Origin: Pseudohongiellaceae bacterium
Lineage (GTDB): Bacteria; Pseudomonadota; Gammaproteobacteria; Pseudomonadales; Pseudohongiellaceae
NCBI GenBank assembly: GCA_047617585.1
Contig: JBLGBD010000001.1
Span: 53,454 to 117,453, forward strand
Length of the DNA: 64,000 bases
Direction: 5' to 3'
Shown here: positions 1-64,000 of the stretch, one piece after another
Position numbering within the stretch: the stretch's first letter is position 1
How the letters are laid out: each line of letters begins with the position of its first letter
Program-made: the position numbers and the translations under genes
Notes under the pieces: model-generated
Told to the model about the DNA's origin: nothing
The model's database searches: none
The model's input: the letters and a program-made list of their open reading frames with translations, nothing else

Positions 1-2
1 CT

Positions 3-104
3 CATAGCGAAATCAATCCATGGAGCATTCGGCTCATGGCCGTCACATCACTACTAATATGGGTTACTGTCGCGGCAACTGGTCGCTGGATCGGCTTTAG
101 CTAA
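3..104 (+). CDS. C-terminal fragment of an integral membrane protein, truncated by the window edge; paralog of the 54890-55896 membrane proteins
   Basis: The frame is open from the window edge to TAA at 102-104. The tail ...AVTSLLIWVTVAATGRWIGFS resembles the C-termini GVSLVSWSLVIVCGRLITYY and AAALALWLITLFAGRFLAY of the two ORFs at 54.9-55.9 kb. Confidence 0.3.
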   Translation, partial: HSEINPWSIRLMAVTSLLIWVTVAATGRWIGFS

Positions 105-846
105 GCGCGGCCATCACGGAGCAAATTGATGTCGAAATTAAAAAATTTAGGTGATAAAGAACTTGCTGCGATTACCGCATCTACAGTGATTTTTTTAGGG
201 GTGGTTAGCCATTGGGTTATCGAAATTGTCTCTACAGTTGAATTGCTGGAATTGGCCTATGGCTCGTTTAATCTATTCAATAATCCTTTGGTATTCTAAA
301 ACAGAGTTAGGCTTCGTCGCTAGATTGGCGAAACTCTAATTTAAACTGCATTGTGGCTTAGTTTTTAGGCCAGCCTTATCGGAAAGCCAATACAGAGTTG
401 GCGCCGCACATACGGCCCGGAAACCTCAACCCTTCCTGCGATACTTGTTAAACTGCAAACTGACCTGTGTAGCCGGCAAAGCCCCTTTGCTGCTGCAACT
501 ATTCTCTAGGGCACTAGGCGTCATTAAGTTCTATTGGATTCCCGGGAAGCAACAATAGTTGACATCATCCCAGTCTTAACTGCTTGAACTGACGTAATAA
601 TTAGCATGAGTTACAGGCAGCGCCAAAGATTCAGTCATGGCGATCGGGCTGACAGCGCTTTGCTGAGCAATTCTAACGTGTGGTATGTCCACTGCAGCAC
701 AGCGTTTGAGTATGGCCAGACCATAAAGCAACGCTAGCGCAGCGAAACTCTCTTAAAAACCAGTTTGACCAATCTGGAATGACTAAAGTACGCTGAGTTT
801 AGCGTCTAATGGCTAGAATTTTCTCCCGTGAATTGATGGAGTTGGA

Positions 847-2226
847 ATGAAAGCAACATTGCTAGTAGCCTTTTTAGGCAGCTCCTTGTTAGCGGCTGCT
901 GGTGCCTGCGCTCAGCCTAATAATGCCAATCCAGAATCTTTAGCGCTAGCCCAGAGTGCCGTGGCAGAATTGCAAAGCCGGGTCTCGGCCTACGACATGA
1001 GTCTAGTTGAGCCACTTAGTGCCTTGGCGGATCAGCAAATGCGGTTTGGTGAATTTCAGCTGGCCTATCGAACACTAGATCGAGCAATGCAAACAGTTCG
1101 CATTAATCAAGGGTTGTTCACCCAAGCGCAACACCCTCTACTCCACAAGAAGATAGATAATCTGGTTGGCCAGGGCAACTGGGAGGACGCTCGAGCTCAG
1201 TTAGCACACCTAGTTTATCTATACTCTAGAGAGCAACAGATTGTTTCTCAAGAGCTCTTGGATGGCATCATGAAGCTGTCTGATGCGCATTTGCGTGGAA
1301 TATCTAAAGACTCCTATGACTACCAAGGCTTTCATTTTTCTAGAGTCTCAGCAAGCAACAGGGTAGCCCTCTCTATTGGTGAAGCACTTTGGGGCGAACA
1401 AGACCCTAGGTTGGTACCGCTGATCTATCGAATACTGAGCCAGTTTAGCTTGGAATATGCAGCGATAAGTTTTAATGGCAGAACGGGGATCGAAATACGC
1501 ACTGTCGTGCCGGGTACCAATTGGATCCGAGAGGTCTCGGAGATGCGGCAATATTATTTGCTGGTAGGCACTGAGCTGATCGCGCGGCTCAGATCTGTTT
1601 ACTCCTCCGAAACAGCCTTTGATGAAGAAGCTGTAGCCATGGCAGATTTATACCTCGCCGACTGGTTGAACTTGTTCAATCAGAATGAGGCGGCTTTAGC
1701 CGCTTACAGGCAGGCATATGAAAATTTGCTGGCTGCAAATGTTGAGACTCGAATAATAGATCAATTCTTCGCTACTCCCAGAATACTGCCCGAGCCCCAA
1801 TTTTTTACTTCTCTAAGTCATGCCATTGAGGGGCAGGCAGCAGCCATTAGCCCCGAGCACAGTAGTGTTGAGCCGGAATCAGGCGCTCACGTTCAACTGT
1901 TTTTTTCAGAATGGTCTGAGGGATTTCCCTATGTTCAGCAACCCGTCAATTTAATTGAGGCAGGGATTAATTCCGCTGAGTTCGCGATATTTACATTCAA
2001 TATTGGCGGCTACCCTGATGTCGAACGCTTGCTGCAAGGGCGTAATCCATTGGGGCTTGGAGTAGTGGAAAATTTAACGGCGTTAACGAAATTGCCGGAC
2101 AGTGGCTACCAGAAACGCAAGCTTCTAGAACGGGTTGGTTCGCTTCGCTTTCGCCCTAAGCTGGTGGGCGGTATCCCTCACGAGACTGATGCAACACTGA
2201 TCTATGCTCTCGCGGCGAGTTACTAG
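847..2226 (+). CDS. Hypothetical secreted protein with a helical, repeat-like sequence
   Basis: 459-aa ORF with an N-terminal signal peptide (MKATLLVAFLGSSLLAAAGACAQ). I recognise no catalytic motif. Confidence 0.5.
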   Translation: MKATLLVAFLGSSLLAAAGACAQPNNANPESLALAQSAVAELQSRVSAYDMSLVEPLSALADQQMRFGEFQLAYRTLDRAMQTVRINQGLFTQAQHPLLHKKIDNLVGQGNWEDARAQLAHLVYLYSREQQIVSQELLDGIMKLSDAHLRGISKDSYDYQGFHFSRVSASNRVALSIGEALWGEQDPRLVPLIYRILSQFSLEYAAISFNGRTGIEIRTVVPGTNWIREVSEMRQYYLLVGTELIARLRSVYSSETAFDEEAVAMADLYLADWLNLFNQNEAALAAYRQAYENLLAANVETRIIDQFFATPRILPEPQFFTSLSHAIEGQAAAISPEHSSVEPESGAHVQLFFSEWSEGFPYVQQPVNLIEAGINSAEFAIFTFNIGGYPDVERLLQGRNPLGLGVVENLTALTKLPDSGYQKRKLLERVGSLRFRPKLVGGIPHETDATLIYALAASY

Positions 2227-2577
2227 GCAAGCTGTTGAGTTTTGGGAACCGGGAATTTGTTAGCTTAAGCGATAGTTGTTTGCAGCCTTTTGCCCCTACT
2301 TGCGACCAGACCATAGCTTGCCATAGCGGCACGTTTGTGGCTGTTAAAATTTCCTATTGAGTGAGGCTTGAGTAGCGCTTCAGGCAAATAATTAGTTTGC
2401 AGGTGGATGCGTTAAAGGTTTGTTGGCTTACTGCCGATTGTCATAGTAAGACTGCTGATATCTTGTTCTAGAGTCAGTGTAAATCCACCACCTAGCAGGA
2501 GGATATTTCAGAGTTACATCATCACTTTTTGGTTCCTACCCCATTGACGCATTGATTTTCAAGAGGTCTCATTGCCC

Positions 2578-4002
2578 ATGAGCGAAGTTAAACTTGTCGA
2601 AACAAATCAGCAGCCAATCGATCAGCACTCTCAAGCAGATCCTATCTTTTATGTCTTGGACACTAACGTCCTCATCCACGACCCAACCTCCATACACAGT
2701 TTCGACGAACATCATGTCGTCATACCGATTACGGTGCTTGAAGAGTTAGACTCGTTAAAGAACGGGAGACAATCGATCGCCGCAGATTGTCGCCAAGCGA
2801 TTCGCGAACTTGATCGCATTTTAGGTCGAGCCAGCCCAACAGAAGTAGAAAATGGCGTAAGAATAGCCGCGATGAATGGTACTGAATCCAGCGGTATAAT
2901 TTCAGTACTAATGACGGAAATCCCTGAGAACTTAATCAAGCTTCCAACCCATCTGAACGACAACAAGATCCTGAATGATGTTGGCTATCTCAAACATCGG
3001 TACCCAAATAGAAAAGTAGTGCTCGTTACTAAGGACATCAATGTCAGGTTAAAAGCTCGAGGCTGTGGTATTGACTCTCAGGACTACCATACCGATCAAC
3101 TGCTTAGCGATATTGAACAGCTGAACACTGGCTACATAAAATTTGAAGGCAGCTTTTGGGATCAAGTCGAGAATGTAAAGACGGAGCAGATCAGTGGTCA
3201 AACCTACCATACTGTCGCCAAGGCGCTGTTTTCACAAGCGGTATACCCGAATCAATTTGTTTATGATGAAGCTGAGTTTTTAGGTCGCATTGTCTCGATC
3301 GACGGTGAGTTTCTTACGCTGCTTCATCTTGATTTGGCAAATTTATTGCAAGCTGAAACTTGGGGCTTAAAACCAAGGGATGTACATCAAGTGATGGCGA
3401 TGAATCTACTTATGGATCCTGATATTCACCTGGTAAATCTAACCGGCGCTGCCGGTTCTGGAAAAACTATATTGGCACTGGCCGCGGCCATTGAGCAGAC
3501 AGTACCTAACAAAATTTACAGGCGCATAATCGTGACCAGAAGCACTCAAGGTTTAGACGAGGATATTGGTTTTCTACCAGGTACTGAAGCGGAAAAAATG
3601 GAACCTTGGCTTGGGGCCATAACAGACAATCTTGAAGCACTGCACTGGGAAGATGACAACTGTAGCAGCAGTGTCGAGTATGTCCTGGATAAAGTGCCGC
3701 TAATGTTTAAGTCGCTCAACTACATTCGCGGGCGTTCATTTCAGAGTAGCTTAATTATAATTGATGAGTCACAGAATCTTACACCCCATCAAATAAAGAC
3801 GATAGTCACAAGAGCCGGAAACGGATCTAAAGTAATTTGCCTCGGTAACCTGGCACAAATTGACACGCCGTATTTAACGCCAATAAGCTCTGGCCTAACT
3901 TACCTTACCGAGCGATTTAAGTCTTTCGAAGGTGGGGGTAACGTGTTGCTGCAGGGAGTTCCTAGATCGGCATTGGCGCGGTTTGCTGAAGAGCACTTGT
4001 AA
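2578..4002 (+). CDS. PhoH2-type protein: N-terminal PIN domain fused to a PhoH-like ATPase
   Basis: PIN-like start (FYVLDTNVLIHDP...VVIPITVLEELD), a Walker A (LTGAAGSGKT) and a Walker B (LIIIDESQN). ATG at 2578 is preferred over the in-frame TTG at 2572. Confidence 0.85.
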   Translation: MSEVKLVETNQQPIDQHSQADPIFYVLDTNVLIHDPTSIHSFDEHHVVIPITVLEELDSLKNGRQSIAADCRQAIRELDRILGRASPTEVENGVRIAAMNGTESSGIISVLMTEIPENLIKLPTHLNDNKILNDVGYLKHRYPNRKVVLVTKDINVRLKARGCGIDSQDYHTDQLLSDIEQLNTGYIKFEGSFWDQVENVKTEQISGQTYHTVAKALFSQAVYPNQFVYDEAEFLGRIVSIDGEFLTLLHLDLANLLQAETWGLKPRDVHQVMAMNLLMDPDIHLVNLTGAAGSGKTILALAAAIEQTVPNKIYRRIIVTRSTQGLDEDIGFLPGTEAEKMEPWLGAITDNLEALHWEDDNCSSSVEYVLDKVPLMFKSLNYIRGRSFQSSLIIIDESQNLTPHQIKTIVTRAGNGSKVICLGNLAQIDTPYLTPISSGLTYLTERFKSFEGGGNVLLQGVPRSALARFAEEHL

Positions 4003-4138
4003 ACACTGAAAAGCCGGCAGTTTTTCATTAGTTGGAAATGCAGAACTGCCAGCTTGAAAGTATCAGACTTCTATAGCGCTACTATTAAAAGCCTCAGTGC
4101 CAATGCTTGCTTGTTGGGTCTGTTGGCACATTTACAAT

Positions 4139-4924
4139 TTAGCTGCCATCGTTGAAAATATTTTGTTCCATAGTAGCCGAAGGGTTCGCGGAACAAGGCT
4201 TGCCAACGACGTGGGCAGGCACCCCGACCACAGTGGTATGGGGAGCCACGTTTTTGAGTACGACGCTGCCAGCGCCAATTTTTGCGCCTACCCCAATTTC
4301 GATATTGCCCAGCACCTTGGCGCCAGTCGAAATAAGAACCCCCGAACGGATTTTAGGGTGTCTATCGCCTTGTTCATTGCCAGTTCCACCAAGTGTCACT
4401 TGCTGCAATATGGACACATTGTCTTCAATTACCGTTGTCTCGCCGATAACGATGCCGGTTGCATGATCAAACATAATGCCGCGGCCCATGACGCAGGCAG
4501 GATGTATGTCAACAGCAAAGACTTCAGAGTTTCGGCTTTGAATAAAAAGCGCTAAATCTATTCGCCCTTTGCGCCACAAGTAGTGAGCTAGGCGATGGAC
4601 TTGAATTGCCTGAAAACCCTTTAAGAAAAGAATAACAGAAAGGTAGGAATTGCACGCAGCATCGCGCTCGAATACGGCCTTAATATCACAACTAGCGTGC
4701 TCAATGATGTCTGGCGAATCACTAAACGCAGCATCAAACAGTTCTCGTACGGTGACTGCGGGCATGACATCGTCGGATAGTTTATTTCCGAGAATGAAGC
4801 TAAGTGAGGAGGCTAAACTTTTGTGATTGAGAACGCAGGCATAAACATAGCTTGCTAAAAGGGGTTCTTCTTGCAAGGTTTTTTGCGCTTCAAATCTTAG
4901 TTGTTGCCAAAGTTCTTCAGACAT
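4139..4924 (-). CDS. cysE: Serine O-acetyltransferase
   Basis: Near full-length resemblance to E. coli CysE, for example LKGFQAIQVHRLAHYLW, DIHPACVMGRGIMFDHATGIVIGETTVIEDNVSILQQVTLGGTG and DRHPKIRSGVLISTGAKVLGNIEIG (hexapeptide repeats). Confidence 0.95.
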   Translation of the reverse strand: MSEELWQQLRFEAQKTLQEEPLLASYVYACVLNHKSLASSLSFILGNKLSDDVMPAVTVRELFDAAFSDSPDIIEHASCDIKAVFERDAACNSYLSVILFLKGFQAIQVHRLAHYLWRKGRIDLALFIQSRNSEVFAVDIHPACVMGRGIMFDHATGIVIGETTVIEDNVSILQQVTLGGTGNEQGDRHPKIRSGVLISTGAKVLGNIEIGVGAKIGAGSVVLKNVAPHTTVVGVPAHVVGKPCSANPSATMEQNIFNDGS

Positions 4925-4998
4925 ACTTTTCCTCGGCGTTGAAAATAGAGCATGGATTATATAGCTTAGAACCAGACTTACAAACTATCTATGGCTGA

Positions 4999-5853
4999 CT
5001 AGAGACCAAACAGTCTTCGCTTTAACGACTTCTCTCTATCTATTGAGTCGGTATCGTCAATCGCTCGGTGTATGTGAGTTTTAGTGATGGTGTAGTCGCC
5101 AAGTCCAAATGCAACTATCATTGCCTTGTGACTTAAAATATTGATCAATCGGGGGACACCTTTACTGGCAACAAAAAGCGCATCGATCGCTGTGTCGGAG
5201 AATAAGCAATTGCCGTTATAACCAGCCTTCGTTAAGCGAAAATCCACATAGGCTTTGGCGCTCGCTCTATCCAGAGGAGGCAAAGTATAGGTAAAGCTGA
5301 CGCTTGCGCTGAGCTGGCGAAGCAGAGGCTGGTTTAGCAACGTGCTTAACTCGGGTTGGCCAAACAAGATAATCTGTAAGCTGGACCCTTTATCGGTCAG
5401 CGTGGTCAGCAGATACAGTGCCGCAAGGGTTTCTTCAGGCATGGCTTGAGCTTCGTCTATGAACAATACCACCTTACGGCTTCTTTCATGTTCATAAACT
5501 AATGCATTGGATATGAGTCTAATCTGCTGTTTGTAGCTCATCGATTCATCGTGCGGCAGTTGCAGCTCTTCGGCAAGCATATGCATGATGCCTTGCTCGC
5601 TATGCACAGGGTGAGGGATGTAGGCTGTAAGATAACGATCTTGGAAAGGGTCCAAAGCAAGAAGTATTTTGCGGCAGAGCAGCGTTTTTCCGGTTCCGAC
5701 TTCGCCGCTGATGATTGCAAATTTCTCTTCACCCTTTAATGCCTGCAAAAGCTGTTCGAACGCCCTTTGGTGCGCTGGCAACTTAAAAAAGTATCGCGTG
5801 TTTGGTGTTAGTGAAAAAGGATGCTGGCTGAGGCCGAAATGGGTTAAATACAT
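4999..5853 (-). CDS. ExeA/MshM-like AAA ATPase, short form without a peptidoglycan-binding domain
   Basis: N-terminus MYLTHFGLSQHPFSLTPNTRYFF is typical of ExeA/MshM. It also has a Walker A (GEVGTGKT) and a Walker B (VLFIDEAQ). Confidence 0.75.
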   Translation of the reverse strand: MYLTHFGLSQHPFSLTPNTRYFFKLPAHQRAFEQLLQALKGEEKFAIISGEVGTGKTLLCRKILLALDPFQDRYLTAYIPHPVHSEQGIMHMLAEELQLPHDESMSYKQQIRLISNALVYEHERSRKVVLFIDEAQAMPEETLAALYLLTTLTDKGSSLQIILFGQPELSTLLNQPLLRQLSASVSFTYTLPPLDRASAKAYVDFRLTKAGYNGNCLFSDTAIDALFVASKGVPRLINILSHKAMIVAFGLGDYTITKTHIHRAIDDTDSIDREKSLKRRLFGL

Positions 5854-5892
5854 TGGTAGCTCGATAGCTTAGTAATCAATAATTAGTGTGGC

Positions 5893-8800
5893 CTAATTAA
5901 TAGCAGCCTTTTTCAAGATCTCTTTTGTCTTTGATAGCTCTGATTCTAGTGAGACGCGAGTTTCCGGTTCAATCGTTGGGTTGGAAAGAACGAAATAGGC
6001 CGTCCTTACTACTTCTCGCCAACGGGGTATTTTTGGTAATTGTTCTAGTCTTAAGTAGCGATCAAAAGTACGAGTACGTAGTCGCCCATCGTCTATGCTA
6101 ACAGCCCAAATATTGCTTTCCTCGGCCAGGTCAATTTTGGATTTCTGAGTGGTAACTTCCCAGGTATGCAGTGCCGAGCGCATCAAGGTCACTAATTGTT
6201 GGCGGTACTCACCCTCATCACTGACGTTTGGCAGTTCGGTATCGATGTACTGAACCAGTTCTTCGATACCGGAAAGTTTGTCGAGCATAGCGGGATGATT
6301 GATAAGCTCGTCCGGGGACATAACACTTAAGCGGGTGCCGATGCGGCGAATGTTTTGCTGAGCCTGTCCAAGCATGCTAACTAGTTCAACAGTATCAATG
6401 ACGGTAGCTGATTTTAGCGCCGCGTCCAACACAGTAGAATCTTCAAGAAATAGTACGCCAACTCCTTCTTCTGCTCCGAACAGCTTTAATTTGCTTGAGA
6501 AAGTGATGCGAGTGCTGCTGGTCTTGCTCGCATTGTTATAGGGATAAACAACTTCGATATCGAATCCTAATGAAACAAGGCCGCTATTGCCTGGATTCGT
6601 TTGCATTGGCTCTTCGCCTAGCTCCCAGTTCATAATCGCATCGCGAATCGCCTCGTTATTGTCGGAATCAGAAAACAAAGAGTTAACACTTTTCTTAAGC
6701 AAAGACTGCTTATCTGTCCCAAGAAGCTCGGCGGCTCTCTGGTTCAGGCTGAATATTTTTCCTGGCAGTTCAAAGGCAATAAAGCCCACTTGGATAGTTT
6801 CTAAAACCTGTTGTAGGCGAAATCGTGATGAGCGCAATTCGCTATCGGCTTCTACATAGTTTTCGATTTGAGAGCGGAGCTTCGCATTGTCTTCACTGAT
6901 GCGGTGAAGCAGCGAGAGCCTGAGTTGGTTCTGCACTCTCGATTTTAGCTCTTCGCTGTGGAAGGGTTTTGCCAAATAGTCGTTGGCGCCAGTTTTAAAT
7001 CCCTGCGTTAAATCTTCGAGGTGATTTTGGGCTGTGACAAGAATTACAGGAAGCTCAATTTGGTTATATTTCTGCCTTATTTTTTGGCACACTTCGTAGC
7101 CGTTTAAACCAGGCATCATTAAGTCAAGCAGCACTAGGTCTGGTTTCGATTCTTCGATCGAGGTGAGGGCGTCTAAGCCGTTGGAACACTTTACGACTGT
7201 GTATTCTTCCAGCTGCTGCCCCATGACTACCCGGTTTATTTCATCATCATCAACCACAAGTATGGTGGTTTCCTGCTCGCTGCGAAGTGTCGGAGTTTCG
7301 TTGGTTTGATTGGCTTTTTGCAGGTAGTCAGCGCGGCGAATCATTTGGCGCTGGATTGTAGTGTTTTTCACCGCCCGAGTCTGGTCGAGGGAAATTCTAA
7401 GATCAAAGCTAAATTCGGATCCGAGATCGAGTTCGCTGCTTAGTCTGAGCTTGCTCTTGTGCATCTCGACCATGCGTTTGGCGAGAGGCAAACCTAGGCC
7501 AATTCCTGATGCGTTCATTTGCTGAGAGGGAAGCTTTTCAAAGGTCTTGAAGACAGTCTCGTGATCAGTTTTATGAATGCCGATGCCTGTATCTCTCACT
7601 GAAACTGTGATGTTGTAATCTGAGCTAGGTTTTGCAGAAATCACAACTTCGCCGGCATAGGTGAACTTGATGGCATTGGAAGTAAGGTTGACTAGAACCT
7701 GCTGCAGCCTATCCTCGTCGCCAGAAACCATAGGCAAGTCCCGGTCGATATCGCTTCGTAGGATGACTTTCTTGTTCCCGAGCAAAGGGTTGCAAACGGC
7801 TATGACTAAGGTAACTAGGCTGTGTAGATCTACCGGTTTAAATTTCACATAAGCCGCAGATTCTTTAGCACTGGAGAAGTCTAGAAGGTCATTGACAAGC
7901 TTGGTAAGTCGGTCGCCGCTGGTTTGGATAAGCTCTAAATTCTGGGTAATTAGCTCAACGTTTTGAGTGTCTTTATCAAACTCAATAAGAGCTGCTTTGG
8001 CGAGGCCATTGATACCGAAAAGAGGTGTTCGTAGTTCATGGGATACGTTAGCTAGCAAATCGTCCTTAATCTTTTCTGAGCGTATGAAATTATTTATTGC
8101 CAGACGTTGAGCGTCTTCTTTTTCTTGTTTGATTTGGTTGTAACGGAACGACAGGCTTAGGGATAAAAGTAGCGCTTGTGCAATGAGACCCAAATTATAG
8201 GCATTGTTGGTGAACTGGTTGTTTGGAAATGCCGGCCACAGCTGCAGTAACATAAGAATAATGACCCCGGCGAAAAAAACGCCGATTGCAGCCATATGCA
8301 CTATCGCTGTTACATTGCCACGACGTATCGCATCGATATTGGTGTAGAAAGCAACGGGTATTGCCGCTATAAGAAGGATAACGAAAAGAAATTGAAATAT
8401 TTTCTCGTTAGGCGCAAAAGTTAAACCGATGACTACTACGAAACCTGCAAGTAATCCCAGCACGAGCTTGTCGATTCTGGGATTGTGCTCCCAAAGACGC
8501 AGCAAGGATCGCTGAAATAACAGCGCTGTAATTACCAATGCCGGGTAGATGTTGCGCTCGGCCATATCAACCAGCCAATAGCTGCTGTTGATCTCCTCGA
8601 GTAAATACCGCAGGTGTTTAGAATCCGAAAATATAAACAGGGCTTGGGCAGAGATTGCTAACACATAGTAGATGTAACTAGACTCGCGTATGGTGACGAA
8701 CAAAAATAAGTTATAGAAAATCATAGCCAGCAAGATGCCGTACTGCAGGCCTAAGAACAGATCGGCGCTGGCGCTCTTAGCGCTGAACTGGTCAGGTTGC

Positions 8801-9372
8801 CAAAGGTTGATTGGCAGCATTAGAGGTCTTGCGCTGGTGACCTGAAGATAAAAGTTATTGCCGAAGCTTTCATCGACGACAAGGGCGAAGCCACGATTCA
8901 GGGTTTTGATTTCGCGGTCGGAGGTCAGTGTTCCAAGGACATAACTTGAAGAGCTTGCATTGGCATCATTAACACTGAAGACTTGGATCCCGCCTCTGAA
9001 AAGTCCAGCGACTAATTTAGGTGGACCAAATTCTAAAACCCTAGTGGCACCTGGCTCTAATTCGCTCCAGTCTAGCTTGAACCGTATCCAGTAAGCTGAA
9101 CTTGTAATGCCAAAGTGAAGAATGTCGCGATTATTGGGAAGAAAGTTGACTGCGAACTGCGAAGCCAAGACATCGTCTAATGTTAGAGATTCCGATTTAT
9201 CTTCATAGTACTCAACCGCGTTGGCAATCGATTGAGGTTCATCAGAATCCAGGACAGTGATAGACTGGCCCGATACTAATGAAGCAGTGGCGAGTAAAAA
9301 CACCGCCAGAATGACTTCAGTGGCAAGTTTGAGGGTCATGGGCAATTTGCTATGGCGTTCTTGCTGAAGCAT
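5893..9372 (-). CDS. Hybrid sensor histidine kinase/response regulator with a 7TMR-DISM sensor module and a long C-terminal extension after the receiver domain
   Basis: Signal or TM segment, a periplasmic DISMED2-like domain (SSAYWIRFKLDW) and about 7 TM helices. H-box is NVSHELRTPL and the HATPase part has DTGIGI and GIGLGLPLAKRMV. The receiver domain has ILVVDDDEINR, DLVLLDLMMPG and AKPF. About 400 further residues include a PAS-like stretch. An alternative start is M12 (9339). Confidence 0.85.
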   Translation of the reverse strand: MLQQERHSKLPMTLKLATEVILAVFLLATASLVSGQSITVLDSDEPQSIANAVEYYEDKSESLTLDDVLASQFAVNFLPNNRDILHFGITSSAYWIRFKLDWSELEPGATRVLEFGPPKLVAGLFRGGIQVFSVNDANASSSSYVLGTLTSDREIKTLNRGFALVVDESFGNNFYLQVTSARPLMLPINLWQPDQFSAKSASADLFLGLQYGILLAMIFYNLFLFVTIRESSYIYYVLAISAQALFIFSDSKHLRYLLEEINSSYWLVDMAERNIYPALVITALLFQRSLLRLWEHNPRIDKLVLGLLAGFVVVIGLTFAPNEKIFQFLFVILLIAAIPVAFYTNIDAIRRGNVTAIVHMAAIGVFFAGVIILMLLQLWPAFPNNQFTNNAYNLGLIAQALLLSLSLSFRYNQIKQEKEDAQRLAINNFIRSEKIKDDLLANVSHELRTPLFGINGLAKAALIEFDKDTQNVELITQNLELIQTSGDRLTKLVNDLLDFSSAKESAAYVKFKPVDLHSLVTLVIAVCNPLLGNKKVILRSDIDRDLPMVSGDEDRLQQVLVNLTSNAIKFTYAGEVVISAKPSSDYNITVSVRDTGIGIHKTDHETVFKTFEKLPSQQMNASGIGLGLPLAKRMVEMHKSKLRLSSELDLGSEFSFDLRISLDQTRAVKNTTIQRQMIRRADYLQKANQTNETPTLRSEQETTILVVDDDEINRVVMGQQLEEYTVVKCSNGLDALTSIEESKPDLVLLDLMMPGLNGYEVCQKIRQKYNQIELPVILVTAQNHLEDLTQGFKTGANDYLAKPFHSEELKSRVQNQLRLSLLHRISEDNAKLRSQIENYVEADSELRSSRFRLQQVLETIQVGFIAFELPGKIFSLNQRAAELLGTDKQSLLKKSVNSLFSDSDNNEAIRDAIMNWELGEEPMQTNPGNSGLVSLGFDIEVVYPYNNASKTSSTRITFSSKLKLFGAEEGVGVLFLEDSTVLDAALKSATVIDTVELVSMLGQAQQNIRRIGTRLSVMSPDELINHPAMLDKLSGIEELVQYIDTELPNVSDEGEYRQQLVTLMRSALHTWEVTTQKSKIDLAEESNIWAVSIDDGRLRTRTFDRYLRLEQLPKIPRWREVVRTAYFVLSNPTIEPETRVSLESELSKTKEILKKAAIN

Positions 9373-9601
9373 TTAGTCAATAGATCTCGATTTCAATGGC
9401 CTTAGTGGGCCCAGAGTAAGGCACTGCAGAACATTCTAGCCTCTGCTTAGCGCCATAACAATTAAAGACTTAGGCAAGTTTTGGGATAAATTGGCTAGTG
9501 TGTCGCAGTCTTATTGCTCCATGCATCAAACCTTGGCATGAGATAAATCTGATTTTTGATTACACTTAAGCTTTCTCTAAGACTGCTGCAGCAGGAAATA
9601 A

Positions 9602-10537
9602 ATGAAAATTTTGGCCCATAATCTGCGATATTTTTGGTCCGCTTGGCTGATTCTTTGGTCCCTTGCTTGTGCGGGCGCAGAAGAAACCAGTCAATATCAA
9701 AACTGGCTAGAGCTGGCAGCTGCTGATCAGACCTTTGCCGATAGGTCCGCTGCTATTGGCAGAACTAGAGCATTTTTAGAATTTCTCGGCGAAGGTTCGG
9801 TGGTGTTCCGAGATGGTCCGGTAGATGCGTTGGAGCTCTACAGTTCAGAAGCATTTCAGGCTGGTGCGAGCGAAATCAGTTGGAAAGCTCACTATATCGA
9901 CGTCTCGCGAGCAGGGGATCTAGGATTATCTGCTGGGCCTTTGACGATTATCAATCCTTCGGGCGACTCAGACCAAAATACATTTGGTCACTTAATTTCA
10001 ATATGGCGCAAAGCAGCAGGTAAGTGGCAGCTGATGTCTGATATTGTAGTTAGTATCCCGGGCTATTTGAGTCTAGATGTGGAGCCAAATTTTTCCGACA
10101 CCGTGCCTGTTCTTGATGAAACGGCTCACCCAGTTTTGGCCATGGACCAAAATAATACCCTGCAAAGTCTTATTGATGCTGACAATTTGTTTGGTCGATC
10201 CATCAATTTTCGCGGAGGGCAGCGTGCGTTGCTGCGCTATGGCTTGGAGAATTCGAGGGTCTATTTGCCAGGCATGGCGCCCGCTGTGGGAGCAGAGTCG
10301 GCAAGCTCGGTTTACGGCGCGTTTTTGGACAACCAGTTATCTACAACTAATCCTGTAAGCCTAACCTTCATAGGGGGTTATCTTTCGCAGTCTAAGGAAA
10401 TGGGATACACCTACGGCACTATGAAGACTGATACCGATGATGGCGAGGTTGGCTTTGTGACCGACTACCTTCGCTTGTGGCGTTTTTCAGAATTCAATGA
10501 ATGGCGTATCGCAGTTGAGGTACTTAGCCCGCACTGA
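9602..10537 (+). CDS. Secreted protein with two NTF2/SnoaL-like (DUF4440-like) halves
   Basis: It has a signal peptide. Each half ends in a ...W.K..G.W.. type motif (ISIWRKAAGKWQLMSD and YLRLWRFSEFNEWRIAVE). The fold assignment is inferred only. Confidence 0.45.
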   Translation: MKILAHNLRYFWSAWLILWSLACAGAEETSQYQNWLELAAADQTFADRSAAIGRTRAFLEFLGEGSVVFRDGPVDALELYSSEAFQAGASEISWKAHYIDVSRAGDLGLSAGPLTIINPSGDSDQNTFGHLISIWRKAAGKWQLMSDIVVSIPGYLSLDVEPNFSDTVPVLDETAHPVLAMDQNNTLQSLIDADNLFGRSINFRGGQRALLRYGLENSRVYLPGMAPAVGAESASSVYGAFLDNQLSTTNPVSLTFIGGYLSQSKEMGYTYGTMKTDTDDGEVGFVTDYLRLWRFSEFNEWRIAVEVLSPH

Positions 10538-10553
10538 TCCTCTCCTGGCTATA

Positions 10554-12482
10554 TTATGGAGCCAGCTCCACTAGTCGTTTGCCGTAGTGAGACGTTTCGC
10601 CATTGTTACCGACTATTTCAAGCTCAATCTCGTGCCACCCTTCAGCTAAATCCTCGGTTTCGAGTACTGAACTAAATCCCAGCATTGGAGAATTTGGATC
10701 GCTCTGGGTTTGGGCTGAATAAATCTCTGCGACATCGGGACGATTCAGCTCATAGCGTATCGATTGCGCGCTTTCGCCATCGACTAAAATTCGAATTCCG
10801 GCAATCCCGATATCTTGTTTGAATGCCCAGCCGCTGACTTCGATGGTGCCCGAAAACTTGGAGTTTGGCTGGGGGGCATCTAACCATGCTCTGGTAGGGT
10901 AGGGGCATTCGCCGGCTGCAGTATTGCCGTTGTCTTTACCTATTAGGGTGCCGGTATAAACACTGAATTTTTTGTCTCCGGCAAAGAAACGAAAGGTCGA
11001 ATCCCAAGATAAAGTACTGCTCAAAGCACACATGCGTGCAATGACTGCCGTTTTTTCTTCGATGTTGAGGGTGCTGTCCTCGGTCAAAAACAAGAATGCA
11101 GAACTTGGTACTAACGAAAGGCCAACTACGTCTTTTTGCCATAGATGGAGCTGGGTTATCCGACCATCGCTCACGGCCTTTTTTTCGTCTATGGTAAAGG
11201 TGTTATGGCTAAGCCCTGCGAATTCAATTTGAGCTGCTGTGTAGTAGTTGTCGGTTACTAGAACCGGTATTGCATCGTACTGTGCCAAGCGCTTTTCAAG
11301 TGCCAGGTTGAACTCTGCCCAACCTGCCATTTTATTGGACAAGATGTCTTGGCCAAGTATCGTTTGTAGCGAGTCTTGAAACGCCTGTGAGCCGATTCCA
11401 ATGAAAGCGGTAACTGTGCCAAGAAAACCAATGAGTGGTACGCCTTTTATAACCACAGATCTGGCGCTGGAGTGCCATTTCTCTCCGGCGTAGTTTGCCA
11501 CTTGTCTTAATGTGTCAGGTAAAACAACAAGCAAAGGGAAGTAGCCAGACAAGGGCCAGTGAATTGATGTGCTATTGGCATCGCTCCAGGGAGCAAGAAT
11601 CATGTACGCCAAAAGGTGGGTCGCCGAGAAGTAAAATAGGAAGCTCGCCTTGGTATCGCCGCAGCGGGTTTGTTTGAACAAATAGACTAAGGTATAGATT
11701 AGTAGTGCGTAGAGTGGCGGAGTGACTAGGCCGGCCTGCTTAAACACATGGAGTAAGCCGTTGGTTTGGAATTGCCACGGATGACGATCTACGAAATAGA
11801 AGCTAGCACTGCTGAGATCGTGTTGAAGGTTAAACCAAATAATCGGTGCAAGGCCCATGCTCGCTATAGCAAAAGCGAGCCAGAGTTTTTTATTTTGCCA
11901 CTGCCGCCTTTGACTTTGGCATAAGCTCAAAAACAAAACGGCAGAAACAGGGTAAAGAATAAATCGGTAGTGGGTCGAAAACCCAAGTGCAACAAAGAGG
12001 CCGGTTAAAATCCACATAGCAGTGCTGTCGGTTCGCAGTGAGCGCTCGAAGCTGCCAATAGCAAGTAGGCCGAAAAAAAGTAAGGGCACATCAGGTACGG
12101 CGAGCAAACCGAGAAAGCCACCTAGGGGCAAGCACAGACTAAATAAAGCTGATTCTATTGCCTTTTGCTTGTTGGTCAGGGGCAAGGCGACCCAAAACAC
12201 AAGCAGGGGGGTTAGACTTCCAAGCACGATGAACATGCTGCGAAGCGCCAAGCTGCTTCCCGGACTTAGGCTCGAGCCTAGCCCTGCAAGTAGGGCGGTT
12301 ACAAAGGGCAGGTCGCTGTAAGCGATAGCGGGCTTGGTTGAGGCAAGCCAGTAAAATACTTCGTCGCTGTATAAGTCCAGCACCGAGCCAAAATAGAGTT
12401 TGCCGATGATGCAAATAAACAGCGCGGGGAGAATAAACCTCCCCAGCGACGTCTCACTATCTTGCGTAGTCTGGCCCAACAA
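10554..12482 (-). CDS. GT-C / family 39-like (ArnT/PMT-type) membrane glycosyltransferase with a C-terminal soluble beta-sandwich-like domain
   Basis: There are many TM helices and a DE..Y motif in the first loop (LYSDEVFYWLAS). The last ~110 aa are non-membrane (SGTIEVSGWAFKQDIGIAGIRILVDGE...). The start codon is TTG. Confidence 0.6.
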   Translation of the reverse strand: MLGQTTQDSETSLGRFILPALFICIIGKLYFGSVLDLYSDEVFYWLASTKPAIAYSDLPFVTALLAGLGSSLSPGSSLALRSMFIVLGSLTPLLVFWVALPLTNKQKAIESALFSLCLPLGGFLGLLAVPDVPLLFFGLLAIGSFERSLRTDSTAMWILTGLFVALGFSTHYRFILYPVSAVLFLSLCQSQRRQWQNKKLWLAFAIASMGLAPIIWFNLQHDLSSASFYFVDRHPWQFQTNGLLHVFKQAGLVTPPLYALLIYTLVYLFKQTRCGDTKASFLFYFSATHLLAYMILAPWSDANSTSIHWPLSGYFPLLVVLPDTLRQVANYAGEKWHSSARSVVIKGVPLIGFLGTVTAFIGIGSQAFQDSLQTILGQDILSNKMAGWAEFNLALEKRLAQYDAIPVLVTDNYYTAAQIEFAGLSHNTFTIDEKKAVSDGRITQLHLWQKDVVGLSLVPSSAFLFLTEDSTLNIEEKTAVIARMCALSSTLSWDSTFRFFAGDKKFSVYTGTLIGKDNGNTAAGECPYPTRAWLDAPQPNSKFSGTIEVSGWAFKQDIGIAGIRILVDGESAQSIRYELNRPDVAEIYSAQTQSDPNSPMLGFSSVLETEDLAEGWHEIELEIVGNNGETSHYGKRLVELAP

Positions 12483-12496
12483 GTGGCGTCCCTATA

Positions 12497-14641
12497 CTAA
12501 ATCTGTATGGCGTGAATCAAGTTCTTCGGCACCATATTAACCGCAATACGCTTTAGATTGAGTATAAAAAGAATAAGTATAGAAAGCATAGAAGCAATCC
12601 ATACTGCAGAAAACACTGGGTGGCTGGCAAATGTCCCTAACTGATACAAGCAAGTAGCAACGATATAAGCCAAACCCGTACACCAGCTGAAAACAAGCAG
12701 GGTCCAACGCCATCCAGCCTCTTTATTAATTGCCCCCAACACGGCGACACAGGGCGCATAGAGAAGGACAAAGACCAAGTAGCAAAACGCCGCAAAAGGG
12801 GTGTTGAAGAGCAAGGCCATATTGGTGAGCGTACTATCAGTAACACCCTGTTCGGCTGTTACAACTGAAATGTCAGTCACCTCTCCGATAGACAGTTTCA
12901 GCGGGTCGGTTAGGGCGCTGCTCAGCGCCACGAATTCAGTCCCAATACTGCTAAAAGCTTCCTTCGCGGCAGCTATCAAATCTGGTGGACCGCTCTCTCC
13001 AGCACCGTCATTGCTTGTATAAAGAGCGTCTAGAGTGCCCACTATCGCCTCTTTAGCAAACATGCCTGTAAACAAGCCAACTGTTGCCGGCCAATTGTCA
13101 TTGGCGATACCCATCGGCGCAAAGACTGGCGTGATGGACTTTCCAATTACGCTGAGAACAGATTGTTCAGAATCTTGATTACCGAATGTGAAGTCCGTGC
13201 TCACAGAATTTAAAAAGCTCAACACGATGACAACCCCAACGATAGTCTTACCCGCTCGCAGGACGAATCCTCGCAGGCGAAACCAAGTGGTTAACAAAAG
13301 GTTTCTAATAACGGGCACATGGTAGGCAGGCATTTCTTGAAAAGACGGTGTCAGCTCATCTTTGAAGAGCTGTTTTCGAAATATCCATCCAGTAAAAACA
13401 GCCAGGCCGATACCCAGTAAGTACAAGCCAAACACGATATTTTGGCCATTGCTTTGGAAAAACGCCGCAGCGAATAGTGCGTAAACGGTAAGTCTGGCCC
13501 CGCATGACATAAAGGGCGCCATAGCTATGGTCATAAGGCGGTCGCTGTCTCTGCCGAGAGTCCGCGCTGCCATGACCGCAGGAACGTTGCAGCCAAAGCC
13601 CACGATAAGCGGGACGAAAGCGTTGCCTGGCAGGCCAATGCCGCCCATTAATCTGTCTACGACGAACGCAGCTCTGGACATATAGCCGGAATCCTCTAGC
13701 GCTGCTAAACATAAATACAGGAAGCCAATCACAGGAATAAAAGTTGCGACTAGAGTGATACCGCCACCGAGCCCTTGAGCAATAAGTGTGACGATAACGG
13801 GGTGAAACGACAGGCTCTCTAGTGCCCATGCCACACCGTCGACTAGAACGGCAGCGAACAAAATATCAAAAAAGTCGATAAAAACCGCACCAAGATTGAT
13901 GGCAAAAGTGAAGACTAAGTAAATCATCGCTAAAAACACTGGCACACCTAGCCAGCGATTTAAAACAAAGGCATCGATTCGCTCCGAGAGGCTATCGTGT
14001 GTGGGCGAAACCTCGACAACCCCTTGCGTCAACTGCCGAGACTTATGGTAGCGGCGGAGAATCGGGTCTTGGGCTATATCTGGATCTCGGAGTTCATCGA
14101 GCTCTCGTGAAGGAGTCGCGGTAGTAGTTGTCGCGGCAGCGCCGGCGGTTGCTTGCGAAGCTTCAATTGCAGATTTTAACTGGGCTAACCCTGTCTTTCG
14201 AGATGCTGTCATAGGGATAACCGGCACTGCCAAGTGTTTAGCGAGAGTACCTTCGTCGATAGTGATGCCCTGTTGAAGCGCCACATCTAGCATATTCACA
14301 ACCACAATAATGGGAACGTGAGTTTCCAGTAGCTGCTGGGTCAGTATGAGGCTGCGCTCTAAGTTAGTCGCATCGGTGAGATTGATAATTAAATCTATCG
14401 GTTCATTCTTCAAATAGTCTCGAGCGATCTGTTCATCTATGCCTAAATATTCTTGCTCGAGTGAGTAGATGCCTGGCAGGTCGATGATTTCGAAATTTTC
14501 ACCAGCAATTGAAAGTTGACCGCTTTTTCTTTCTACCGTGACCCCTGGCCAATTGCCTACTTTTTGACGGGAACCAGTCAGCAGATTGAACAAAGTGGTT
14601 TTGCCGCAATTAGGATTGCCAAGTAGTGCAATGCGTTTCAT
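12497..14641 (-). CDS. feoB: Ferrous iron transporter B
   Basis: N-terminal G-domain (LLGNPNCGKTTLFNLLTG, DLPGIYSL, NMLD) followed by a polytopic membrane domain. Confidence 0.95.
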   Translation of the reverse strand: MKRIALLGNPNCGKTTLFNLLTGSRQKVGNWPGVTVERKSGQLSIAGENFEIIDLPGIYSLEQEYLGIDEQIARDYLKNEPIDLIINLTDATNLERSLILTQQLLETHVPIIVVVNMLDVALQQGITIDEGTLAKHLAVPVIPMTASRKTGLAQLKSAIEASQATAGAAATTTTATPSRELDELRDPDIAQDPILRRYHKSRQLTQGVVEVSPTHDSLSERIDAFVLNRWLGVPVFLAMIYLVFTFAINLGAVFIDFFDILFAAVLVDGVAWALESLSFHPVIVTLIAQGLGGGITLVATFIPVIGFLYLCLAALEDSGYMSRAAFVVDRLMGGIGLPGNAFVPLIVGFGCNVPAVMAARTLGRDSDRLMTIAMAPFMSCGARLTVYALFAAAFFQSNGQNIVFGLYLLGIGLAVFTGWIFRKQLFKDELTPSFQEMPAYHVPVIRNLLLTTWFRLRGFVLRAGKTIVGVVIVLSFLNSVSTDFTFGNQDSEQSVLSVIGKSITPVFAPMGIANDNWPATVGLFTGMFAKEAIVGTLDALYTSNDGAGESGPPDLIAAAKEAFSSIGTEFVALSSALTDPLKLSIGEVTDISVVTAEQGVTDSTLTNMALLFNTPFAAFCYLVFVLLYAPCVAVLGAINKEAGWRWTLLVFSWCTGLAYIVATCLYQLGTFASHPVFSAVWIASMLSILILFILNLKRIAVNMVPKNLIHAIQI

Positions 14642-14642
14642 C

Positions 14643-14879
14643 TTATTGAATTTCCACGGAAATGATGGTGGCTTCTGATTTGCGGATGCTGATAAAGCTG
14701 CCGCCTACTTTCAGCTGCATAGGATCTCCTAGAGGCGCTATACGCAATACCTCAACTATTGCGCCGGGAATAACCCCTAGCGCAAATAGCCGAGAACGCA
14801 GCTCAGAGAACTCTTTGCTGATCTCTATCACTACACAGTGATTGCCGATTCCAGCTAAATCTAGAGAGGTTTGTGTCAT
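14643..14879 (-). CDS. feoA: Ferrous iron transport protein A
   Basis: 78-aa SH3-like FeoA pattern (LRSRLFALGVIPGAIVEVLRIAPLGDPMQLKVGGSFISIRKSEA). Its stop lies 1 nt before the feoB start. Confidence 0.85.
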   Translation of the reverse strand: MTQTSLDLAGIGNHCVVIEISKEFSELRSRLFALGVIPGAIVEVLRIAPLGDPMQLKVGGSFISIRKSEATIISVEIQ

Positions 14880-14969
14880 AAGGTGTTGTAACCAATGAGA
14901 AAAGTATTTGCGCGGGTGGGGCGATACCCCAAGCTGCGCGAAGACTTAATGTATCAAATCTTAATGGTG

Positions 14970-14998
14970 TTGACAATCATTCTCATTTGCATTTAAAT
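14970..14998 (+). promoter_or_regulatory. Candidate sigma-70 promoter (TTGACA-17 nt-TTAAAT) overlapped by a Fur-box-like sequence, in the divergent feoA/bfd intergenic region
   Basis: GACAATCATTCTCATTTGC (14972-14990) matches 13 of 19 positions of the GATAATGATAATCATTATC consensus by my hand alignment. It lies 31-49 nt upstream of the bfd ATG. Confidence 0.5.
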
Positions 14999-15020
14999 AC
15001 CTGCAATTGGAGTTTACATT

Positions 15021-15209
15021 ATGTACGTATGCATCTGTCGACAAATTACTGACAATCAGATTCGCGATCTCTGCCGTGAAGGCGTGAGTAGTTTCCAAGA
15101 CATCCGAGCCAGGCTTGGTGTAGCTAGTGAATGTGGCAAGTGCGGCAAGCTCGCTCAGTCTATCGTCAAAGAGTTCAGTAAGAATGCGGGCTTTACAAAC
15201 GCTGGCTAG
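15021..15209 (+). CDS. bfd: Bacterioferritin-associated ferredoxin
   Basis: 62 aa with MYVCICRQITDNQIR...ECGKCGK, the four-Cys [2Fe-2S] Bfd pattern. It sits upstream of bfr. Confidence 0.85.
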   Translation: MYVCICRQITDNQIRDLCREGVSSFQDIRARLGVASECGKCGKLAQSIVKEFSKNAGFTNAG

Positions 15210-15520
15210 GGTCACTTTCGCTCGAAAGTCTTTGCCTAGTAGTAGTGCTTTTGCTTATTAACCAGACTCATACCTCTATTAGCGTCGCCCTTTTTCAACA
15301 CCCTCTCTCTAGTCGCTTTCTAGTGCTTTTAGTTGCTGTTGCAGCGTGGCTTATTAGCTCGTCTGAGACATTGATGTTCGGTTTTCAACCAGCTAATTGC
15401 TAATGGGATTGCTTATCATTTAGATTTACTTTATTTATCAATGACTTAGGAGCGTTTTTCCTTGACAAATTATTTGAAAACTATAGAGTTTGGCGCATCT
15501 TAATTAGAAGGAGCCTCGCT

Positions 15521-15985
15521 ATGAAATCTGACCCAACTGTTATCAAACACCTTAACAAAGCACTGGAGAATGAGTTGGTCGCGATCAATCAGTATTTTCT
15601 CCACTCACGCATGTATGAAGATTTCGGCCTTAGCAAGTTGGCAGCAAAAGAACATGAAGAATCCATTGATGAGATGAAGCATGCCGATCTGTTGATTAAG
15701 CGAATCCTATTTTTAGAAGGGCTACCGAACCTGCAGAATCTAGGCAAACTTTTGATAGGCGAAAACACCCGAGAAATGCTCGAATGTGACTTGAAGCTGG
15801 AAATGATTGCATGCCCAGATCTAAAGGAAGGCATCGCTTACTGCGAATCTGTCGCCGACTATGTAACTAAAGACTTGTTAAGCTCTATTTTGGAAAGTGA
15901 AGAAGATCATGTGGACTGGCTAGAAACCCAGCTTTCTCTGATTGATAAAGTGGGGCTCGAAAATTATCAGCAATCTATGATCTAG
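15521..15985 (+). CDS. bfr: Bacterioferritin
   Basis: [37 protein letters not shown]... together with the [12 protein letters not shown] ferroxidase and heme-Met family pattern. An AGGAG RBS lies upstream. Confidence 0.95.
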
Positions 15986-16131
15986 CTTTGATCCTCCAAC
16001 GGCCCCAGCTCGCTTATCATTGGAGCAAGGCAGTAAGCCAATCGAAGGTCATCTTCTGCGTGCAGTTGTCGATACTCTTTGAGAGTATTGCACTTTATTG
16101 AGAGAAGTTAACAAACTTCCAACTGCACCGA

Positions 16132-17097
16132 GTGACCCGTATGTACGCATGTATAGATTTAGGATCCAACAGCTTCCATCTGCTCGTAGGAAAGATGGTT
16201 GATGGCAAGATCCAGATAATCGAGCGTTGCAGTGACAAGGTCCAGCTTGGCGAAGGCGCAAAGAAAACCGGCGTTATCTCCAAGGCTGCATTTAAGCGTG
16301 GCCTTTACTGTCTAACAAATTTCAAACAAATCCTTGTTCAATATCCTATCGAACGTTATTGGGCCCTAGGCACCAATACCTTTCGAGTCACCTCTAATGC
16401 AGCTGAATTTGTTGCTGCAGCCGCAGCACTGGGAATCGAAATATCGATTATTTCTGGTATCCAAGAAGCGGTCCTAATTTACGCCGGTGTAATCACGGCG
16501 CTGCCCGCATTTAGTGGCAACCGGCTCATCGTCGACATTGGCGGCGGAAGCACGGAAGTTATTATTGGCTGCGGTCAAGATCGGTTGATTACCGAGAGCA
16601 TGGTCATCGGCTGCGTGACATGGCGGGATACATTCTTTGCCAGTAATGATAGGGATGTATTAGACGAGGCAATGGATACGGGGCTGCTCAAAGCCCGAGC
16701 AGTGTTTCAGGCCAATGCGCCAGCATTGAAACGCGCAGGGTGGCAGGAAGTGTATGCTTCATCGGGTACGGTAAAAATGCTAGCCAGTATTTGCGAATCT
16801 GCTGGAGGCCCAACCAGGATAATCGAGTATTCGAAGCTAATGGAGCTACGCCCTAGCTTTCTAGATTGTGTGGCCGACGGTATCGAGTTAGCGGGTTTAA
16901 AAGAGCGCCGCTTAGACCTGCTGTTGCCAGGTTGGTGTATTATGGTTGGCTTAATGGAAGTCTACGGTATTCAAGCTATCACTTTTAGTCCAACAGCCCT
17001 GAGGGAAGGGATGCTGGATTTTATCGTTAAGAACAAGAAGACCATTGAAACCATGTCGAGCAGCGATTTGCCTGCCGTTTCTATCGCTGAATCTTAA
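16132..17097 (+). CDS. Ppx/GppA family phosphatase, short form with only the N-terminal ASKHA domains
   Basis: ACIDLGSNSFHLLVG and VDIGGGSTEV motifs. At 321 aa it lacks the C-terminal HD-type half of E. coli Ppx. An alternative ATG start is at 16141. Confidence 0.8.
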   Translation: MTRMYACIDLGSNSFHLLVGKMVDGKIQIIERCSDKVQLGEGAKKTGVISKAAFKRGLYCLTNFKQILVQYPIERYWALGTNTFRVTSNAAEFVAAAAALGIEISIISGIQEAVLIYAGVITALPAFSGNRLIVDIGGGSTEVIIGCGQDRLITESMVIGCVTWRDTFFASNDRDVLDEAMDTGLLKARAVFQANAPALKRAGWQEVYASSGTVKMLASICESAGGPTRIIEYSKLMELRPSFLDCVADGIELAGLKERRLDLLLPGWCIMVGLMEVYGIQAITFSPTALREGMLDFIVKNKKTIETMSSSDLPAVSIAES

Positions 17098-17104
17098 GCG
17101 TTAA

Positions 17105-19240
17105 CTAAGCCAATTGGCGAAGTAGCAAAGACTGCACTCCCAAGCGTTCTTTATCTTTAGGCACCAGCTCTGTGTACTCTCCATCGGGCTGCATCTCCCA
17201 AGTTTGAATGTCATCAGCAACGTAAAGCTCTAGGTCTGCCAAGATGCGCGCGGCTAGCTTCTTTTTTAATATTGGGAAGCAAACTTCAATTCGATTAGAC
17301 AGATTGCGCTCCATCCAGTCCGCGCTTGAGCAGTAAACTTGATGGTTGTTGTTTTGGAAAAAGTACACTCTGGAATGCTCAAGAAAGCGCCCGATAATTG
17401 AGATAACTCTAATGTTTTCGCTGACAGAGGCAATACCTGGCTTAAGGCAGCACGTGCCTCTCACGATCAGGTCAATTTTTACTCCAGCCATAGATGCTCT
17501 ATACAGCGCTTTAATTATTACAGGGTCTGTTAGCGCATTAATTTTGCCGATAATTCGAGCTGGCTTACCGGCGGCGCTGGCGGCGGCTTCCGCATCAATC
17601 ATTCGCACCAATGACTTGCTCAAGTTGAACGGTGCATGAATTAGCAGTTTAGGATGAATCTTCTTGCCCATGCCGGTAATTTGTTGAAACACCTTGTGGA
17701 CATCAGCGCAAATCACTTCATCGGCTGTTAGCAAACCGTAGTCAGTATAAGTGAGTGAGTTTTTGCGGTGATAATTGCCTGTGCCTAAATGGACGTAGCG
17801 TTTGAGCTTGTTGCCCACCCGACGAACAATTAACAGCATTTTAGCGTGGGTTTTATACCCCATGACGCCGTAGACGACTACAGCACCTGCTTCCTGCAGA
17901 ATGCTCGCAAAGTTCATATTTTCTTTTTCGTCAAAGCGGGCTCTCAATTCGATGACTACCGTCACCTCTTTGCCGTTTCGGGCTGCATCCGCCAATGCTT
18001 CTACCAATTCCGATGAGGCGTTTGTCCGATACAGGGTCTGTTTTATAGACAAAACGGTTGGGTCTTTGGCTGCTTGTCGAAGCCAATCGATAATTGGGAT
18101 GAATGACTCAAAAGGGTGATGTAACAATTGATCTTCTTTGTCTACCGCATAAAAAATGTCGTTGTACTGGTCTAGAACGGAAGGCAGACCAGGGGAAAAT
18201 TTTGGAAAACGCAGGTCTGGCCTGTCAATCATTTTGTACAGAGCCATCAGGCGCTGGAGATTCACTGGGCCGTCGAGTCTAAACAATGCGTCTTCTTTTA
18301 GATTGAAGCGCCCTAACAAAAAGTTGGTAAGTTCACTTGGGCAATCCTCACCAACCTCTAGCTTAGTTGCTGCGCCGAAGCGGCGACTGTGGAGCTCGCC
18401 CTGTAATGCGGATGCGACATCTTCAACTTCCACATTGGACATTTCTAAATCAGAGTTTCGGGTCACTCTAAATTGATGGCATTCGGTTACTGACATGCCG
18501 GGGAAAAATTGATCCACATGGGCGTGTATAACCGATGATAGAAAAATAAAATTGTCGCCGTCGGGCATTATGCTTCTCGGCACCTTTATCAGCCGCGGCA
18601 GCGATCTGGGAGCGGGTACAATGGCTAGGCCGCTCTCTCTGCCGAATGCGTCTTTGCCATCTAAGGAAAGAATAAAGTTCAGGCTTTTGTTGACTAGCCT
18701 CGGGAAAGGGTGGGCTGGGTCAAGCCCGAGGGGGCTGACTACGGGGACCACTTGATCGTGAAAATACTTTTCAGACCACGTGATTAATTCGGCGCTCCAT
18801 TCGTGGCGGGCGAGAAATCGAATACTCTCCTTGGCCAGTGAGGGAAACAGGTCATTGTTGAGAATTGCATATTGCTCTTCGAGGGCGGCACGCACCTGTT
18901 CGTGAAGGATTTTTAGCACTTGCTCTGGGTACAAGCCGTCGGCACCGGGCCGTTGCCTGCCAAAATCCAGCTGCTTGCGCAGCCCGGAGACTCTTATTTC
19001 AAAAAACTCGTCCAAATTTGAGCTAAAAATGAGCAGAAACATAAGCCGCTCTAGCAGTGGGTATGCCCCATTTTTCGCTTGATGTAATACTCTCAGGTTG
19101 AATTTGAGATAAGATAATTCTCTGTTTTCGAAGTAGTCACAGTTATCTAGGTCGATAACGGGTGTGGTTTCAGTCTTGCTGTTGCCAGTCGCTTTAGGCT
19201 CTTTTTCATCGGCGCTGGAGAGTTCGGATAAGGAATTCAT
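17105..19240 (-). CDS. ppk: Polyphosphate kinase 1
   Basis: 711 aa with YFENRELSYLKFNLRVL, the PLD-like HAKMLLIVRR region and GTGNYH. It is convergent with ppx, with 7 nt between the stops. Confidence 0.95.
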   Translation of the reverse strand: MNSLSELSSADEKEPKATGNSKTETTPVIDLDNCDYFENRELSYLKFNLRVLHQAKNGAYPLLERLMFLLIFSSNLDEFFEIRVSGLRKQLDFGRQRPGADGLYPEQVLKILHEQVRAALEEQYAILNNDLFPSLAKESIRFLARHEWSAELITWSEKYFHDQVVPVVSPLGLDPAHPFPRLVNKSLNFILSLDGKDAFGRESGLAIVPAPRSLPRLIKVPRSIMPDGDNFIFLSSVIHAHVDQFFPGMSVTECHQFRVTRNSDLEMSNVEVEDVASALQGELHSRRFGAATKLEVGEDCPSELTNFLLGRFNLKEDALFRLDGPVNLQRLMALYKMIDRPDLRFPKFSPGLPSVLDQYNDIFYAVDKEDQLLHHPFESFIPIIDWLRQAAKDPTVLSIKQTLYRTNASSELVEALADAARNGKEVTVVIELRARFDEKENMNFASILQEAGAVVVYGVMGYKTHAKMLLIVRRVGNKLKRYVHLGTGNYHRKNSLTYTDYGLLTADEVICADVHKVFQQITGMGKKIHPKLLIHAPFNLSKSLVRMIDAEAAASAAGKPARIIGKINALTDPVIIKALYRASMAGVKIDLIVRGTCCLKPGIASVSENIRVISIIGRFLEHSRVYFFQNNNHQVYCSSADWMERNLSNRIEVCFPILKKKLAARILADLELYVADDIQTWEMQPDGEYTELVPKDKERLGVQSLLLRQLA

Positions 19241-19432
19241 TTTCTATAACCACGAAGTGTTGAATATGCGCATTAAATGCTGCGCGCTGTAAATATTTAG
19301 TGCTAGCTGTGATCCTTTGGAGTGTCGATAGCGCCTGTAGGCGTCATCCGTTAGCGTCTACATTCGCCGCTATTGATCAACATTTAACTCAAAAAGGTTA
19401 ACGATCATAGCATTTTAGACGTTTTCTTTAAA

Positions 19433-19450
19433 CTGTCACATTAATGTAAT
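19433..19450 (+). promoter_or_regulatory. Candidate Pho box in the divergent ppk/pstS intergenic region
   Basis: CTGTCAC-ATTA-ATGTAAT compared with the consensus CTGTCAT-4 nt-CTGTCAT: 6/7 and 5/7 matches. I could not place a clean -10 at the expected spacing. Confidence 0.4.
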
Positions 19451-19512
19451 ATAAAGGCATCACAGCACGTCTTTATTGACTACTATAAACAACCGCTAGG
19501 AAAAAGCTTACT

Positions 19513-20487
19513 GTGCCAGTCAGAATTTTAGTCAAAGTATGTGCCATCTTTGCCTGCAGCGTCTTTGGCGCTGGCTTTGGCCGGGCGCAAGAATTGGCCG
19601 AAAATAACCAATATCAGCGAGTAGAGGGTGTTTCCGGAACCCTCTCCAGCGCGGGTTCAGATACTCTGGCTAACCTGATGACTCTTTGGGCGACTGGCTT
19701 TAAACGCGAATACCCAAACGTTAATATTCAAATACAGGCGGCAGGGTCATCAACTGCGCCACCGGCATTGACTGAGCAAACTGCAAGCATTGGCCCCATG
19801 AGCCGAGCGATGAAGGACAATGAGCTACAGGCATTCGAGTCCCGCTATGGTTATAAGCCCACAGCGATTCCAGTAGCGTTGGATTCGTTAGCTGTTTATG
19901 TTCATCGCGATAACCCAATAGCAGGGTTAACCATTGCGCAGCTCGACGCAGTTTTCTCAGCCACTTTTCGCTGCGACAACAATGTGGCGGCTACAAGCTG
20001 GGGAGACTTAGGTGTTAAAGGGTTCTGGGAAGGGCAAAAAGTCCAGCTGTTTGGTCGAAATTCGGTGTCTGGCACTTATGGATATTTTAAGGAAGTTGCT
20101 TTGTGCGGCGGAGATTTTAAGAACACGGTAAACGAGCAGCCGGGTTCAGGCTCTGTGATTCAATCTATCAGCAATTCGCTAAACGGGATCGGCTATTCAG
20201 GTATTGGCTATAGAACCTCTGGAGTGAAAGCAGTGCCAATCGCTTTGGACTTGGATTCACCGTTTGTTGAAGCTAATTCAGTCAACTCCATGACCGGGGC
20301 ATACCCTCTCGCTCGTTACCTTTTGGTTTACATCAATAAAGCGCCCGATGTCCCTGTGCCTGAACTAGAAAGAGAGTTTATCCGCTATATTCTCTCGAGC
20401 AACGGGCAGGCAAGCGTACTTAAAGACGGCTACATTCCTTTGCCTGAATCGGTGATTCTCTCGACCTTGGCAAACCTTCAGGAGTAG
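19513..20487 (+). CDS. pstS: Phosphate ABC transporter substrate-binding protein
   Basis: Signal peptide, then [39 protein letters not shown] (PBP-like 2, PstS family). It is the first gene of the pst operon. The start codon is GTG. Confidence 0.85.
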
Positions 20488-20520
20488 TCCGCGAGTAAAA
20501 CGCGCCTAATACAAATTACC

Positions 20521-22824
20521 ATGACAAGTTTCAAGCCTCGCGCCAACAAACATCGCACTCAACCCACAGAGCGGCTTTTAGATACCCGTCATCGTCGTCA
20601 CTACTATGATCTATTTGCGAGCAAATTAATTGCTTTCAGCGGGATAGGGGTGATTGTGACAATTTCACTGATATTCGTCTATTTGCTGTACGAGATTTTA
20701 CCGCTGTTTAAATCCGCAACAGTCAATCAGCTATCTGAGTATCGAATCCCCGAGTTAGAAGAAACTACCCCGCTGCATTGGGCATTGAATGAACGCGGCC
20801 TTTCTGCTCTGCGACTGAGTTCAGCCGGCAGTGCCTTATTGCTAAACACGCTCACCGGCGATGTGCTCAACACACTGCCCTTGCCAATCGCGGCGGGCAG
20901 AACTGTTACTGCTTTTGCCTTAGACAACGACGAGTCGGGAATCTTCGCCCTTGGCTTGGATGATGGCAGTATTGTGGTGGCACAGTATTCATGGCAAGCA
21001 GATGTCTCAGGCCAAAGCAATTCACCACTAGCGACTGCAAAAATCGTTTCACTGTTCGAAGCGCCTGTTCAAGCTGATAGCCTTAGCGCGGTAGCAGGTT
21101 TAGCGATCAGATTTGTTGGCAACGCCTATCTAATAGCTGCAAGTCACAGTAATCAAGAATTTCAATTGCTGCAGTTAGAAGTCCCAATTGTTGCTCCGTC
21201 TCAGAATGAAAATGAATCATCGGCGCCAACTCGAGTGACGTTGGCAAAAGCGGTGAATACATCCATAGACACGCCAGGCCAGCTATTCATAGACGGTGAC
21301 GGTAGATTTCTGATTCAAGTTTCCGATGTTGGAATGGCATCTCTGTTTGACATCAAGGGCACCTTCACCGCGCAATCTCTTGAGCTCGTAAATCAGGTGA
21401 ACTTAAGGGGCGGCGAAAGCCAAATCACCAGCATCCACTTTCTAGTGGGTGAATTGTCATTGCTCGTCGCAACAGATTCCGGAGCTATAGCGCAGTGGTT
21501 TGTCGTTCGTGGTGCAGACGGGGCTGAATTAGTCCAGGTCAGAGAGTTTGAATTAGCAGATGTCGCTATTGTCAGCACTGCATCAGAACAGCGGCGCAAA
21601 AACTTTGCCGCCACAGACAGCGCAGGGAATTTGGCGCTATACAACACAACAGCCAATACAAGAGTATTTAACCAAGCGCTATTTGCAGCTCAGCCTAAAG
21701 CCTTAGTGATCTCGCCAAGAGGAACTCGACTTCTGGCCGAGTTGGAAAATAATAGTATTAGTTACTGGAGTGTCGACAATCCCCATCCCGAAGTGTCGTT
21801 CTCTGCACTGTGGAATCGTGTTTGGTATGAAAGTTATCCCCAGCCCGATTATATCTGGCAGTCGTCTTCGGCGAGCAATGACTTTGAGCCAAAGTTTTCA
21901 TTAGTGCCGCTCACTTTTGGCACATTAAAAGCGGCATTCTACGCTATGTTGTTTGCTTCACCGCTTGCTATCTGTGCGGCTATTTACACTGGGTACTTCA
22001 TGGCGCCTGCACTGCGCAGATCAGTAAAACCATTGATTGAATTGATGGAAGCACTGCCAACAGTTGTGCTGGGTTTTTTAGCGGGTTTGTGGCTGGCACC
22101 ATTCGTCGAATCCAATTTGCTGGGCATACTTAGTCTGTTGATATTTATGCCGCTTGGCATAGGTATTTGTAGTTTTCTGTGGTTTATTGCGCCCAAGCAG
22201 ATTCGACTGTGGCTGTCAGACGGCTGGGAAGCCATATTACTAATTCCAGTAATCATTGCGATTGTATCTATATCGCTAGCTTTAGGGTCGCCCTTGGAAT
22301 CTGCTTTCTTTGATGGCAGCTTGCAGGGCTGGCTAAATCAGCAGTACGGGATTAGCTACAATGAGCGTAATGCCATGATAGTGGGTTTTGCCATGGGTTT
22401 TGCTGTGATTCCTACGATTTACTCTATCGCAGAAGACGCTATTTTTAGCGTGCCTAGGCATTTAAGTGATGGCTCCCTTGCGCTGGGTGCTACTGCTTGG
22501 CAGTCGTTGTTCTATGTGGTGTTGCCTATGGCTAGCCCCGGAATTTTCAGTGCAGTAATGATTGGTTTAGGCCGTGCGGTTGGCGAGACTATGATCGTTC
22601 TGATGGCAACCGGAAATACGCCAGTTATCGATTTCAGCCTGTTCGAGGGAATGCGGACACTCGCAGCCAACATCGCGGTGGAAGTGCCAGAGTCTGAAGT
22701 TGGCAGCAGCCATTATCGGATTCTATTTCTTGCGGCAATGTGCCTTTTTCTGTTCACATTTATAGTCAACACACTGGCCGAGATAGTAAGGCAAAGACTG
22801 AGGCGGAAATACATTAATTTATGA
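20521..22824 (+). CDS. pstC: Phosphate ABC transporter permease PstC, long form with a ~450-aa N-terminal extension
   Basis: The C-terminal ~300 aa carry the PstC permease core (EALPTVVLGFLAGLW..., GATAWQSLFYVVLPMASPGIFSAVMIGLGRAVGETM). The N-terminal region has repeated blade-like strands. Confidence 0.85.
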   Translation: MTSFKPRANKHRTQPTERLLDTRHRRHYYDLFASKLIAFSGIGVIVTISLIFVYLLYEILPLFKSATVNQLSEYRIPELEETTPLHWALNERGLSALRLSSAGSALLLNTLTGDVLNTLPLPIAAGRTVTAFALDNDESGIFALGLDDGSIVVAQYSWQADVSGQSNSPLATAKIVSLFEAPVQADSLSAVAGLAIRFVGNAYLIAASHSNQEFQLLQLEVPIVAPSQNENESSAPTRVTLAKAVNTSIDTPGQLFIDGDGRFLIQVSDVGMASLFDIKGTFTAQSLELVNQVNLRGGESQITSIHFLVGELSLLVATDSGAIAQWFVVRGADGAELVQVREFELADVAIVSTASEQRRKNFAATDSAGNLALYNTTANTRVFNQALFAAQPKALVISPRGTRLLAELENNSISYWSVDNPHPEVSFSALWNRVWYESYPQPDYIWQSSSASNDFEPKFSLVPLTFGTLKAAFYAMLFASPLAICAAIYTGYFMAPALRRSVKPLIELMEALPTVVLGFLAGLWLAPFVESNLLGILSLLIFMPLGIGICSFLWFIAPKQIRLWLSDGWEAILLIPVIIAIVSISLALGSPLESAFFDGSLQGWLNQQYGISYNERNAMIVGFAMGFAVIPTIYSIAEDAIFSVPRHLSDGSLALGATAWQSLFYVVLPMASPGIFSAVMIGLGRAVGETMIVLMATGNTPVIDFSLFEGMRTLAANIAVEVPESEVGSSHYRILFLAAMCLFLFTFIVNTLAEIVRQRLRRKYINL

Positions 22825-24512
22825 CTAATCGCCTATTGAAATGGAGCAGTAGTGGCCTGCCTTGGATTTGGATAAGTGCCGCATGCGTTGCCACCAGCCT
22901 TCTAATGGTAGTTGGGATTATTGCGTTGCTGGCATTCAGGGGGGTGGGTCATTTCTGGCCTGCTGACGTTGTCCAGGCCAATTATTCAGTAGAATCTGAC
23001 GCCGGCGACGTGTTGCTGGAAGAAGTAGTTGGAGAGTTGATTGATACTGAAACAGTAAGTGCGCAGCAAGTTACCGCAACCGGGATTCGTCTTAACCCCG
23101 GCGCAGATGTTGTGCAAAGACAATTGCTGAAGCTTGGCAATCGAGATATTACCGGGACTGATTTCGCATGGCTGATCAGCGATTTCTTAATCGATATTCG
23201 CTATCCAGTGGACGTAGTCACTCTCGAGCGAACAGAGTGGGGTAATTTCTACGGATTTTTGACGACTGTTTCGGAAAGCGGCCAGAGAGTCGCTGATCGA
23301 GACTCGGTAGAGTTTAACCAATTGTGGCAGGAGTTTAGTACTCGGCTGTCCCTGGTTAGGGATATCCAGGATCAAATCGATGAAATTGAAACTAGACAAT
23401 TGGCGGATATTAACTACCGCATGCAGTCATTGCTCCGAGAAGGAAAAAACAGTCTAGGTGCGAGTGGGGATACTGCTGGCGATTTGGCAACGCTGTCATC
23501 GATGAGAAATGTGCTTGACTCGGAGTATGAGATTCTCAGGCTGCGACTGCTTAGTTTGGAAGCACAAGCAGCGCAGTATTCAGCCGAATTTATGGCGGCC
23601 AATGGCGATGCGGTGACGATTGCTATGATTGATATAGTCAGGGCGTATTTGCCCAATAAGTTAACCCTAGCGGGCAAGCTAGATGTATTTTTCTCGAGAA
23701 TAGCAGAGTTTTTGACCGCCCAGCCGAGAGAGGCGAATACAGAAGGCGGTGTTTACCCCGCAATTTTTGGCACAGTCATGATGGTGCTGTTAATGTCGGT
23801 CATCGTCACGCCCCTTGGAGTGATTGCAGCGGTTTATTTGCGCGAATATGCCCGCCAAGGTTTTTTCACCCAGCTAGTTAGAGTCGCTGTAAATAATTTG
23901 GCCGGTGTGCCTTCGATTGTTTATGGGGTGTTCGGGCTCGGTTTTTTTGTCTATTTCGTTGGAGCGGAGATTGATCAAGGGTTCTATAGCGAAAACTTGC
24001 CCTCGCCAACGTTTGGCACGCCGGGGCTGCTTTGGGCTTCTTTAACCTTGGCCTTGCTAACCGTGCCAGTTGTAATTGTCGCCACTGAGGAGGGGTTGGC
24101 AAGAATTCCCGCTTCAGTGCGTGAGGGAAGCCTTGCACTTGGCGCCACAAAATTTGAGACCCTATGGCGGGTGGTGTTGCCCATGGCCAGCCCGGCGATG
24201 ATGACTGGCCTAATTTTGGCGGTTGCTCGGGCGGCCGGTGAGGTTGCTCCACTGATGCTCGTAGGGGTTGTGAAACTAGCGCCAAGTCTGCCAGTTGACC
24301 GATATTATCCGTATTTGCATTTGGACCAAAAGTTTATGCATTTAGGCTTTCATATTTATGACGTGGCCTTTCAAAGCCCCAATATCGAAGCCGCGACGCC
24401 TTTAGTTTTCGCAACTGCATTCTTATTAGTAACAGTAATTGCTACACTGAACATCGGCGCAGTAGCGCTGCGAAATCATTTACGAGAAAAGTACAAGTCA
24501 TTGGATGTATAA
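22821..24512 (+). CDS. pstA: Phosphate ABC transporter permease PstA, long form
   Basis: ATGA overlap with pstC. The permease core has GSLALGATKFETLWRVVLPMASPAMMTGLILAVARAAGE. A large loop is inserted after TM1. Confidence 0.85.
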   Translation: MTNRLLKWSSSGLPWIWISAACVATSLLMVVGIIALLAFRGVGHFWPADVVQANYSVESDAGDVLLEEVVGELIDTETVSAQQVTATGIRLNPGADVVQRQLLKLGNRDITGTDFAWLISDFLIDIRYPVDVVTLERTEWGNFYGFLTTVSESGQRVADRDSVEFNQLWQEFSTRLSLVRDIQDQIDEIETRQLADINYRMQSLLREGKNSLGASGDTAGDLATLSSMRNVLDSEYEILRLRLLSLEAQAAQYSAEFMAANGDAVTIAMIDIVRAYLPNKLTLAGKLDVFFSRIAEFLTAQPREANTEGGVYPAIFGTVMMVLLMSVIVTPLGVIAAVYLREYARQGFFTQLVRVAVNNLAGVPSIVYGVFGLGFFVYFVGAEIDQGFYSENLPSPTFGTPGLLWASLTLALLTVPVVIVATEEGLARIPASVREGSLALGATKFETLWRVVLPMASPAMMTGLILAVARAAGEVAPLMLVGVVKLAPSLPVDRYYPYLHLDQKFMHLGFHIYDVAFQSPNIEAATPLVFATAFLLVTVIATLNIGAVALRNHLREKYKSLDV

Positions 24513-24533
24513 GTTTAGTTGCCGTGATTATCT

Positions 24534-25388
24534 ATGAACAAGTCATCAAAAATAACTAGTGTAGCGCCGCTTAGCGATGAAGCAAGCACTGCGCTGCCAA
24601 AGCGCGAGTTGAATAATCCTGCTGAGGGGCTTCCCAGCTGCCTGGCAGTGGAGAATTTATCGTTAGTCTATACCTCTGGCAACAAGGCTTTGAATTCCAT
24701 AAATCTGACTATCCCAAAACAACAGGTCACTGCGTTCATTGGACCCAGTGGCTGCGGAAAATCCAGTCTGCTTCGTTGCTTTAACCGCTTGAATGACTTG
24801 ATTGATGACTGTGTCATTAGCGGCTCGATAAAGCTGGATGGCGAGGATATCTATGCAAAATCAGTTGATGTTGCTGAGCTGAGGCGCAGGGTCGGTATGG
24901 TGTTTCAAAAACCGAATCCATTTCCGAAATCAATTTATGAAAACGTGGCCTATGGACTTCGCATCCAAGGAATAAACTCAAAGAGGCGGTTGGACGAAAT
25001 AGTCGAAGAGTCGCTTCAAGCTGCGGCATTGTGGGACGAAGTCAAAGACCGGCTGCATGAAAATGCGATGAGTCTTTCGGGTGGTCAGCAGCAGCGTTTG
25101 GTGATTGCGAGAACGATCGCAGTAGAGCCGGAAGTGTTATTGCTAGACGAACCGGCGTCAGCCCTTGATCCAATTTCTACTTTAAAAATTGAAGAGCTAA
25201 TTACAGAGTTAAAAGAGAGCTACACCATTGTTATCGTAACTCACAATATGCAGCAAGCCGCAAGAGTGTCAGATTTTACGGCGTTTCTAAATATGGGTGA
25301 CATGGTTGAATTTGACACGACAGACCGGCTATTTACCAACCCGTCGGAGAAACAAACAGAGGATTACATTACCGGGCGCTATGGCTAG
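24534..25388 (+). CDS. pstB: Phosphate ABC transporter ATP-binding protein
   Basis: [18 protein letters not shown] and [12 protein letters not shown] motifs, plus the PstB-typical tail ([18 protein letters not shown]). Confidence 0.95.
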
Positions 25389-25431
25389 TTTGCTATAGGT
25401 CGGTATAGGACTAATTAATAAAGGAGTAATT

Positions 25432-26148
25432 ATGGGGTCGCAGGCAGAAGGGCATAGCTTACACATCTCCCAACAATTCAATGCTGACCTTGAAGAGGTT
25501 AAAGGGCATATGATGGAAATGGGCGGAATGGTTGAACGCCAACTCGCTGATGCGCTGGAGTCTGTGATTTCAGCAGACAGTAGTTTGGGCTTGAAAGTTG
25601 CTAAAGACGATGACGAAATCGATTCCATGGAAATGCAAATAGACGAAGAGTGTAATTTGATTATTGCCAGGCGCCAACCTGCGGCGAGTGATTTGCGGCT
25701 GGTGCTCGCAATAATTAAAACAATTCGGGATTTAGAGCGGATAGGCGATGAGGCATCTAAGATCGCCAGGACAGCTGTTAAGCTTTCTGAAGAAGGAGAA
25801 TTTCCTTCATTGTTTGTCGAATTTAAGAATATTGGTAACAAAGTTCAAAAAATGGTCAGCATGTCATTAGATGCCTTCGCTCGGTTTGATGCCGAAGCTG
25901 CGGCCGAAATTACCAAAGCTGATTTAGAAGTAGACATGGAGTATAGAAGCGCTATGCGGTCCATGATTACTCACATGATGGAAGATCCTCGCAGCATAAC
26001 CAGAGTTCTAAATATACTGTGGGCGTTGCGGGCGCTAGAGCGAATCGGCGACCACGCGAATAATATCTCTGAACACGTAGTCTATCTTGTAAAAGGGAAA
26101 GACATCAGGCATGAAAAACCGGAGAAGCCGGATAATTATATCGACTAG
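25432..26148 (+). CDS. phoU: Phosphate signalling complex protein PhoU
   Basis: Two PhoU repeats, each with an E(R)IGD motif (DLERIGDEASKIA and ALERIGDHANNISE). Confidence 0.95.
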   Translation: MGSQAEGHSLHISQQFNADLEEVKGHMMEMGGMVERQLADALESVISADSSLGLKVAKDDDEIDSMEMQIDEECNLIIARRQPAASDLRLVLAIIKTIRDLERIGDEASKIARTAVKLSEEGEFPSLFVEFKNIGNKVQKMVSMSLDAFARFDAEAAAEITKADLEVDMEYRSAMRSMITHMMEDPRSITRVLNILWALRALERIGDHANNISEHVVYLVKGKDIRHEKPEKPDNYID

Positions 26149-26197
26149 AGGCTACTGAAGTTTCGTGGTTACGAAGAGTTTAGTGGATAGGAACAGT

Positions 26198-27553
26198 TTA
26201 TATATCAGTGGTTTCTAGTTGGTGCTGATCTGACTTGTCGATCGCGCTGACTTCATTTACCTTCCGCGAAATAGGAATCTTGCAGATAAAATTGCTGCCG
26301 CGTCCAAGTTCACTTTCAATCACCAACTCACCGTCATGCCTTGCAACAATGTGTTTCACAATGGCCAAGCCCAGTCCCGTTCCGCCAGTTTCCGAAGAGC
26401 GGCTTGAGTCCACTCGGTAAAACCTCTCTGTGAGTCTTGGAATATGCTGCGACTCAATACCAATGCCGTTGTCAATCACCTCGATTAGGATATGGCTTTT
26501 GTTTTCAGATGCTTTAACTACAATTACTCCATCTTCGGGTGTGTACTTTGCCGAGTTAACAGCGAGGTTTGAGATAGCGCTGTATAGCTCGCTCCTAACT
26601 CCTTTTAATTTCAGGCCGACAGGGCAGTCGATAATAAATTCATGGGAGCGCTTTTGAAAAATGCTTTGAGTGTCATTTTTGATTTCAGCGAACAGTTTTG
26701 CTAGATCAATAATATCTTGATGTTTCGTAAGGGTGCGGGTTTCCAATGTGGACAGCATTAACAGGTCCCTAACGATTGCTTCCATGCGATTGGACTGCTG
26801 GTGCATCTGTATCATTGGTTTGCGCCATCTTTCTTCAAGGCCATCGATGTTGTCTATAATAGCCTCTAAATAACCCTTGATCACGGTAATAGGAGTGCCC
26901 AATTCATGGGATACATTGCCGACGAAGTCTTTGCGCATCAACTCCAGCCTATGCAGTTGAGTGATGTCTCTTACTATCATTAAGCGCTCGTGCTCGCCAA
27001 ACAGGGCTATTTGATACTCGAGCATTTTACGGCTGTCGCCAGGGGCGCTAATCTTTAGGGGTTCGTCGTAGATTTCCGTGTGGAAATACTCAGCAAACCT
27101 TGGATTGCGGATTAGATTAGTTACTGGCAACTTGCGGTCTTGGGGGTACTTAAGGCCCAACATAGATTCGCTAGCCCGGTTCCACCAGTCTAAGTTGTTC
27201 TGCTTGTCGATGACAATGACTGCCATTTCAAGGGCAGCGGAGGACTCTTGGGCTTTGTTAATTATGTTTTCTAGGTAGGCGCTGGCTTTGCGCTCTTGTT
27301 TCTGGAGGCGGTAAATCCCGTCGAAAATATCTCCCCACAAACCAAAGCTTTCAGGGGGGGCGGAATCTGAAGCCGAAGGCGCTTGCTCCAACCAGCTGTA
27401 CATGCGGTATAGCTGAAACAGGTTATGAACCGAATATATCAGCAGCGCAATCGTCAAAATGGGCGCCAATTGCCCGCTAATTATGCCTACCGCTGCGACC
27501 GCTGCCAAAATAAGCAGTAAGCGTTTTATTTCCTTGCGCCAGTTTTGCAACAA
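26198..27553 (-). CDS. phoR: Phosphate regulon sensor histidine kinase
   Basis: Two N-terminal TM helices, a PAS-like region, the H-box FVGNVSHELGTPITVIKGYLE and HATPase motifs (DNGIGI, GGTGLGLAIVKH). It sits next to pst-phoU. Confidence 0.85.
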   Translation of the reverse strand: MLQNWRKEIKRLLLILAAVAAVGIISGQLAPILTIALLIYSVHNLFQLYRMYSWLEQAPSASDSAPPESFGLWGDIFDGIYRLQKQERKASAYLENIINKAQESSAALEMAVIVIDKQNNLDWWNRASESMLGLKYPQDRKLPVTNLIRNPRFAEYFHTEIYDEPLKISAPGDSRKMLEYQIALFGEHERLMIVRDITQLHRLELMRKDFVGNVSHELGTPITVIKGYLEAIIDNIDGLEERWRKPMIQMHQQSNRMEAIVRDLLMLSTLETRTLTKHQDIIDLAKLFAEIKNDTQSIFQKRSHEFIIDCPVGLKLKGVRSELYSAISNLAVNSAKYTPEDGVIVVKASENKSHILIEVIDNGIGIESQHIPRLTERFYRVDSSRSSETGGTGLGLAIVKHIVARHDGELVIESELGRGSNFICKIPISRKVNEVSAIDKSDQHQLETTDI

Positions 27554-27839
27554 TTAAAGCCTTTTTAGATAAATTTACGGGAAATTTAGTGAAGCTAGCA
27601 ACTAAACCCAAGCCTTTTTCGTCTTATCAGGGTAACAATGCTGTATTGTAATCTGATGACACCTGCATCGCTATGCCTTCTTTTTGTCCTTAAACCTCCT
27701 TTTTAAATCGGTTTTAGAGTTAAATAAGGCGGTTTTGGGGTGGAAATCACATATTATTGAATCTATCTGATGAGTATTTTGTAGCAACTGTTATTATGCC
27801 GCCCCGTAACACCCACTGAAATTTTTTTGGAAAAAAATT

Positions 27840-28910
27840 ATGACTATGCGTCGAACCATTCAATCCCTATTAGCACTTTCATTGCCTTTTGTTGCTGCGA
27901 CTTCAAATGGTGAGGAGGGCCAGTTCTATATCGCACCCGGCCTGCAGTGGATGGAATTTGATAACACGGTGAACCTTGATAACGATACAGGCTACTTTCT
28001 GGGTTTAGGTTATGATTTTACCGACCGTCTAAGCGCGGAATTCAGCATCTTTGATTTGGATCCCGAGCTTCCTAACAACACCCAAGTTGAGATTGATCAT
28101 TGGAAGGTAAATGCCTTTTACAGCTTTGATACCAAAATTGCGGGTTTTACACCCTTTATAGTAGGTGGTGTCGGCAATACGCGATTTGAAGCTGATAACG
28201 AAATGACGTTTGACTACGGTGCTGGCCTTAAAATCGAAATCACTAAGAATTTAGAGTGGAGAACTGCGGTTCGAAACTACAACTACTTAGACCGTGATTT
28301 TGAAGATTCTGACTTCGGCATAGATTCTGCTTTAGTTTTTCGTTTCGGCGGCAAAGCGGGTCCTAGCACAGCTTCACGTCCCTCAGCGCCTAGTGCTCCA
28401 GCAGCGCCAGCAAGAGAAGAAGCGCCAGCGGTAACCATTGCTGATGCTGACCAAGACGGTGTAGCTGATTCTGCTGATCGATGCCCAGAGACTCCAAGAA
28501 ACTACGCAGTAGATAGCTCTGGTTGTCCGATCCCAGTTGAAGAAGTTGCTCGAGTTGAGCTGGAAGTTTATTTCGACTTCGATCAATCTGAAGTCAAAGC
28601 CGAGTATTTTGATGAAATCAAGGAAGTGACAGATTTTATGGCACAGTATCCTGACGTAATCATTGAGCTTGAAGGTCATACCGATTCACGTGGCGCTGAG
28701 GCTTACAACCTAGCTTTGTCTGACCGCCGAGCCGCTGCTGTAAGACAAGTAATGATTAGCCGATTCGGCATGGTTGGATCTCGAATCAGCAGCAATGGAT
28801 TCGGTGAAACTCAGCCGATTGCTTCGAATGACACAGACGCGGGTCGCGCCGATAATCGTCGAGTAATGACAGTTATCATTAAAACCCTGCAAAACTATCG
28901 TCCTCGCTAG
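27840..28910 (+). CDS. OprF/OmpA-family outer membrane protein
   Basis: Signal peptide and an N-terminal beta-barrel-like region. A Pro/Ala-rich linker (PSAPSAPAAPA) and a TSP3-type Ca-binding motif (DADQDGVADSADRCPETP) follow. The C-terminal OmpA-like domain has ELEGHTDSRG, NLALSDRRAAAV and DNRRV. Confidence 0.88.
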   Translation: MTMRRTIQSLLALSLPFVAATSNGEEGQFYIAPGLQWMEFDNTVNLDNDTGYFLGLGYDFTDRLSAEFSIFDLDPELPNNTQVEIDHWKVNAFYSFDTKIAGFTPFIVGGVGNTRFEADNEMTFDYGAGLKIEITKNLEWRTAVRNYNYLDRDFEDSDFGIDSALVFRFGGKAGPSTASRPSAPSAPAAPAREEAPAVTIADADQDGVADSADRCPETPRNYAVDSSGCPIPVEEVARVELEVYFDFDQSEVKAEYFDEIKEVTDFMAQYPDVIIELEGHTDSRGAEAYNLALSDRRAAAVRQVMISRFGMVGSRISSNGFGETQPIASNDTDAGRADNRRVMTVIIKTLQNYRPR

Positions 28911-28919
28911 TTAAGTGCC

Positions 28920-28953
28920 ATGAGGCGGCGACACATGTCGCCGCCTCATTTTT
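28920..28953 (+). terminator. Rho-independent terminator after the ompA-family gene
   Basis: Perfect 13-bp stem ATGAGGCGGCGAC/GTCGCCGCCTCAT with loop ACAT, followed by a T-run. Confidence 0.85.
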
Positions 28954-29000
28954 AGTTCTCCGCAGTTTCCTGTTTTTTACCTTAGGTAGTTTCGTTTTTC

Positions 29001-29528
29001 GTGATACCGCTCTCGCCTGACATTTCCGATGCTGCTATGCATTGGGATCCCATTACGGGTAGTAAACTTTCGCCTGAGAGCCCTTGGTGGCCTTGGGTAA
29101 GTGATCCTGGCTCATTGACCAAGCGTTTGAAAGCACAAAGTGATGGAAAATTTGCGGTTCAAGTAGACGTCGAACAGTGGCGATCTGACTTGCCACTTGC
29201 AGTGCGATCATTGTTTGGGCCGCTAGCTGCGACTCATCAATTTTGGTCTCGAAAAGTGACGCTGCTGGGCTGCGACACGCCGTGGGTGAAAGCTCATACC
29301 CTCATTCCTGCACACAGTTTGTTGAGCCCACTAAAAACAGTGATGGAATTAAAAAATCAACCGCTGGGGGAGTATCTGTTCGACCATCCGGATTTGGTCC
29401 GTGGAGCAATGGATGTGACCCTACTGGGCAGAGACATATGGGGGCGTCGAAGCCTTTTTTATCTTTTTGGTAAGCCGATTCTTGTTGCTGAATTTTTTCT
29501 TCCGGCGCTGCTTGAAAAATCAATGTAA
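29001..29528 (+). CDS. ubiC: Chorismate pyruvate-lyase
   Basis: Size and motifs resemble UbiC (SDPGSLTKRLK..., QPLGEYLF). The start codon is GTG. No ubiA is adjacent. Confidence 0.65.
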   Translation: MIPLSPDISDAAMHWDPITGSKLSPESPWWPWVSDPGSLTKRLKAQSDGKFAVQVDVEQWRSDLPLAVRSLFGPLAATHQFWSRKVTLLGCDTPWVKAHTLIPAHSLLSPLKTVMELKNQPLGEYLFDHPDLVRGAMDVTLLGRDIWGRRSLFYLFGKPILVAEFFLPALLEKSM

Positions 29529-29880
29529 AGCTTTGTCTTAGTTTGATCAAAAATTGGTCAGCCACTTGTGCATAGATTGAATTTAGTGGCCTACATTTTG
29601 GGGCAATAATTTTTTTGTGAAGTAGATCAACTAATTTTTAGTAATTGGTTCTAAAAATTCGTATTTTAAAAATAAAGTTCTATACTTTATTTAAATAAGA
29701 GAAGCTGCTTTTGAAACATTTTAGAACTGCAAAGCAAGTAAATCAGAAATAGCAGTCACTTAAAGCAACTCAGACAAAATCAAGCAGTAACACTATAACT
29801 TGGGGCTATAGCCTACTTAACCCTTCGATTCTGGCTCTACCAGCCGGATTCGTTGGGATCAAGGATAAAAAGGTATTAAT

Positions 29881-30885
29881 GTGATTGATCAAACTTTATC
29901 GCCAATTTCTGATTCAACCATCTCAAGTATTTCTGCTGAGGCACTGTGCAGCAATGAATTCAATGAGAACCGCAGGGCCGCGGTCATGCATTATAAGCAG
30001 GCGCGTCAGGTTGCTTCTAGTAGAAGCAGAGCATCCACCACCGACGCGACTTCTGACGCGACCCAACTGTACTTAAAAGAAATAGGTTACACGCCACTAC
30101 TTAGTGCGGAAGAAGAAATTTATTTTGCTCGCCGTGCTTTGAACGGTGATGACGCTAGCCGCAATAGGATGATCGAAAGCAATTTGCGTTTAGTGGTCAA
30201 AATAGCACGGCGCTACATTAATCGAGGATTGTCACTTCTTGATTTGGTTGAAGAAGGCAATTTGGGTCTGATTCATGCTGTTGAAAAATTCGACCCAGAA
30301 AAAGGCTTTCGATTTTCTACTTACGCGACATGGTGGATTCGTCAAAACATAGAGCGCGGCTTGATGAATCAAACCCGTACAATCCGCTTGCCTGTACACG
30401 TCGTCAAAGAATTGAATGTATATCTGAGAGCTGAGCGAGAGCTTGCGAACAAAACTGAAAAAGAGCCTACGCTCGAAGAAATCGCTGCCTTGGTTGAAAA
30501 ACCAGTCGATGACGTTAAGAAAATGATGGCTCTCAATGAAAAGGTAACTTCAGCTGATGCGCCAGTTGCTTCAGACTCAGAGCGGACAGTGGTCGATACT
30601 TTGAGCGACGAAACAGAAAAAGGCCCCTGCGGCGATTTTCAAAGTTCAGAGTTAGAGAGTTGCATAACTGGCTGGATGAATGAATTGTCCGAGAAGCAAA
30701 AAGAAGTGCTTTCACGCCGCTTTGGTCTGAATGGTTATGACAGCGACACACTGGAAAATGTTGGTCTGGAGATAGGTCTAACCAGAGAAAGAGTCCGTCA
30801 GATTCAGATTGAAGCGCTAAAGCGCTTGAAGATTATTATGAGCAGAGAAGGTGTTTCTAGCGATATTTTATTCGATTTCGCTTAA
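29881..30885 (+). CDS. rpoS: RNA polymerase sigma factor RpoS (sigma-38)
   Basis: Long collinear resemblance to E. coli RpoS, for example [86 protein letters not shown] and [19 protein letters not shown]. The start codon is GTG. Confidence 0.93.
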
Positions 30886-30934
30886 CTCTAAATTTAATCG
30901 CTACACTGCTCGATACCTGTAGATACAATGAAAA

Positions 30935-30968
30935 GCGAGAGCGCCACACTAGGTGCTCTCGCTTTTTT
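30935..30968 (+). terminator. Rho-independent terminator after rpoS
   Basis: 11-bp stem GCGAGAGCGCC/GGTGCTCTCGC with one G-U pair, a 6-nt loop and then TTTTTT. Confidence 0.8.
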
Positions 30969-31101
30969 CGTTTAGCAAAATTATAAAGAACAGCTCAGAT
31001 TCAGGGCTTAAGCTTGATAGCTATGAATAGCTGGATTATCCTTGCTGCTCCTGCTCCGTCACAATGACATAGTCGCACTGTATTTCACGAAAGGTTTCAA
31101 C

Positions 31102-32307
31102 TTGCTAAATAGAAATTCACCTACAGCCCTCGCGGGAAAACTGGTTATTGATCTGACTCGGGTGCTGGGCGGTCCATATTGCACTCAAATTTTAGGAGAT
31201 CATGGTGCTGAGGTTATTAAGCTGGAGCCCCCCAAGGGGGATGAAACCCGAGATTGGGGGCCGCCTTATCATGACGGTGACTCTGCTTATTACATTGGTG
31301 TGAATCGGAACAAGCGCTCAATGGGTCTAGATCTGACAGTGGATTCAGGGCGAGAAGTCTTGCTCTCATTGCTGGAGCATGCCGATATCTTAGTGGAAAA
31401 TTTCAAGCCAGGCACCATGGAAAAGTGGGGCCTGGGCTACCAGGAGGTGTTGCAGAAAAAATTTCCGAAGCTAATTCACTGCCGCGTCAGCGGTTTTGGG
31501 GATGACGGTCCTTGGGGCGGCTTTCCCGGTTATGATGCAATTATTCAGGCCATGGCTGGCTGGTTCAGTATCAACGGCGAGGAGGGCAGCGCCCCAACTC
31601 GGTTAGGCTTAGCTGGAGTCGATATGGGCACCGGGCTATATTCGGCAATCGCTATTCTGCTAGCGATGGCAGAACGCGAACGGTCCGGATGTGGTCAGTA
31701 TCTGGATATGACCCTGTATGACTGCGCTGTGTCTCTTATGCACCCTCATATTCCTAACTATAACTACTCTGGTAAAATTCCCGGGCCTACTGGCAATGCG
31801 CACCCCAATATCAGCCCTTACGATACATTCCGTACCAAGACGGTAGATGTGTTCATCGGTGCCGGCAACAACGGTGCCTATAAAAAGCTGTGCGATGCTC
31901 TCAATCGCCCCGAGCTGGCGGATGACCCGCGTTTTCTTAGCAATATCGACAGAGTAAAAAACCGAGTCGATCTAAAAGCAGAAATTGAGTCCAGCCTTAT
32001 GCTGATCGATGGGCATGAAATATGCGACATTCTTGCCAAAGCCGGTCTGGCAGTGGGCCCAATTCATAATACTGCCCAAGTTGTCGATCACCCCCATACT
32101 CACCACCGGCAAATGACTATCGAGCAAGACTGGTACAAGATGACTGGCACCCCAATCAAGCTATCTCGTACCCCTGGTTCGCTGCGCCGGCTGCCGCCTA
32201 AATACGGCGAGCACAGTATCGAGCTGCTGAAGGAATTTGGGTTTAGCGATGAGAAAATCAATGAGCTACTGGGTCAGTCTGTAGTTCTAACCTCACGAAA
32301 GAAGTAG
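31102..32307 (+). CDS. Family III CoA-transferase (CaiB/BaiF type)
   Basis: LAGKLVIDLTRVLGGPYCTQILGDHGAEVIKLEPPKGDETR is the family signature. I prefer the TTG start at 31102, which has AAAGG 8 nt upstream, over the ORF-track start at 31042. Confidence 0.85.
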   Translation: MLNRNSPTALAGKLVIDLTRVLGGPYCTQILGDHGAEVIKLEPPKGDETRDWGPPYHDGDSAYYIGVNRNKRSMGLDLTVDSGREVLLSLLEHADILVENFKPGTMEKWGLGYQEVLQKKFPKLIHCRVSGFGDDGPWGGFPGYDAIIQAMAGWFSINGEEGSAPTRLGLAGVDMGTGLYSAIAILLAMAERERSGCGQYLDMTLYDCAVSLMHPHIPNYNYSGKIPGPTGNAHPNISPYDTFRTKTVDVFIGAGNNGAYKKLCDALNRPELADDPRFLSNIDRVKNRVDLKAEIESSLMLIDGHEICDILAKAGLAVGPIHNTAQVVDHPHTHHRQMTIEQDWYKMTGTPIKLSRTPGSLRRLPPKYGEHSIELLKEFGFSDEKINELLGQSVVLTSRKK

Positions 32308-32443
32308 CCCTCGCGGCAGTAAAATCCCTAAACCCCATAAGCCCACTCAGTGGGCTTAAATAGATTCGCTAAAATAATTGTTGCCTAGTCGTGATATGGT
32401 GTTATAGTTATGTATAACACTATGTCAGTAAAGAGCGAGCTCG

Positions 32444-32803
32444 GTGGAAATAAACTGGAATAACAAAGACGCTATCTACCTGCAACTGCGGGATCGATTG
32501 GCTGAATTGATTTTAGATGCTGTCTTCAAAGAGGGCGATGCCCTGCCGTCGGTTCGGCAAATTTCCAGTGAGCAACGAATCAATCCCATTACAGTCTCAA
32601 AAGCTATGCAGATATTAGTTGATGAAGATTTAGTGGAAAAAAGACGGGGGCTAGGAATGTATGTTGTTATCGGTGCAAAAGAAAAACTTGCTACAGCGGA
32701 GCGCACTAAATTTCTTGAAGAGGAATGGCCTCAAATCGAGCGGCGAATTGCACGCCTTGGTTTCACGCTTGATGACCTTTTTGGGCGCGGCGAAACTAAG
32801 TAG
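32444..32803 (+). CDS. GntR-family (YtrA-like, short) transcriptional regulator
   Basis: 119 aa with the winged-helix motif LPSVRQISSEQRINPITVSKAMQILVDEDLVEKRRGLGMYV. It precedes an ABC ATPase/permease pair. Confidence 0.85.
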   Translation: MEINWNNKDAIYLQLRDRLAELILDAVFKEGDALPSVRQISSEQRINPITVSKAMQILVDEDLVEKRRGLGMYVVIGAKEKLATAERTKFLEEEWPQIERRIARLGFTLDDLFGRGETK

Positions 32804-32826
32804 AGCGAAGATAATAGGAACTGACA

Positions 32827-33693
32827 ATGACGATGACTAATATTGTTGAAGCGAAGTCTTTGCGCAAAACATTTGGCAGTTTTGTCGCGTTGGATGACGT
32901 CAGCCTTTCTATACCTACAGGCGCTATTAGTGGGCTGATAGGCCCCAACGGTGCCGGTAAAACAACCACACTTAAATCACTGATTGGTCTGTGCGACGTG
33001 GAGGGCGAAATAAGCGTGGTTGGCCGCGATCCGCGTATTGCAAGACACAAGCTAATGGAAGATGTGTGCTTTATTGCCGACGTAGGAATTTTGCCGAAAT
33101 GGTTGAAGGTGTCTCAAGTATTAGACTATGTGGAAGCGGTTCACCCGCGCTTCTCGCGAAAGAAAGCCATTGAGTTGCTTTCGACAACAGAGGTTCCCGC
33201 CAATAAGCGCATCAAGAATCTTTCCAAAGGCATGGTTACCCAATTACACCTAGCTATTGTTATGGCTATCGATGTGAGGCTATTGGTGTTGGATGAGCCA
33301 ACCCTAGGCTTGGATATTGTGTACCGAAAGGAGTTTTATGACCGTCTTCTCAATGATTACTATGACGGCAATCGGACAATCATAATCAGTACCCATCAAA
33401 TAGAAGAAATAGAGACTCTGCTTTCCCATTTGGTGTTTATTAATAAGGGCAGAATAGAGCTAAACGCATTGATGAGCGACTTAGCACAGCAGTATTTCGA
33501 GGTGCTTGTGGGGCCGGAAAAAGTGGCCGAGGCCCAAGCGATGAACCCTATACATGTGCGATCTCTGCTGGGCAAAAAGTCGTTCACCTTTGAGTCAGTG
33601 CAAAGAGCACAGCTTGAAGGCCTTGGTGAGATATACACCCCAAGCATAGCTGATTTGTTTGTGGCTAAGATGAAAGGAGGGCGGCATGACTAG
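32827..33693 (+). CDS. ABC transporter ATP-binding protein
   Basis: GPNGAGKTT, LSKGM (signature-like) and LLVLDEPTLGLD motifs. Confidence 0.9.
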   Translation: MTMTNIVEAKSLRKTFGSFVALDDVSLSIPTGAISGLIGPNGAGKTTTLKSLIGLCDVEGEISVVGRDPRIARHKLMEDVCFIADVGILPKWLKVSQVLDYVEAVHPRFSRKKAIELLSTTEVPANKRIKNLSKGMVTQLHLAIVMAIDVRLLVLDEPTLGLDIVYRKEFYDRLLNDYYDGNRTIIISTHQIEEIETLLSHLVFINKGRIELNALMSDLAQQYFEVLVGPEKVAEAQAMNPIHVRSLLGKKSFTFESVQRAQLEGLGEIYTPSIADLFVAKMKGGRHD

Positions 33694-34537
33694 TTTCCAA
33701 GTAGGTCGTTTTTTGGCGTTACTAAAAAAAGAATTTCTAGAAAACCGCAGCTTAATAGTTGGTGCTCCTGCTGTGCTTGCCTTGTCACTTTTTGTCTTAA
33801 ATTTTTTGATAGTCTCCCAGCTTGGCCCGGAACGAATTATACTTGGTTTAGAATTCTTGAATCGTTGGTTTGACGGTCAATCGCCGATTGAAACCGCGCC
33901 TATAATTTCATTGTTGGCGTTTCCTTTTGGCATTATATTTTTCTTTTGTAGCGTCATTTATTTGCTCAATGCGCTGTATCAAGACCGTCGTGATATGAGC
34001 ATTTTATTTTGGCAATCGATGCCAGTTTCTAACCTTCAAACAGTGCTGAGTAAGATAGTGACTGTTATGGTGGTAAGCCCCGCCTTCTTGGTTGCCTGTA
34101 TGTCGGCGCTGTATTTTCTGCTGATCATTAGTCTTACTTTTCTTGGTTTACGCAACGAAGTAGAAGTGGCTGGTTTTGGCTATTTGCTTGCGGCGGTTTT
34201 TATAAACTTGGTTATTTTTTATTTATTTATTGCGACTTCAGTGCTTTGGCTTTTGCCCCTGGTGGGTTGGCTCTTATTGTTTTCAGCCTTTGCGCGCAAG
34301 GCGCCAATGCTTTGGGCAATTGGTGTCTATTTCCTACTAGGATTTTTGGAAGAGTTTGTTTTTGGGAGTCAGTTCTTGAGCAATTGGGCGCAGACCAGAT
34401 TTGATCCCGACAATTTCATAATTATTGAATTTATTGGACTTGCTGATCGATTTCTAAGCTATGACATGTTTATAGGGATTGTGGTTGGTACAATCTTAAT
34501 TAGCGGCGCAGTCTATATGCGTAGCTTCGTCGATTAA
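33686..34537 (+). CDS. ABC-2-type membrane (permease-like) protein
   Basis: It overlaps the ATPase stop by 8 nt and has about 6 hydrophobic helices. I recognise no specific motif. Confidence 0.6.
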   Translation: MTSFQVGRFLALLKKEFLENRSLIVGAPAVLALSLFVLNFLIVSQLGPERIILGLEFLNRWFDGQSPIETAPIISLLAFPFGIIFFFCSVIYLLNALYQDRRDMSILFWQSMPVSNLQTVLSKIVTVMVVSPAFLVACMSALYFLLIISLTFLGLRNEVEVAGFGYLLAAVFINLVIFYLFIATSVLWLLPLVGWLLLFSAFARKAPMLWAIGVYFLLGFLEEFVFGSQFLSNWAQTRFDPDNFIIIEFIGLADRFLSYDMFIGIVVGTILISGAVYMRSFVD

Positions 34538-34562
34538 CTTGTTTGGTGAACTGCAGTAAATT

Positions 34563-34769
34563 GTGAAAGCAAATAAAGGGATATGGGGTATGAAGGCACT
34601 AGTGTTGAAAAACCGGTTTACTTTGCTAGCGACGTGTTTGTTTGTCTACGTTATCACTTTGGTTGTTGAGGGTGTGGCGACGGGCCGTGAACCTGATCTC
34701 CTGCATTTTGATAACTCTCTGTTTGAGCTTAATCTACTGGAGCTGCAAGAACTTAGCGACAGCTTCTAA
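34563..34769 (+). CDS. Small hypothetical single-pass membrane protein
   Basis: One hydrophobic helix (FTLLATCLFVYVITLVVEGV). It lies just downstream of the ABC module. The start is uncertain (GTG at 34563 or ATG at 34590). Confidence 0.25.
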   Translation: MKANKGIWGMKALVLKNRFTLLATCLFVYVITLVVEGVATGREPDLLHFDNSLFELNLLELQELSDSF

Positions 34770-34972
34770 TAGGCAATAATGTGTCTCGCTAAAGTGCTGC
34801 TCAGTAACAAAATGGCAGCGTATCGCAACCTTAGGATCTAAACCCGCAAGCTGCACGTGGTGGTCGAGCTTTGTGCGCTGAATTGGTCCTGCTGACGGTT
34901 GTTCGTTTTCCTTCTTGTAGGTTAGACTGGATAGCTTGATTCATTCTTAAAGTCCCAAGGAAACCACCATCG

Positions 34973-35995
34973 ATGACTGAAAACACCCGAGTACTGTTCG
35001 CCAAACGCCCAGTTGGTGAGCCTGCCGACGATTGCTTTAAATTTGACCGCGTCACCCTGCCTGCCCTTGAGGGTAATCAGATTCTGATTCAGGTTTGCTG
35101 GTTGTCACTAGACCCGTATATGCGCGGCCGAATGAATGACACGAAGTCTTATGCTGCGCCTTTACAATTTGGTGATGTAATGACAGGAGAGTCAGCAGGT
35201 ATCGTGCTCGAGTCGACATCAGACAAGTTCGCAGTAGGTGACAGGGTGGCCGCTCATATGGGTTGGCAGTCACATATCATTGCGGACGCCGATGATCTTA
35301 GGTTGATGAAAGTAAATCTTGATAACGGCTCTCTGTCGGCCCATTTGGGTGTAGTAGGCATGCCCGGCAGAACAGCGTATTTCGGGCTTAAAGAAGTAGG
35401 TAAACCGGTTGCTGGTGAAACCTTGGTCGTGGCAGCGGCCTCGGGCGCTGTTGGCTCTGCTGTGGGACAGATTGCTAAAATATTAGGCTTGAAGGTGGTT
35501 GGCATAGCCGGCGGCCCGGATAAATGCCGTTATGTCAAAGAAGAGCTTGGCTTTGATGCCTGTATTGACTACAAGGCCGGTAACTTATCGGCAGAACTGG
35601 CGTCTGCTTGCCCGTCGGGAATCGATATTTACTTTGAGAATGTGGGCGGCGATGTGACCAGAGCTGTTGCCCCGCTGCTGAATGCCGGAGCTCGCGTCCC
35701 TATTTGTGGCTATGTGTCCAATTACAACGATGAAGACATTGCTAAGTCTGAGACGCCGTTTCATATTTTAAAGAAGCTAGATGTGGTGCCTGAACATCGA
35801 TTTTTTGTTGTTACTGAATGGAAAGAGCGTTGGGTCGAGGCTACCGAGCAATTGGGTGCTTGGGTCAAAGAAGGCAAGTTGATCCATAAAGAAAGCATTG
35901 GCGTGGGGCTGGAAAACACCCCTGAGCTTTTTCGCGGGCTTCTTAAAGGCAAGAATTTTGGCAAGCAGCTGGTTAAAGTAGCCAGCGAGAGTTAG
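34973..35995 (+). CDS. NADP-dependent oxidoreductase, MDR superfamily, alkenal/enone reductase (YncB/PTGR-like)
   Basis: ETLVVAAASGAVGSAVGQIAKILG nucleotide-binding motif and the typical C-terminal GKNFGKQLVKV. Confidence 0.85.
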   Translation: MTENTRVLFAKRPVGEPADDCFKFDRVTLPALEGNQILIQVCWLSLDPYMRGRMNDTKSYAAPLQFGDVMTGESAGIVLESTSDKFAVGDRVAAHMGWQSHIIADADDLRLMKVNLDNGSLSAHLGVVGMPGRTAYFGLKEVGKPVAGETLVVAAASGAVGSAVGQIAKILGLKVVGIAGGPDKCRYVKEELGFDACIDYKAGNLSAELASACPSGIDIYFENVGGDVTRAVAPLLNAGARVPICGYVSNYNDEDIAKSETPFHILKKLDVVPEHRFFVVTEWKERWVEATEQLGAWVKEGKLIHKESIGVGLENTPELFRGLLKGKNFGKQLVKVASES

Positions 35996-35999
35996 CTAG

Positions 36000-36848
36000 A
36001 TGTCAAACTCTCAGCACCCCGAGCGGGCTTCGACAGCTAATTTCGCCTTAAGTCAGCTGTTTTCAGTTGCAGGTAAAACGGCATTGGTAACCGGTGGCAG
36101 CAGCGGTTTAGGGTTTATTATGGCCCAGGGCTTATTGCAAAACGGGGCTAAGGTAATTATTGCTTCCCGCAGCCAACAAAAGTGCGATGTAGCGTTAGCG
36201 CAGTTAAGTACATTTGGTGACGTTACAGCCATCACAGCAGATGTAACCATTGCCCAGCAACGCAGTGAATTGATTGCTCAGGTGGAGGCGCGTTTCTCTG
36301 GGCTGTCTTTGTTGGTCAATAATGCTGGCGCCAATTGGGGCGCAAAGCTTGAGGACTACCCTGATGATGGCTTCGAAAAAGTCATCAATACCAACCTCAA
36401 TGCTGTATTTTCGTTGACCCGCGACTGTGTTGGATTATTGGCCAAAGCCGGCACTTCCAGCGACCCTGCTCGGGTCATCAATATTGGCTCAATGGACGGT
36501 ATTCATGTTCCTATCGTCCAGCGAGTACCAACCTTTGCTTATTCGGCGAGCAAGGCAGCGCTGCACCACTTGACCAAGGCATTGGCAGTAGATCTAGCGG
36601 CTAGGCACATTACCGTCAATGCAGTAGCGCCAGGGTTCTTCGCGTCTCGTATGACTGATTATGTGTTTGAGCACTTTCTTGAGGATATCGAAGACGATTG
36701 TCCAATGCATCGAGTTGGCCAGCCGGAAGAAATTGTCGGTATCTTGCTCTACCTAGCGTCAAAAGCGGGCGCCTATACAACGGGAACTGTGATTCCTGTT
36801 GATGGTGGCACGAGTATCTCCAAGGGGCGCCGGTCCTGGACAGAATAG
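36000..36848 (+). CDS. SDR-family oxidoreductase
   Basis: TGGSSGLG, NNAG and the YSASKAAL catalytic motif. Confidence 0.88.
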   Translation: MSNSQHPERASTANFALSQLFSVAGKTALVTGGSSGLGFIMAQGLLQNGAKVIIASRSQQKCDVALAQLSTFGDVTAITADVTIAQQRSELIAQVEARFSGLSLLVNNAGANWGAKLEDYPDDGFEKVINTNLNAVFSLTRDCVGLLAKAGTSSDPARVINIGSMDGIHVPIVQRVPTFAYSASKAALHHLTKALAVDLAARHITVNAVAPGFFASRMTDYVFEHFLEDIEDDCPMHRVGQPEEIVGILLYLASKAGAYTTGTVIPVDGGTSISKGRRSWTE

Positions 36849-37030
36849 ACAAGCTACTTACTTATTTTCGACAGTATTCCTTGTTCTGCTCCCTGCTGCT
36901 TGCTAGTTTAGCTCGCTGGGTTTTAAGGCCTGTGTGGTAAGTTTGGTAGTGCACTGGGTTAAATACAAAATGGTCTCTTGATCATAGCTTTGCCAATTAC
37001 AAAGAAAGTTAATAACAAGTGGGAGTATCC

Positions 37031-37795
37031 ATGAGCCTTTTTAGTCTTAAGAACAAAGTAACGTTAATCACCGGCTCTACCAAGGGTATCGGCAAAGCTA
37101 TTGCTATGCGGATGGCCGAACAGGGCGCTAAAGTTGTGATCTCTAGCCGCAATCAAGATGCCTGCGACGAGGTGGCTGCTGAGATTAACAGCCTCGGCTA
37201 TGAGGCCATAGCCATAGCCTGTAATATTAATTACAAAGAGCAGCTTAAAGAACTCGTAGAGAAAGCAGAGGCGCAGCTGGGTAAAATAAATACTTTGGTG
37301 TGCAACGCTGCTTTAAATCCGTATTTTGGGCCTTCCCAAGACATTCCCGACGAGGCGTTCGACAAAGTAATGAATGCCAATATCGGCAGTGTCCATAGAC
37401 TCTGTCAACTGGCGATTCCATCGATTGCCGAGCAGGGCGGTGGTGCAGTGATCATCGTGTCGTCAATAGGCGGGCTAAAAGGCACCGATGCGTTAGGCGC
37501 CTATGCTGTGTCGAAAGCGGCAGACATGCAGATTGCCAGAAATTTAGCAGTTGAGTGGGGGCCAAAAAACGTCCGTGTAAATTGTATTGCGCCAGGTCTG
37601 ATTAAAACTGACTTTGCTAGGGCGCTTTGGGAGAATCCAGAAATCTATAAAGCAACCGTGTCGAAGTATCCGTTACGGCGTATTGGCGAGCCTGACGAGA
37701 TAGCGGGTGCTGCGGTGTTTTTGGCGTCGGCGGCTGGAAGTTTTACCACAGGCCAAACCATCGTTATAGATGGTGGTGGCACTATAGCAAGCTAA
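37031..37795 (+). CDS. SDR-family oxidoreductase
   Basis: TGSTKGIG, NAA and YAVSKAA motifs. The ATG at 37031 has a GGAG 5 nt upstream; the ORF-track GTG at 37019 is an alternative. Confidence 0.9.
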   Translation: MSLFSLKNKVTLITGSTKGIGKAIAMRMAEQGAKVVISSRNQDACDEVAAEINSLGYEAIAIACNINYKEQLKELVEKAEAQLGKINTLVCNAALNPYFGPSQDIPDEAFDKVMNANIGSVHRLCQLAIPSIAEQGGGAVIIVSSIGGLKGTDALGAYAVSKAADMQIARNLAVEWGPKNVRVNCIAPGLIKTDFARALWENPEIYKATVSKYPLRRIGEPDEIAGAAVFLASAAGSFTTGQTIVIDGGGTIAS

Positions 37796-37871
37796 ACGCC
37801 AAATTGATGAGGGCTATTTAGTGAGATTCAATCTAATTGAGAAATGCAGTAACCAGAGGAAACTATAAACC

Positions 37872-39089
37872 ATGATGAATTTAGGATTGTCAGAAGAACT
37901 TGTTGAGGTTCGAGAAAAAATACGTGCTTTCGTTGCTGAGCAAGTTGAGCCAGTTGAAGAAGAATACCATAACGAAGTAAGCGTCGGTGACCGTTGGACT
38001 CACACTCCCCGTCAAGATGAAATCATGGGGGATCTTAAAGCGGAAGCCAAGAAACAGGGTTTGTGGAATTTTTTCCTACCTGAAAGTCAGGGCGGTGCTG
38101 GAATTTCGAATCTTGAATATGCTCACCTTGCAGAAATAATGGGTCGTAGTCGGCTAGCATCCGAAGCATTTAATTGCAGTGCTCCAGACACGGGCAACAT
38201 GGAAGTTTTGGAGCGCTATGGTTCGCAAGAGCAAAAAGATCAGTGGTTAAAACCTTTGTTGGCAGGAACTATCCGCTCGGCGTTTGCGATGACCGAGCCA
38301 GGGGTTGCCTCTTCAGATGCGACCAATATTGCCACTAAAGCAGTTCTGGACGGCGATGAGTGGGTTATCAGTGGTGAGAAGTTTTATATTTCTGGTGCCG
38401 GTGACCCCCGCTGTAAAATTATGATTGTGATGGTGCAAACAGATCCAGAAGCGCCTAAGCATACACGCCAATCTCAAATTCTGGTGCCTATGGATGCTGA
38501 GGGTGTTGAAGTGGTTAGGCCAATGCATGTGTTTGGACGAGATGACGCGCCCCATGGCCACATGCATATTAAATATCACAATGTAAGGGTGCCTGAAAGC
38601 AATATTATTTTAGGTCGCGGCAGGGGATTTGAGATTTCTCAAGGTCGCTTAGGGCCAGGTCGCATTCATCACTGCATGCGCTCTATCGGCGCTGCTGAAA
38701 AAGCGCTTGATTTAATGTGTCTGCGGGCGACTAGCCGAGAAGCCTTTGGCAAGACATTGGCTGAACTTGGCGGCAACTATGATGTTATCGCCGATAGCCG
38801 GATAGAAATAGAAATGTGCCGCTTGCTAACATTTAAAGCGGCTTGGCTGATGGACACAATTGGCAATAAAGCGGCACGAGATGCGATCTCGCAAATTAAA
38901 GTTGCCGTGCCGAATATGGCGTTGCGGGTTATAGATAGGGCTATCCAAATGCACGGTGCGGCTGGTGTATCACAGGATTTCCCGTTGGCCTCGCTATGGA
39001 CTAGCCAGAGAACTTTGAGGTTGGCAGATGGCCCCGATGAGGTTCACAGGAGAGTAATCGCGCGTAAGGAGCTGGCTAAATACTCCTAA
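37872..39089 (+). CDS. Acyl-CoA dehydrogenase family protein
   Basis: [16 protein letters not shown], the YISGAGD region and the C-terminal helical domain with QMHGAAG. Confidence 0.9.
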
Positions 39090-39109
39090 GCCGAATTCAG
39101 TATCGAGAA

Positions 39110-39133
39110 ATGGGAGCCTAGGTTCCCATTTTT
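39110..39133 (+). terminator. Rho-independent terminator after the acyl-CoA dehydrogenase gene
   Basis: ATGGGAGC-CTAG-GTTCCCAT hairpin (8 bp, one G-U pair) followed by TTTT. Confidence 0.6.
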
Positions 39134-39152
39134 CGTTTTTGCTCCCTAAAAT

Positions 39153-40016
39153 GTGCCAAAGGGTTTACAGTTGAATTCCATCTCCGTCGTCATTCCTACG
39201 TTTAATAGGGCTGGAATACTGGCTCGAGCTTTAAACTCAGTTATCAGTCAAACTCGAAAAGCTGATGAGATAATTGTTGTTGATGATGGTTCTAATGATG
39301 ATACCCGGCTCATGCTAGCCCAGTGTTTTCCCGACGTGATTTATTGCTATCAGGAAAATAAAGGTGTCAGCGCAGCAAGGAATAAAGGTATTGAATTAGC
39401 GAGCGGCAGTTGGGTCGCTTTTTTAGACTCAGATGACCAATGGCTAAACCATAAGCTCGAATGCCAGACTCAGGCTTGGTCTAAAGCGAAAAACTATCGA
39501 ATCGTACACAGCGATGAAACTTGGATTCGTGATGGGACTCAGGTGAATAAACCCAAGCGTTACCAAACAAGGCAAGGTCGTATCTTTGAGCACTGTTTAT
39601 CACAGTGCGCTATTTCACCTTCATCCGCTGTCATTGAGAAGAGTCTACTTGCAGAGATGGGTAACTTTGATGAGAATTTTCCGGTGTGTGAAGACTACGA
39701 TCTGTGGCTTAAAATCTGTGCTAGTTATCCGGTGCTAGCCTGCTCCAAAGCACTTCTAGTTCGCTACGGCGGACATGCCGACCAGCTCTCCACCACGACT
39801 TGGGGGCTAGATCAATATCGGGTGCAGGCGCTGAATAATCTGTTACATTCAGACCGCTTTACTGATTCTTTAACACCTGATGAAAAAGACAAAACTACCC
39901 GGATTCTGCAAAAAAAACTCGAAATTCTTATTCAAGGGGCGCTCAAGAGAGAGAACCAAAAGCTGGCTATAAGTGCACAAAAAATGCTGGCTATGATGCC
40001 TCACAGTGAACAATAA
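39153..40016 (+). CDS. Family 2 glycosyltransferase
   Basis: ISVVIPTFNRAG, VVDDGSNDDT and AFLDSDD (DxD) motifs. The start codon is GTG. Confidence 0.85.
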   Translation: MPKGLQLNSISVVIPTFNRAGILARALNSVISQTRKADEIIVVDDGSNDDTRLMLAQCFPDVIYCYQENKGVSAARNKGIELASGSWVAFLDSDDQWLNHKLECQTQAWSKAKNYRIVHSDETWIRDGTQVNKPKRYQTRQGRIFEHCLSQCAISPSSAVIEKSLLAEMGNFDENFPVCEDYDLWLKICASYPVLACSKALLVRYGGHADQLSTTTWGLDQYRVQALNNLLHSDRFTDSLTPDEKDKTTRILQKKLEILIQGALKRENQKLAISAQKMLAMMPHSEQ

Positions 40017-40857
40017 AATGTTTGATCCGACGCTCAACGTCAATCTTGTTGTTGCCCTAATGGTGGAGGCGAAGCCTTTTATTGACCAGTTTAAGCTTAC
40101 GCCGCAGCCTGAGCATCGCGTCTTTAAAATTTACAGCAACAGCAATGTAAGCTTAATTATTAGCGGCATGGGCAGAAACAACGCGGCGGCGGCGACAGCT
40201 TACTTAGGCGCGCAATTCTCTTCTGCGAACGTCGTTTCATTATGGATAAACTTAGGCATCGCAGGGCACAGTTCGCATTCTATTGGCGAGCTAGTAATAG
40301 CCCATAAAATTCTGGAAAGGGCGTCGGGTCACGCTTTTTACCCCTTAGTCTACCCAGTCAGCCTCACCTCGACTGAGCTTGTAACTGTAGATGTCCCGGA
40401 GACTGGTTACTCAGAAGAGTCGGCCTTTGATATGGAGGCTTCTGGATTTGCCGCAGTGGCAAGCAAATTTACCTCGCTTGAATTTATTCAAAGCGTGAAG
40501 GTGATTTCTGATAATGCGGAATCAGGGATTGCCGCTGTTTCAAAGTCCTCTATCGAGGACTTGATGCGTAGCAGCGTAACTGCCGTGGTTCAACTCATAG
40601 ATGTTATGTTGCCTAGCGCTGTCCATCGGAGTGCGCAGATTCAATTGCCTCAGGCTTTTGAACAGATGCTACACACTGCTCGCTTTAGCGCTACACAAAC
40701 GGTTCAGCTAAAGCGCCTATGTCAGCGCTACAGCGCCTTGGGATTGGAGCAGCAGCTGACCGAGATCGCAGGGATGGAATTTGAGTCCGCGAAGAAGATC
40801 ATTCAGTTTCTCGAAGCCCAACTAAGGCTGCATATTGATATTGTGCAGGATTCGTAA
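40006..40857 (+). CDS. Phosphorylase-family (PNP_UDP_1 / MTA-SAH nucleosidase-like) protein with a ~100-aa C-terminal helical extension
   Basis: LVVALMVEAKPF, ISGMGRNNAAAATAYL, NLGIAGH and FDMEASGFAAVA resemble nucleosidase/phosphorylase motifs. An alternative ATG start at 40018 lies 1 nt after the GT2 stop. Confidence 0.6.
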   Translation: MNNKMFDPTLNVNLVVALMVEAKPFIDQFKLTPQPEHRVFKIYSNSNVSLIISGMGRNNAAAATAYLGAQFSSANVVSLWINLGIAGHSSHSIGELVIAHKILERASGHAFYPLVYPVSLTSTELVTVDVPETGYSEESAFDMEASGFAAVASKFTSLEFIQSVKVISDNAESGIAAVSKSSIEDLMRSSVTAVVQLIDVMLPSAVHRSAQIQLPQAFEQMLHTARFSATQTVQLKRLCQRYSALGLEQQLTEIAGMEFESAKKIIQFLEAQLRLHIDIVQDS

Positions 40858-40863
40858 CCGATA

Positions 40864-41850
40864 ATGTTTTCAGCCATCTACATCGAAAAATCTATTGCCG
40901 ATCATCCCAGGGTTATAGCGCTGTTAGCTAGATTTTCTCATTTGCCCCAGATTGCGTGCGACCGCTATGGCGAGGTGTTTAATCGCAGTGCCCAAAATTT
41001 CAGAATTCAGAAACAGCACCCGGCGCTAATTCTCGCACGAAAACACGGCAACTGTGTTCTACCCGCGCCGGATGGTTATGGTTTTTCTGGCGGACATAGT
41101 TACTACTTTTCTCATATGATGAATTGCTTATACGACTGTCGCTACTGTTTTTTACAGGGAATGTACCGTTCGGCAAACTACGTGCTTTTTATTAACTACG
41201 AGGATTTCGCTGAAGAAATTAAGACCCGTATCGAGGATTCTCCAGCGGGGTCAATCTTCTATAGCGGCTACGATTGTGACAGTTTGGCGATGGAGCCGGT
41301 GAGTCACTTTTGTAAATTTTTCATGCCGATTTTCGCGAGCAACCCCGACGCGATTTTGGAGATAAGAACAAAAAGCACTCAGATCAGGGCTTTATTGGAA
41401 ATGCAGCCAATTGACAACTGTGTTGTGGCGATGAGTTTTACAGCAAAGCAGGCTTCAAAGCAGTTTGAGCATAAAGTGCCTTCAATCGAAAAACGTCTTG
41501 ATGCCTTGGCGAAGTTGCAGGCTGCTGGCTGGCGAGTTGCGCTGCGCTTCGAACCTATTGTCTTTTGTGAGACAGTTGAATCAGATTACCAGCAACTATT
41601 TGACCAGGTATTTGAGTCTTTAGACCGAAGTCAGATTCACTCGGCGTCTATCGGCGAATTTCGAATGCCTACAGATTTTTATAAGTCGATTGTAAAGCTT
41701 TATCCTGACGAGGCGCTGTTTGCCAAACCAATTCAAATAACTGACGGCCTGGCGGCAGTGCAGCAGCCCGACGGCTATGACACACTAGCAAAGCTCGAGG
41801 CACAGCTTTTGAGTTACATCGAGCCAGCTAAGTATTACAGGTGTGCATAA
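40864..41850 (+). CDS. Spore-photoproduct-lyase-family (SplB/COG1533-like) radical SAM protein
   Basis: CxxxCxxC cluster in the context NCLYDCRYCFLQGMY, which matches the SPL-type C-x3-C-x-YC-x-LQ signature. It is 328 aa. Confidence 0.8.
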   Translation: MFSAIYIEKSIADHPRVIALLARFSHLPQIACDRYGEVFNRSAQNFRIQKQHPALILARKHGNCVLPAPDGYGFSGGHSYYFSHMMNCLYDCRYCFLQGMYRSANYVLFINYEDFAEEIKTRIEDSPAGSIFYSGYDCDSLAMEPVSHFCKFFMPIFASNPDAILEIRTKSTQIRALLEMQPIDNCVVAMSFTAKQASKQFEHKVPSIEKRLDALAKLQAAGWRVALRFEPIVFCETVESDYQQLFDQVFESLDRSQIHSASIGEFRMPTDFYKSIVKLYPDEALFAKPIQITDGLAAVQQPDGYDTLAKLEAQLLSYIEPAKYYRCA

Positions 41851-41899
41851 TGTGTCACGGGGATCTATGGTGGGTTCAATGCGGAGTAGGGAATAGTCG

Positions 41900-42616
41900 A
41901 TGACAAACTCTAAAGGCCAAGTGTTGGTGTCAGGTTCGTCCTCGGGAATTGGGCTGGCGATGACAAGCAAGTTGATCGAGAGCGGGTATTCGGTGGTTGG
42001 GTTGGATCAAACTGAGCCAGCCTTTGCAATGCCCCCAGAGCGATTCACTTTTGTGCCGGTTCAGTTGAGCGATAGCAAAGCCATGCTGGCGACTTTGCCT
42101 GGGATGTTCGAATCCATCCAAGGCCCCATTCGATGCCTCATTAACAATGCAGGCATCGGTAAGATGGGGTTCTTAGAGCAACTCTCTGTGGCAGATCTGC
42201 AGTTGGTGATGCAGGTTAATTTTATGAGTCATGCCTTGCTGACGAAGTTGTTATTAGCGCGCCTTAAGCAGCAGAATTCACTGGTCGATATTGTGTTTAT
42301 AGGTTCTGAAGCGGCTCTAAGCGGAGCTCGCCAAGGCAGTATTTACTGTGCCAGCAAGTTTGCGGTTCGCGGCTTTAGCCAAGCTCTGCGGCAAGAGTGT
42401 GCTAAATCTAAGGTTCGCGTCACCCTCATCAATCCGGGCGCCGTGCGAACGCCGTTTTTTGACGAGCTTGATTTCGAACCAGGACCCTTGCCGACCAATG
42501 CGATAGAGCCCGATGATATTGCTCAGGCCTTACTGAGCGTGCTTGAGATGCGCCCTGGCACTGTGATTGAAGAGATGAATTTGTCGCCTATGACCCACGT
42601 GTGGCAGCGCAAATAG
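41900..42616 (+). CDS. SDR-family oxidoreductase
   Basis: SGSSSGIG, NNAG and the YCASKFAVRG motif. Confidence 0.88.
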   Translation: MTNSKGQVLVSGSSSGIGLAMTSKLIESGYSVVGLDQTEPAFAMPPERFTFVPVQLSDSKAMLATLPGMFESIQGPIRCLINNAGIGKMGFLEQLSVADLQLVMQVNFMSHALLTKLLLARLKQQNSLVDIVFIGSEAALSGARQGSIYCASKFAVRGFSQALRQECAKSKVRVTLINPGAVRTPFFDELDFEPGPLPTNAIEPDDIAQALLSVLEMRPGTVIEEMNLSPMTHVWQRK

Positions 42617-42737
42617 CTTGTGCGGTCCTAGCATCGGCTGCGCTGCGACAATTTGACGCAATTTTATCCTGCAGGTTGAGTGTCACTTCATGAGATACTT
42701 TGGCCAGTTTTAGATCAATTCATTTGAGGTGTATACC

Positions 42738-43121
42738 ATGCGTTTTAACTCATTAGTAAAAATCTGTTGCTTGAGCCTAGCTGTATTGCTGCAAGTTAGC
42801 GCAAACGCCCACACAGGCTTGAGAGAATCAATCCCTGCAGATGGCGCTATGCTCAAAACCGAGCCAAATGAAATTCATTTGGTGTTTAGTGGGCCGGTTA
42901 AGTTAATCAAGCTGGAGCTAATGGGCGTCGGGCATGAAATGCCAACTGCATTTGAGCCCAGTGCTGAGCCACAGTCTGATTTCGTCATCGCCACGCCTGG
43001 CATGCATCCCGGCAAGTTTACGGTAAACTGGGCGGTAATGGGCGCCGATGGGCACGCAATGTCTGATTCGTTTAGTTTTGAAGTAGACCCAACGATGGCA
43101 GCTGACACTGCCGCGCCTTAA
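42738..43121 (+). CDS. copC: Copper resistance protein C (periplasmic copper chaperone)
   Basis: The signal peptide ends at ANA, so the mature protein starts with His (HTGLRESIPADGAML). It has the CopC beta-sandwich pattern (KFTVNWAVMGADGHAMSDSFSFEV) and is followed by copD. Confidence 0.85.
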   Translation: MRFNSLVKICCLSLAVLLQVSANAHTGLRESIPADGAMLKTEPNEIHLVFSGPVKLIKLELMGVGHEMPTAFEPSAEPQSDFVIATPGMHPGKFTVNWAVMGADGHAMSDSFSFEVDPTMAADTAAP

Positions 43122-43157
43122 ATCATAAAGGAGCCCGGATACCTATAAATTCAGACT

Positions 43158-44081
43158 ATGAATGCGTTTGTAGTGCCCAATCTTTGGGAGATTGCTTCTT
43201 TACTGGCTAAGCTAAGCGTCTATGGCGGTATGGCCAGCGTCGCGGGGGCTAGTCTGTTCCTCGTTCTATATTGCGATAACCGGCGCCAGAGTGTTGTGCC
43301 GGTTATCTCTTATTGCTTATTTGGTGCTTTACTGGGGTTTCAGGGCGCAGCGCTCAATTTTCCTATTCAAATCGGCATGATCAATGACGACGGCTTTGCT
43401 GGAATGTTGGATTGGTCCATGGCGAAGCTGCTGTTGGACTCTCAGCTAGGTGATGTCACGCTTTACCGGGTGCTCGGGTTTGCGGTGGCCATTGCTGTTA
43501 GCGGTTTTTTTCTCTTTAAATCTACCCGTTTGAGCAAGGCCCCGGCGGGCATGTTCTTTCGTCCTTTGTTTACGTTAAATGCTTTAGTGCTGATGGGGTT
43601 AGCGCTCAGCTTTCCTCTCGCGGGTCATGTTTCGGTACTGAATGATTGGGCGCGTTTCGCTTTGGCACTGCACGTACTGGCGTTCGCCTTTTGGATTGGT
43701 TTGCTGTGGCCGTTTATGGTATTGGCTAACACGCCCGATCTGGACTTGCTGCAAACCAAGCTAAGACAGTTTGGTCGCCATGCAATTGGGGTTTTAGTCG
43801 TTCTTGGTAGTGCTGGCGCTGTCATTTTGTGGCAATTGTTTGGGTCACTAAGCGAGTTTTTTGGATCAGCTTATGGATTAACAATGACGCTCAAACTTCT
43901 GATTGTAATAGCTATAATTTCGATAGCGGCTTTCAATAAACTGCGATTGGTGCCGGCAATTGTTGAGGCGGGTGGGGCGCAGCGATTTCGTCAATCGGTT
44001 AAAATTGAAATGGTGGTCGCTGCTGCGATCTTAGTTCTAACTTCTTATTTGTCGACCCTTGTGGGCCCGATGCCGCACTAA
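43158..44081 (+). CDS. copD: Copper resistance protein D (inner membrane)
   Basis: A ~8-TM protein immediately downstream of copC. It has the CopD-like helices with His (HVLAFAFWIGLLWP). Confidence 0.8.
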   Translation: MNAFVVPNLWEIASLLAKLSVYGGMASVAGASLFLVLYCDNRRQSVVPVISYCLFGALLGFQGAALNFPIQIGMINDDGFAGMLDWSMAKLLLDSQLGDVTLYRVLGFAVAIAVSGFFLFKSTRLSKAPAGMFFRPLFTLNALVLMGLALSFPLAGHVSVLNDWARFALALHVLAFAFWIGLLWPFMVLANTPDLDLLQTKLRQFGRHAIGVLVVLGSAGAVILWQLFGSLSEFFGSAYGLTMTLKLLIVIAIISIAAFNKLRLVPAIVEAGGAQRFRQSVKIEMVVAAAILVLTSYLSTLVGPMPH

Positions 44082-44083
44082 GT

Positions 44084-45055
44084 CTAGGTTAGGTTCTGAT
44101 CTGTTAAGGCTTCGCCGCCGGCGTCGTGTGGGCCCTTGACTAAGCGCTGAACTTCTCTCGTTAAAAGATTGAGCGCAAGCAGTTCTAAGTCACTGTCTTT
44201 GCCTGAAAATAGCGCTGTTGTTGTGATTGTTGGTTTTCTAGCAAATAGCAGGCTATTGCCAGTGGGTGACCAAGCCAGATTAATTAACTGATCTTGGTGG
44301 TGGTAAATCGGCACTGGGTTGAGGTTTTCTGACAGAGCGCCAAAATACAGCGTCGAGCCAGTGTTGTCATACTTAAGATAAGCATAGCTAGCACCATCAT
44401 GGGATATAACGGGCCGAGTGCTTGCAGGCTTAGCGCTATCTAGATCACTGCCGCTAAGTGTTATCTCACCCCCTAGATAACTTGGCTGAAGGGCTACTAG
44501 TTCATCGCTGAAGCTCTGCACAGCAGCGGTGGGCGCTGGCTCTGGGCTTACCAAGGGTGGCAGCGCCACAAATATCGCTAGACTGGCAGCTAAAGTTGCA
44601 GCCCATAGGGGTTTAGAATCAAACCATGGTTGGCGGTGAGACTGGCCCCCTGTTTTTGCAGACACCACTGTGGTGCCTTGAGTCTTCGTTACACTGGGTA
44701 GAATCAGGCGGTAGCCTTTCTTCGGGATGGTTTCGATGAGAGCGCTGGTGCCAGCAAGTTTGCCTCGCAGGTGCTTGCGCAGCTCACACACGGCTCGGGT
44801 CAACGAATTGTCATTCACCACAACCTTTGGCCACAGCTGTTCCACCAAGGTATCTCTGTCTACCACTTTGCCGGGGTTTGCTGCTAAGAAGCAAAGCAAG
44901 TGCATGAGCCTGGGCTCGATAGATGTCTGTTGAGCGCTGTGCTGATCTTCAAAGCGATTCAGCTCTGGTCGCACCTTCAAGCCGGCAAGTGCAAAGGTGT
45001 GCACTAAAGGCGGCTGATAAAGAGTGAAATTTAGCTCAGGGCGTTTGCTCTTCAT
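44084..45055 (-). CDS. CadC/ToxR-like membrane-anchored winged-helix transcriptional regulator with a periplasmic TolB-like (PD40) region
   Basis: OmpR/PhoB-type DNA-binding domain without a receiver (EPRLMHLLCFLAANPGKVVDRDTLVEQLWP...SLTRAVCELRKHL...KKGYRL). One TM helix (LWAATLAASLAIFVAL) follows. There is also a PD40-like motif (LAWSPTGNSLLFA). Confidence 0.7.
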   Translation of the reverse strand: MKSKRPELNFTLYQPPLVHTFALAGLKVRPELNRFEDQHSAQQTSIEPRLMHLLCFLAANPGKVVDRDTLVEQLWPKVVVNDNSLTRAVCELRKHLRGKLAGTSALIETIPKKGYRLILPSVTKTQGTTVVSAKTGGQSHRQPWFDSKPLWAATLAASLAIFVALPPLVSPEPAPTAAVQSFSDELVALQPSYLGGEITLSGSDLDSAKPASTRPVISHDGASYAYLKYDNTGSTLYFGALSENLNPVPIYHHQDQLINLAWSPTGNSLLFARKPTITTTALFSGKDSDLELLALNLLTREVQRLVKGPHDAGGEALTDQNLT

Positions 45056-45401
45056 CCTTATTTATTCCCTTTAATCAGTTTAATAACAGTTAGTTAAAGC
45101 AATTAATTAATCTATTTTATAGGTCAATATTTCAAGTGGCTCTAACCATAGAAGCGACGTTGCCTGCGCCTGCATCCATCAAATTAGACGCTCAATGTGC
45201 GCTAAAGTTTCCTGTTAGAGCTTTGACTTCATGCTAAACCCTATCTCTTTGGTTGCCAGCTTTTTTCTCTGCCTGAAGCTTTTCTGGATATTTTATTCAT
45301 AGCTTCTTCAGGATATTTGAGGTCGTTTGGCCTAAATTTCAAGCTCTTGTATCAAATCGCTGTCATTCGGACAGTGGTGTGGTTTTAGATGCAAAAGCAT
45401 C

Positions 45402-46835
45402 ATGGAGGTTGAAATGAATTTTATGCCTATGAAGAGCGTGGCTCGGGTTGCTCAGATTTCCAGTTTGCTAGCACTAAGTGCCTTCTTAGCGGCGCCAGTA
45501 GCAGCTAACAGCATAGCGGCGCAACAGGCGGGATTGCCGTCCCTAGCGCCAATGTTGGAACTGGCAACGCCCGCGGTAGTTAACATCCGGGTGTCCAAAC
45601 GAATGCCTGCTAGTACTCAGTTCTCATTTGGTGGCGAAAATGTACCGAATGAGGTTCGACGATTTTTCGAAAATAGACCGGATCTCATGCCCAGAAATAG
45701 CCAACAACCCTTTGCCACTGGGGCTGGATCGGGTGTGATAGTCGATGCTAAGCAAGGCTACATAATCACCAACCACCATGTAGTGGAGGGCGCTGAAACG
45801 ATCTCAGTTCAACTATCCGATCAGCGGGTGATTGATGCGACTTTGCTTGGCAGTGATGCAGGCACTGATATAGCGCTGCTCAAGATCGAGGCCGATGGCT
45901 TGTCTGAACTCAAGTTTGCAGGCATAGAGACTGTTCTGGTTGGAGATTACGTGATTGCCATTGGTAACCCTTTCGGCATAGGTCAAACCGTCACCTCTGG
46001 AATCGTCAGTGCGTTGGGTCGGTCTGGTCTTAACAGTGAAAATTATGAAGACTTTATTCAGACTGACGCAGCTATCAATGTTGGAAACTCCGGCGGCGCG
46101 TTAATCGACTTGGAAGGTAATTTGGTGGGAATCAACACAGCCATCATTAGCGGCAACGGCGGCAGCAACGGCATTGGCTTCGCAGTTCCAGTGGATATGA
46201 TTACCTCAGTGATGAAGCATTTGGAGCGCGACGGTCAAGTCAAGCGGGGTATGCTGGGGGTGACCATAGCAACGGCTAATCCTGAAATAGCTGGTGCACT
46301 TGGGGTTGATGTGCAGCGCGGAGCCATTGTCACCAGTGTATTGCCAGGCAGCGCGGCAGAGCAAGCAGGGGTAGAGGTATCTGACATTATTGTTGAAATT
46401 GAGGGGCATGAGATAGGCAGTTCTCGCGAACTTAGAAATACTGTTGGGCTTATGCGCCAAGGTGAACAGATTGCCCTAGTGTTATACAGAGAAGGTAGCA
46501 AGAAAATCCTGAAGGCTACCATTGGTGGGTCCGACGGCAATACGGTCAGTTCTCTTGATGCCAGTGGCTTTAGCTCGGAATTTCGTGGCGCACAGTTACG
46601 CAGCTTAGCAGGAAATGGTGATGTCTACGGCGACACAGGTTTGCTAGTGGAGTCGTTGCAGCTTCAAAGCCGAGCCGCAGCGGCAGGGCTTAGGGAGGGC
46701 GATATTATCGTTCAAGTGAACCGAACTAATGTAAAGACCTTGGCTGAGTTTAATAGCGCACTGACCGGCGAGGCGCGCTTTTCTGCTCTAACTATATTAC
46801 GCGAAGGGCGGCAAATGCTGCTTTTTGTATCCTGA
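45402..46835 (+). CDS. Periplasmic serine endoprotease, DegP/DegQ (HtrA) family, with two PDZ domains
   Basis: Signal peptide, the catalytic motifs TNHHVV, TDIALLK and GNSGGAL, and two PDZ-like regions. The exact start Met is uncertain. Confidence 0.9.
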   Translation: MEVEMNFMPMKSVARVAQISSLLALSAFLAAPVAANSIAAQQAGLPSLAPMLELATPAVVNIRVSKRMPASTQFSFGGENVPNEVRRFFENRPDLMPRNSQQPFATGAGSGVIVDAKQGYIITNHHVVEGAETISVQLSDQRVIDATLLGSDAGTDIALLKIEADGLSELKFAGIETVLVGDYVIAIGNPFGIGQTVTSGIVSALGRSGLNSENYEDFIQTDAAINVGNSGGALIDLEGNLVGINTAIISGNGGSNGIGFAVPVDMITSVMKHLERDGQVKRGMLGVTIATANPEIAGALGVDVQRGAIVTSVLPGSAAEQAGVEVSDIIVEIEGHEIGSSRELRNTVGLMRQGEQIALVLYREGSKKILKATIGGSDGNTVSSLDASGFSSEFRGAQLRSLAGNGDVYGDTGLLVESLQLQSRAAAAGLREGDIIVQVNRTNVKTLAEFNSALTGEARFSALTILREGRQMLLFVS

Positions 46836-46901
46836 GCATAAGGCAGGCTGGAAACCTGGGAATTTTCAGTTCTTGTGCATGCTAAAAAGTGCCCCCTCTT
46901 G

Positions 46902-46936
46902 GCCGACTTAAGTACTACTTGAGTCGGCTTTTTTTT
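46902..46936 (+). terminator. Rho-independent terminator after the degP-like gene
   Basis: GCCGACTTAAG-TACTA-CTTGAGTCGGC hairpin (11 bp, one G-U pair) followed by an 8-T run. Confidence 0.85.
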
Positions 46937-47071
46937 GCTGATGTGTCTCTTGGCCTTGATTGCTGTGTGCTATCGAGCCTATGGGTTATCATTGGCGGCC
47001 GAGTCGATCAGGTATGGTTTTTCGCGCTAGTGCAACTGATCACTATTTCAGACTAAGGATGCTCGCTTTAA

Positions 47072-48244
47072 GTGTACTCAATTAAACAATTAACCAGTGC
47101 TACCCTTTGGTCGCTGACGATCTGCTCGGCGGCTGCTATTTTTCCTTGTCAAACACTTGCTGATGTAAGCTTTCCGCTTGTTGAGGAGAGTATTGACACT
47201 AAAGAGCTAGACGGTTTCGTCGCCTGGCTAAAAAACGCGGCCATTGAAGAGGGAATTCCTGGCGTAGCCATGGCCATTGTGTCTCGTGATTCAGTGCTGC
47301 TTGAAGACACTTGGGGGCTGAAAGACATAGCTGGCCAAGCACCTGTAAACAAGCAATCGATTTTTCGCATAGCGTCCATGTCAAAGACCTTCGCAGGCAC
47401 AGCTACCGCACTTTTGGTGGAGCAACATTTGCAATCATGGGACACTTTGCTTACAGATGTTTTCCCGGCAATGAATTTAGGTACACTTGGCTCCTCTAAA
47501 GGAATCCAGTTAAAACATCTTGTTAGCCACTCAACTGGCCTAATGCCCCATAGTTTCTCCAATATGCTCGATGCTGGGGTTGGTTACGATAAGATAAAAA
47601 CTAAGTTTCAGCAGATTCCGACGGTATGTTCGCCGGGTGATTGCTATGGCTATCAAAATGTTGTGTTTTCTCTAACCGCCGATGTGGTTGAGTCTAGCAC
47701 CGGCTCAAGTTACGCCGAGTATCTCGAAAAAGAGATCTTCAAACCCTTGGGCATGCTTGGTGCAAGTGTAGGGATTGAGTCTTATACAAATAATCCCGAG
47801 TCGACTAAGCCACATCGTTACTCAAGAGGTAGGTGGCAAACTACGTCCACCAATGCAGCCTACTATACAGTGGCTCCGGCGTCGGGAGTCAATGCAAGTA
47901 TTGACGATATGGAGCTGTGGTTAAGAGCTAATCTTGGCGGGTTTCCCGACGTTTTGCCGCCCGAATTTTTGCAAAGTGTGCATGAGCCAATTATCGCAAC
48001 TCCTCGTGGGAATTACTTTAACCGTTGGAGCGGCTTAGAAAAAGCCTACTACGCCACTGGTTGGCGAGTGTTTGACTACCGCGGACTTAGAGCGATTCAC
48101 CACGGCGGCGGCGTGAGAGGTTATCGCTCCGAAATGGTATTTGTGCCGGCGGCAAATATTGGTTTAGTTGTGATGTTCAATGCCGAATCCAAGCTTGCCA
48201 ATGATGTGGTTCCCGCATTTCTAGATAGTTTGATAGATTTATAA
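47072..48244 (+). CDS. Serine hydrolase of the class C beta-lactamase/esterase family
   Basis: Signal peptide, the S-x-x-K motif (ASMSKTF) and the Y-x-N motif (GYQNVVF). The start codon is GTG. Confidence 0.8.
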   Translation: MYSIKQLTSATLWSLTICSAAAIFPCQTLADVSFPLVEESIDTKELDGFVAWLKNAAIEEGIPGVAMAIVSRDSVLLEDTWGLKDIAGQAPVNKQSIFRIASMSKTFAGTATALLVEQHLQSWDTLLTDVFPAMNLGTLGSSKGIQLKHLVSHSTGLMPHSFSNMLDAGVGYDKIKTKFQQIPTVCSPGDCYGYQNVVFSLTADVVESSTGSSYAEYLEKEIFKPLGMLGASVGIESYTNNPESTKPHRYSRGRWQTTSTNAAYYTVAPASGVNASIDDMELWLRANLGGFPDVLPPEFLQSVHEPIIATPRGNYFNRWSGLEKAYYATGWRVFDYRGLRAIHHGGGVRGYRSEMVFVPAANIGLVVMFNAESKLANDVVPAFLDSLIDL

Positions 48245-48271
48245 TTAGCGCTCAACCCTTAGGAAAACTCA

Positions 48272-49009
48272 ATGCAGTCAGTGATAGATTTACTAAAGTC
48301 CCATCGCAGTATTCGAAAATTCACGCCTGCGCCTATTGCGCCAGCACTGTTAGAAAACTTATTGCTCGCCGCACAGGCGGCGGCGACGTCGAGCTTTTTG
48401 CAGGGCGCAACGCTCATTCGCGTAACCAAGCCTGAAAACCGAAAAAAGATTGCAGAGCTTGCCGGCAACCAAGGCTACGTCGAAACCGCGGCAGAATTTT
48501 TTGTATTCTGCGCAGATCTAAATCGCCCCGGTAATTATTGCAAGGAATATGGCAAACCTTTCGAAGGGGATTTCACAGAACACTTTATTATCGCCACAGT
48601 TGACGTCGCGTTGATGGCGCAGAACTTGGTGACCGCCGCTGAGTCGGAAGGCTTAGGCATTTGCTATATCGGCGGCATCCGCAATAACCCCGCGCCGGTG
48701 TCGGAGCTGCTGGAATTGCCTTATGGCGTATATCCTGTTTTCGGTTTGTGCTTAGGCTACCCGGACCAGAACCCCGAAGTTAAACCAAGGCTGCCGCTGT
48801 CTGTTGTGGTGAAAGAAGATAGCTACAACGAAGTAGGGGACAAAGATGCCATCGCCAATTACGACGAAGAAATTCGGGAATATTACCGAACCCGAACCGG
48901 CGGCGGGCACGGCGTAAGTTGGAGCGAGCAGGTGTCTGAGCTTTTGTCTGATAAAGTCCGCCCACACATGAAAGATTTTTTGGCGTCGAAAGGGTTTAAA
49001 TTTCGTTAG
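48272..49009 (+). CDS. nfsA: Oxygen-insensitive NADPH nitroreductase (NfsA family)
   Basis: The N-terminus LLKSHRSIRKFTPAPI and the length are typical of NfsA, as is ICYIGGIRN. Confidence 0.85.
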   Translation: MQSVIDLLKSHRSIRKFTPAPIAPALLENLLLAAQAAATSSFLQGATLIRVTKPENRKKIAELAGNQGYVETAAEFFVFCADLNRPGNYCKEYGKPFEGDFTEHFIIATVDVALMAQNLVTAAESEGLGICYIGGIRNNPAPVSELLELPYGVYPVFGLCLGYPDQNPEVKPRLPLSVVVKEDSYNEVGDKDAIANYDEEIREYYRTRTGGGHGVSWSEQVSELLSDKVRPHMKDFLASKGFKFR

Positions 49010-49107
49010 AATTTCGTTAGGGGACACTGATAAGATAATAAGTTAACAACATTCTGTAGTTAATCAGCCTCAATAATTAGTCTTATTTTATTATCTTAAT
49101 AGTGTCT

Positions 49108-49614
49108 TTATTTCTCTAATGGATTGATGCGGTAGGAACCAGTAGAAGGCAGAGTTTCAACCTTGTCGCTAACCTGGGACTCAATAAACTCTGACGGTGG
49201 TATGGCATTGGGACCGAAGGAAAACAGAAACTCGCCGTTGAGTAGGCGGCTTCTGTCATCTGTCACAGACCACTTGGCGATATAGTAATTGGCTGGCGGT
49301 AACTCCTCGGGTATGGGTAATACAAAACTGTCATTGAGTCTCGACGGATCATACTGAAAACCAAGGTTGATCCACTGGCCGTTGTCGGTGAATAAGGCGA
49401 GTTTTAACAGCCTCACATCTACTCTAAAGCTCATGGTTATCATGCGCGGCGGGTCGTTTAACACGGCATCGTCTTGGGGGAAAGTCACCCCAGGGGTGAG
49501 AACCCCATGGGCGTGCTGGGCCGATGCGGGAAGACAGAGAAGCAAGCCCAGGCAGAGACTAAGCCAGTTAACCAGCAATCGTCTTGTTCCCATAAGTAAT
49601 TGGGCTATAGTCAT
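49108..49614 (-). CDS. CopC/YobA-like periplasmic protein (divergent)
   Basis: Signal peptide, then QHAHGVLTPGV... near the predicted mature N-terminus. It has the CopC-type strand pattern (YYIAKWSVTDDRSRLLNGEFLFSFG). Confidence 0.6.
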   Translation of the reverse strand: MTIAQLLMGTRRLLVNWLSLCLGLLLCLPASAQHAHGVLTPGVTFPQDDAVLNDPPRMITMSFRVDVRLLKLALFTDNGQWINLGFQYDPSRLNDSFVLPIPEELPPANYYIAKWSVTDDRSRLLNGEFLFSFGPNAIPPSEFIESQVSDKVETLPSTGSYRINPLEK

Positions 49615-49651
49615 AATAGTAAGTCACTAACAGCGTAGAGTTTTTCTAGAT

Positions 49652-50464
49652 TCACTTTGTTGCCTGAGGCTCAAAGTACACCATACACTGCCTAGATAAA
49701 GCACAGAGTTTACCTGTTTCTGTGAAGATTTTTCCAGCCTGTTGCATGTACCCGTCAGCGGCAGATTCAATCGAATACTCTAAATAAAACCATTCGCTGT
49801 AAATTTGATCCGGCGGAATCACAAATTCAAGTGACCAGGTGAGTGAGCTGGAAGGGATCGGTGGTTTTTCAAAATGGGATAAAATGACCGGAGGCGGTAT
49901 GTCTGCTATCACAACCATTTTCTCTATAGGGTGCAGCGTCATATCGGTTTTATGCCTGACCCACATATTAAGCTGATTTGACGCTTGACCAGAAAAAGGC
50001 ATTCCCGGGCTCACCCAATAGCCGTCAAAATAGGACAGGAAAGGCGGCAGTCTGTGCTTGTGCTTTTCAAAGTTAATACCTTGCTCTTTTGGTGCCGGGC
50101 TGAACTCATACGCACTAGGCACTGATATCGAAGGCCTTGGGTTGCCAAATACCCCCATGGCCTGCAGGCACAGCGTATCGCCGCTAAAAACGTTTGCAGT
50201 CATTTGAGTGACGTTTTTGCCTTGGCGCAGCAATGTAGCCGTGGCTATCGCTTCGCCCGGTGGCAGTGGGCCAATAAACGAAACCATGAGAGATCTGATT
50301 GGCTGCGGGCTGGTTAGCAATTTACGCATTTGAGTCACTGCGAATGAGGCGGCTATACCTCCAAACGCAGAGCGTCCCTGTGACCAGTGCTCGCCAAAGT
50401 GAGTTCTACCGGAGCTAGATTCCAGCAGATTAGTTAGAATTTCATTGAGGTTTGAGTCTGACAT
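49652..50464 (-). CDS. Acyl-CoA thioesterase (TesB-like double hot-dog family)
   Basis: 270 aa in two halves with a TesB-like pattern (GRSAFGGIAASFAV...; C-terminal half ...LCALSRQCMVY). The assignment rests on general resemblance only. Confidence 0.55.
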   Translation of the reverse strand: MSDSNLNEILTNLLESSSGRTHFGEHWSQGRSAFGGIAASFAVTQMRKLLTSPQPIRSLMVSFIGPLPPGEAIATATLLRQGKNVTQMTANVFSGDTLCLQAMGVFGNPRPSISVPSAYEFSPAPKEQGINFEKHKHRLPPFLSYFDGYWVSPGMPFSGQASNQLNMWVRHKTDMTLHPIEKMVVIADIPPPVILSHFEKPPIPSSSLTWSLEFVIPPDQIYSEWFYLEYSIESAADGYMQQAGKIFTETGKLCALSRQCMVYFEPQATK

Positions 50465-50560
50465 TACTAGTATCCGTTGATTGTCTAAATATCACCGCAT
50501 GGATAGCTTGTGGTATTCTTAGCGGCCATTAATAATCGATGCATAGAGTATTGCTACCCC

Positions 50561-51172
50561 ATGGTGAGCTTGCGAAATTTAAGTCCAAAACAAGTTCCTG
50601 TGCTGCTGGCGCTATTAGCCTTGGGCTATGTCAGTCCGGGGGTTAACGCTCAGCCTTTCGACTTATCACGCTATCAAAAGAGCCCTGATATTACAGGATT
50701 CATCGATAAAACAGAAACCTTGCCGAGTGATGATGAGGTTCTTCTCCAAGCGCCTACCGAGCTAAATCTAAAGTTTCCAGTTCAGGCTAGGCTGGTGAAA
50801 TTCACCCTGCGCACGGATTCACGAGACTGGGTCGATATCCAGTTTAGATATAATCCTCGAGCCTCTACTCAATACGTGATGCAGCTGCCCAAGCTCATTG
50901 ACGCAAGCTATTACACAGCTGATTGGGCTGTTCTTGACAGTGATGATACCTTGCTAAGAGGTAGCTTTAGTTTTGCCTTTGGCGAGACTGCAGAGCGTCC
51001 TTCAGTGATTGAAGCGGCTAAAGAATTGTTGTTGGAGCAGCGCTACGGCGACCCAACCATTCGCTATGTGCCGCCACCTCGAACAGAAATTATTATCTCT
51101 CGCGATCCCCCGCAGTTTGATCCGCCGTTTACCATTCAGCTCAATAGCGAAGCCAAGAAGCAAAGCGATTGA
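50561..51172 (+). CDS. CopC-like fold protein lacking the N-terminal His, with a C-terminal extension; paralog of 49108-49614
   Basis: Signal peptide (..SPGVNA). It is collinear with the neighbouring paralog: SDDEVLLQAPTELNLKF...LVKFTL...YYTADWAVLDSDDTLLRGSFSFAFG against QDDAVLNDPPRMITMSF...LLKLAL...YYIAKWSVTDDRSRLLNGEFLFSFG. I chose the ATG at 50561 over the ORF-track GTG at 50510. Confidence 0.5.
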   Translation: MVSLRNLSPKQVPVLLALLALGYVSPGVNAQPFDLSRYQKSPDITGFIDKTETLPSDDEVLLQAPTELNLKFPVQARLVKFTLRTDSRDWVDIQFRYNPRASTQYVMQLPKLIDASYYTADWAVLDSDDTLLRGSFSFAFGETAERPSVIEAAKELLLEQRYGDPTIRYVPPPRTEIIISRDPPQFDPPFTIQLNSEAKKQSD

Positions 51173-51368
51173 GTAGGGCCCACAGTCTTAGTTTGACTCG
51201 ATATTACTGGTTGAGACAGCAAGCGCGGCTGCTGCTGCGGACATGTATGGGCTGGCGTAATTGCGGATGGTTTGCTAGATGGTTAGACAGGGCCAAGGAT
51301 TGAAGCGGCAAGCATTTGCTGCAATGCCGCTTTAACTTGAAGCTTGGAGGGGTAAACTTAAGGGCGAG

Positions 51369-52304
51369 TTACTCAGAGACCTCGACTGTGATGTAATCAT
51401 CGTGATAGAGCCCGCCATCGTCCGCTCGACCCCAAAGGATATAAGTGCCAGGCTGATCAAAGGTAGCAGTCACCTCGTATAATCCATCTTCAGGTATCTC
51501 AGGCGGCAGCCAAAGAGCTCCCCACGGCGAATTCGCCGAAGTTCGGGTGTCTTCCCAAGGTTTAGGGAACGCCGGCTCAAACGTGACATGCCCTGGGCCA
51601 CGGTATTTGTTCCAAGACAAAAACAAGCCATTAACCTTGCCCACAGTGATTCGAGTTGGCGGCCTAAACATACGGGCTTTCGCGCTGCGCTCGGTTAGAG
51701 TGGATTCTCGCCTCGGTTTAGGTAGGCCATCGTCCAAAACTTGGGTCACAAATTCTAAGGCTTCGCCCACCCTTGCAGTGCGGATTTTATCCCCCTGAAC
51801 AGTGACCTGTGGGGAGGTATTAGAGCGGGATTCTGGGCTTGAAGTGCCTGCGCCCAAAGATCCGGTTTCTGATGCAATAACTATGTTGTCTACCTGATAG
51901 TCAGCGTTGAGAGTGGCATAGGCTTTGCGCTCGACTCCATTGACATTCAGCGTCCATACCAGTTCTCTATCCCCCCAATCAGCCGGGACTACGACTTCAA
52001 AGTTGAAGCGGTTGCGGCGTGGCAAGAAATGAGTAGGCTGGCCTTTATCGGCATCGCCTGGTGAGAAATAGTTGTTTTCACCGACATCGACATCCGGTTG
52101 TTCCAGCCAGTTTTCATTCATATAGCCGAACATGAAGCTGAATGAACCGTCATCATTTGGGCGCCAACCTTCATAGGCTGGTTCCACATGTTGTCCGGTT
52201 TGGTAAGTCTGTGCCAGGAGAGGTGAGGCGAGTACTAATAAAATTGAGCTTAATGCCCAAGCCAAGGCGGCTTGGGCATTAGTCAGTCGGGTCATAAGAT
52301 TCAT
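51369..52304 (-). CDS. Hypothetical secreted protein, downstream partner of the heme-c/monooxygenase-like gene
   Basis: Signal peptide (LLVLASPLLAQ). It starts 9 nt after the upstream stop. I recognise no motif. Confidence 0.5.
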   Translation of the reverse strand: MNLMTRLTNAQAALAWALSSILLVLASPLLAQTYQTGQHVEPAYEGWRPNDDGSFSFMFGYMNENWLEQPDVDVGENNYFSPGDADKGQPTHFLPRRNRFNFEVVVPADWGDRELVWTLNVNGVERKAYATLNADYQVDNIVIASETGSLGAGTSSPESRSNTSPQVTVQGDKIRTARVGEALEFVTQVLDDGLPKPRRESTLTERSAKARMFRPPTRITVGKVNGLFLSWNKYRGPGHVTFEPAFPKPWEDTRTSANSPWGALWLPPEIPEDGLYEVTATFDQPGTYILWGRADDGGLYHDDYITVEVSE

Positions 52305-52313
52305 CTATAACCC

Positions 52314-53762
52314 TTAATCGTTTGCTGCCACATCGTTGCCAGCAGTATCTTCGCTTTCTTCAGCTACAGGGGCCACTAAAGGCGCGAGGCACAGCGGGCA
52401 GCCAATGACGTGATCATTGGGACCAAGATCAAGTACTTGGCGACGCTCTTCCATGGCTTCCAAAAACTGCTCGTCAGTCATGGTGACGCGAATTCCCAAA
52501 TCAATAAACATATTAGTCACTGAGCGGTTGCCCGAACCTTGCCAGTTACGTGGGTCAGGCACGTTAGGGTTGCTGTCAGTGTTGTTCATGTATCCAGTGA
52601 TGTGCAGGATTGTGCCTTTAGGCAGAAGCGGTGCAGCATGATCTTCATAGGGGTAGCCGCGAACCCAGTTGTGGTCATAACCAACGCAGGAAAGGGTTTC
52701 AATGGTGTAGCCCCAGATAGCCTCTAGACACATACGCTCGCCAGGGGCGTGTAAGTGTGGCTCGAAGGTGATTACTTTAGTGTGCTGATTCAGCACCGTA
52801 TAGGCATGGAGTTCTTGGTCTTTCTTGTTGCCTTGGATAGAGATATCCACGCCATTTCCGAGCCCAATAAAGGCGTTTTTGTACTTAGGTTCATAGTCTT
52901 TTTCATGAAACACAAAGCCCACTTCTAAGTGGCCGGTGGTATCGCGACCATTGGAATGCAGGTGAACAGAATCGGAAACGATCCATGAACCTGCTTTTAA
53001 CAATCGGCCTGCATCCTCATCGAAAATATCTGCATTGCGGCCCACTTCATGCACTGGCCACGGCAATGAAATTTGTCCTGCTGCACGCTCACCGTTTTCA
53101 TCTAATTCGGCTGTGCCCCATATCATATGGTGAAATATGTAGCGACCACCAACTGTGTCGCGACCAGTACCAGCTTGGTTGTTGACGTCATTAACTTCAA
53201 CAACTTCAACTGATTTGACATAGCGATCTTCAGTTAATCCGGTTGGGATGTAATCAATCTCGCCCCACCAGTCTGGCGTGCCAGCAAGCTTAGTAATGTC
53301 ATTCATCACAACCACCAGATCAGGCTGCCCTGCATGCCACTTTTGGCTGTCATCGAACGCCAGTGCTTCAGGTGCATCAGCAACATCACCCTTAGGGGTG
53401 CCTGAGCGAGCCCAGCTAGAGATTGCGGCGAGATCTGCATCGCTTAACGAAGGGTCGTCTTTATAGTCTTGAATACCGATGTTCTTTTCCATATACCAAG
53501 GTGGCATGGCACCAGCACGGTCTCTAAGGCCTGTTTTGTACTCAATCAAACCCGCATAAGGAGCCACCTGATCGTAAGTAACCAATGGCATAGGTCCGGC
53601 ACCGCCTTCTCTATGACAACCCTGACAGCTGCGCTGTAAAATCGGTTCGATGTCTTTGTGAAATGTAACTTCGCCTGACTGGGCTGAAGCTAGGCCTGAC
53701 AGCGTGCTTGCTGCGGCGAATAAAGCGCTGCTTAATAAAACTCTTGCAGAAACAATGCGCAT
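52314..53762 (-). CDS. Periplasmic c-type heme protein fused to a domain with copper monooxygenase (PHM/DBH)-like His/Met motifs
   Basis: The ATG at 53762 has an AGGAG RBS 10 nt upstream, and a signal peptide follows. The CQGCH heme-binding site is encoded at 53613-53627, followed by ...AGPMPL...MPPW. Downstream motifs are FHHMIW, SVHLHSNGR (compare PHM VHTHHLGK), EPHLHAPG and ERMCLE (compare PHM EMCNLY). Confidence 0.6.
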   Translation of the reverse strand: MRIVSARVLLSSALFAAASTLSGLASAQSGEVTFHKDIEPILQRSCQGCHREGGAGPMPLVTYDQVAPYAGLIEYKTGLRDRAGAMPPWYMEKNIGIQDYKDDPSLSDADLAAISSWARSGTPKGDVADAPEALAFDDSQKWHAGQPDLVVVMNDITKLAGTPDWWGEIDYIPTGLTEDRYVKSVEVVEVNDVNNQAGTGRDTVGGRYIFHHMIWGTAELDENGERAAGQISLPWPVHEVGRNADIFDEDAGRLLKAGSWIVSDSVHLHSNGRDTTGHLEVGFVFHEKDYEPKYKNAFIGLGNGVDISIQGNKKDQELHAYTVLNQHTKVITFEPHLHAPGERMCLEAIWGYTIETLSCVGYDHNWVRGYPYEDHAAPLLPKGTILHITGYMNNTDSNPNVPDPRNWQGSGNRSVTNMFIDLGIRVTMTDEQFLEAMEERRQVLDLGPNDHVIGCPLCLAPLVAPVAEESEDTAGNDVAAND

Positions 53763-53997
53763 ATCTACGCGACTCCTCATAACTGGATGGTTGGTTCTTA
53801 TCAATGATAGACAACTTTTGATCTGGCGGGACTTTAGCATTTCTACGCTAGAAATTGAATGGAATCAGCGTGGTTTTCAGATGAAATACCAACTTTTACC
53901 GATGATTTTTTGAGAATTACCATCGGCTCGGGGCGATCACCCTACAAATCCGAGTTTTGAGGGGCAAAGAGGGTTGCAAAGGCGCCGTAGCTTGTGT

Positions 53998-54768
53998 TTA
54001 TTCAGTGCCTTTAAGGATCGCCCAGAGATTGCTTGAGCCTAAAAGTGAAACGAAGATTACCAGCAGCCCTAAGCTAAACCATTGTAGTGAATAGGATAAG
54101 TTTTGATTCACATTGACGTTAACCGCAGGCCAGTGCCGCACCAAGGTGCCGGCTTGGTCCTCGGTGAGACGCACTTCGAAAGGAAACAGTGGTTCATCGA
54201 GTATCTGCGAGATTATATCGATTTCCAGGGTACGAATGCGTAAAGGCCACACTGAAGGGTCTATTTCGCTGTCGATGACCCGATTATTGCCATCTGGCAC
54301 ATGAATTTGTGCGCTGACCTGCACCTCACCCTCGACTTCACGCAGGTCTGGCGATACCCCAGCTGGCAAAATTGCGGTAGTCCAGCCGCGGTGAACAAGG
54401 ACAATTTGGCCATTAGAATTGAGCCGCAGTGGGGTTATAACCCCGTAGCCAATTTGGCCCCCAAAAAACTCGGCAACCACTAAAATAGTGCGATCATTGA
54501 GATAGTTGCCCGTTAGCAATACGTGGCGATTTTGCAATTCAGGGTTAGACGGATGCAAGTGGCCGAGCGGAATATTTTCAATGGGCCCAGCGCTGTCGGT
54601 GAGGCTAGCTTCTAACTCTCTTTGCGATTCAACCTTTTCCGCCGCTCGGTCTAATTGCCACAGGCCCAGCCGCGCAAACGTCAATGCTGTCATCAGCACA
54701 CAAGTGACGATTAGCCAGTTTATTTTTATGTGAAAAGCACCCAACGAGAAGGTTTGGCGTGGCTGCAT
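53998..54768 (-). CDS. SURF1-family protein (cytochrome oxidase biogenesis type)
   Basis: The N-terminal TM carries ARLGLWQLDRAAEK and the C-terminal TM carries YSLQWFSLGLLVIF. The length and two-TM topology are typical of SURF1/Shy1. Confidence 0.8.
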   Translation of the reverse strand: MQPRQTFSLGAFHIKINWLIVTCVLMTALTFARLGLWQLDRAAEKVESQRELEASLTDSAGPIENIPLGHLHPSNPELQNRHVLLTGNYLNDRTILVVAEFFGGQIGYGVITPLRLNSNGQIVLVHRGWTTAILPAGVSPDLREVEGEVQVSAQIHVPDGNNRVIDSEIDPSVWPLRIRTLEIDIISQILDEPLFPFEVRLTEDQAGTLVRHWPAVNVNVNQNLSYSLQWFSLGLLVIFVSLLGSSNLWAILKGTE

Positions 54769-54889
54769 AGGGTAAAAGGCCTTCAGTGATTAACGCCGCT
54801 GAGACTAATGGAGTCGAAACTCGAATACAACCTGATCGACGCTAAATAATGACAACGTCAGCCCGTTGTCTGAGCTGTTAAACCACAGC

Positions 54890-55396
54890 CTAGCACAACC
54901 AACACCAATGATAGGGCGGGCGATAGTAGGTGATTAACCGGCCGCAGACTATGACCAAGCTCCAGCTCACAAGCGATACTCCCGCTATGGCTTTGGCGGA
55001 GCCCAAGACCTGCTCAGAAGCCTCTGTGGCGCGAACGCCTCTGGCGCAGAGAGTATAAAAGCACAGCATGTTAAGACCAGCGATGAGCATGAAGCCTAGC
55101 TTAGACAGGAAGGCTGGGTTAAACAGGTATTGATCGGGCGCGCTAACTACAAACATTGTGCCGGTAACTATATTGAGACCGAAGCCTGCAACCCCGAAGG
55201 GGACGAGCCTGTGTAAATCAGAATAGTTAACTCCTCTCGCCACTCCCAGCATTCGAAGGTCGAATACACCGACTGTGCCTAGCAGTAGACACAGTCCAAC
55301 AAAGTGCAAAGATTCGATAATAGGCCAACCCCAGGCCGAATTCATAAATCCTAGAATGCCGGTTTGCAGCGCAAAATTGTATAAGGTATCGAGCAT
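54890..55396 (-). CDS. Integral membrane protein, family unknown
   Basis: About 5 TM helices and the motif IIESLHFVGLCLLLGTVGVFDLRMLG. The start is moved to M29 (55396) to remove a 76-nt overlap with the upstream ORF. Confidence 0.5.
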   Translation of the reverse strand: MLDTLYNFALQTGILGFMNSAWGWPIIESLHFVGLCLLLGTVGVFDLRMLGVARGVNYSDLHRLVPFGVAGFGLNIVTGTMFVVSAPDQYLFNPAFLSKLGFMLIAGLNMLCFYTLCARGVRATEASEQVLGSAKAIAGVSLVSWSLVIVCGRLITYYRPPYHWCWLC

Positions 55397-55404
55397 TGGT
55401 TGAC

Positions 55405-55896
55405 CTAAAAGTAGCGTGACGCGAGCAAGACACTGTGGGTATAGGCTAAGAACCGACCAGCGAATAGGGTGATCAGCCACAAGGCAAGCGCTGCCGCGGC
55501 AAGCTTTTTGAATAGGGCCATCTTATTTTTATCTGCCGCAGCTCTCGTGAGGCTGCGTTGAAAAACTCCGGCGATGATCAAGGCAGCAGTCAAGGCCGCT
55601 AATTTGAGGTAAAACACTGGGTTAGTGAGAGCCTTAGCGGGATAGGCAATGAGCAAAGCGGTGCCTGAAAGAAAAATAACCAGCACACCCCACCAGTGTA
55701 GGGGATAGAAACGGGTAATAGCTGCCGAAAAATTGTTTGGAGCGGCTATCAATAACTGCAGGCACACTGCGACGTTAATACCCACGACTAAGGCCATGGC
55801 CAGAGCATGGATACTGAGGGAGGAGAAAAACGCGACTCCCGATTCCCTTAACAGTATGCTTATGGCGGTTTCTTCGAATCTGGCAAGGTAGAACAA
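55405..55896 (-). CDS. Integral membrane protein, distant paralog of 54890-55396
   Basis: About 4 TM helices. The N-terminal region LRESGVAFFSSLSIHALAMALVVG parallels IIESLHFVGLCLLLG of its neighbour, and the C-terminal G-R-(F/L)-(L/I) tails are similar. Confidence 0.5.
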   Translation of the reverse strand: MFYLARFEETAISILLRESGVAFFSSLSIHALAMALVVGINVAVCLQLLIAAPNNFSAAITRFYPLHWWGVLVIFLSGTALLIAYPAKALTNPVFYLKLAALTAALIIAGVFQRSLTRAAADKNKMALFKKLAAAALALWLITLFAGRFLAYTHSVLLASRYF

Positions 55897-56143
55897 CCGG
55901 GTTTCCTTTTAGATAGAGCTAATTGCTTGGCACTGGCGCCGAAGTGTCTCCTTGGTTAGCGCAGCTGTCAACAAGCGAGCCACTGACACTATTTCGGCTA
56001 ACGGCGTTATCAAAGCAGGGTGCGTTGCTACTGGGTTATGCGCTAGAGTTAGCCCAGATTGCGAATTAAGGCTTTGGCTGGCAGGCTATAATTGTCCGGC
56101 CGCATTTGTGTGATTTATTTGCTCATCAAGTAGGGTTCAATTC

Positions 56144-57370
56144 ATGGAAAGTATGATTAATCTCTCAGCTGTAACTTGGGCCTTAGTTGGCTTGATCGTG
56201 CTGCTGGGCGTCTATTTTCATGGTCCTAGCTACTCGATTCAAACAGTCAAAAATGCCCCGTCGATTCTTACAAGTTTCGGCATATTTGGGACATTTCTCG
56301 GCATCGCGTTTGGCTTAATGGGGTTTAATAGCGCGGACATTGAGGCCAGCGTGCCTTTGATGATCGACGGTTTGGGTGTCGCGGTTTGGTCTTCTATTTC
56401 AGGCATTCTTGCCGCGTTGAGCATACGTCTTCGGTATGCCATTAGCAGTGTGCGCAGCGCGAAACAGGCAGGCAGCAAGCTGGCTACGGTAAATGACCTC
56501 AACACATCGATTTTGGTACTAAATGATAATGTGGCGATGTTAAGGCAGGAGAACCTGGAGCAATCGACAAGTCTGTTGGCCGCCAACGAAAACTATCAGC
56601 AGCAAATGGTTGCGGCGAATACCGATGCCTTAACGACTGCGCTGAGCGGGATCATGCAAGATTTCAACAGCAAAATTGAAGTGCAATACGGTGAAAATTT
56701 CAAAGAGTTTAATGAGTCGTTGGGCAAGCTGTTGGCTTGGCAGCAAAGCTATTCCCAGCAGCTAAACGCGATGCTTGAAATGCATGACTCAAGCTTGAAG
56801 GTGATAGATAAAGCCGGTCAGTCATACCAAGAGATGATCGTCCATTCGCAAGAATTTTCAAAAATCGCAGGGTCTCTCGGCGAATTGTTGGCCGGTCTGG
56901 AGTCACAGACGCGCAACTTAGAGGGCTATCTTTCAGGTCTATCAGGCTTGGTTGGGCAAGCATCAGAAGGCCTACCTGCGTTGGGCGACTATGTTTCTGA
57001 ACTAACGGTTAAATTAAGCGAAAGCATAGAGCAAAACAATAAGAGCCTCACTCAGGTTCTTACCCAGGCATCCAAAGATATTACTAGTACCGTTGATGAG
57101 GTGAATCGGGGTTTGGCAGCATCTGTAGAGTCGGCGCACAGCGGTCTGGCTGAGCATGTAGCGGGGATGTCGAGTAAAACCCAGAAACAAATGGAAATTT
57201 TGGACAAGTCCATGGAGAAGCAGCTTAACCTCGCATTGCAAACCTTTGGCTATCAGTTAACCGCACTGTCAGAAAAGTTTGTCAATGACTATATTCCACT
57301 TACCGATCGCTTAAGAGACTTGGTTACGCTTGCTGAGCAGACTAAGGTTCACAAAGAGAAGGTGCGCTAG
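56144..57370 (+). CDS. MotA/ExbB-family proton-channel-like protein with a ~300-aa C-terminal helical tail (ZorA-like)
   Basis: Three TM helices lie in the first ~100 aa. The last two carry the MotA_ExbB core pattern (SFGIFGTFLGIAFGL and GLGVAVWSSISGILAAL). The rest is Leu/Gln/Ser/Glu-rich and helical (…LGELLAGLESQTRNLEGYLSGLSGLVGQ…). Confidence 0.65.
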   Translation: MESMINLSAVTWALVGLIVLLGVYFHGPSYSIQTVKNAPSILTSFGIFGTFLGIAFGLMGFNSADIEASVPLMIDGLGVAVWSSISGILAALSIRLRYAISSVRSAKQAGSKLATVNDLNTSILVLNDNVAMLRQENLEQSTSLLAANENYQQQMVAANTDALTTALSGIMQDFNSKIEVQYGENFKEFNESLGKLLAWQQSYSQQLNAMLEMHDSSLKVIDKAGQSYQEMIVHSQEFSKIAGSLGELLAGLESQTRNLEGYLSGLSGLVGQASEGLPALGDYVSELTVKLSESIEQNNKSLTQVLTQASKDITSTVDEVNRGLAASVESAHSGLAEHVAGMSSKTQKQMEILDKSMEKQLNLALQTFGYQLTALSEKFVNDYIPLTDRLRDLVTLAEQTKVHKEKVR

Positions 57371-58077
57371 TGACTGTGCTTGAGAACGAATTAGAGCAGG
57401 AGTCCGAAGAGCATTGGATTGCGGTAAGCGATTTGATGAGCGGCCTGATGATGCTATTTTTGCTAATTGCGGTTTTGTATATTGTGATTGTTGCGCGCCA
57501 AAAAGAAGAGATCGAACAAATAGTTCTACTCTATGAAGATTTGCGGGAAGAGCTATACCAAGATTTGCTGACCGAGTTTGAGCTCGATTTGCCGAGATGG
57601 GGTGCGCAGTTGAGCGAAGACCTAAGGCTTCGGTTTACCAATACCCAGCTTTTGTTTGAAGAAGGCGAATCTTATCTGCGGCCCGAATTTAGCGCAATTC
57701 TTGCTGATTTTTTCCCGCGTTATATGCGAATTTTAGCATCTGATACATACCGTGAAGATGTGTTGGAGGTTCGGATTGAAGGGCATACCTCAAGCTCTTG
57801 GTCCCAAGCGCTGGGCAGTGACGATGCCTATCTGCGCAACATGGCGCTGTCACAAGAGCGCACTAGGTCGACCTTAGGCACTATCCTGTCGCTTGCTGAA
57901 GTAGCGGACAATAAACAGTGGCTGCGCCAACGCTTAACAGCAAATGGCCTATCATCATCCCAGCTGATTGTTGGACCGGGGGGAGAAGAGGATCCCCAGC
58001 TTTCAAGAAGAGTCGAGTTTGTCGTTGTTACCGATGCAGAAACGAGACTGGCCACTATTATGCAAGAATTAAAGTAG
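57370..58077 (+). CDS. MotB/OmpA-like peptidoglycan-binding partner (ZorB-like)
   Basis: The GTG start overlaps the upstream stop (TAGTG). The N-terminal TM carries a conserved Asp (HWIAVSDLMSGLMMLFLLIAV). The C-terminal OmpA-like domain has VRIEGHTSS, NMALSQERTRS and SRRVEFVV. Confidence 0.7.
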   Translation: MTVLENELEQESEEHWIAVSDLMSGLMMLFLLIAVLYIVIVARQKEEIEQIVLLYEDLREELYQDLLTEFELDLPRWGAQLSEDLRLRFTNTQLLFEEGESYLRPEFSAILADFFPRYMRILASDTYREDVLEVRIEGHTSSSWSQALGSDDAYLRNMALSQERTRSTLGTILSLAEVADNKQWLRQRLTANGLSSSQLIVGPGGEEDPQLSRRVEFVVVTDAETRLATIMQELK

Positions 58078-58086
58078 CTCAGAGCA

Positions 58087-58677
58087 ATGAAGCTTGTAGA
58101 TTTCACAGAGTTTGCACCCTTTAACGAGCTGAGGCGCAAAGTAGGCACAACAACATTAGGTTACTTTGAGCTGTTTGATCCACAATTTCATTTGACTGGG
58201 TTAGAGCGCTCAGAGCTTGAGTTGAGCGGCCGTCTTGTAACCATTGATGGGATCAAAATTCTTCCCGATAAAACCCTGGCCGTTAAAAATAGCCGAGTGC
58301 TTGTGTACTACCCAGATGAGAATTGGTATAGAGACAACCGCGAATTCCCCACCTATCATCTTGCCTATTGCTCGCAGCTAGACGGGCTGGCGAAAGCCAT
58401 GCCCGATGCCCAGTGGTTAGCGACGACGAGGCTTGCGGAAGATTATGATTTAGTAAAGCTTAGAACCAGTGGCCAAGTGACACTGGTGTCCCATGGCTTT
58501 GCCGTGTGTAAGCATTGCTTGCACACACTGCGCTATAAAAACTTCGATGAATTTAGAAATCGCCGGCGAGGTTACAGCGAAACCGTACTGAAACAGTTTC
58601 GCCTAGGTGACTTTTTTAAGCTATATCAGCAATACCCACTCAGTTTTAAAGGCCGACCTAACACTGAAGATGGCTAG
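58087..58677 (+). CDS. Uncharacterised 196-aa cytoplasmic protein, third gene of the MotAB-like module, with a possible zinc-binding motif
   Basis: It starts 9 nt after the ZorB-like stop and has no TM helix or signal peptide. The motif is H91-x3-C95 ... C141-x2-C144-x-H146 (YHLAYC ... VCKHCLH). I recognise no nuclease, helicase or NTPase motif. Confidence 0.55.
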   Translation: MKLVDFTEFAPFNELRRKVGTTTLGYFELFDPQFHLTGLERSELELSGRLVTIDGIKILPDKTLAVKNSRVLVYYPDENWYRDNREFPTYHLAYCSQLDGLAKAMPDAQWLATTRLAEDYDLVKLRTSGQVTLVSHGFAVCKHCLHTLRYKNFDEFRNRRRGYSETVLKQFRLGDFFKLYQQYPLSFKGRPNTEDG

Positions 58678-58680
58678 GTT

Positions 58681-60000
58681 TTATTGGTCTAATTCGTTCA
58701 GCAGTGGCTCGGTGACGCCGTTAACTCCTGCGAGTGCCAGCATGACAAGAAAGGCTGTCTGCGGTCCAACATGAGACTCGGTTGGCACAAACCACTCGTC
58801 GGGTGAATGGGCGCCGCCGCCATTGCCGCCACCGGCTATAGTGATCGCGGGTATGCCCAGTGACATAGGCACGTTGGAATCCGTGCTGGATATGCCTAAG
58901 TCGCGTAGCTCAATGCCAAGGGCATCGAATGCCAAGGCCGTCACTTGAACGATTGGGCTGTCGGTTACTGTAGCGCCTACCGGACGATCTCCAATCAAGT
59001 TGAAATCTACTGTAATCTCGCCGTTGTTCCAACGGGCATTTTCTTCGGCAACCGCCTCCAGTGCGGCGGCTTTAATCTGGCTTTCAAGCCTGGCTAATTC
59101 GTCTGCGTCGTTGGAGCGCATGTCCAGAGCGAATATGGCATCGGCGGCGATGGAATTGACCGAGGTTCCGCCTTCGACTGTACCTACGGTATAGGTTGTT
59201 TTTGGCAGTGTCGGTGTTTCAATGTCGCCAATCTTGGCTATCGCTCTTCCCATGGCATGAATGGCACTAGCCAGACCAAAGGCACCAAAGGAATGTCCGC
59301 CAGGGCCTTTGAAGTGAAATTCGAAACGTCTGCTGCCCGTGCCGCCTGTGGTAATCCGCTGCAGGCGGACACCATCAATTGAAACGAAACCATCAATTTC
59401 TGGGTGGTCTCTAAAAATAGCCTTTATACCGCGCAGATCGCCTCGGCCTTCCTCACCCACGTTGCCGGCAAAGATAATATCGCCAATTGTTTCAAGACCG
59501 CTTTGATTTAAGGCATCGATCACGGAAAGCAGGGCGGCGAGGCCGCGTGTATCATCACCAATGCCGGGAGCATAATATCTGCCGTCGCGCAGCTGCACGG
59601 TTGTGTCTACTCCTTCTGGAAAGACGGTATCTAAGTGCGCCGCAATAAGAAAAGTTGGCCCCGAGCCGGTGCCTTTGCGAATGCCAATGGCATTGCCTTC
59701 GGTGTCAATGTAGGCGTCGACCAAGCCGCGCGCTTGCATCTGCTCTAAGAAATAAGCGGCTCTAACCTGTTCTTTAAACGGGGGTGCCGGAATTTCCGTA
59801 AGACGAAACTGTTCATCGATATAGGCAGGCTCTTGGGCTTCGATTAAATCTAGCATGGCCTTAACTGTGCTGTGCTCACTCAGAGTCGTGAAACTACTTG
59901 CTATGGAATCATCAATAGGAACAATCGACTGCTGGGCGCCAAGGCTTGCTGAATAGACCAATAAGATAGCCGCGAGTGGCAATTTGTTGAGTGAAAACAT
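58681..60000 (-). CDS. Secreted M20-family metallopeptidase
   Basis: Signal peptide plus the metal-ligand motifs AAHLDTVFPEG, GIGDDTRG and NVGEEGRGDLRG. Confidence 0.8.
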   Translation of the reverse strand: MFSLNKLPLAAILLVYSASLGAQQSIVPIDDSIASSFTTLSEHSTVKAMLDLIEAQEPAYIDEQFRLTEIPAPPFKEQVRAAYFLEQMQARGLVDAYIDTEGNAIGIRKGTGSGPTFLIAAHLDTVFPEGVDTTVQLRDGRYYAPGIGDDTRGLAALLSVIDALNQSGLETIGDIIFAGNVGEEGRGDLRGIKAIFRDHPEIDGFVSIDGVRLQRITTGGTGSRRFEFHFKGPGGHSFGAFGLASAIHAMGRAIAKIGDIETPTLPKTTYTVGTVEGGTSVNSIAADAIFALDMRSNDADELARLESQIKAAALEAVAEENARWNNGEITVDFNLIGDRPVGATVTDSPIVQVTALAFDALGIELRDLGISSTDSNVPMSLGIPAITIAGGGNGGGAHSPDEWFVPTESHVGPQTAFLVMLALAGVNGVTEPLLNELDQ

Positions 60001-60056
60001 GAGTTACTGCTCCGAATGAGGTTTTGGCGCTGGTAGTGAGGTGTATTATATTTTAC

Positions 60057-60623
60057 TTAGATCAGGCGCATCCGCCAGCCACGGCCACCGGTCTTAAGAA
60101 TCCGTCGTTCACGCATTCTAGAATGCAAAACCGCTCGTTTGTCGGCGATCCAGTCTTCTCTTGCCACATGGGGGTCTTTGCCTTTGTTGCGGCGACGGTT
60201 TTCTTCAGCAATTCTGAATTGGCAGAATTCTTGGTACATTTTTATCTCGACTTTCAATTCTTTTATTACAATTTCCGCATACATTGCGTCGTCTAAATAG
60301 CCTATGCCAGGGATATGGTCGGGAATAAGGTCTTCAGGGTCTACAAAATAATACAAAGCCCCGCGAATACTTTTTTTCTCTTCTTCGGTTAACTGCCACT
60401 CGTCATCTCTAATCATATTGATCAGGATCTGCAGTTTTAGCAGGCGGTCAGAAATGAAGTTTGGCAATTCAAGGTCACAGGCCTGATTGATCAGCTCACA
60501 GGCGGCATCTTCAATCTTTTTTGCCTCAGCTATGTCTTCAACTAGTAACTTGCCTTTGTCTATGCTGAGCTGAAATTTTTCTAGGTCTTCATCGCTGAGG
60601 GTAAAAGTGACGTCAATAGGCAT
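60057..60623 (-). CDS. DUF1232 (YkvA-like) domain protein, apparently soluble
   Basis: The motif DLIPDHIPGIGYLDDAMYAEIV matches the DUF1232 core. It has an acidic N-terminal half and a basic C-terminal tail. Confidence 0.55.
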   Translation of the reverse strand: MPIDVTFTLSDEDLEKFQLSIDKGKLLVEDIAEAKKIEDAACELINQACDLELPNFISDRLLKLQILINMIRDDEWQLTEEEKKSIRGALYYFVDPEDLIPDHIPGIGYLDDAMYAEIVIKELKVEIKMYQEFCQFRIAEENRRRNKGKDPHVAREDWIADKRAVLHSRMRERRILKTGGRGWRMRLI

Positions 60624-60855
60624 AGAGGGTATCCAATGTGGTCCAAAATATTCGCTAGCTGTAAGGGGCTGCTAACATTCCTTGGGCTGACCTCAGCCTA
60701 TAGGGTGATAACCCCTCAGACCCCAATAATGCACGTCTAGAGGGAATTCTTCAACAAGTGTGTGGGCAAGCGAGCTTGTACTGGAACTCGAAGCGTGGTC
60801 AGGGTCTATCGGGATCAGTCGCGAGCGTGCCGCGACTGTGAGGATGGGACAAGAC

Positions 60856-62034
60856 CTAGGGATTTAGTTTTGAGGTGCAGTCAGCCTCCGCCAACAAAGG
60901 GTTGCACCTGGCGGCACCGCCACCTGGTAGGCTCACCGAGTAGTCACTAAACTCCAGCCGAGGTAGGTAGTAATCGGTAGAGATATATTGGGCACCAGAG
61001 GCAAAGGCGGCGTCGCGTCTAGACGTGCTGTTTTCCCTTGCTTCTATAGTGTTTGCATCGGCTCTGGTTCTAACGATAAAGCCTGATTTTACCGCGGCTT
61101 GGATTTTCTCGAAATCTTGCTGTGGGCTATTCATAGTGAAGTAAGCGGCGTGATCGGCCTGCTCGCTAACAGAGTTCACAAAAATAGGAAGCCCCTGCAG
61201 TGAGTTCTGACCACGGCTATAAATAGCCACCTTTTCGGGGCCTTCATCGAGGGCAAAAAACACCCTGCCACGGACGCTTTCCAGCGTTGGCCAGCCATGG
61301 CTTAGTACGGCCTCGCGCAGTGTGCTGGCGTCGCCTCTCACTAGGTCTGGAGTGATCATTTTGTGGGCAGGAAACACCGATAATATTTCGGCGTCTAAGG
61401 CGGCAAATGCTTGGCCATCGAACGGCAGGGCTGCTTCAACTCCTGGATAAGCCGAAGCGCCGGTTTTGGCATTGAACATAATGAGAATAGGCACGTGCAG
61501 TGGATTGGCGTTGGACCACGCGTTAATTTCAGCTAGGCAGATTATCCATGTGTCACAGTTTGAGCGAACATCAATGTCCTGTGAGTGCAGAACTTTAAAA
61601 CCGGGCGCCAGCAGCTGCTCATTGTTGAACGCTTGAGCATTGGCTAAGCCTTGGGTCTGTGCCGGCAGCAATGGGCTGGCAAACCTACCACCTTCCGGGT
61701 CATAGACTATGTCTAGCTCTAACTGTCTTAGGCCTAGATCTAACTGCTGCGTTAATGTTAGATGTGAGTAGTCAAGAGTGATTGCTGAGCGCTCATTGTA
61801 GTTGCGAATGAGTTCGAGTTCGGGTTGGGGTATCGACAGTTTGTAACTATTGTGTGAACCTACCGACTGAATGTTGTTCATCGCTAGTTTGTTGCTGGCA
61901 TCTCGGCAATGGGTTTCGATATCAGCATTGTCATTGCAGCTTGCTGCCGCGACAGCTGGTGCCGAGACTAGGGCGCAGGCCAAGCTGGAAATTGCCAAAG
62001 CCGTTATCGAGATGTTAATAAATTTGGTAAACAT
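60856..62034 (-). CDS. Secreted PI-PLC X-domain-like (Ca-dependent phosphoinositide phospholipase C-like) protein
   Basis: Signal peptide, the GSHNSYK motif and LELDIVYD, as in bacterial PLC-like phosphodiesterases. The assignment comes from motif memory only. Confidence 0.55.
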   Translation of the reverse strand: MFTKFINISITALAISSLACALVSAPAVAAASCNDNADIETHCRDASNKLAMNNIQSVGSHNSYKLSIPQPELELIRNYNERSAITLDYSHLTLTQQLDLGLRQLELDIVYDPEGGRFASPLLPAQTQGLANAQAFNNEQLLAPGFKVLHSQDIDVRSNCDTWIICLAEINAWSNANPLHVPILIMFNAKTGASAYPGVEAALPFDGQAFAALDAEILSVFPAHKMITPDLVRGDASTLREAVLSHGWPTLESVRGRVFFALDEGPEKVAIYSRGQNSLQGLPIFVNSVSEQADHAAYFTMNSPQQDFEKIQAAVKSGFIVRTRADANTIEARENSTSRRDAAFASGAQYISTDYYLPRLEFSDYSVSLPGGGAARCNPLLAEADCTSKLNP

Positions 62035-62257
62035 GTAAGTCTCTCACGGTAAGTTAGCTAAACAATAAAGCGTAACAATGACATTATTATTACCAAGGCG
62101 CCTGCAGAAGTTGTTGCTCGAAAGAGCATGCCGCCTAGGCACTGAGATTTCTAGCCTTTGCAATTTAAGACTACTAGTGAATAATGGCGATAGTCATTCG
62201 TCATGACTGAGTTTACTCATCAACTAACCGATCATATTTGCCAAAGGCTGACTCGCT

Positions 62258-63565
62258 ATGAACCTATTGAACCCCGCTTTGACTCGTCGCCAGTTGTTAT
62301 CCGCCGCCGCTGGAGCAGCGCTGACAGTGCCCAGCTTGAGTTTTGCGCAAAGCGATCGCCGATTGCCTTCTCCACCTGTTAGTGTGACACCTACGCAGCT
62401 GGCAAAAGATGAAATATTTTGGCGGGAAGTGGCAAGTTTTTACGACAGGACGCAAGGCATCACAAATCTGGAGCATGGCTATTGGGGAAAAATGTCTCAC
62501 CCAGTGCAAGACGCCTTCATTGCTGCTACCAAAATGGTGAATGGACAAAATTCTTACTATGCCCGAAAAGACTACGGACAAGATGCCAAGTTGAGCATCC
62601 ATAAGGTAGCCCAGGCGTTGGGGGTGAGCGACGAAGAGATCGTGTTAACGCGCAATGCAACAGAGGCGATCCATAACTTAATCCGCCAGTATAATGACCT
62701 CAGCCCGCAACACGCCGTGCTGTATGCTGATCTTGACTATCCAAGCTATAAAGACACGATGCAGTGGCTGGAGACGTCAAAGGGCGTCAATAGCATTGAA
62801 GTAGTCATTCCGTCCCGCGCCAATCAAGATCAAATTTACGACCTATATCTATCTGCCTTCGATGCCAATCCCAATTTAAAGCTAATGCTGATCACCCACG
62901 TGAGTAACCAGCACGGCTTGGTCGTTCCGGTTGCTCGCATTGCCGCCGAGGCAAAAACTAGAGGCATCGATGTCATTTGCGATAGTGCTCAGTCGTGGGG
63001 GTTACTGGATTACAAAATCCCGCAACTAAACGTCGATTGGGCCGGGTTTAATCTGCACAAATGGATCGGTTCCCCTCTAGGGGTTGGAGCCCTTTATATG
63101 AAAAAAGGCTCGCTGGAGAAAATATCCCCTTATCCCGGCGAGAAAGACCCAGAAAATTCTCGGGCCTCCACCCGTGTCCACATGGCAACGTCCAATTTTG
63201 CGTCCCTGATTACAATTCCTCACGCGGTGGATTTTCATCTTGGGGTAGGCGGGGCCAATAAAGAAGCGCGCCTGAAGTATTTACGTAGTCTGTGGACTGA
63301 TGCGGCACAAGAGATGAGCCATATTGAATTACTCGGAGGCTCAGACGAGGAATCTTGGACCGGCATGGGATCATTTCGACTGCGCGGAAAAACTACCCCA
63401 GCCGATGCCACACAGCTGCAGCAACGCTTAGAAAACGAGTTTGGTGTATTCACAGTGATTAGAGTAGGGCTTGCAAGCGGTAGCTGCGTGCGGATCACGC
63501 CCCAGGTATTTACCGCGCCGGAGGAAATTAGCACCCTAGTTAACGCGATGGAGCAGTTAGCGTAG
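62258..63565 (+). CDS. Class V aminotransferase-fold PLP enzyme (isopenicillin-N epimerase / cysteine desulfurase-like) with a twin-arginine signal peptide
   Basis: Tat motif (LTRRQLLSAAAGAALTVPSLSFAQ) and the PLP-lysine context FNLHKWIGSPLGVGALY. Confidence 0.8.
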   Translation: MNLLNPALTRRQLLSAAAGAALTVPSLSFAQSDRRLPSPPVSVTPTQLAKDEIFWREVASFYDRTQGITNLEHGYWGKMSHPVQDAFIAATKMVNGQNSYYARKDYGQDAKLSIHKVAQALGVSDEEIVLTRNATEAIHNLIRQYNDLSPQHAVLYADLDYPSYKDTMQWLETSKGVNSIEVVIPSRANQDQIYDLYLSAFDANPNLKLMLITHVSNQHGLVVPVARIAAEAKTRGIDVICDSAQSWGLLDYKIPQLNVDWAGFNLHKWIGSPLGVGALYMKKGSLEKISPYPGEKDPENSRASTRVHMATSNFASLITIPHAVDFHLGVGGANKEARLKYLRSLWTDAAQEMSHIELLGGSDEESWTGMGSFRLRGKTTPADATQLQQRLENEFGVFTVIRVGLASGSCVRITPQVFTAPEEISTLVNAMEQLA

Positions 63566-63741
63566 CGAGCGCGGCCTTTATCTTGGCTTAGTTAGTGGCC
63601 ATAGATGGAATGCCGGTTCGGGTAATAGAACCAATAAGAATATATTTGAACTTAAGAACATTTAGATAAAATTCTCAAAATTTAGGGTTTATACCGATTC
63701 TAAAGTAACTGACACCTTTGATTGCCTTTGATTGCAAATGT

Positions 63742-64000
63742 TTAGTTTGAACGGCGCAGAGGAGCCAGAGTGCGATCTGCTATTGAGGCTAGAGTCGATA
63801 ACATTAATATGGCTGCGAGTAGCGGGAGCAGGATTAAGCTTATGTCGGTTAAAGCTTCAAACGGCGACGCCAGCGCGATCCCAAAAAGCAACGCTGGTCC
63901 AAAATAGAAAACCCCATTCCACTTGCCGAGAAAACTCATGCGCAGTTGTTTCTGTTTAAACAGGAAGTAAGAGTCTAAAACGTACTGGCTAAACGCGAGG
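63742..64000 (-). CDS. C-terminal part of a membrane protein, truncated by the window edge
   Basis: The frame stays open upstream of the ORF-track Met out to position 64000 (...LAFSQYVLDSYFLFKQKQLRMSFLGKW...). Its C-terminal helices are hydrophobic. Confidence 0.35.
   Translation of the reverse strand, partial: LAFSQYVLDSYFLFKQKQLRMSFLGKWNGVFYFGPALLFGIALASPFEALTDISLILLPLLAAILMLSTLASIADRTLAPLRRSN

Follow-up and report, generated by a model that had tools for sequence, protein, structure and literature searches.

In the type II Zorya system of Escherichia coli (ZorA2-ZorB2-ZorE; ATCC 8739, and EDL933 z5894–z5896), ZorAB directs ZorE to the membrane upon infection, and the D24N substitution of a critical aspartate in ZorB2 abolishes defence (PMC11890865). 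E. coli ZorE is a protein of 367 aa in which a DUF8245 domain is followed by an HNHc domain and a C-terminal extension. Defence is abolished by H226A and K231A in the HNH domain, by Y189F adjacent to it, and also by H90A within DUF8245; in an AF3 model, the latter domain lies next to a DNA duplex (PMC13192584). Zorya type I (ZorABCD) and type III (ZorABFG) share the 5:2 ZorAB motor with its cytoplasmic tail and peptidoglycan-anchored ZorB, and the principle that soluble partners are recruited through the tail. The membrane-core fold class and an aspartate in the TM helix of the B subunit are shared more widely with the 5:2 motors MotAB, ExbBD and TolQR, whereas the long ZorA rod and the DUF8245 partner are specific to Zorya. 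In the literature searched, no description of a Zorya II variant lacking the HNH domain was found.

The module analyzed here lies in a window of 64 kb, the whole stretch of DNA under study, and consists of three co-directional genes on the forward strand, as defined by ORF coordinates from the sequence: a zorA-like gene encoding a type II ZorA (gene 1; 56144–57370, 408 aa), a zorB-like gene (gene 2; 57370–58077, 235 aa), and a zorE-like gene encoding a DUF8245 domain alone, without an HNH nuclease domain (gene 3; 58087–58677, 196 aa). The GTG start of gene 2 overlaps the stop codon of gene 1 (CGC TAG TG; TAGTG at 57368–57372), and a spacer of 9 nt (ctcagagca) separates the stop of gene 2 from the ATG of gene 3, both as given in a preliminary description of this DNA. 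The gene order is that of E. coli Zorya II, where the genes are likewise overlapping or closely spaced. An M20 peptidase gene running convergently has its end 3 nt past the gene 3 stop. We propose, with a probability of roughly 0.6, that the three genes form one operon, in an uncultured Pseudohongiella, encoding a system of the Zorya type II family, with a stand-alone DUF8245 zinc protein and an effector step that does not involve an HNH nuclease.

Reading the sequence directly, we noted a TATAAT hexamer at 56087–56092 on the forward strand, 51 nt upstream of the zorA ATG, which could be a −10 element and is at best a weak candidate for the operon promoter: a convincing −35 element is absent, the hexamer was not called in a consensus promoter scan, and the region has no more promoter-like sites than shuffling would lead one to expect. 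The same holds for the terminator scan of the region.

Gene 1 has three hydrophobic segments within its first ~100 residues, forming a MotA/ExbB-type membrane core, and then a helical cytoplasmic tail of ~300 residues that aligns with the ZorA rod of PDB entry 8vvi_F; the compact core and long tail proposed earlier are thereby borne out. It matches the PADLOC ZorA2 model PDLC00637 over residues 5–400 (profile positions 11–419/420; E = 1.9e-87) and 8vvi_F, the type II ZorA of Sulfuricurvum kujiense, in three stretches across residues 14–399 (7.5e-42), while ZorA1 models reach only about 1e-8 and cover the membrane core only. The S. kujiense type II ZorA5B2 complex (PDB 8VVI) is the closest solved structure and aligns end to end. 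Its ZorA and that of the window both belong to the short-rod class, with PDLC00637 the best model for each, whereas the 550-aa E. coli ZorA is best matched by PDLC00638. Identity between the Sulfuricurvum and window proteins is only about 41% for ZorB and 23% for the third gene.

Gene 2 matches the PADLOC ZorB2 model PDLC00641 over its full length (1.2e-85) and the solved type II ZorB, 8vvi_A, over residues 7–232 (1.3e-48); the ZorB3 model gives 2.9e-4. The N-terminal TM helix carries Asp21 within the segment WIAVSDLMSG (codon 57430–57432, forward strand), which in alignments corresponds to D21 of 8vvi_A and to D24 of E. coli ZorB2 and is, on this basis, the ion-coupling aspartate of a 5:2 motor. 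An OmpA-like peptidoglycan-binding domain occupies about residues 115–235 (57712–58074, forward strand); the aspartate and the domain were both named in the preliminary description. The segments RIEGHTSS, LSQERTR and SRRVEF of gene 2 recur in E. coli ZorB2 and in the ZorB of S. kujiense. E. coli ZorB2 has the same length as gene 2, 235 aa, and is 44% identical to it, sharing the coupling Asp as well as the motifs EGHTS and SRRV. As judged by these sequence comparisons, both genes are homologous over their full length to type II ZorA5B2, a peptidoglycan-anchored, ion-driven 5:2 motor, and the coupling Asp and peptidoglycan-binding motifs of gene 2 are intact.

The identification of ZorAB is based on PADLOC models and PDB sequences and not on Pfam. 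The Pfam models suggested earlier for checking the pair all score below threshold: MotA_ExbB on gene 1 (E = 0.28), and MotB_plug (0.099) and OmpA (3.6e-4; 21 bits where 27 are required) on gene 2. NCBIfam MotB models give 1e-5 to 1e-6, far under their cut-offs, and the three proteins score below the NCBIfam equivalog thresholds for ZorA2 (104 against 700 bits), ZorB2 (201 against 400) and ZorE (28 against 600). In their source records, the homologs carry the name “hypothetical protein”.

Gene 3 carries the precomputed Pfam assignment PF26739, DUF8245, and is matched by the PADLOC ZorE2 model PDLC00643 (8.9e-28; profile positions 3–185 of 282) and by an HMM of DUF8245 that we built only from HNH-bearing ZorE proteins (E = 1.2e-38). 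None of the PADLOC models for ZorC, ZorD, ZorF and ZorG match it, and no catalytic domain of Pfam or NCBIfam was found in it. The hallmarks of DUF8245 are present: an N-terminal MKLxDF...FN..LR motif and a predicted zinc site of the form H-x3-C ... C-x2-C, the first half of which is provided by His91 and Cys95 (codons 58357–58359 and 58369–58371; 58357–58371, forward strand), and the second half, a CxxC, by Cys141 and Cys144 (codons 58507–58509 and 58516–58518; 58507–58518, forward strand). These four residues are invariant in 40 orthologs, in 75 diverse short forms, and in an alignment of short and long forms. His91 aligns with His90 of E. coli ZorE, the zinc ligand there. Asp61, Lys67 and Arg70 are, like the zinc ligands, conserved in short and long forms alike, and across the 40 orthologs 56 columns are invariant. 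On sequence grounds, gene 3 corresponds to the N-terminal, DUF8245 part of ZorE and retains all four ligands of the predicted H-C-C-C zinc site.

The protein is only mildly basic (pI 8.7). An AF2 model from an alignment of 75 diverse sequences has a pLDDT of 91.2; one built from 40 close sequences was of poor quality, at pLDDT 67, and yielded no structural matches. Against PDB and BFVD, the pLDDT-91 model matches nothing at E < 0.1 (best E = 1.3 and 0.19). We rejected the SSB/OB-fold hits as a structural identity for DUF8245, as TM-scores of 0.10–0.14 are not meaningful, and likewise the PADLOC model PDLC00646 (162 positions) as a model of a short ZorE, as it represents an N-terminal fragment of the E. 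coli-type protein.

We evaluated the absence of the HNH domain in several ways. An HMM of the HNH part, built from 56 long ZorE proteins, does not match gene 3 at E ≤ 10 with --max, in line with the preliminary description, which saw no HNH motif there, nor does it match any of the 120 close gene 3 homologs listed. All 120 of these listed matches, of 172–219 aa, are without HNH. Aligned with E. coli ZorE, gene 3 ends ahead of Y189, H226 and K231, and the short forms end cleanly ~10–25 residues past a conserved YPxYP motif. A six-frame translation of 57900–59400 contains no forward-strand remnant of an HNH domain. Gene 3 is therefore not a truncated full-length ZorE or pseudogene, given that 120 of 120 listed homologs are short, that ω is 0.08, and that downstream there is neither room nor a remnant. 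A split ZorE with a separate HNH gene was also rejected, as no HNH-like ORF is found nearby in the examined loci: none flanking the module at about 40 orthologous loci, none within 7 kb in 21 metagenome loci, and none in a 10.7-kb Sulfuricurvum locus.

In about 40 Pseudohongiellaceae species the module keeps one chromosomal location, strictly syntenic, with SURF1/DUF6644-like genes on one side and the M20 peptidase gene on the other; gene 3 identities among them are 54–95%. Compared with the closest ortholog (one ortholog pair), ω is 0.067 for gene 1, 0.040 for gene 2 and 0.081 for gene 3; these values of 0.04–0.08 are the same as for the flanking core genes, and the dS of the module equals that of the flanks. 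Across loci, identities of module and flanking genes show no informative correlation, as most species lie at roughly one distance from the window. Deletion of the module between intact flanks is seen in at least five lineages, and truncation or premature stops in gene 3 are seen only where ZorAB is deleted. In every examined locus with flanks, the short DUF8245 gene directly follows ZorB, with ZorA present where the contig reaches.

A DUF8245 profile search gave 676 relatives. Among 150 family representatives at 50% identity, a sample that is skewed in favour of relatives of the short query profile, 74 are complete short forms without HNH and 67 are HNH-positive. Gene 3 falls within a clade of 60 leaves, all HNH-less, in a neighbour-joining tree without bootstraps, and with midpoint rooting the large all-short clade is sister to a mainly HNH-positive clade. 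Intact reading frames are kept by about 40 species and throughout the 60-cluster clade. The HNH-less state is thus ancient and under purifying selection, and because the absence of the domain is a lineage-wide, selected state, the effector chemistry of gene 3 cannot be the published one. A Sulfuricurvum metagenome locus with housekeeping flanks encodes a ZorB 97% identical to 8vvi_A, a ZorA of 378 aa, and a DUF8245-only third protein of 172 aa; from this relative, we infer that the third gene of S. kujiense DSM 16994 is very probably HNH-less too. In the same unbootstrapped tree, this short form is placed among HNH-positive forms and therefore looks like an independent loss.

Taken together, the matches of all three genes to PADLOC type II models (ZorA2, ZorB2 and ZorE2) uphold the label “Zorya-like” of the preliminary description. 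Of its idea of a new effector, what stands is that the published HNH chemistry cannot apply; the protein itself is not new, being a homolog of the DUF8245 domain of ZorE. That description had named classification within a known Zorya type as something that would refute it, and it is such a classification that we find.

The remaining 61 kb of the window carries pst/phoU/phoR, ppk, feoAB, a sigma-70 factor gene, copCD, a degP-like gene, genes of acyl-CoA metabolism and others of this kind. The 64-kb window contains no flagellar, Ton, Tol-Pal or gliding genes, as noticed earlier, and no integrase, transposase or other defence genes. Beside zorAB there are no homologs of ZorC/D or ZorF/G, by which the locus differs from types I and III; the Pfam tags of called neighbours are all housekeeping, and the rotor, TonB and TolA partners of the MotAB, ExbBD and TolQR motors are absent from the window. 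The E. coli EDL933 locus, in contrast to this core-genome backbone, belongs to a defence island that also holds Druantia III, ARMADA II and remnants of integrases; it was located through EDL933 coordinates, and a blastn search of E. coli genomes with the Pectobacterium locus gave no match. In other HNH-less lineages, too, the module has housekeeping neighbours (BolA/TrhO; oxaloacetate decarboxylase and TRAP transporter; acyl-CoA dehydrogenase). Genomic context does not discriminate, however, because HNH-positive systems, in Pectobacterium and Vitreoscilla, also occur between housekeeping genes. A conserved fourth partner was rejected, as the recurrent neighbours are lineage-specific housekeeping genes (BolA, TrhO-like rhodanese, acyltransferase, oxaloacetate decarboxylase and TRAP transporter). 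In 12 Pseudohongiella species only, an ORF of 177 aa without a family match abuts gene 3; it is absent from the window.

That the module is of the Zorya II family with an HNH-less ZorE is highly probable, and the branch to which it belongs, conserved and widespread, probably works without an HNH nuclease. By analogy with E. coli Zorya II, an anti-phage role is slightly favoured: ZorAB would sense a perturbation of the envelope or peptidoglycan caused by phage, the signal would run down the ZorA rod, and the DUF8245 protein would be recruited or activated at the entry site and engage DNA there. Since it has no HNH domain, the gene 3 protein would have to act without a nickase; it might bind or occlude the incoming DNA, or pass it to a nuclease whose gene lies elsewhere, such as one of host recombination. 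An effector step of this kind, non-nucleolytic or dependent on a nuclease in trans, is a tentative suggestion drawn from the same analogy. DNA binding by DUF8245 is not independently supported, because the fold matches nothing in PDB or BFVD. Three further observations count against our proposal: E. coli HNH mutants lose defence, so that a DUF8245-only protein would be expected to be inactive; the gene 3 protein has only a mildly basic pI; and the housekeeping neighbourhood and vertical inheritance are atypical of defence genes.

The last of these would fit a device domesticated in marine Gammaproteobacteria, in which ZorAB and DUF8245 would couple the state of the envelope or peptidoglycan to a process related to DNA or the nucleoid instead of to the killing of phages. 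The strict synteny in about 40 species, the dS shared with flanking core genes, the 64 kb free of mobile-element and defence genes, the similar surroundings of other HNH-less lineages and the contrast with the E. coli island all speak for such a role; we nevertheless consider it unlikely, given that loss of the module with intact flanks in at least five lineages is what is expected of an accessory function, that the Pectobacterium and Vitreoscilla systems with HNH also lie amid housekeeping genes, and that every characterised relative is a defence system. Decay of a Zorya II that lost its nuclease would account for the missing domain, essential in E. coli, and for the outright decay of the module in some relatives. 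This reading of an inactive remnant is strongly disfavoured and has very little probability left, in view of the low ω in all three genes, equal to that of the flanks, the intact frames, the clean protein ends after YPxYP, and the restriction of decay to loci with ZorAB deleted.

A different possibility is that DUF8245 is itself catalytic, as a cryptic nuclease or DNA-modifying enzyme, the short form being self-contained and the canonical HNH domain an add-on. The conservation of D61, K67, R70 and the zinc ligands in short and long forms and the loss of defence in H90A (PMC13192584) point in this direction, and the midpoint-rooted tree is compatible with an ancestral DUF8245-only form. We regard it as improbable: the pLDDT-91 model has no significant match to a nuclease or any other fold, no Pfam or NCBIfam catalytic domain matches, and the E. 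coli HNH mutants are defence-dead despite an intact DUF8245 domain (PMC13192584). An orphan stator pair of flagellar, Ton or Tol type followed by an unrelated gene, to which the weak, sub-threshold Pfam and NCBIfam MotB matches might have hinted, is already refuted by the ZorA2 and ZorB2 models, which are better by 60–80 orders of magnitude, by a window without motility, Ton or Tol genes, and by the coupling of gene 3 to the pair in every examined locus.

A more far-reaching reading, which we hold to be rather doubtful, is that the ZorAB motor with a stand-alone DUF8245 protein is an ancient, vertically inherited and possibly ancestral form of type II. It would stop phages without cutting DNA itself, injected DNA being captured or occluded at the motor or host nucleases being recruited, or would serve a non-defence role between envelope and DNA, and the HNH nickase would be a lineage-specific add-on. 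In current models of Zorya II, the HNH nickase of ZorE is the effector, yet about half of the sampled DUF8245 clusters have no HNH domain, including the deep 60-cluster clade and very probably the S. kujiense system from which the only type II ZorAB structure comes, and still adjoin intact ZorAB. If these systems defend, then: (i) DUF8245 is the functional core of ZorE, as an adaptor to the ZorA tail, a DNA binder or both; (ii) the killing step can be outsourced or dispensed with; and (iii) they would offer a clean system in which nuclease action is set apart from sensing and recruitment. If they have no part in defence, a defence-type motor would have been turned to a cell-biological use in abundant marine bacteria. 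For annotation, defence-finder models labelled “HNH endonuclease” match the short proteins through the non-nuclease domain alone.

The three genes are encoded on the + strand at 56144-57370 (gene 1, 408 aa), 57370-58077 (gene 2, 235 aa, GTG start) and 58087-58677 (gene 3, 196 aa), and ORF calling reproduced exactly the positions in the preliminary description, together with the TAGTG overlap between the gene 1 stop and the gene 2 start and the 9-nt spacing between genes 2 and 3. The Pfam models that it had suggested for these proteins all remained sub-threshold, and homology to defence-specific models was decisive for assigning genes 1 and 2. [quoted passage not shown] Asp21 of gene 2 (codon 57430-57432) aligns with D21 of the 8VVI ZorB chain (8vvi_A) and D24 of E. 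coli ZorB2; this coupling aspartate has been termed critical, and D24N kills defence in E. coli (PMC11890865). The peptidoglycan-binding motifs EGHTS, LSQERTR and SRRVEF are kept in gene 2. The long tail noted in gene 1 starts at around residue 100, as in S. kujiense ZorA (residues 100-378), and spans some 300 aa; the tail of E. coli ZorA2 is longer (protein of 550 aa).

Gene 3, previously regarded as a possible new effector, is instead a homolog of the N-terminal DUF8245 domain of ZorE. It has zero matches in the local Pfam copy and matches the PADLOC ZorE2 models at 8.9e-28, limited to profile positions 3-185 of 282; all 120 homologs listed are 172-219 aa long and carry a precomputed PF26739 (DUF8245) tag. 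E. coli ZorE has DUF8245 at its N-terminus and HNHc in the centre, with a C-terminal extension that is optional, and defence requires every one of H90 (which belongs to the zinc site of DUF8245), Y189, H226 and K231 (2026 preprint, PMC13192584). In an alignment to EDL933 ZorE, gene 3 residues H91/C95/C141/C144 correspond to E. coli H90/C94/C136/C139, and the gene 3 C-terminus precedes the HNH region. With one HMM for the DUF8245 part and another for the HNH part, both derived from 56 long members of the family, gene 3 scored 1.2e-38 on the former and had no match at all on the latter, which upholds the earlier statement that it lacks an HNH motif; no + strand HNH remnant was found in a six-frame translation of 57900-59400. 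The AlphaFold2 model of gene 3, based on a diverse alignment of 75 sequences, is a confident mixed alpha/beta structure (pLDDT 91.2, pTM 0.81). Residues conserved family-wide are the H-C-C-C site, D61, K67 and R70; a basic R-x-R-x-x-x-Y-S segment (residues 157-164) is an additional feature of the short clade.

The comparative sequence data indicate that absence of the HNH domain is an old, widespread condition maintained by selection. The window comes from an uncultured Pseudohongiella, with the best genome locus 95% identical, and the ZorA-ZorB-gene 3 module occupies one shared backbone position in ~40 species-level Pseudohongiellaceae genomes, where gene 3 identity ranges from 54% to 95%. 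The conserved order is a 311-aa protein, a 508-aa cytochrome-c-motif protein, SURF1, two DUF6644/CopD-like membrane proteins, the module, an M20 peptidase and DUF1232. Relative to the closest ortholog, ω is 0.067, 0.040 and 0.081 for genes 1, 2 and 3, and dS of the module genes (0.42-0.56) equals that of the flanking genes. A profile search of 1.84 billion representatives yielded 676 relatives; the best 150 comprise 74 complete short HNH-less forms (140-239 aa), 67 HNH-positive forms (at least 240 aa), 6 fragments and 3 odd sequences, and the short forms end cleanly after a conserved YPxYP motif. In a neighbour-joining tree of the DUF8245 region, which was midpoint-rooted, carries no support values and has sampling biased towards the query, the root separates a clade of 60 leaves, all of them short forms, from the remaining 98 leaves, which are mainly HNH-positive with short singletons scattered among them. 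The all-short clade includes gene 3, Thalassolituus, one genome of the Cellvibrionaceae and the sampled short forms of both metagenome neighbourhood groups. Wherever flanks were available (four Thalassolituus loci, Cellvibrionaceae, 20 metagenome contigs and Sulfuricurvum), the short gene lies directly 3' of ZorB, with ZorA also present where the contig extends that far, and the available flanks of these loci contain no HNH-like ORF.

The Sulfuricurvum locus (L086:3851-6241) bears on the solved structure. Its ZorB is 97% identical to 8vvi_A, its ZorA (378 aa) is like the ZorA chain 8vvi_F, and its third gene, located between MFS and molybdopterin-synthesis genes, encodes a DUF8245-only protein of 172 aa (DUF8245 HMM 8.7e-43; HNH E = 0.17); a six-frame translation of this 10.7-kb locus revealed no HNH. 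The type II ZorAB structure thus very probably belongs to a system that lacks the HNH domain; the paper describing it relied for its functional work on the E. coli ATCC 8739 system, which is HNH-positive (PMC11890865). In the tree, the short Sulfuricurvum protein has HNH-positive forms around it, and the ZorBs closest to that of this locus are accompanied by longer ZorEs (Campylobacter, 249 aa; Pectobacterium, 291 aa), so that the HNH was probably lost more than once.

ZorAB is an ion-driven, peptidoglycan-anchored 5:2 motor. Defence depends on its tail and Asp, and upon infection it brings ZorE to the membrane (PMC11890865); the zinc site of DUF8245 is indispensable and has been modelled beside DNA (PMC13192584). 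In the module described here, the motor gene pair of ZorA5B2 type and its DUF8245 partner are both intact, and they are inherited together and lost together. We propose that activated ZorAB would recruit the DUF8245 protein to incoming DNA with an outcome independent of any in-cis HNH nickase: the DNA may be occluded or captured, or alternatively handed to a nuclease encoded elsewhere. That DUF8245 itself harbors a cryptic catalytic activity seems rather unlikely. Foldseek searches with the model gave no significant relative (best E = 1.3 in PDB and 0.19 in BFVD) and no support for a nuclease-type structure; the predicted fold is an orphan.

A domesticated, non-defence role is the more plausible of the alternatives, if still unlikely. 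The short forms have lineage-specific housekeeping neighbours, GC content is level across the locus, and according to Pfam annotations of the source contigs the window contains no integrase, transposase or other defence gene. The convergent M20 peptidase gene ends 3 nt past the gene 3 stop, and the rest of the window is annotated with phosphate transport and regulation, polyphosphate kinase, feoAB, bacterioferritin, a sigma-70 factor, copCD, a DegP-like protease and lipid metabolism. HNH-positive relatives occur both between housekeeping genes (Pectobacterium, Vitreoscilla) and in defence-like contexts (Asticcacaulis, E. coli), and therefore context alone cannot separate defence from other roles. 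An inactive remnant would be a very improbable reading of genes under such low ω. In five Pseudohongiellaceae lineages, ZorA and ZorB are deleted with intact flanks and gene 3 is truncated, fused or interrupted. This speaks for a dispensable module and against any function of gene 3 in the absence of ZorAB. An ordinary stator can be practically dismissed; the same annotations contain no motility, Ton or Tol genes, as had been reported for the window.

We classify the module as a variant of Zorya II, not a new system: it is related to Zorya II and would work like it, and differs in lacking the HNH domain, the published defining effector feature. As such, it challenges the view of the HNH nickase as the universal Zorya II effector and represents a natural separation-of-function variant. 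All three proteins fall short of the NCBIfam equivalog cut-offs, and PADLOC has no dedicated model for the HNH-less variant; models labelled "HNH endonuclease" catch short forms solely via their DUF8245 half. PDLC00646 ("ZorE2 HNH endonuclease", 162 positions) matches residues 1-160 of E. coli ZorE (L089:9086-10186; 2.4e-93); the model therefore covers an N-terminal fragment, with no HNH region, and can label HNH-less proteins as HNH endonuclease. Full-text literature searches of incomplete coverage returned no description of an HNH-less ZorE, although an earlier one is possible, and found DUF8245 named in one preprint only.

Several further features were observed. Module decay with intact flanks is independent in L049, L050, L051, L053 and L059 (around locus position 10000): L049 and L050 lost ZorA and most of ZorB and have premature stops in gene 3, L051 and L053 carry the fusions ZorA(1-93)::gene 3(97-190) and ZorA(2-36)::gene 3(86-188), and in L059 gene 3 residues 142-182 are the sole remainder. 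In a Baikal-deep MAG (L021:8030-9224), the ZorA alignment falls into two pieces that overlap (query residues 1-39 and 25-398), which suggests a frameshift, whether genuine or from misassembly; the rest of the module is intact. A same-strand 177-aa ORF starting 3-4 nt after the gene 3 stop is found in 12 Pseudohongiella species (L011:10588-11121, and L018, L019, L020, L022, L027, L028, L033, L038, L039, L040 and L043); it has no Pfam or PADLOC match, is missing from the window and other HNH-less lineages, and could be a lineage-specific fourth component. In 31 Pseudohongiellaceae loci (L036:7068-7901 and 30 others), the gene immediately preceding zorA, in the same orientation, encodes a secreted-looking protein of ~277 aa; the window's clade lacks it, and the gap between zorA and its upstream neighbour is just 248 bp there. 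A perfect TATAAT hexamer is present at 56087-56092, 51 nt 5' of the zorA start codon (ATG); no -35 could be recognised, and the consensus scan made no call.

The conserved upstream block (51369-55896, - strand) encodes the 311-aa protein, the 508-aa protein with a CxxCH cytochrome-c-type motif and a weak Cytochrome_CBB3 match, SURF1 and two DUF6644/CopD-like membrane ORFs that overlap. Its synteny holds family-wide, with no evident link to the Zorya module. Several CopC and CopD genes lie nearby at 42-51 kb, and the block has the look of a neighbourhood for copper or haem-copper oxidase assembly. Elsewhere, the window encodes a PIN_4/PhoH-like ATPase (2572-4002) and, on the - strand, an AAA_16/AAA_22 protein (4999-5853) and a 7TMR-DISM hybrid histidine kinase of 1159 aa (5893-9372).
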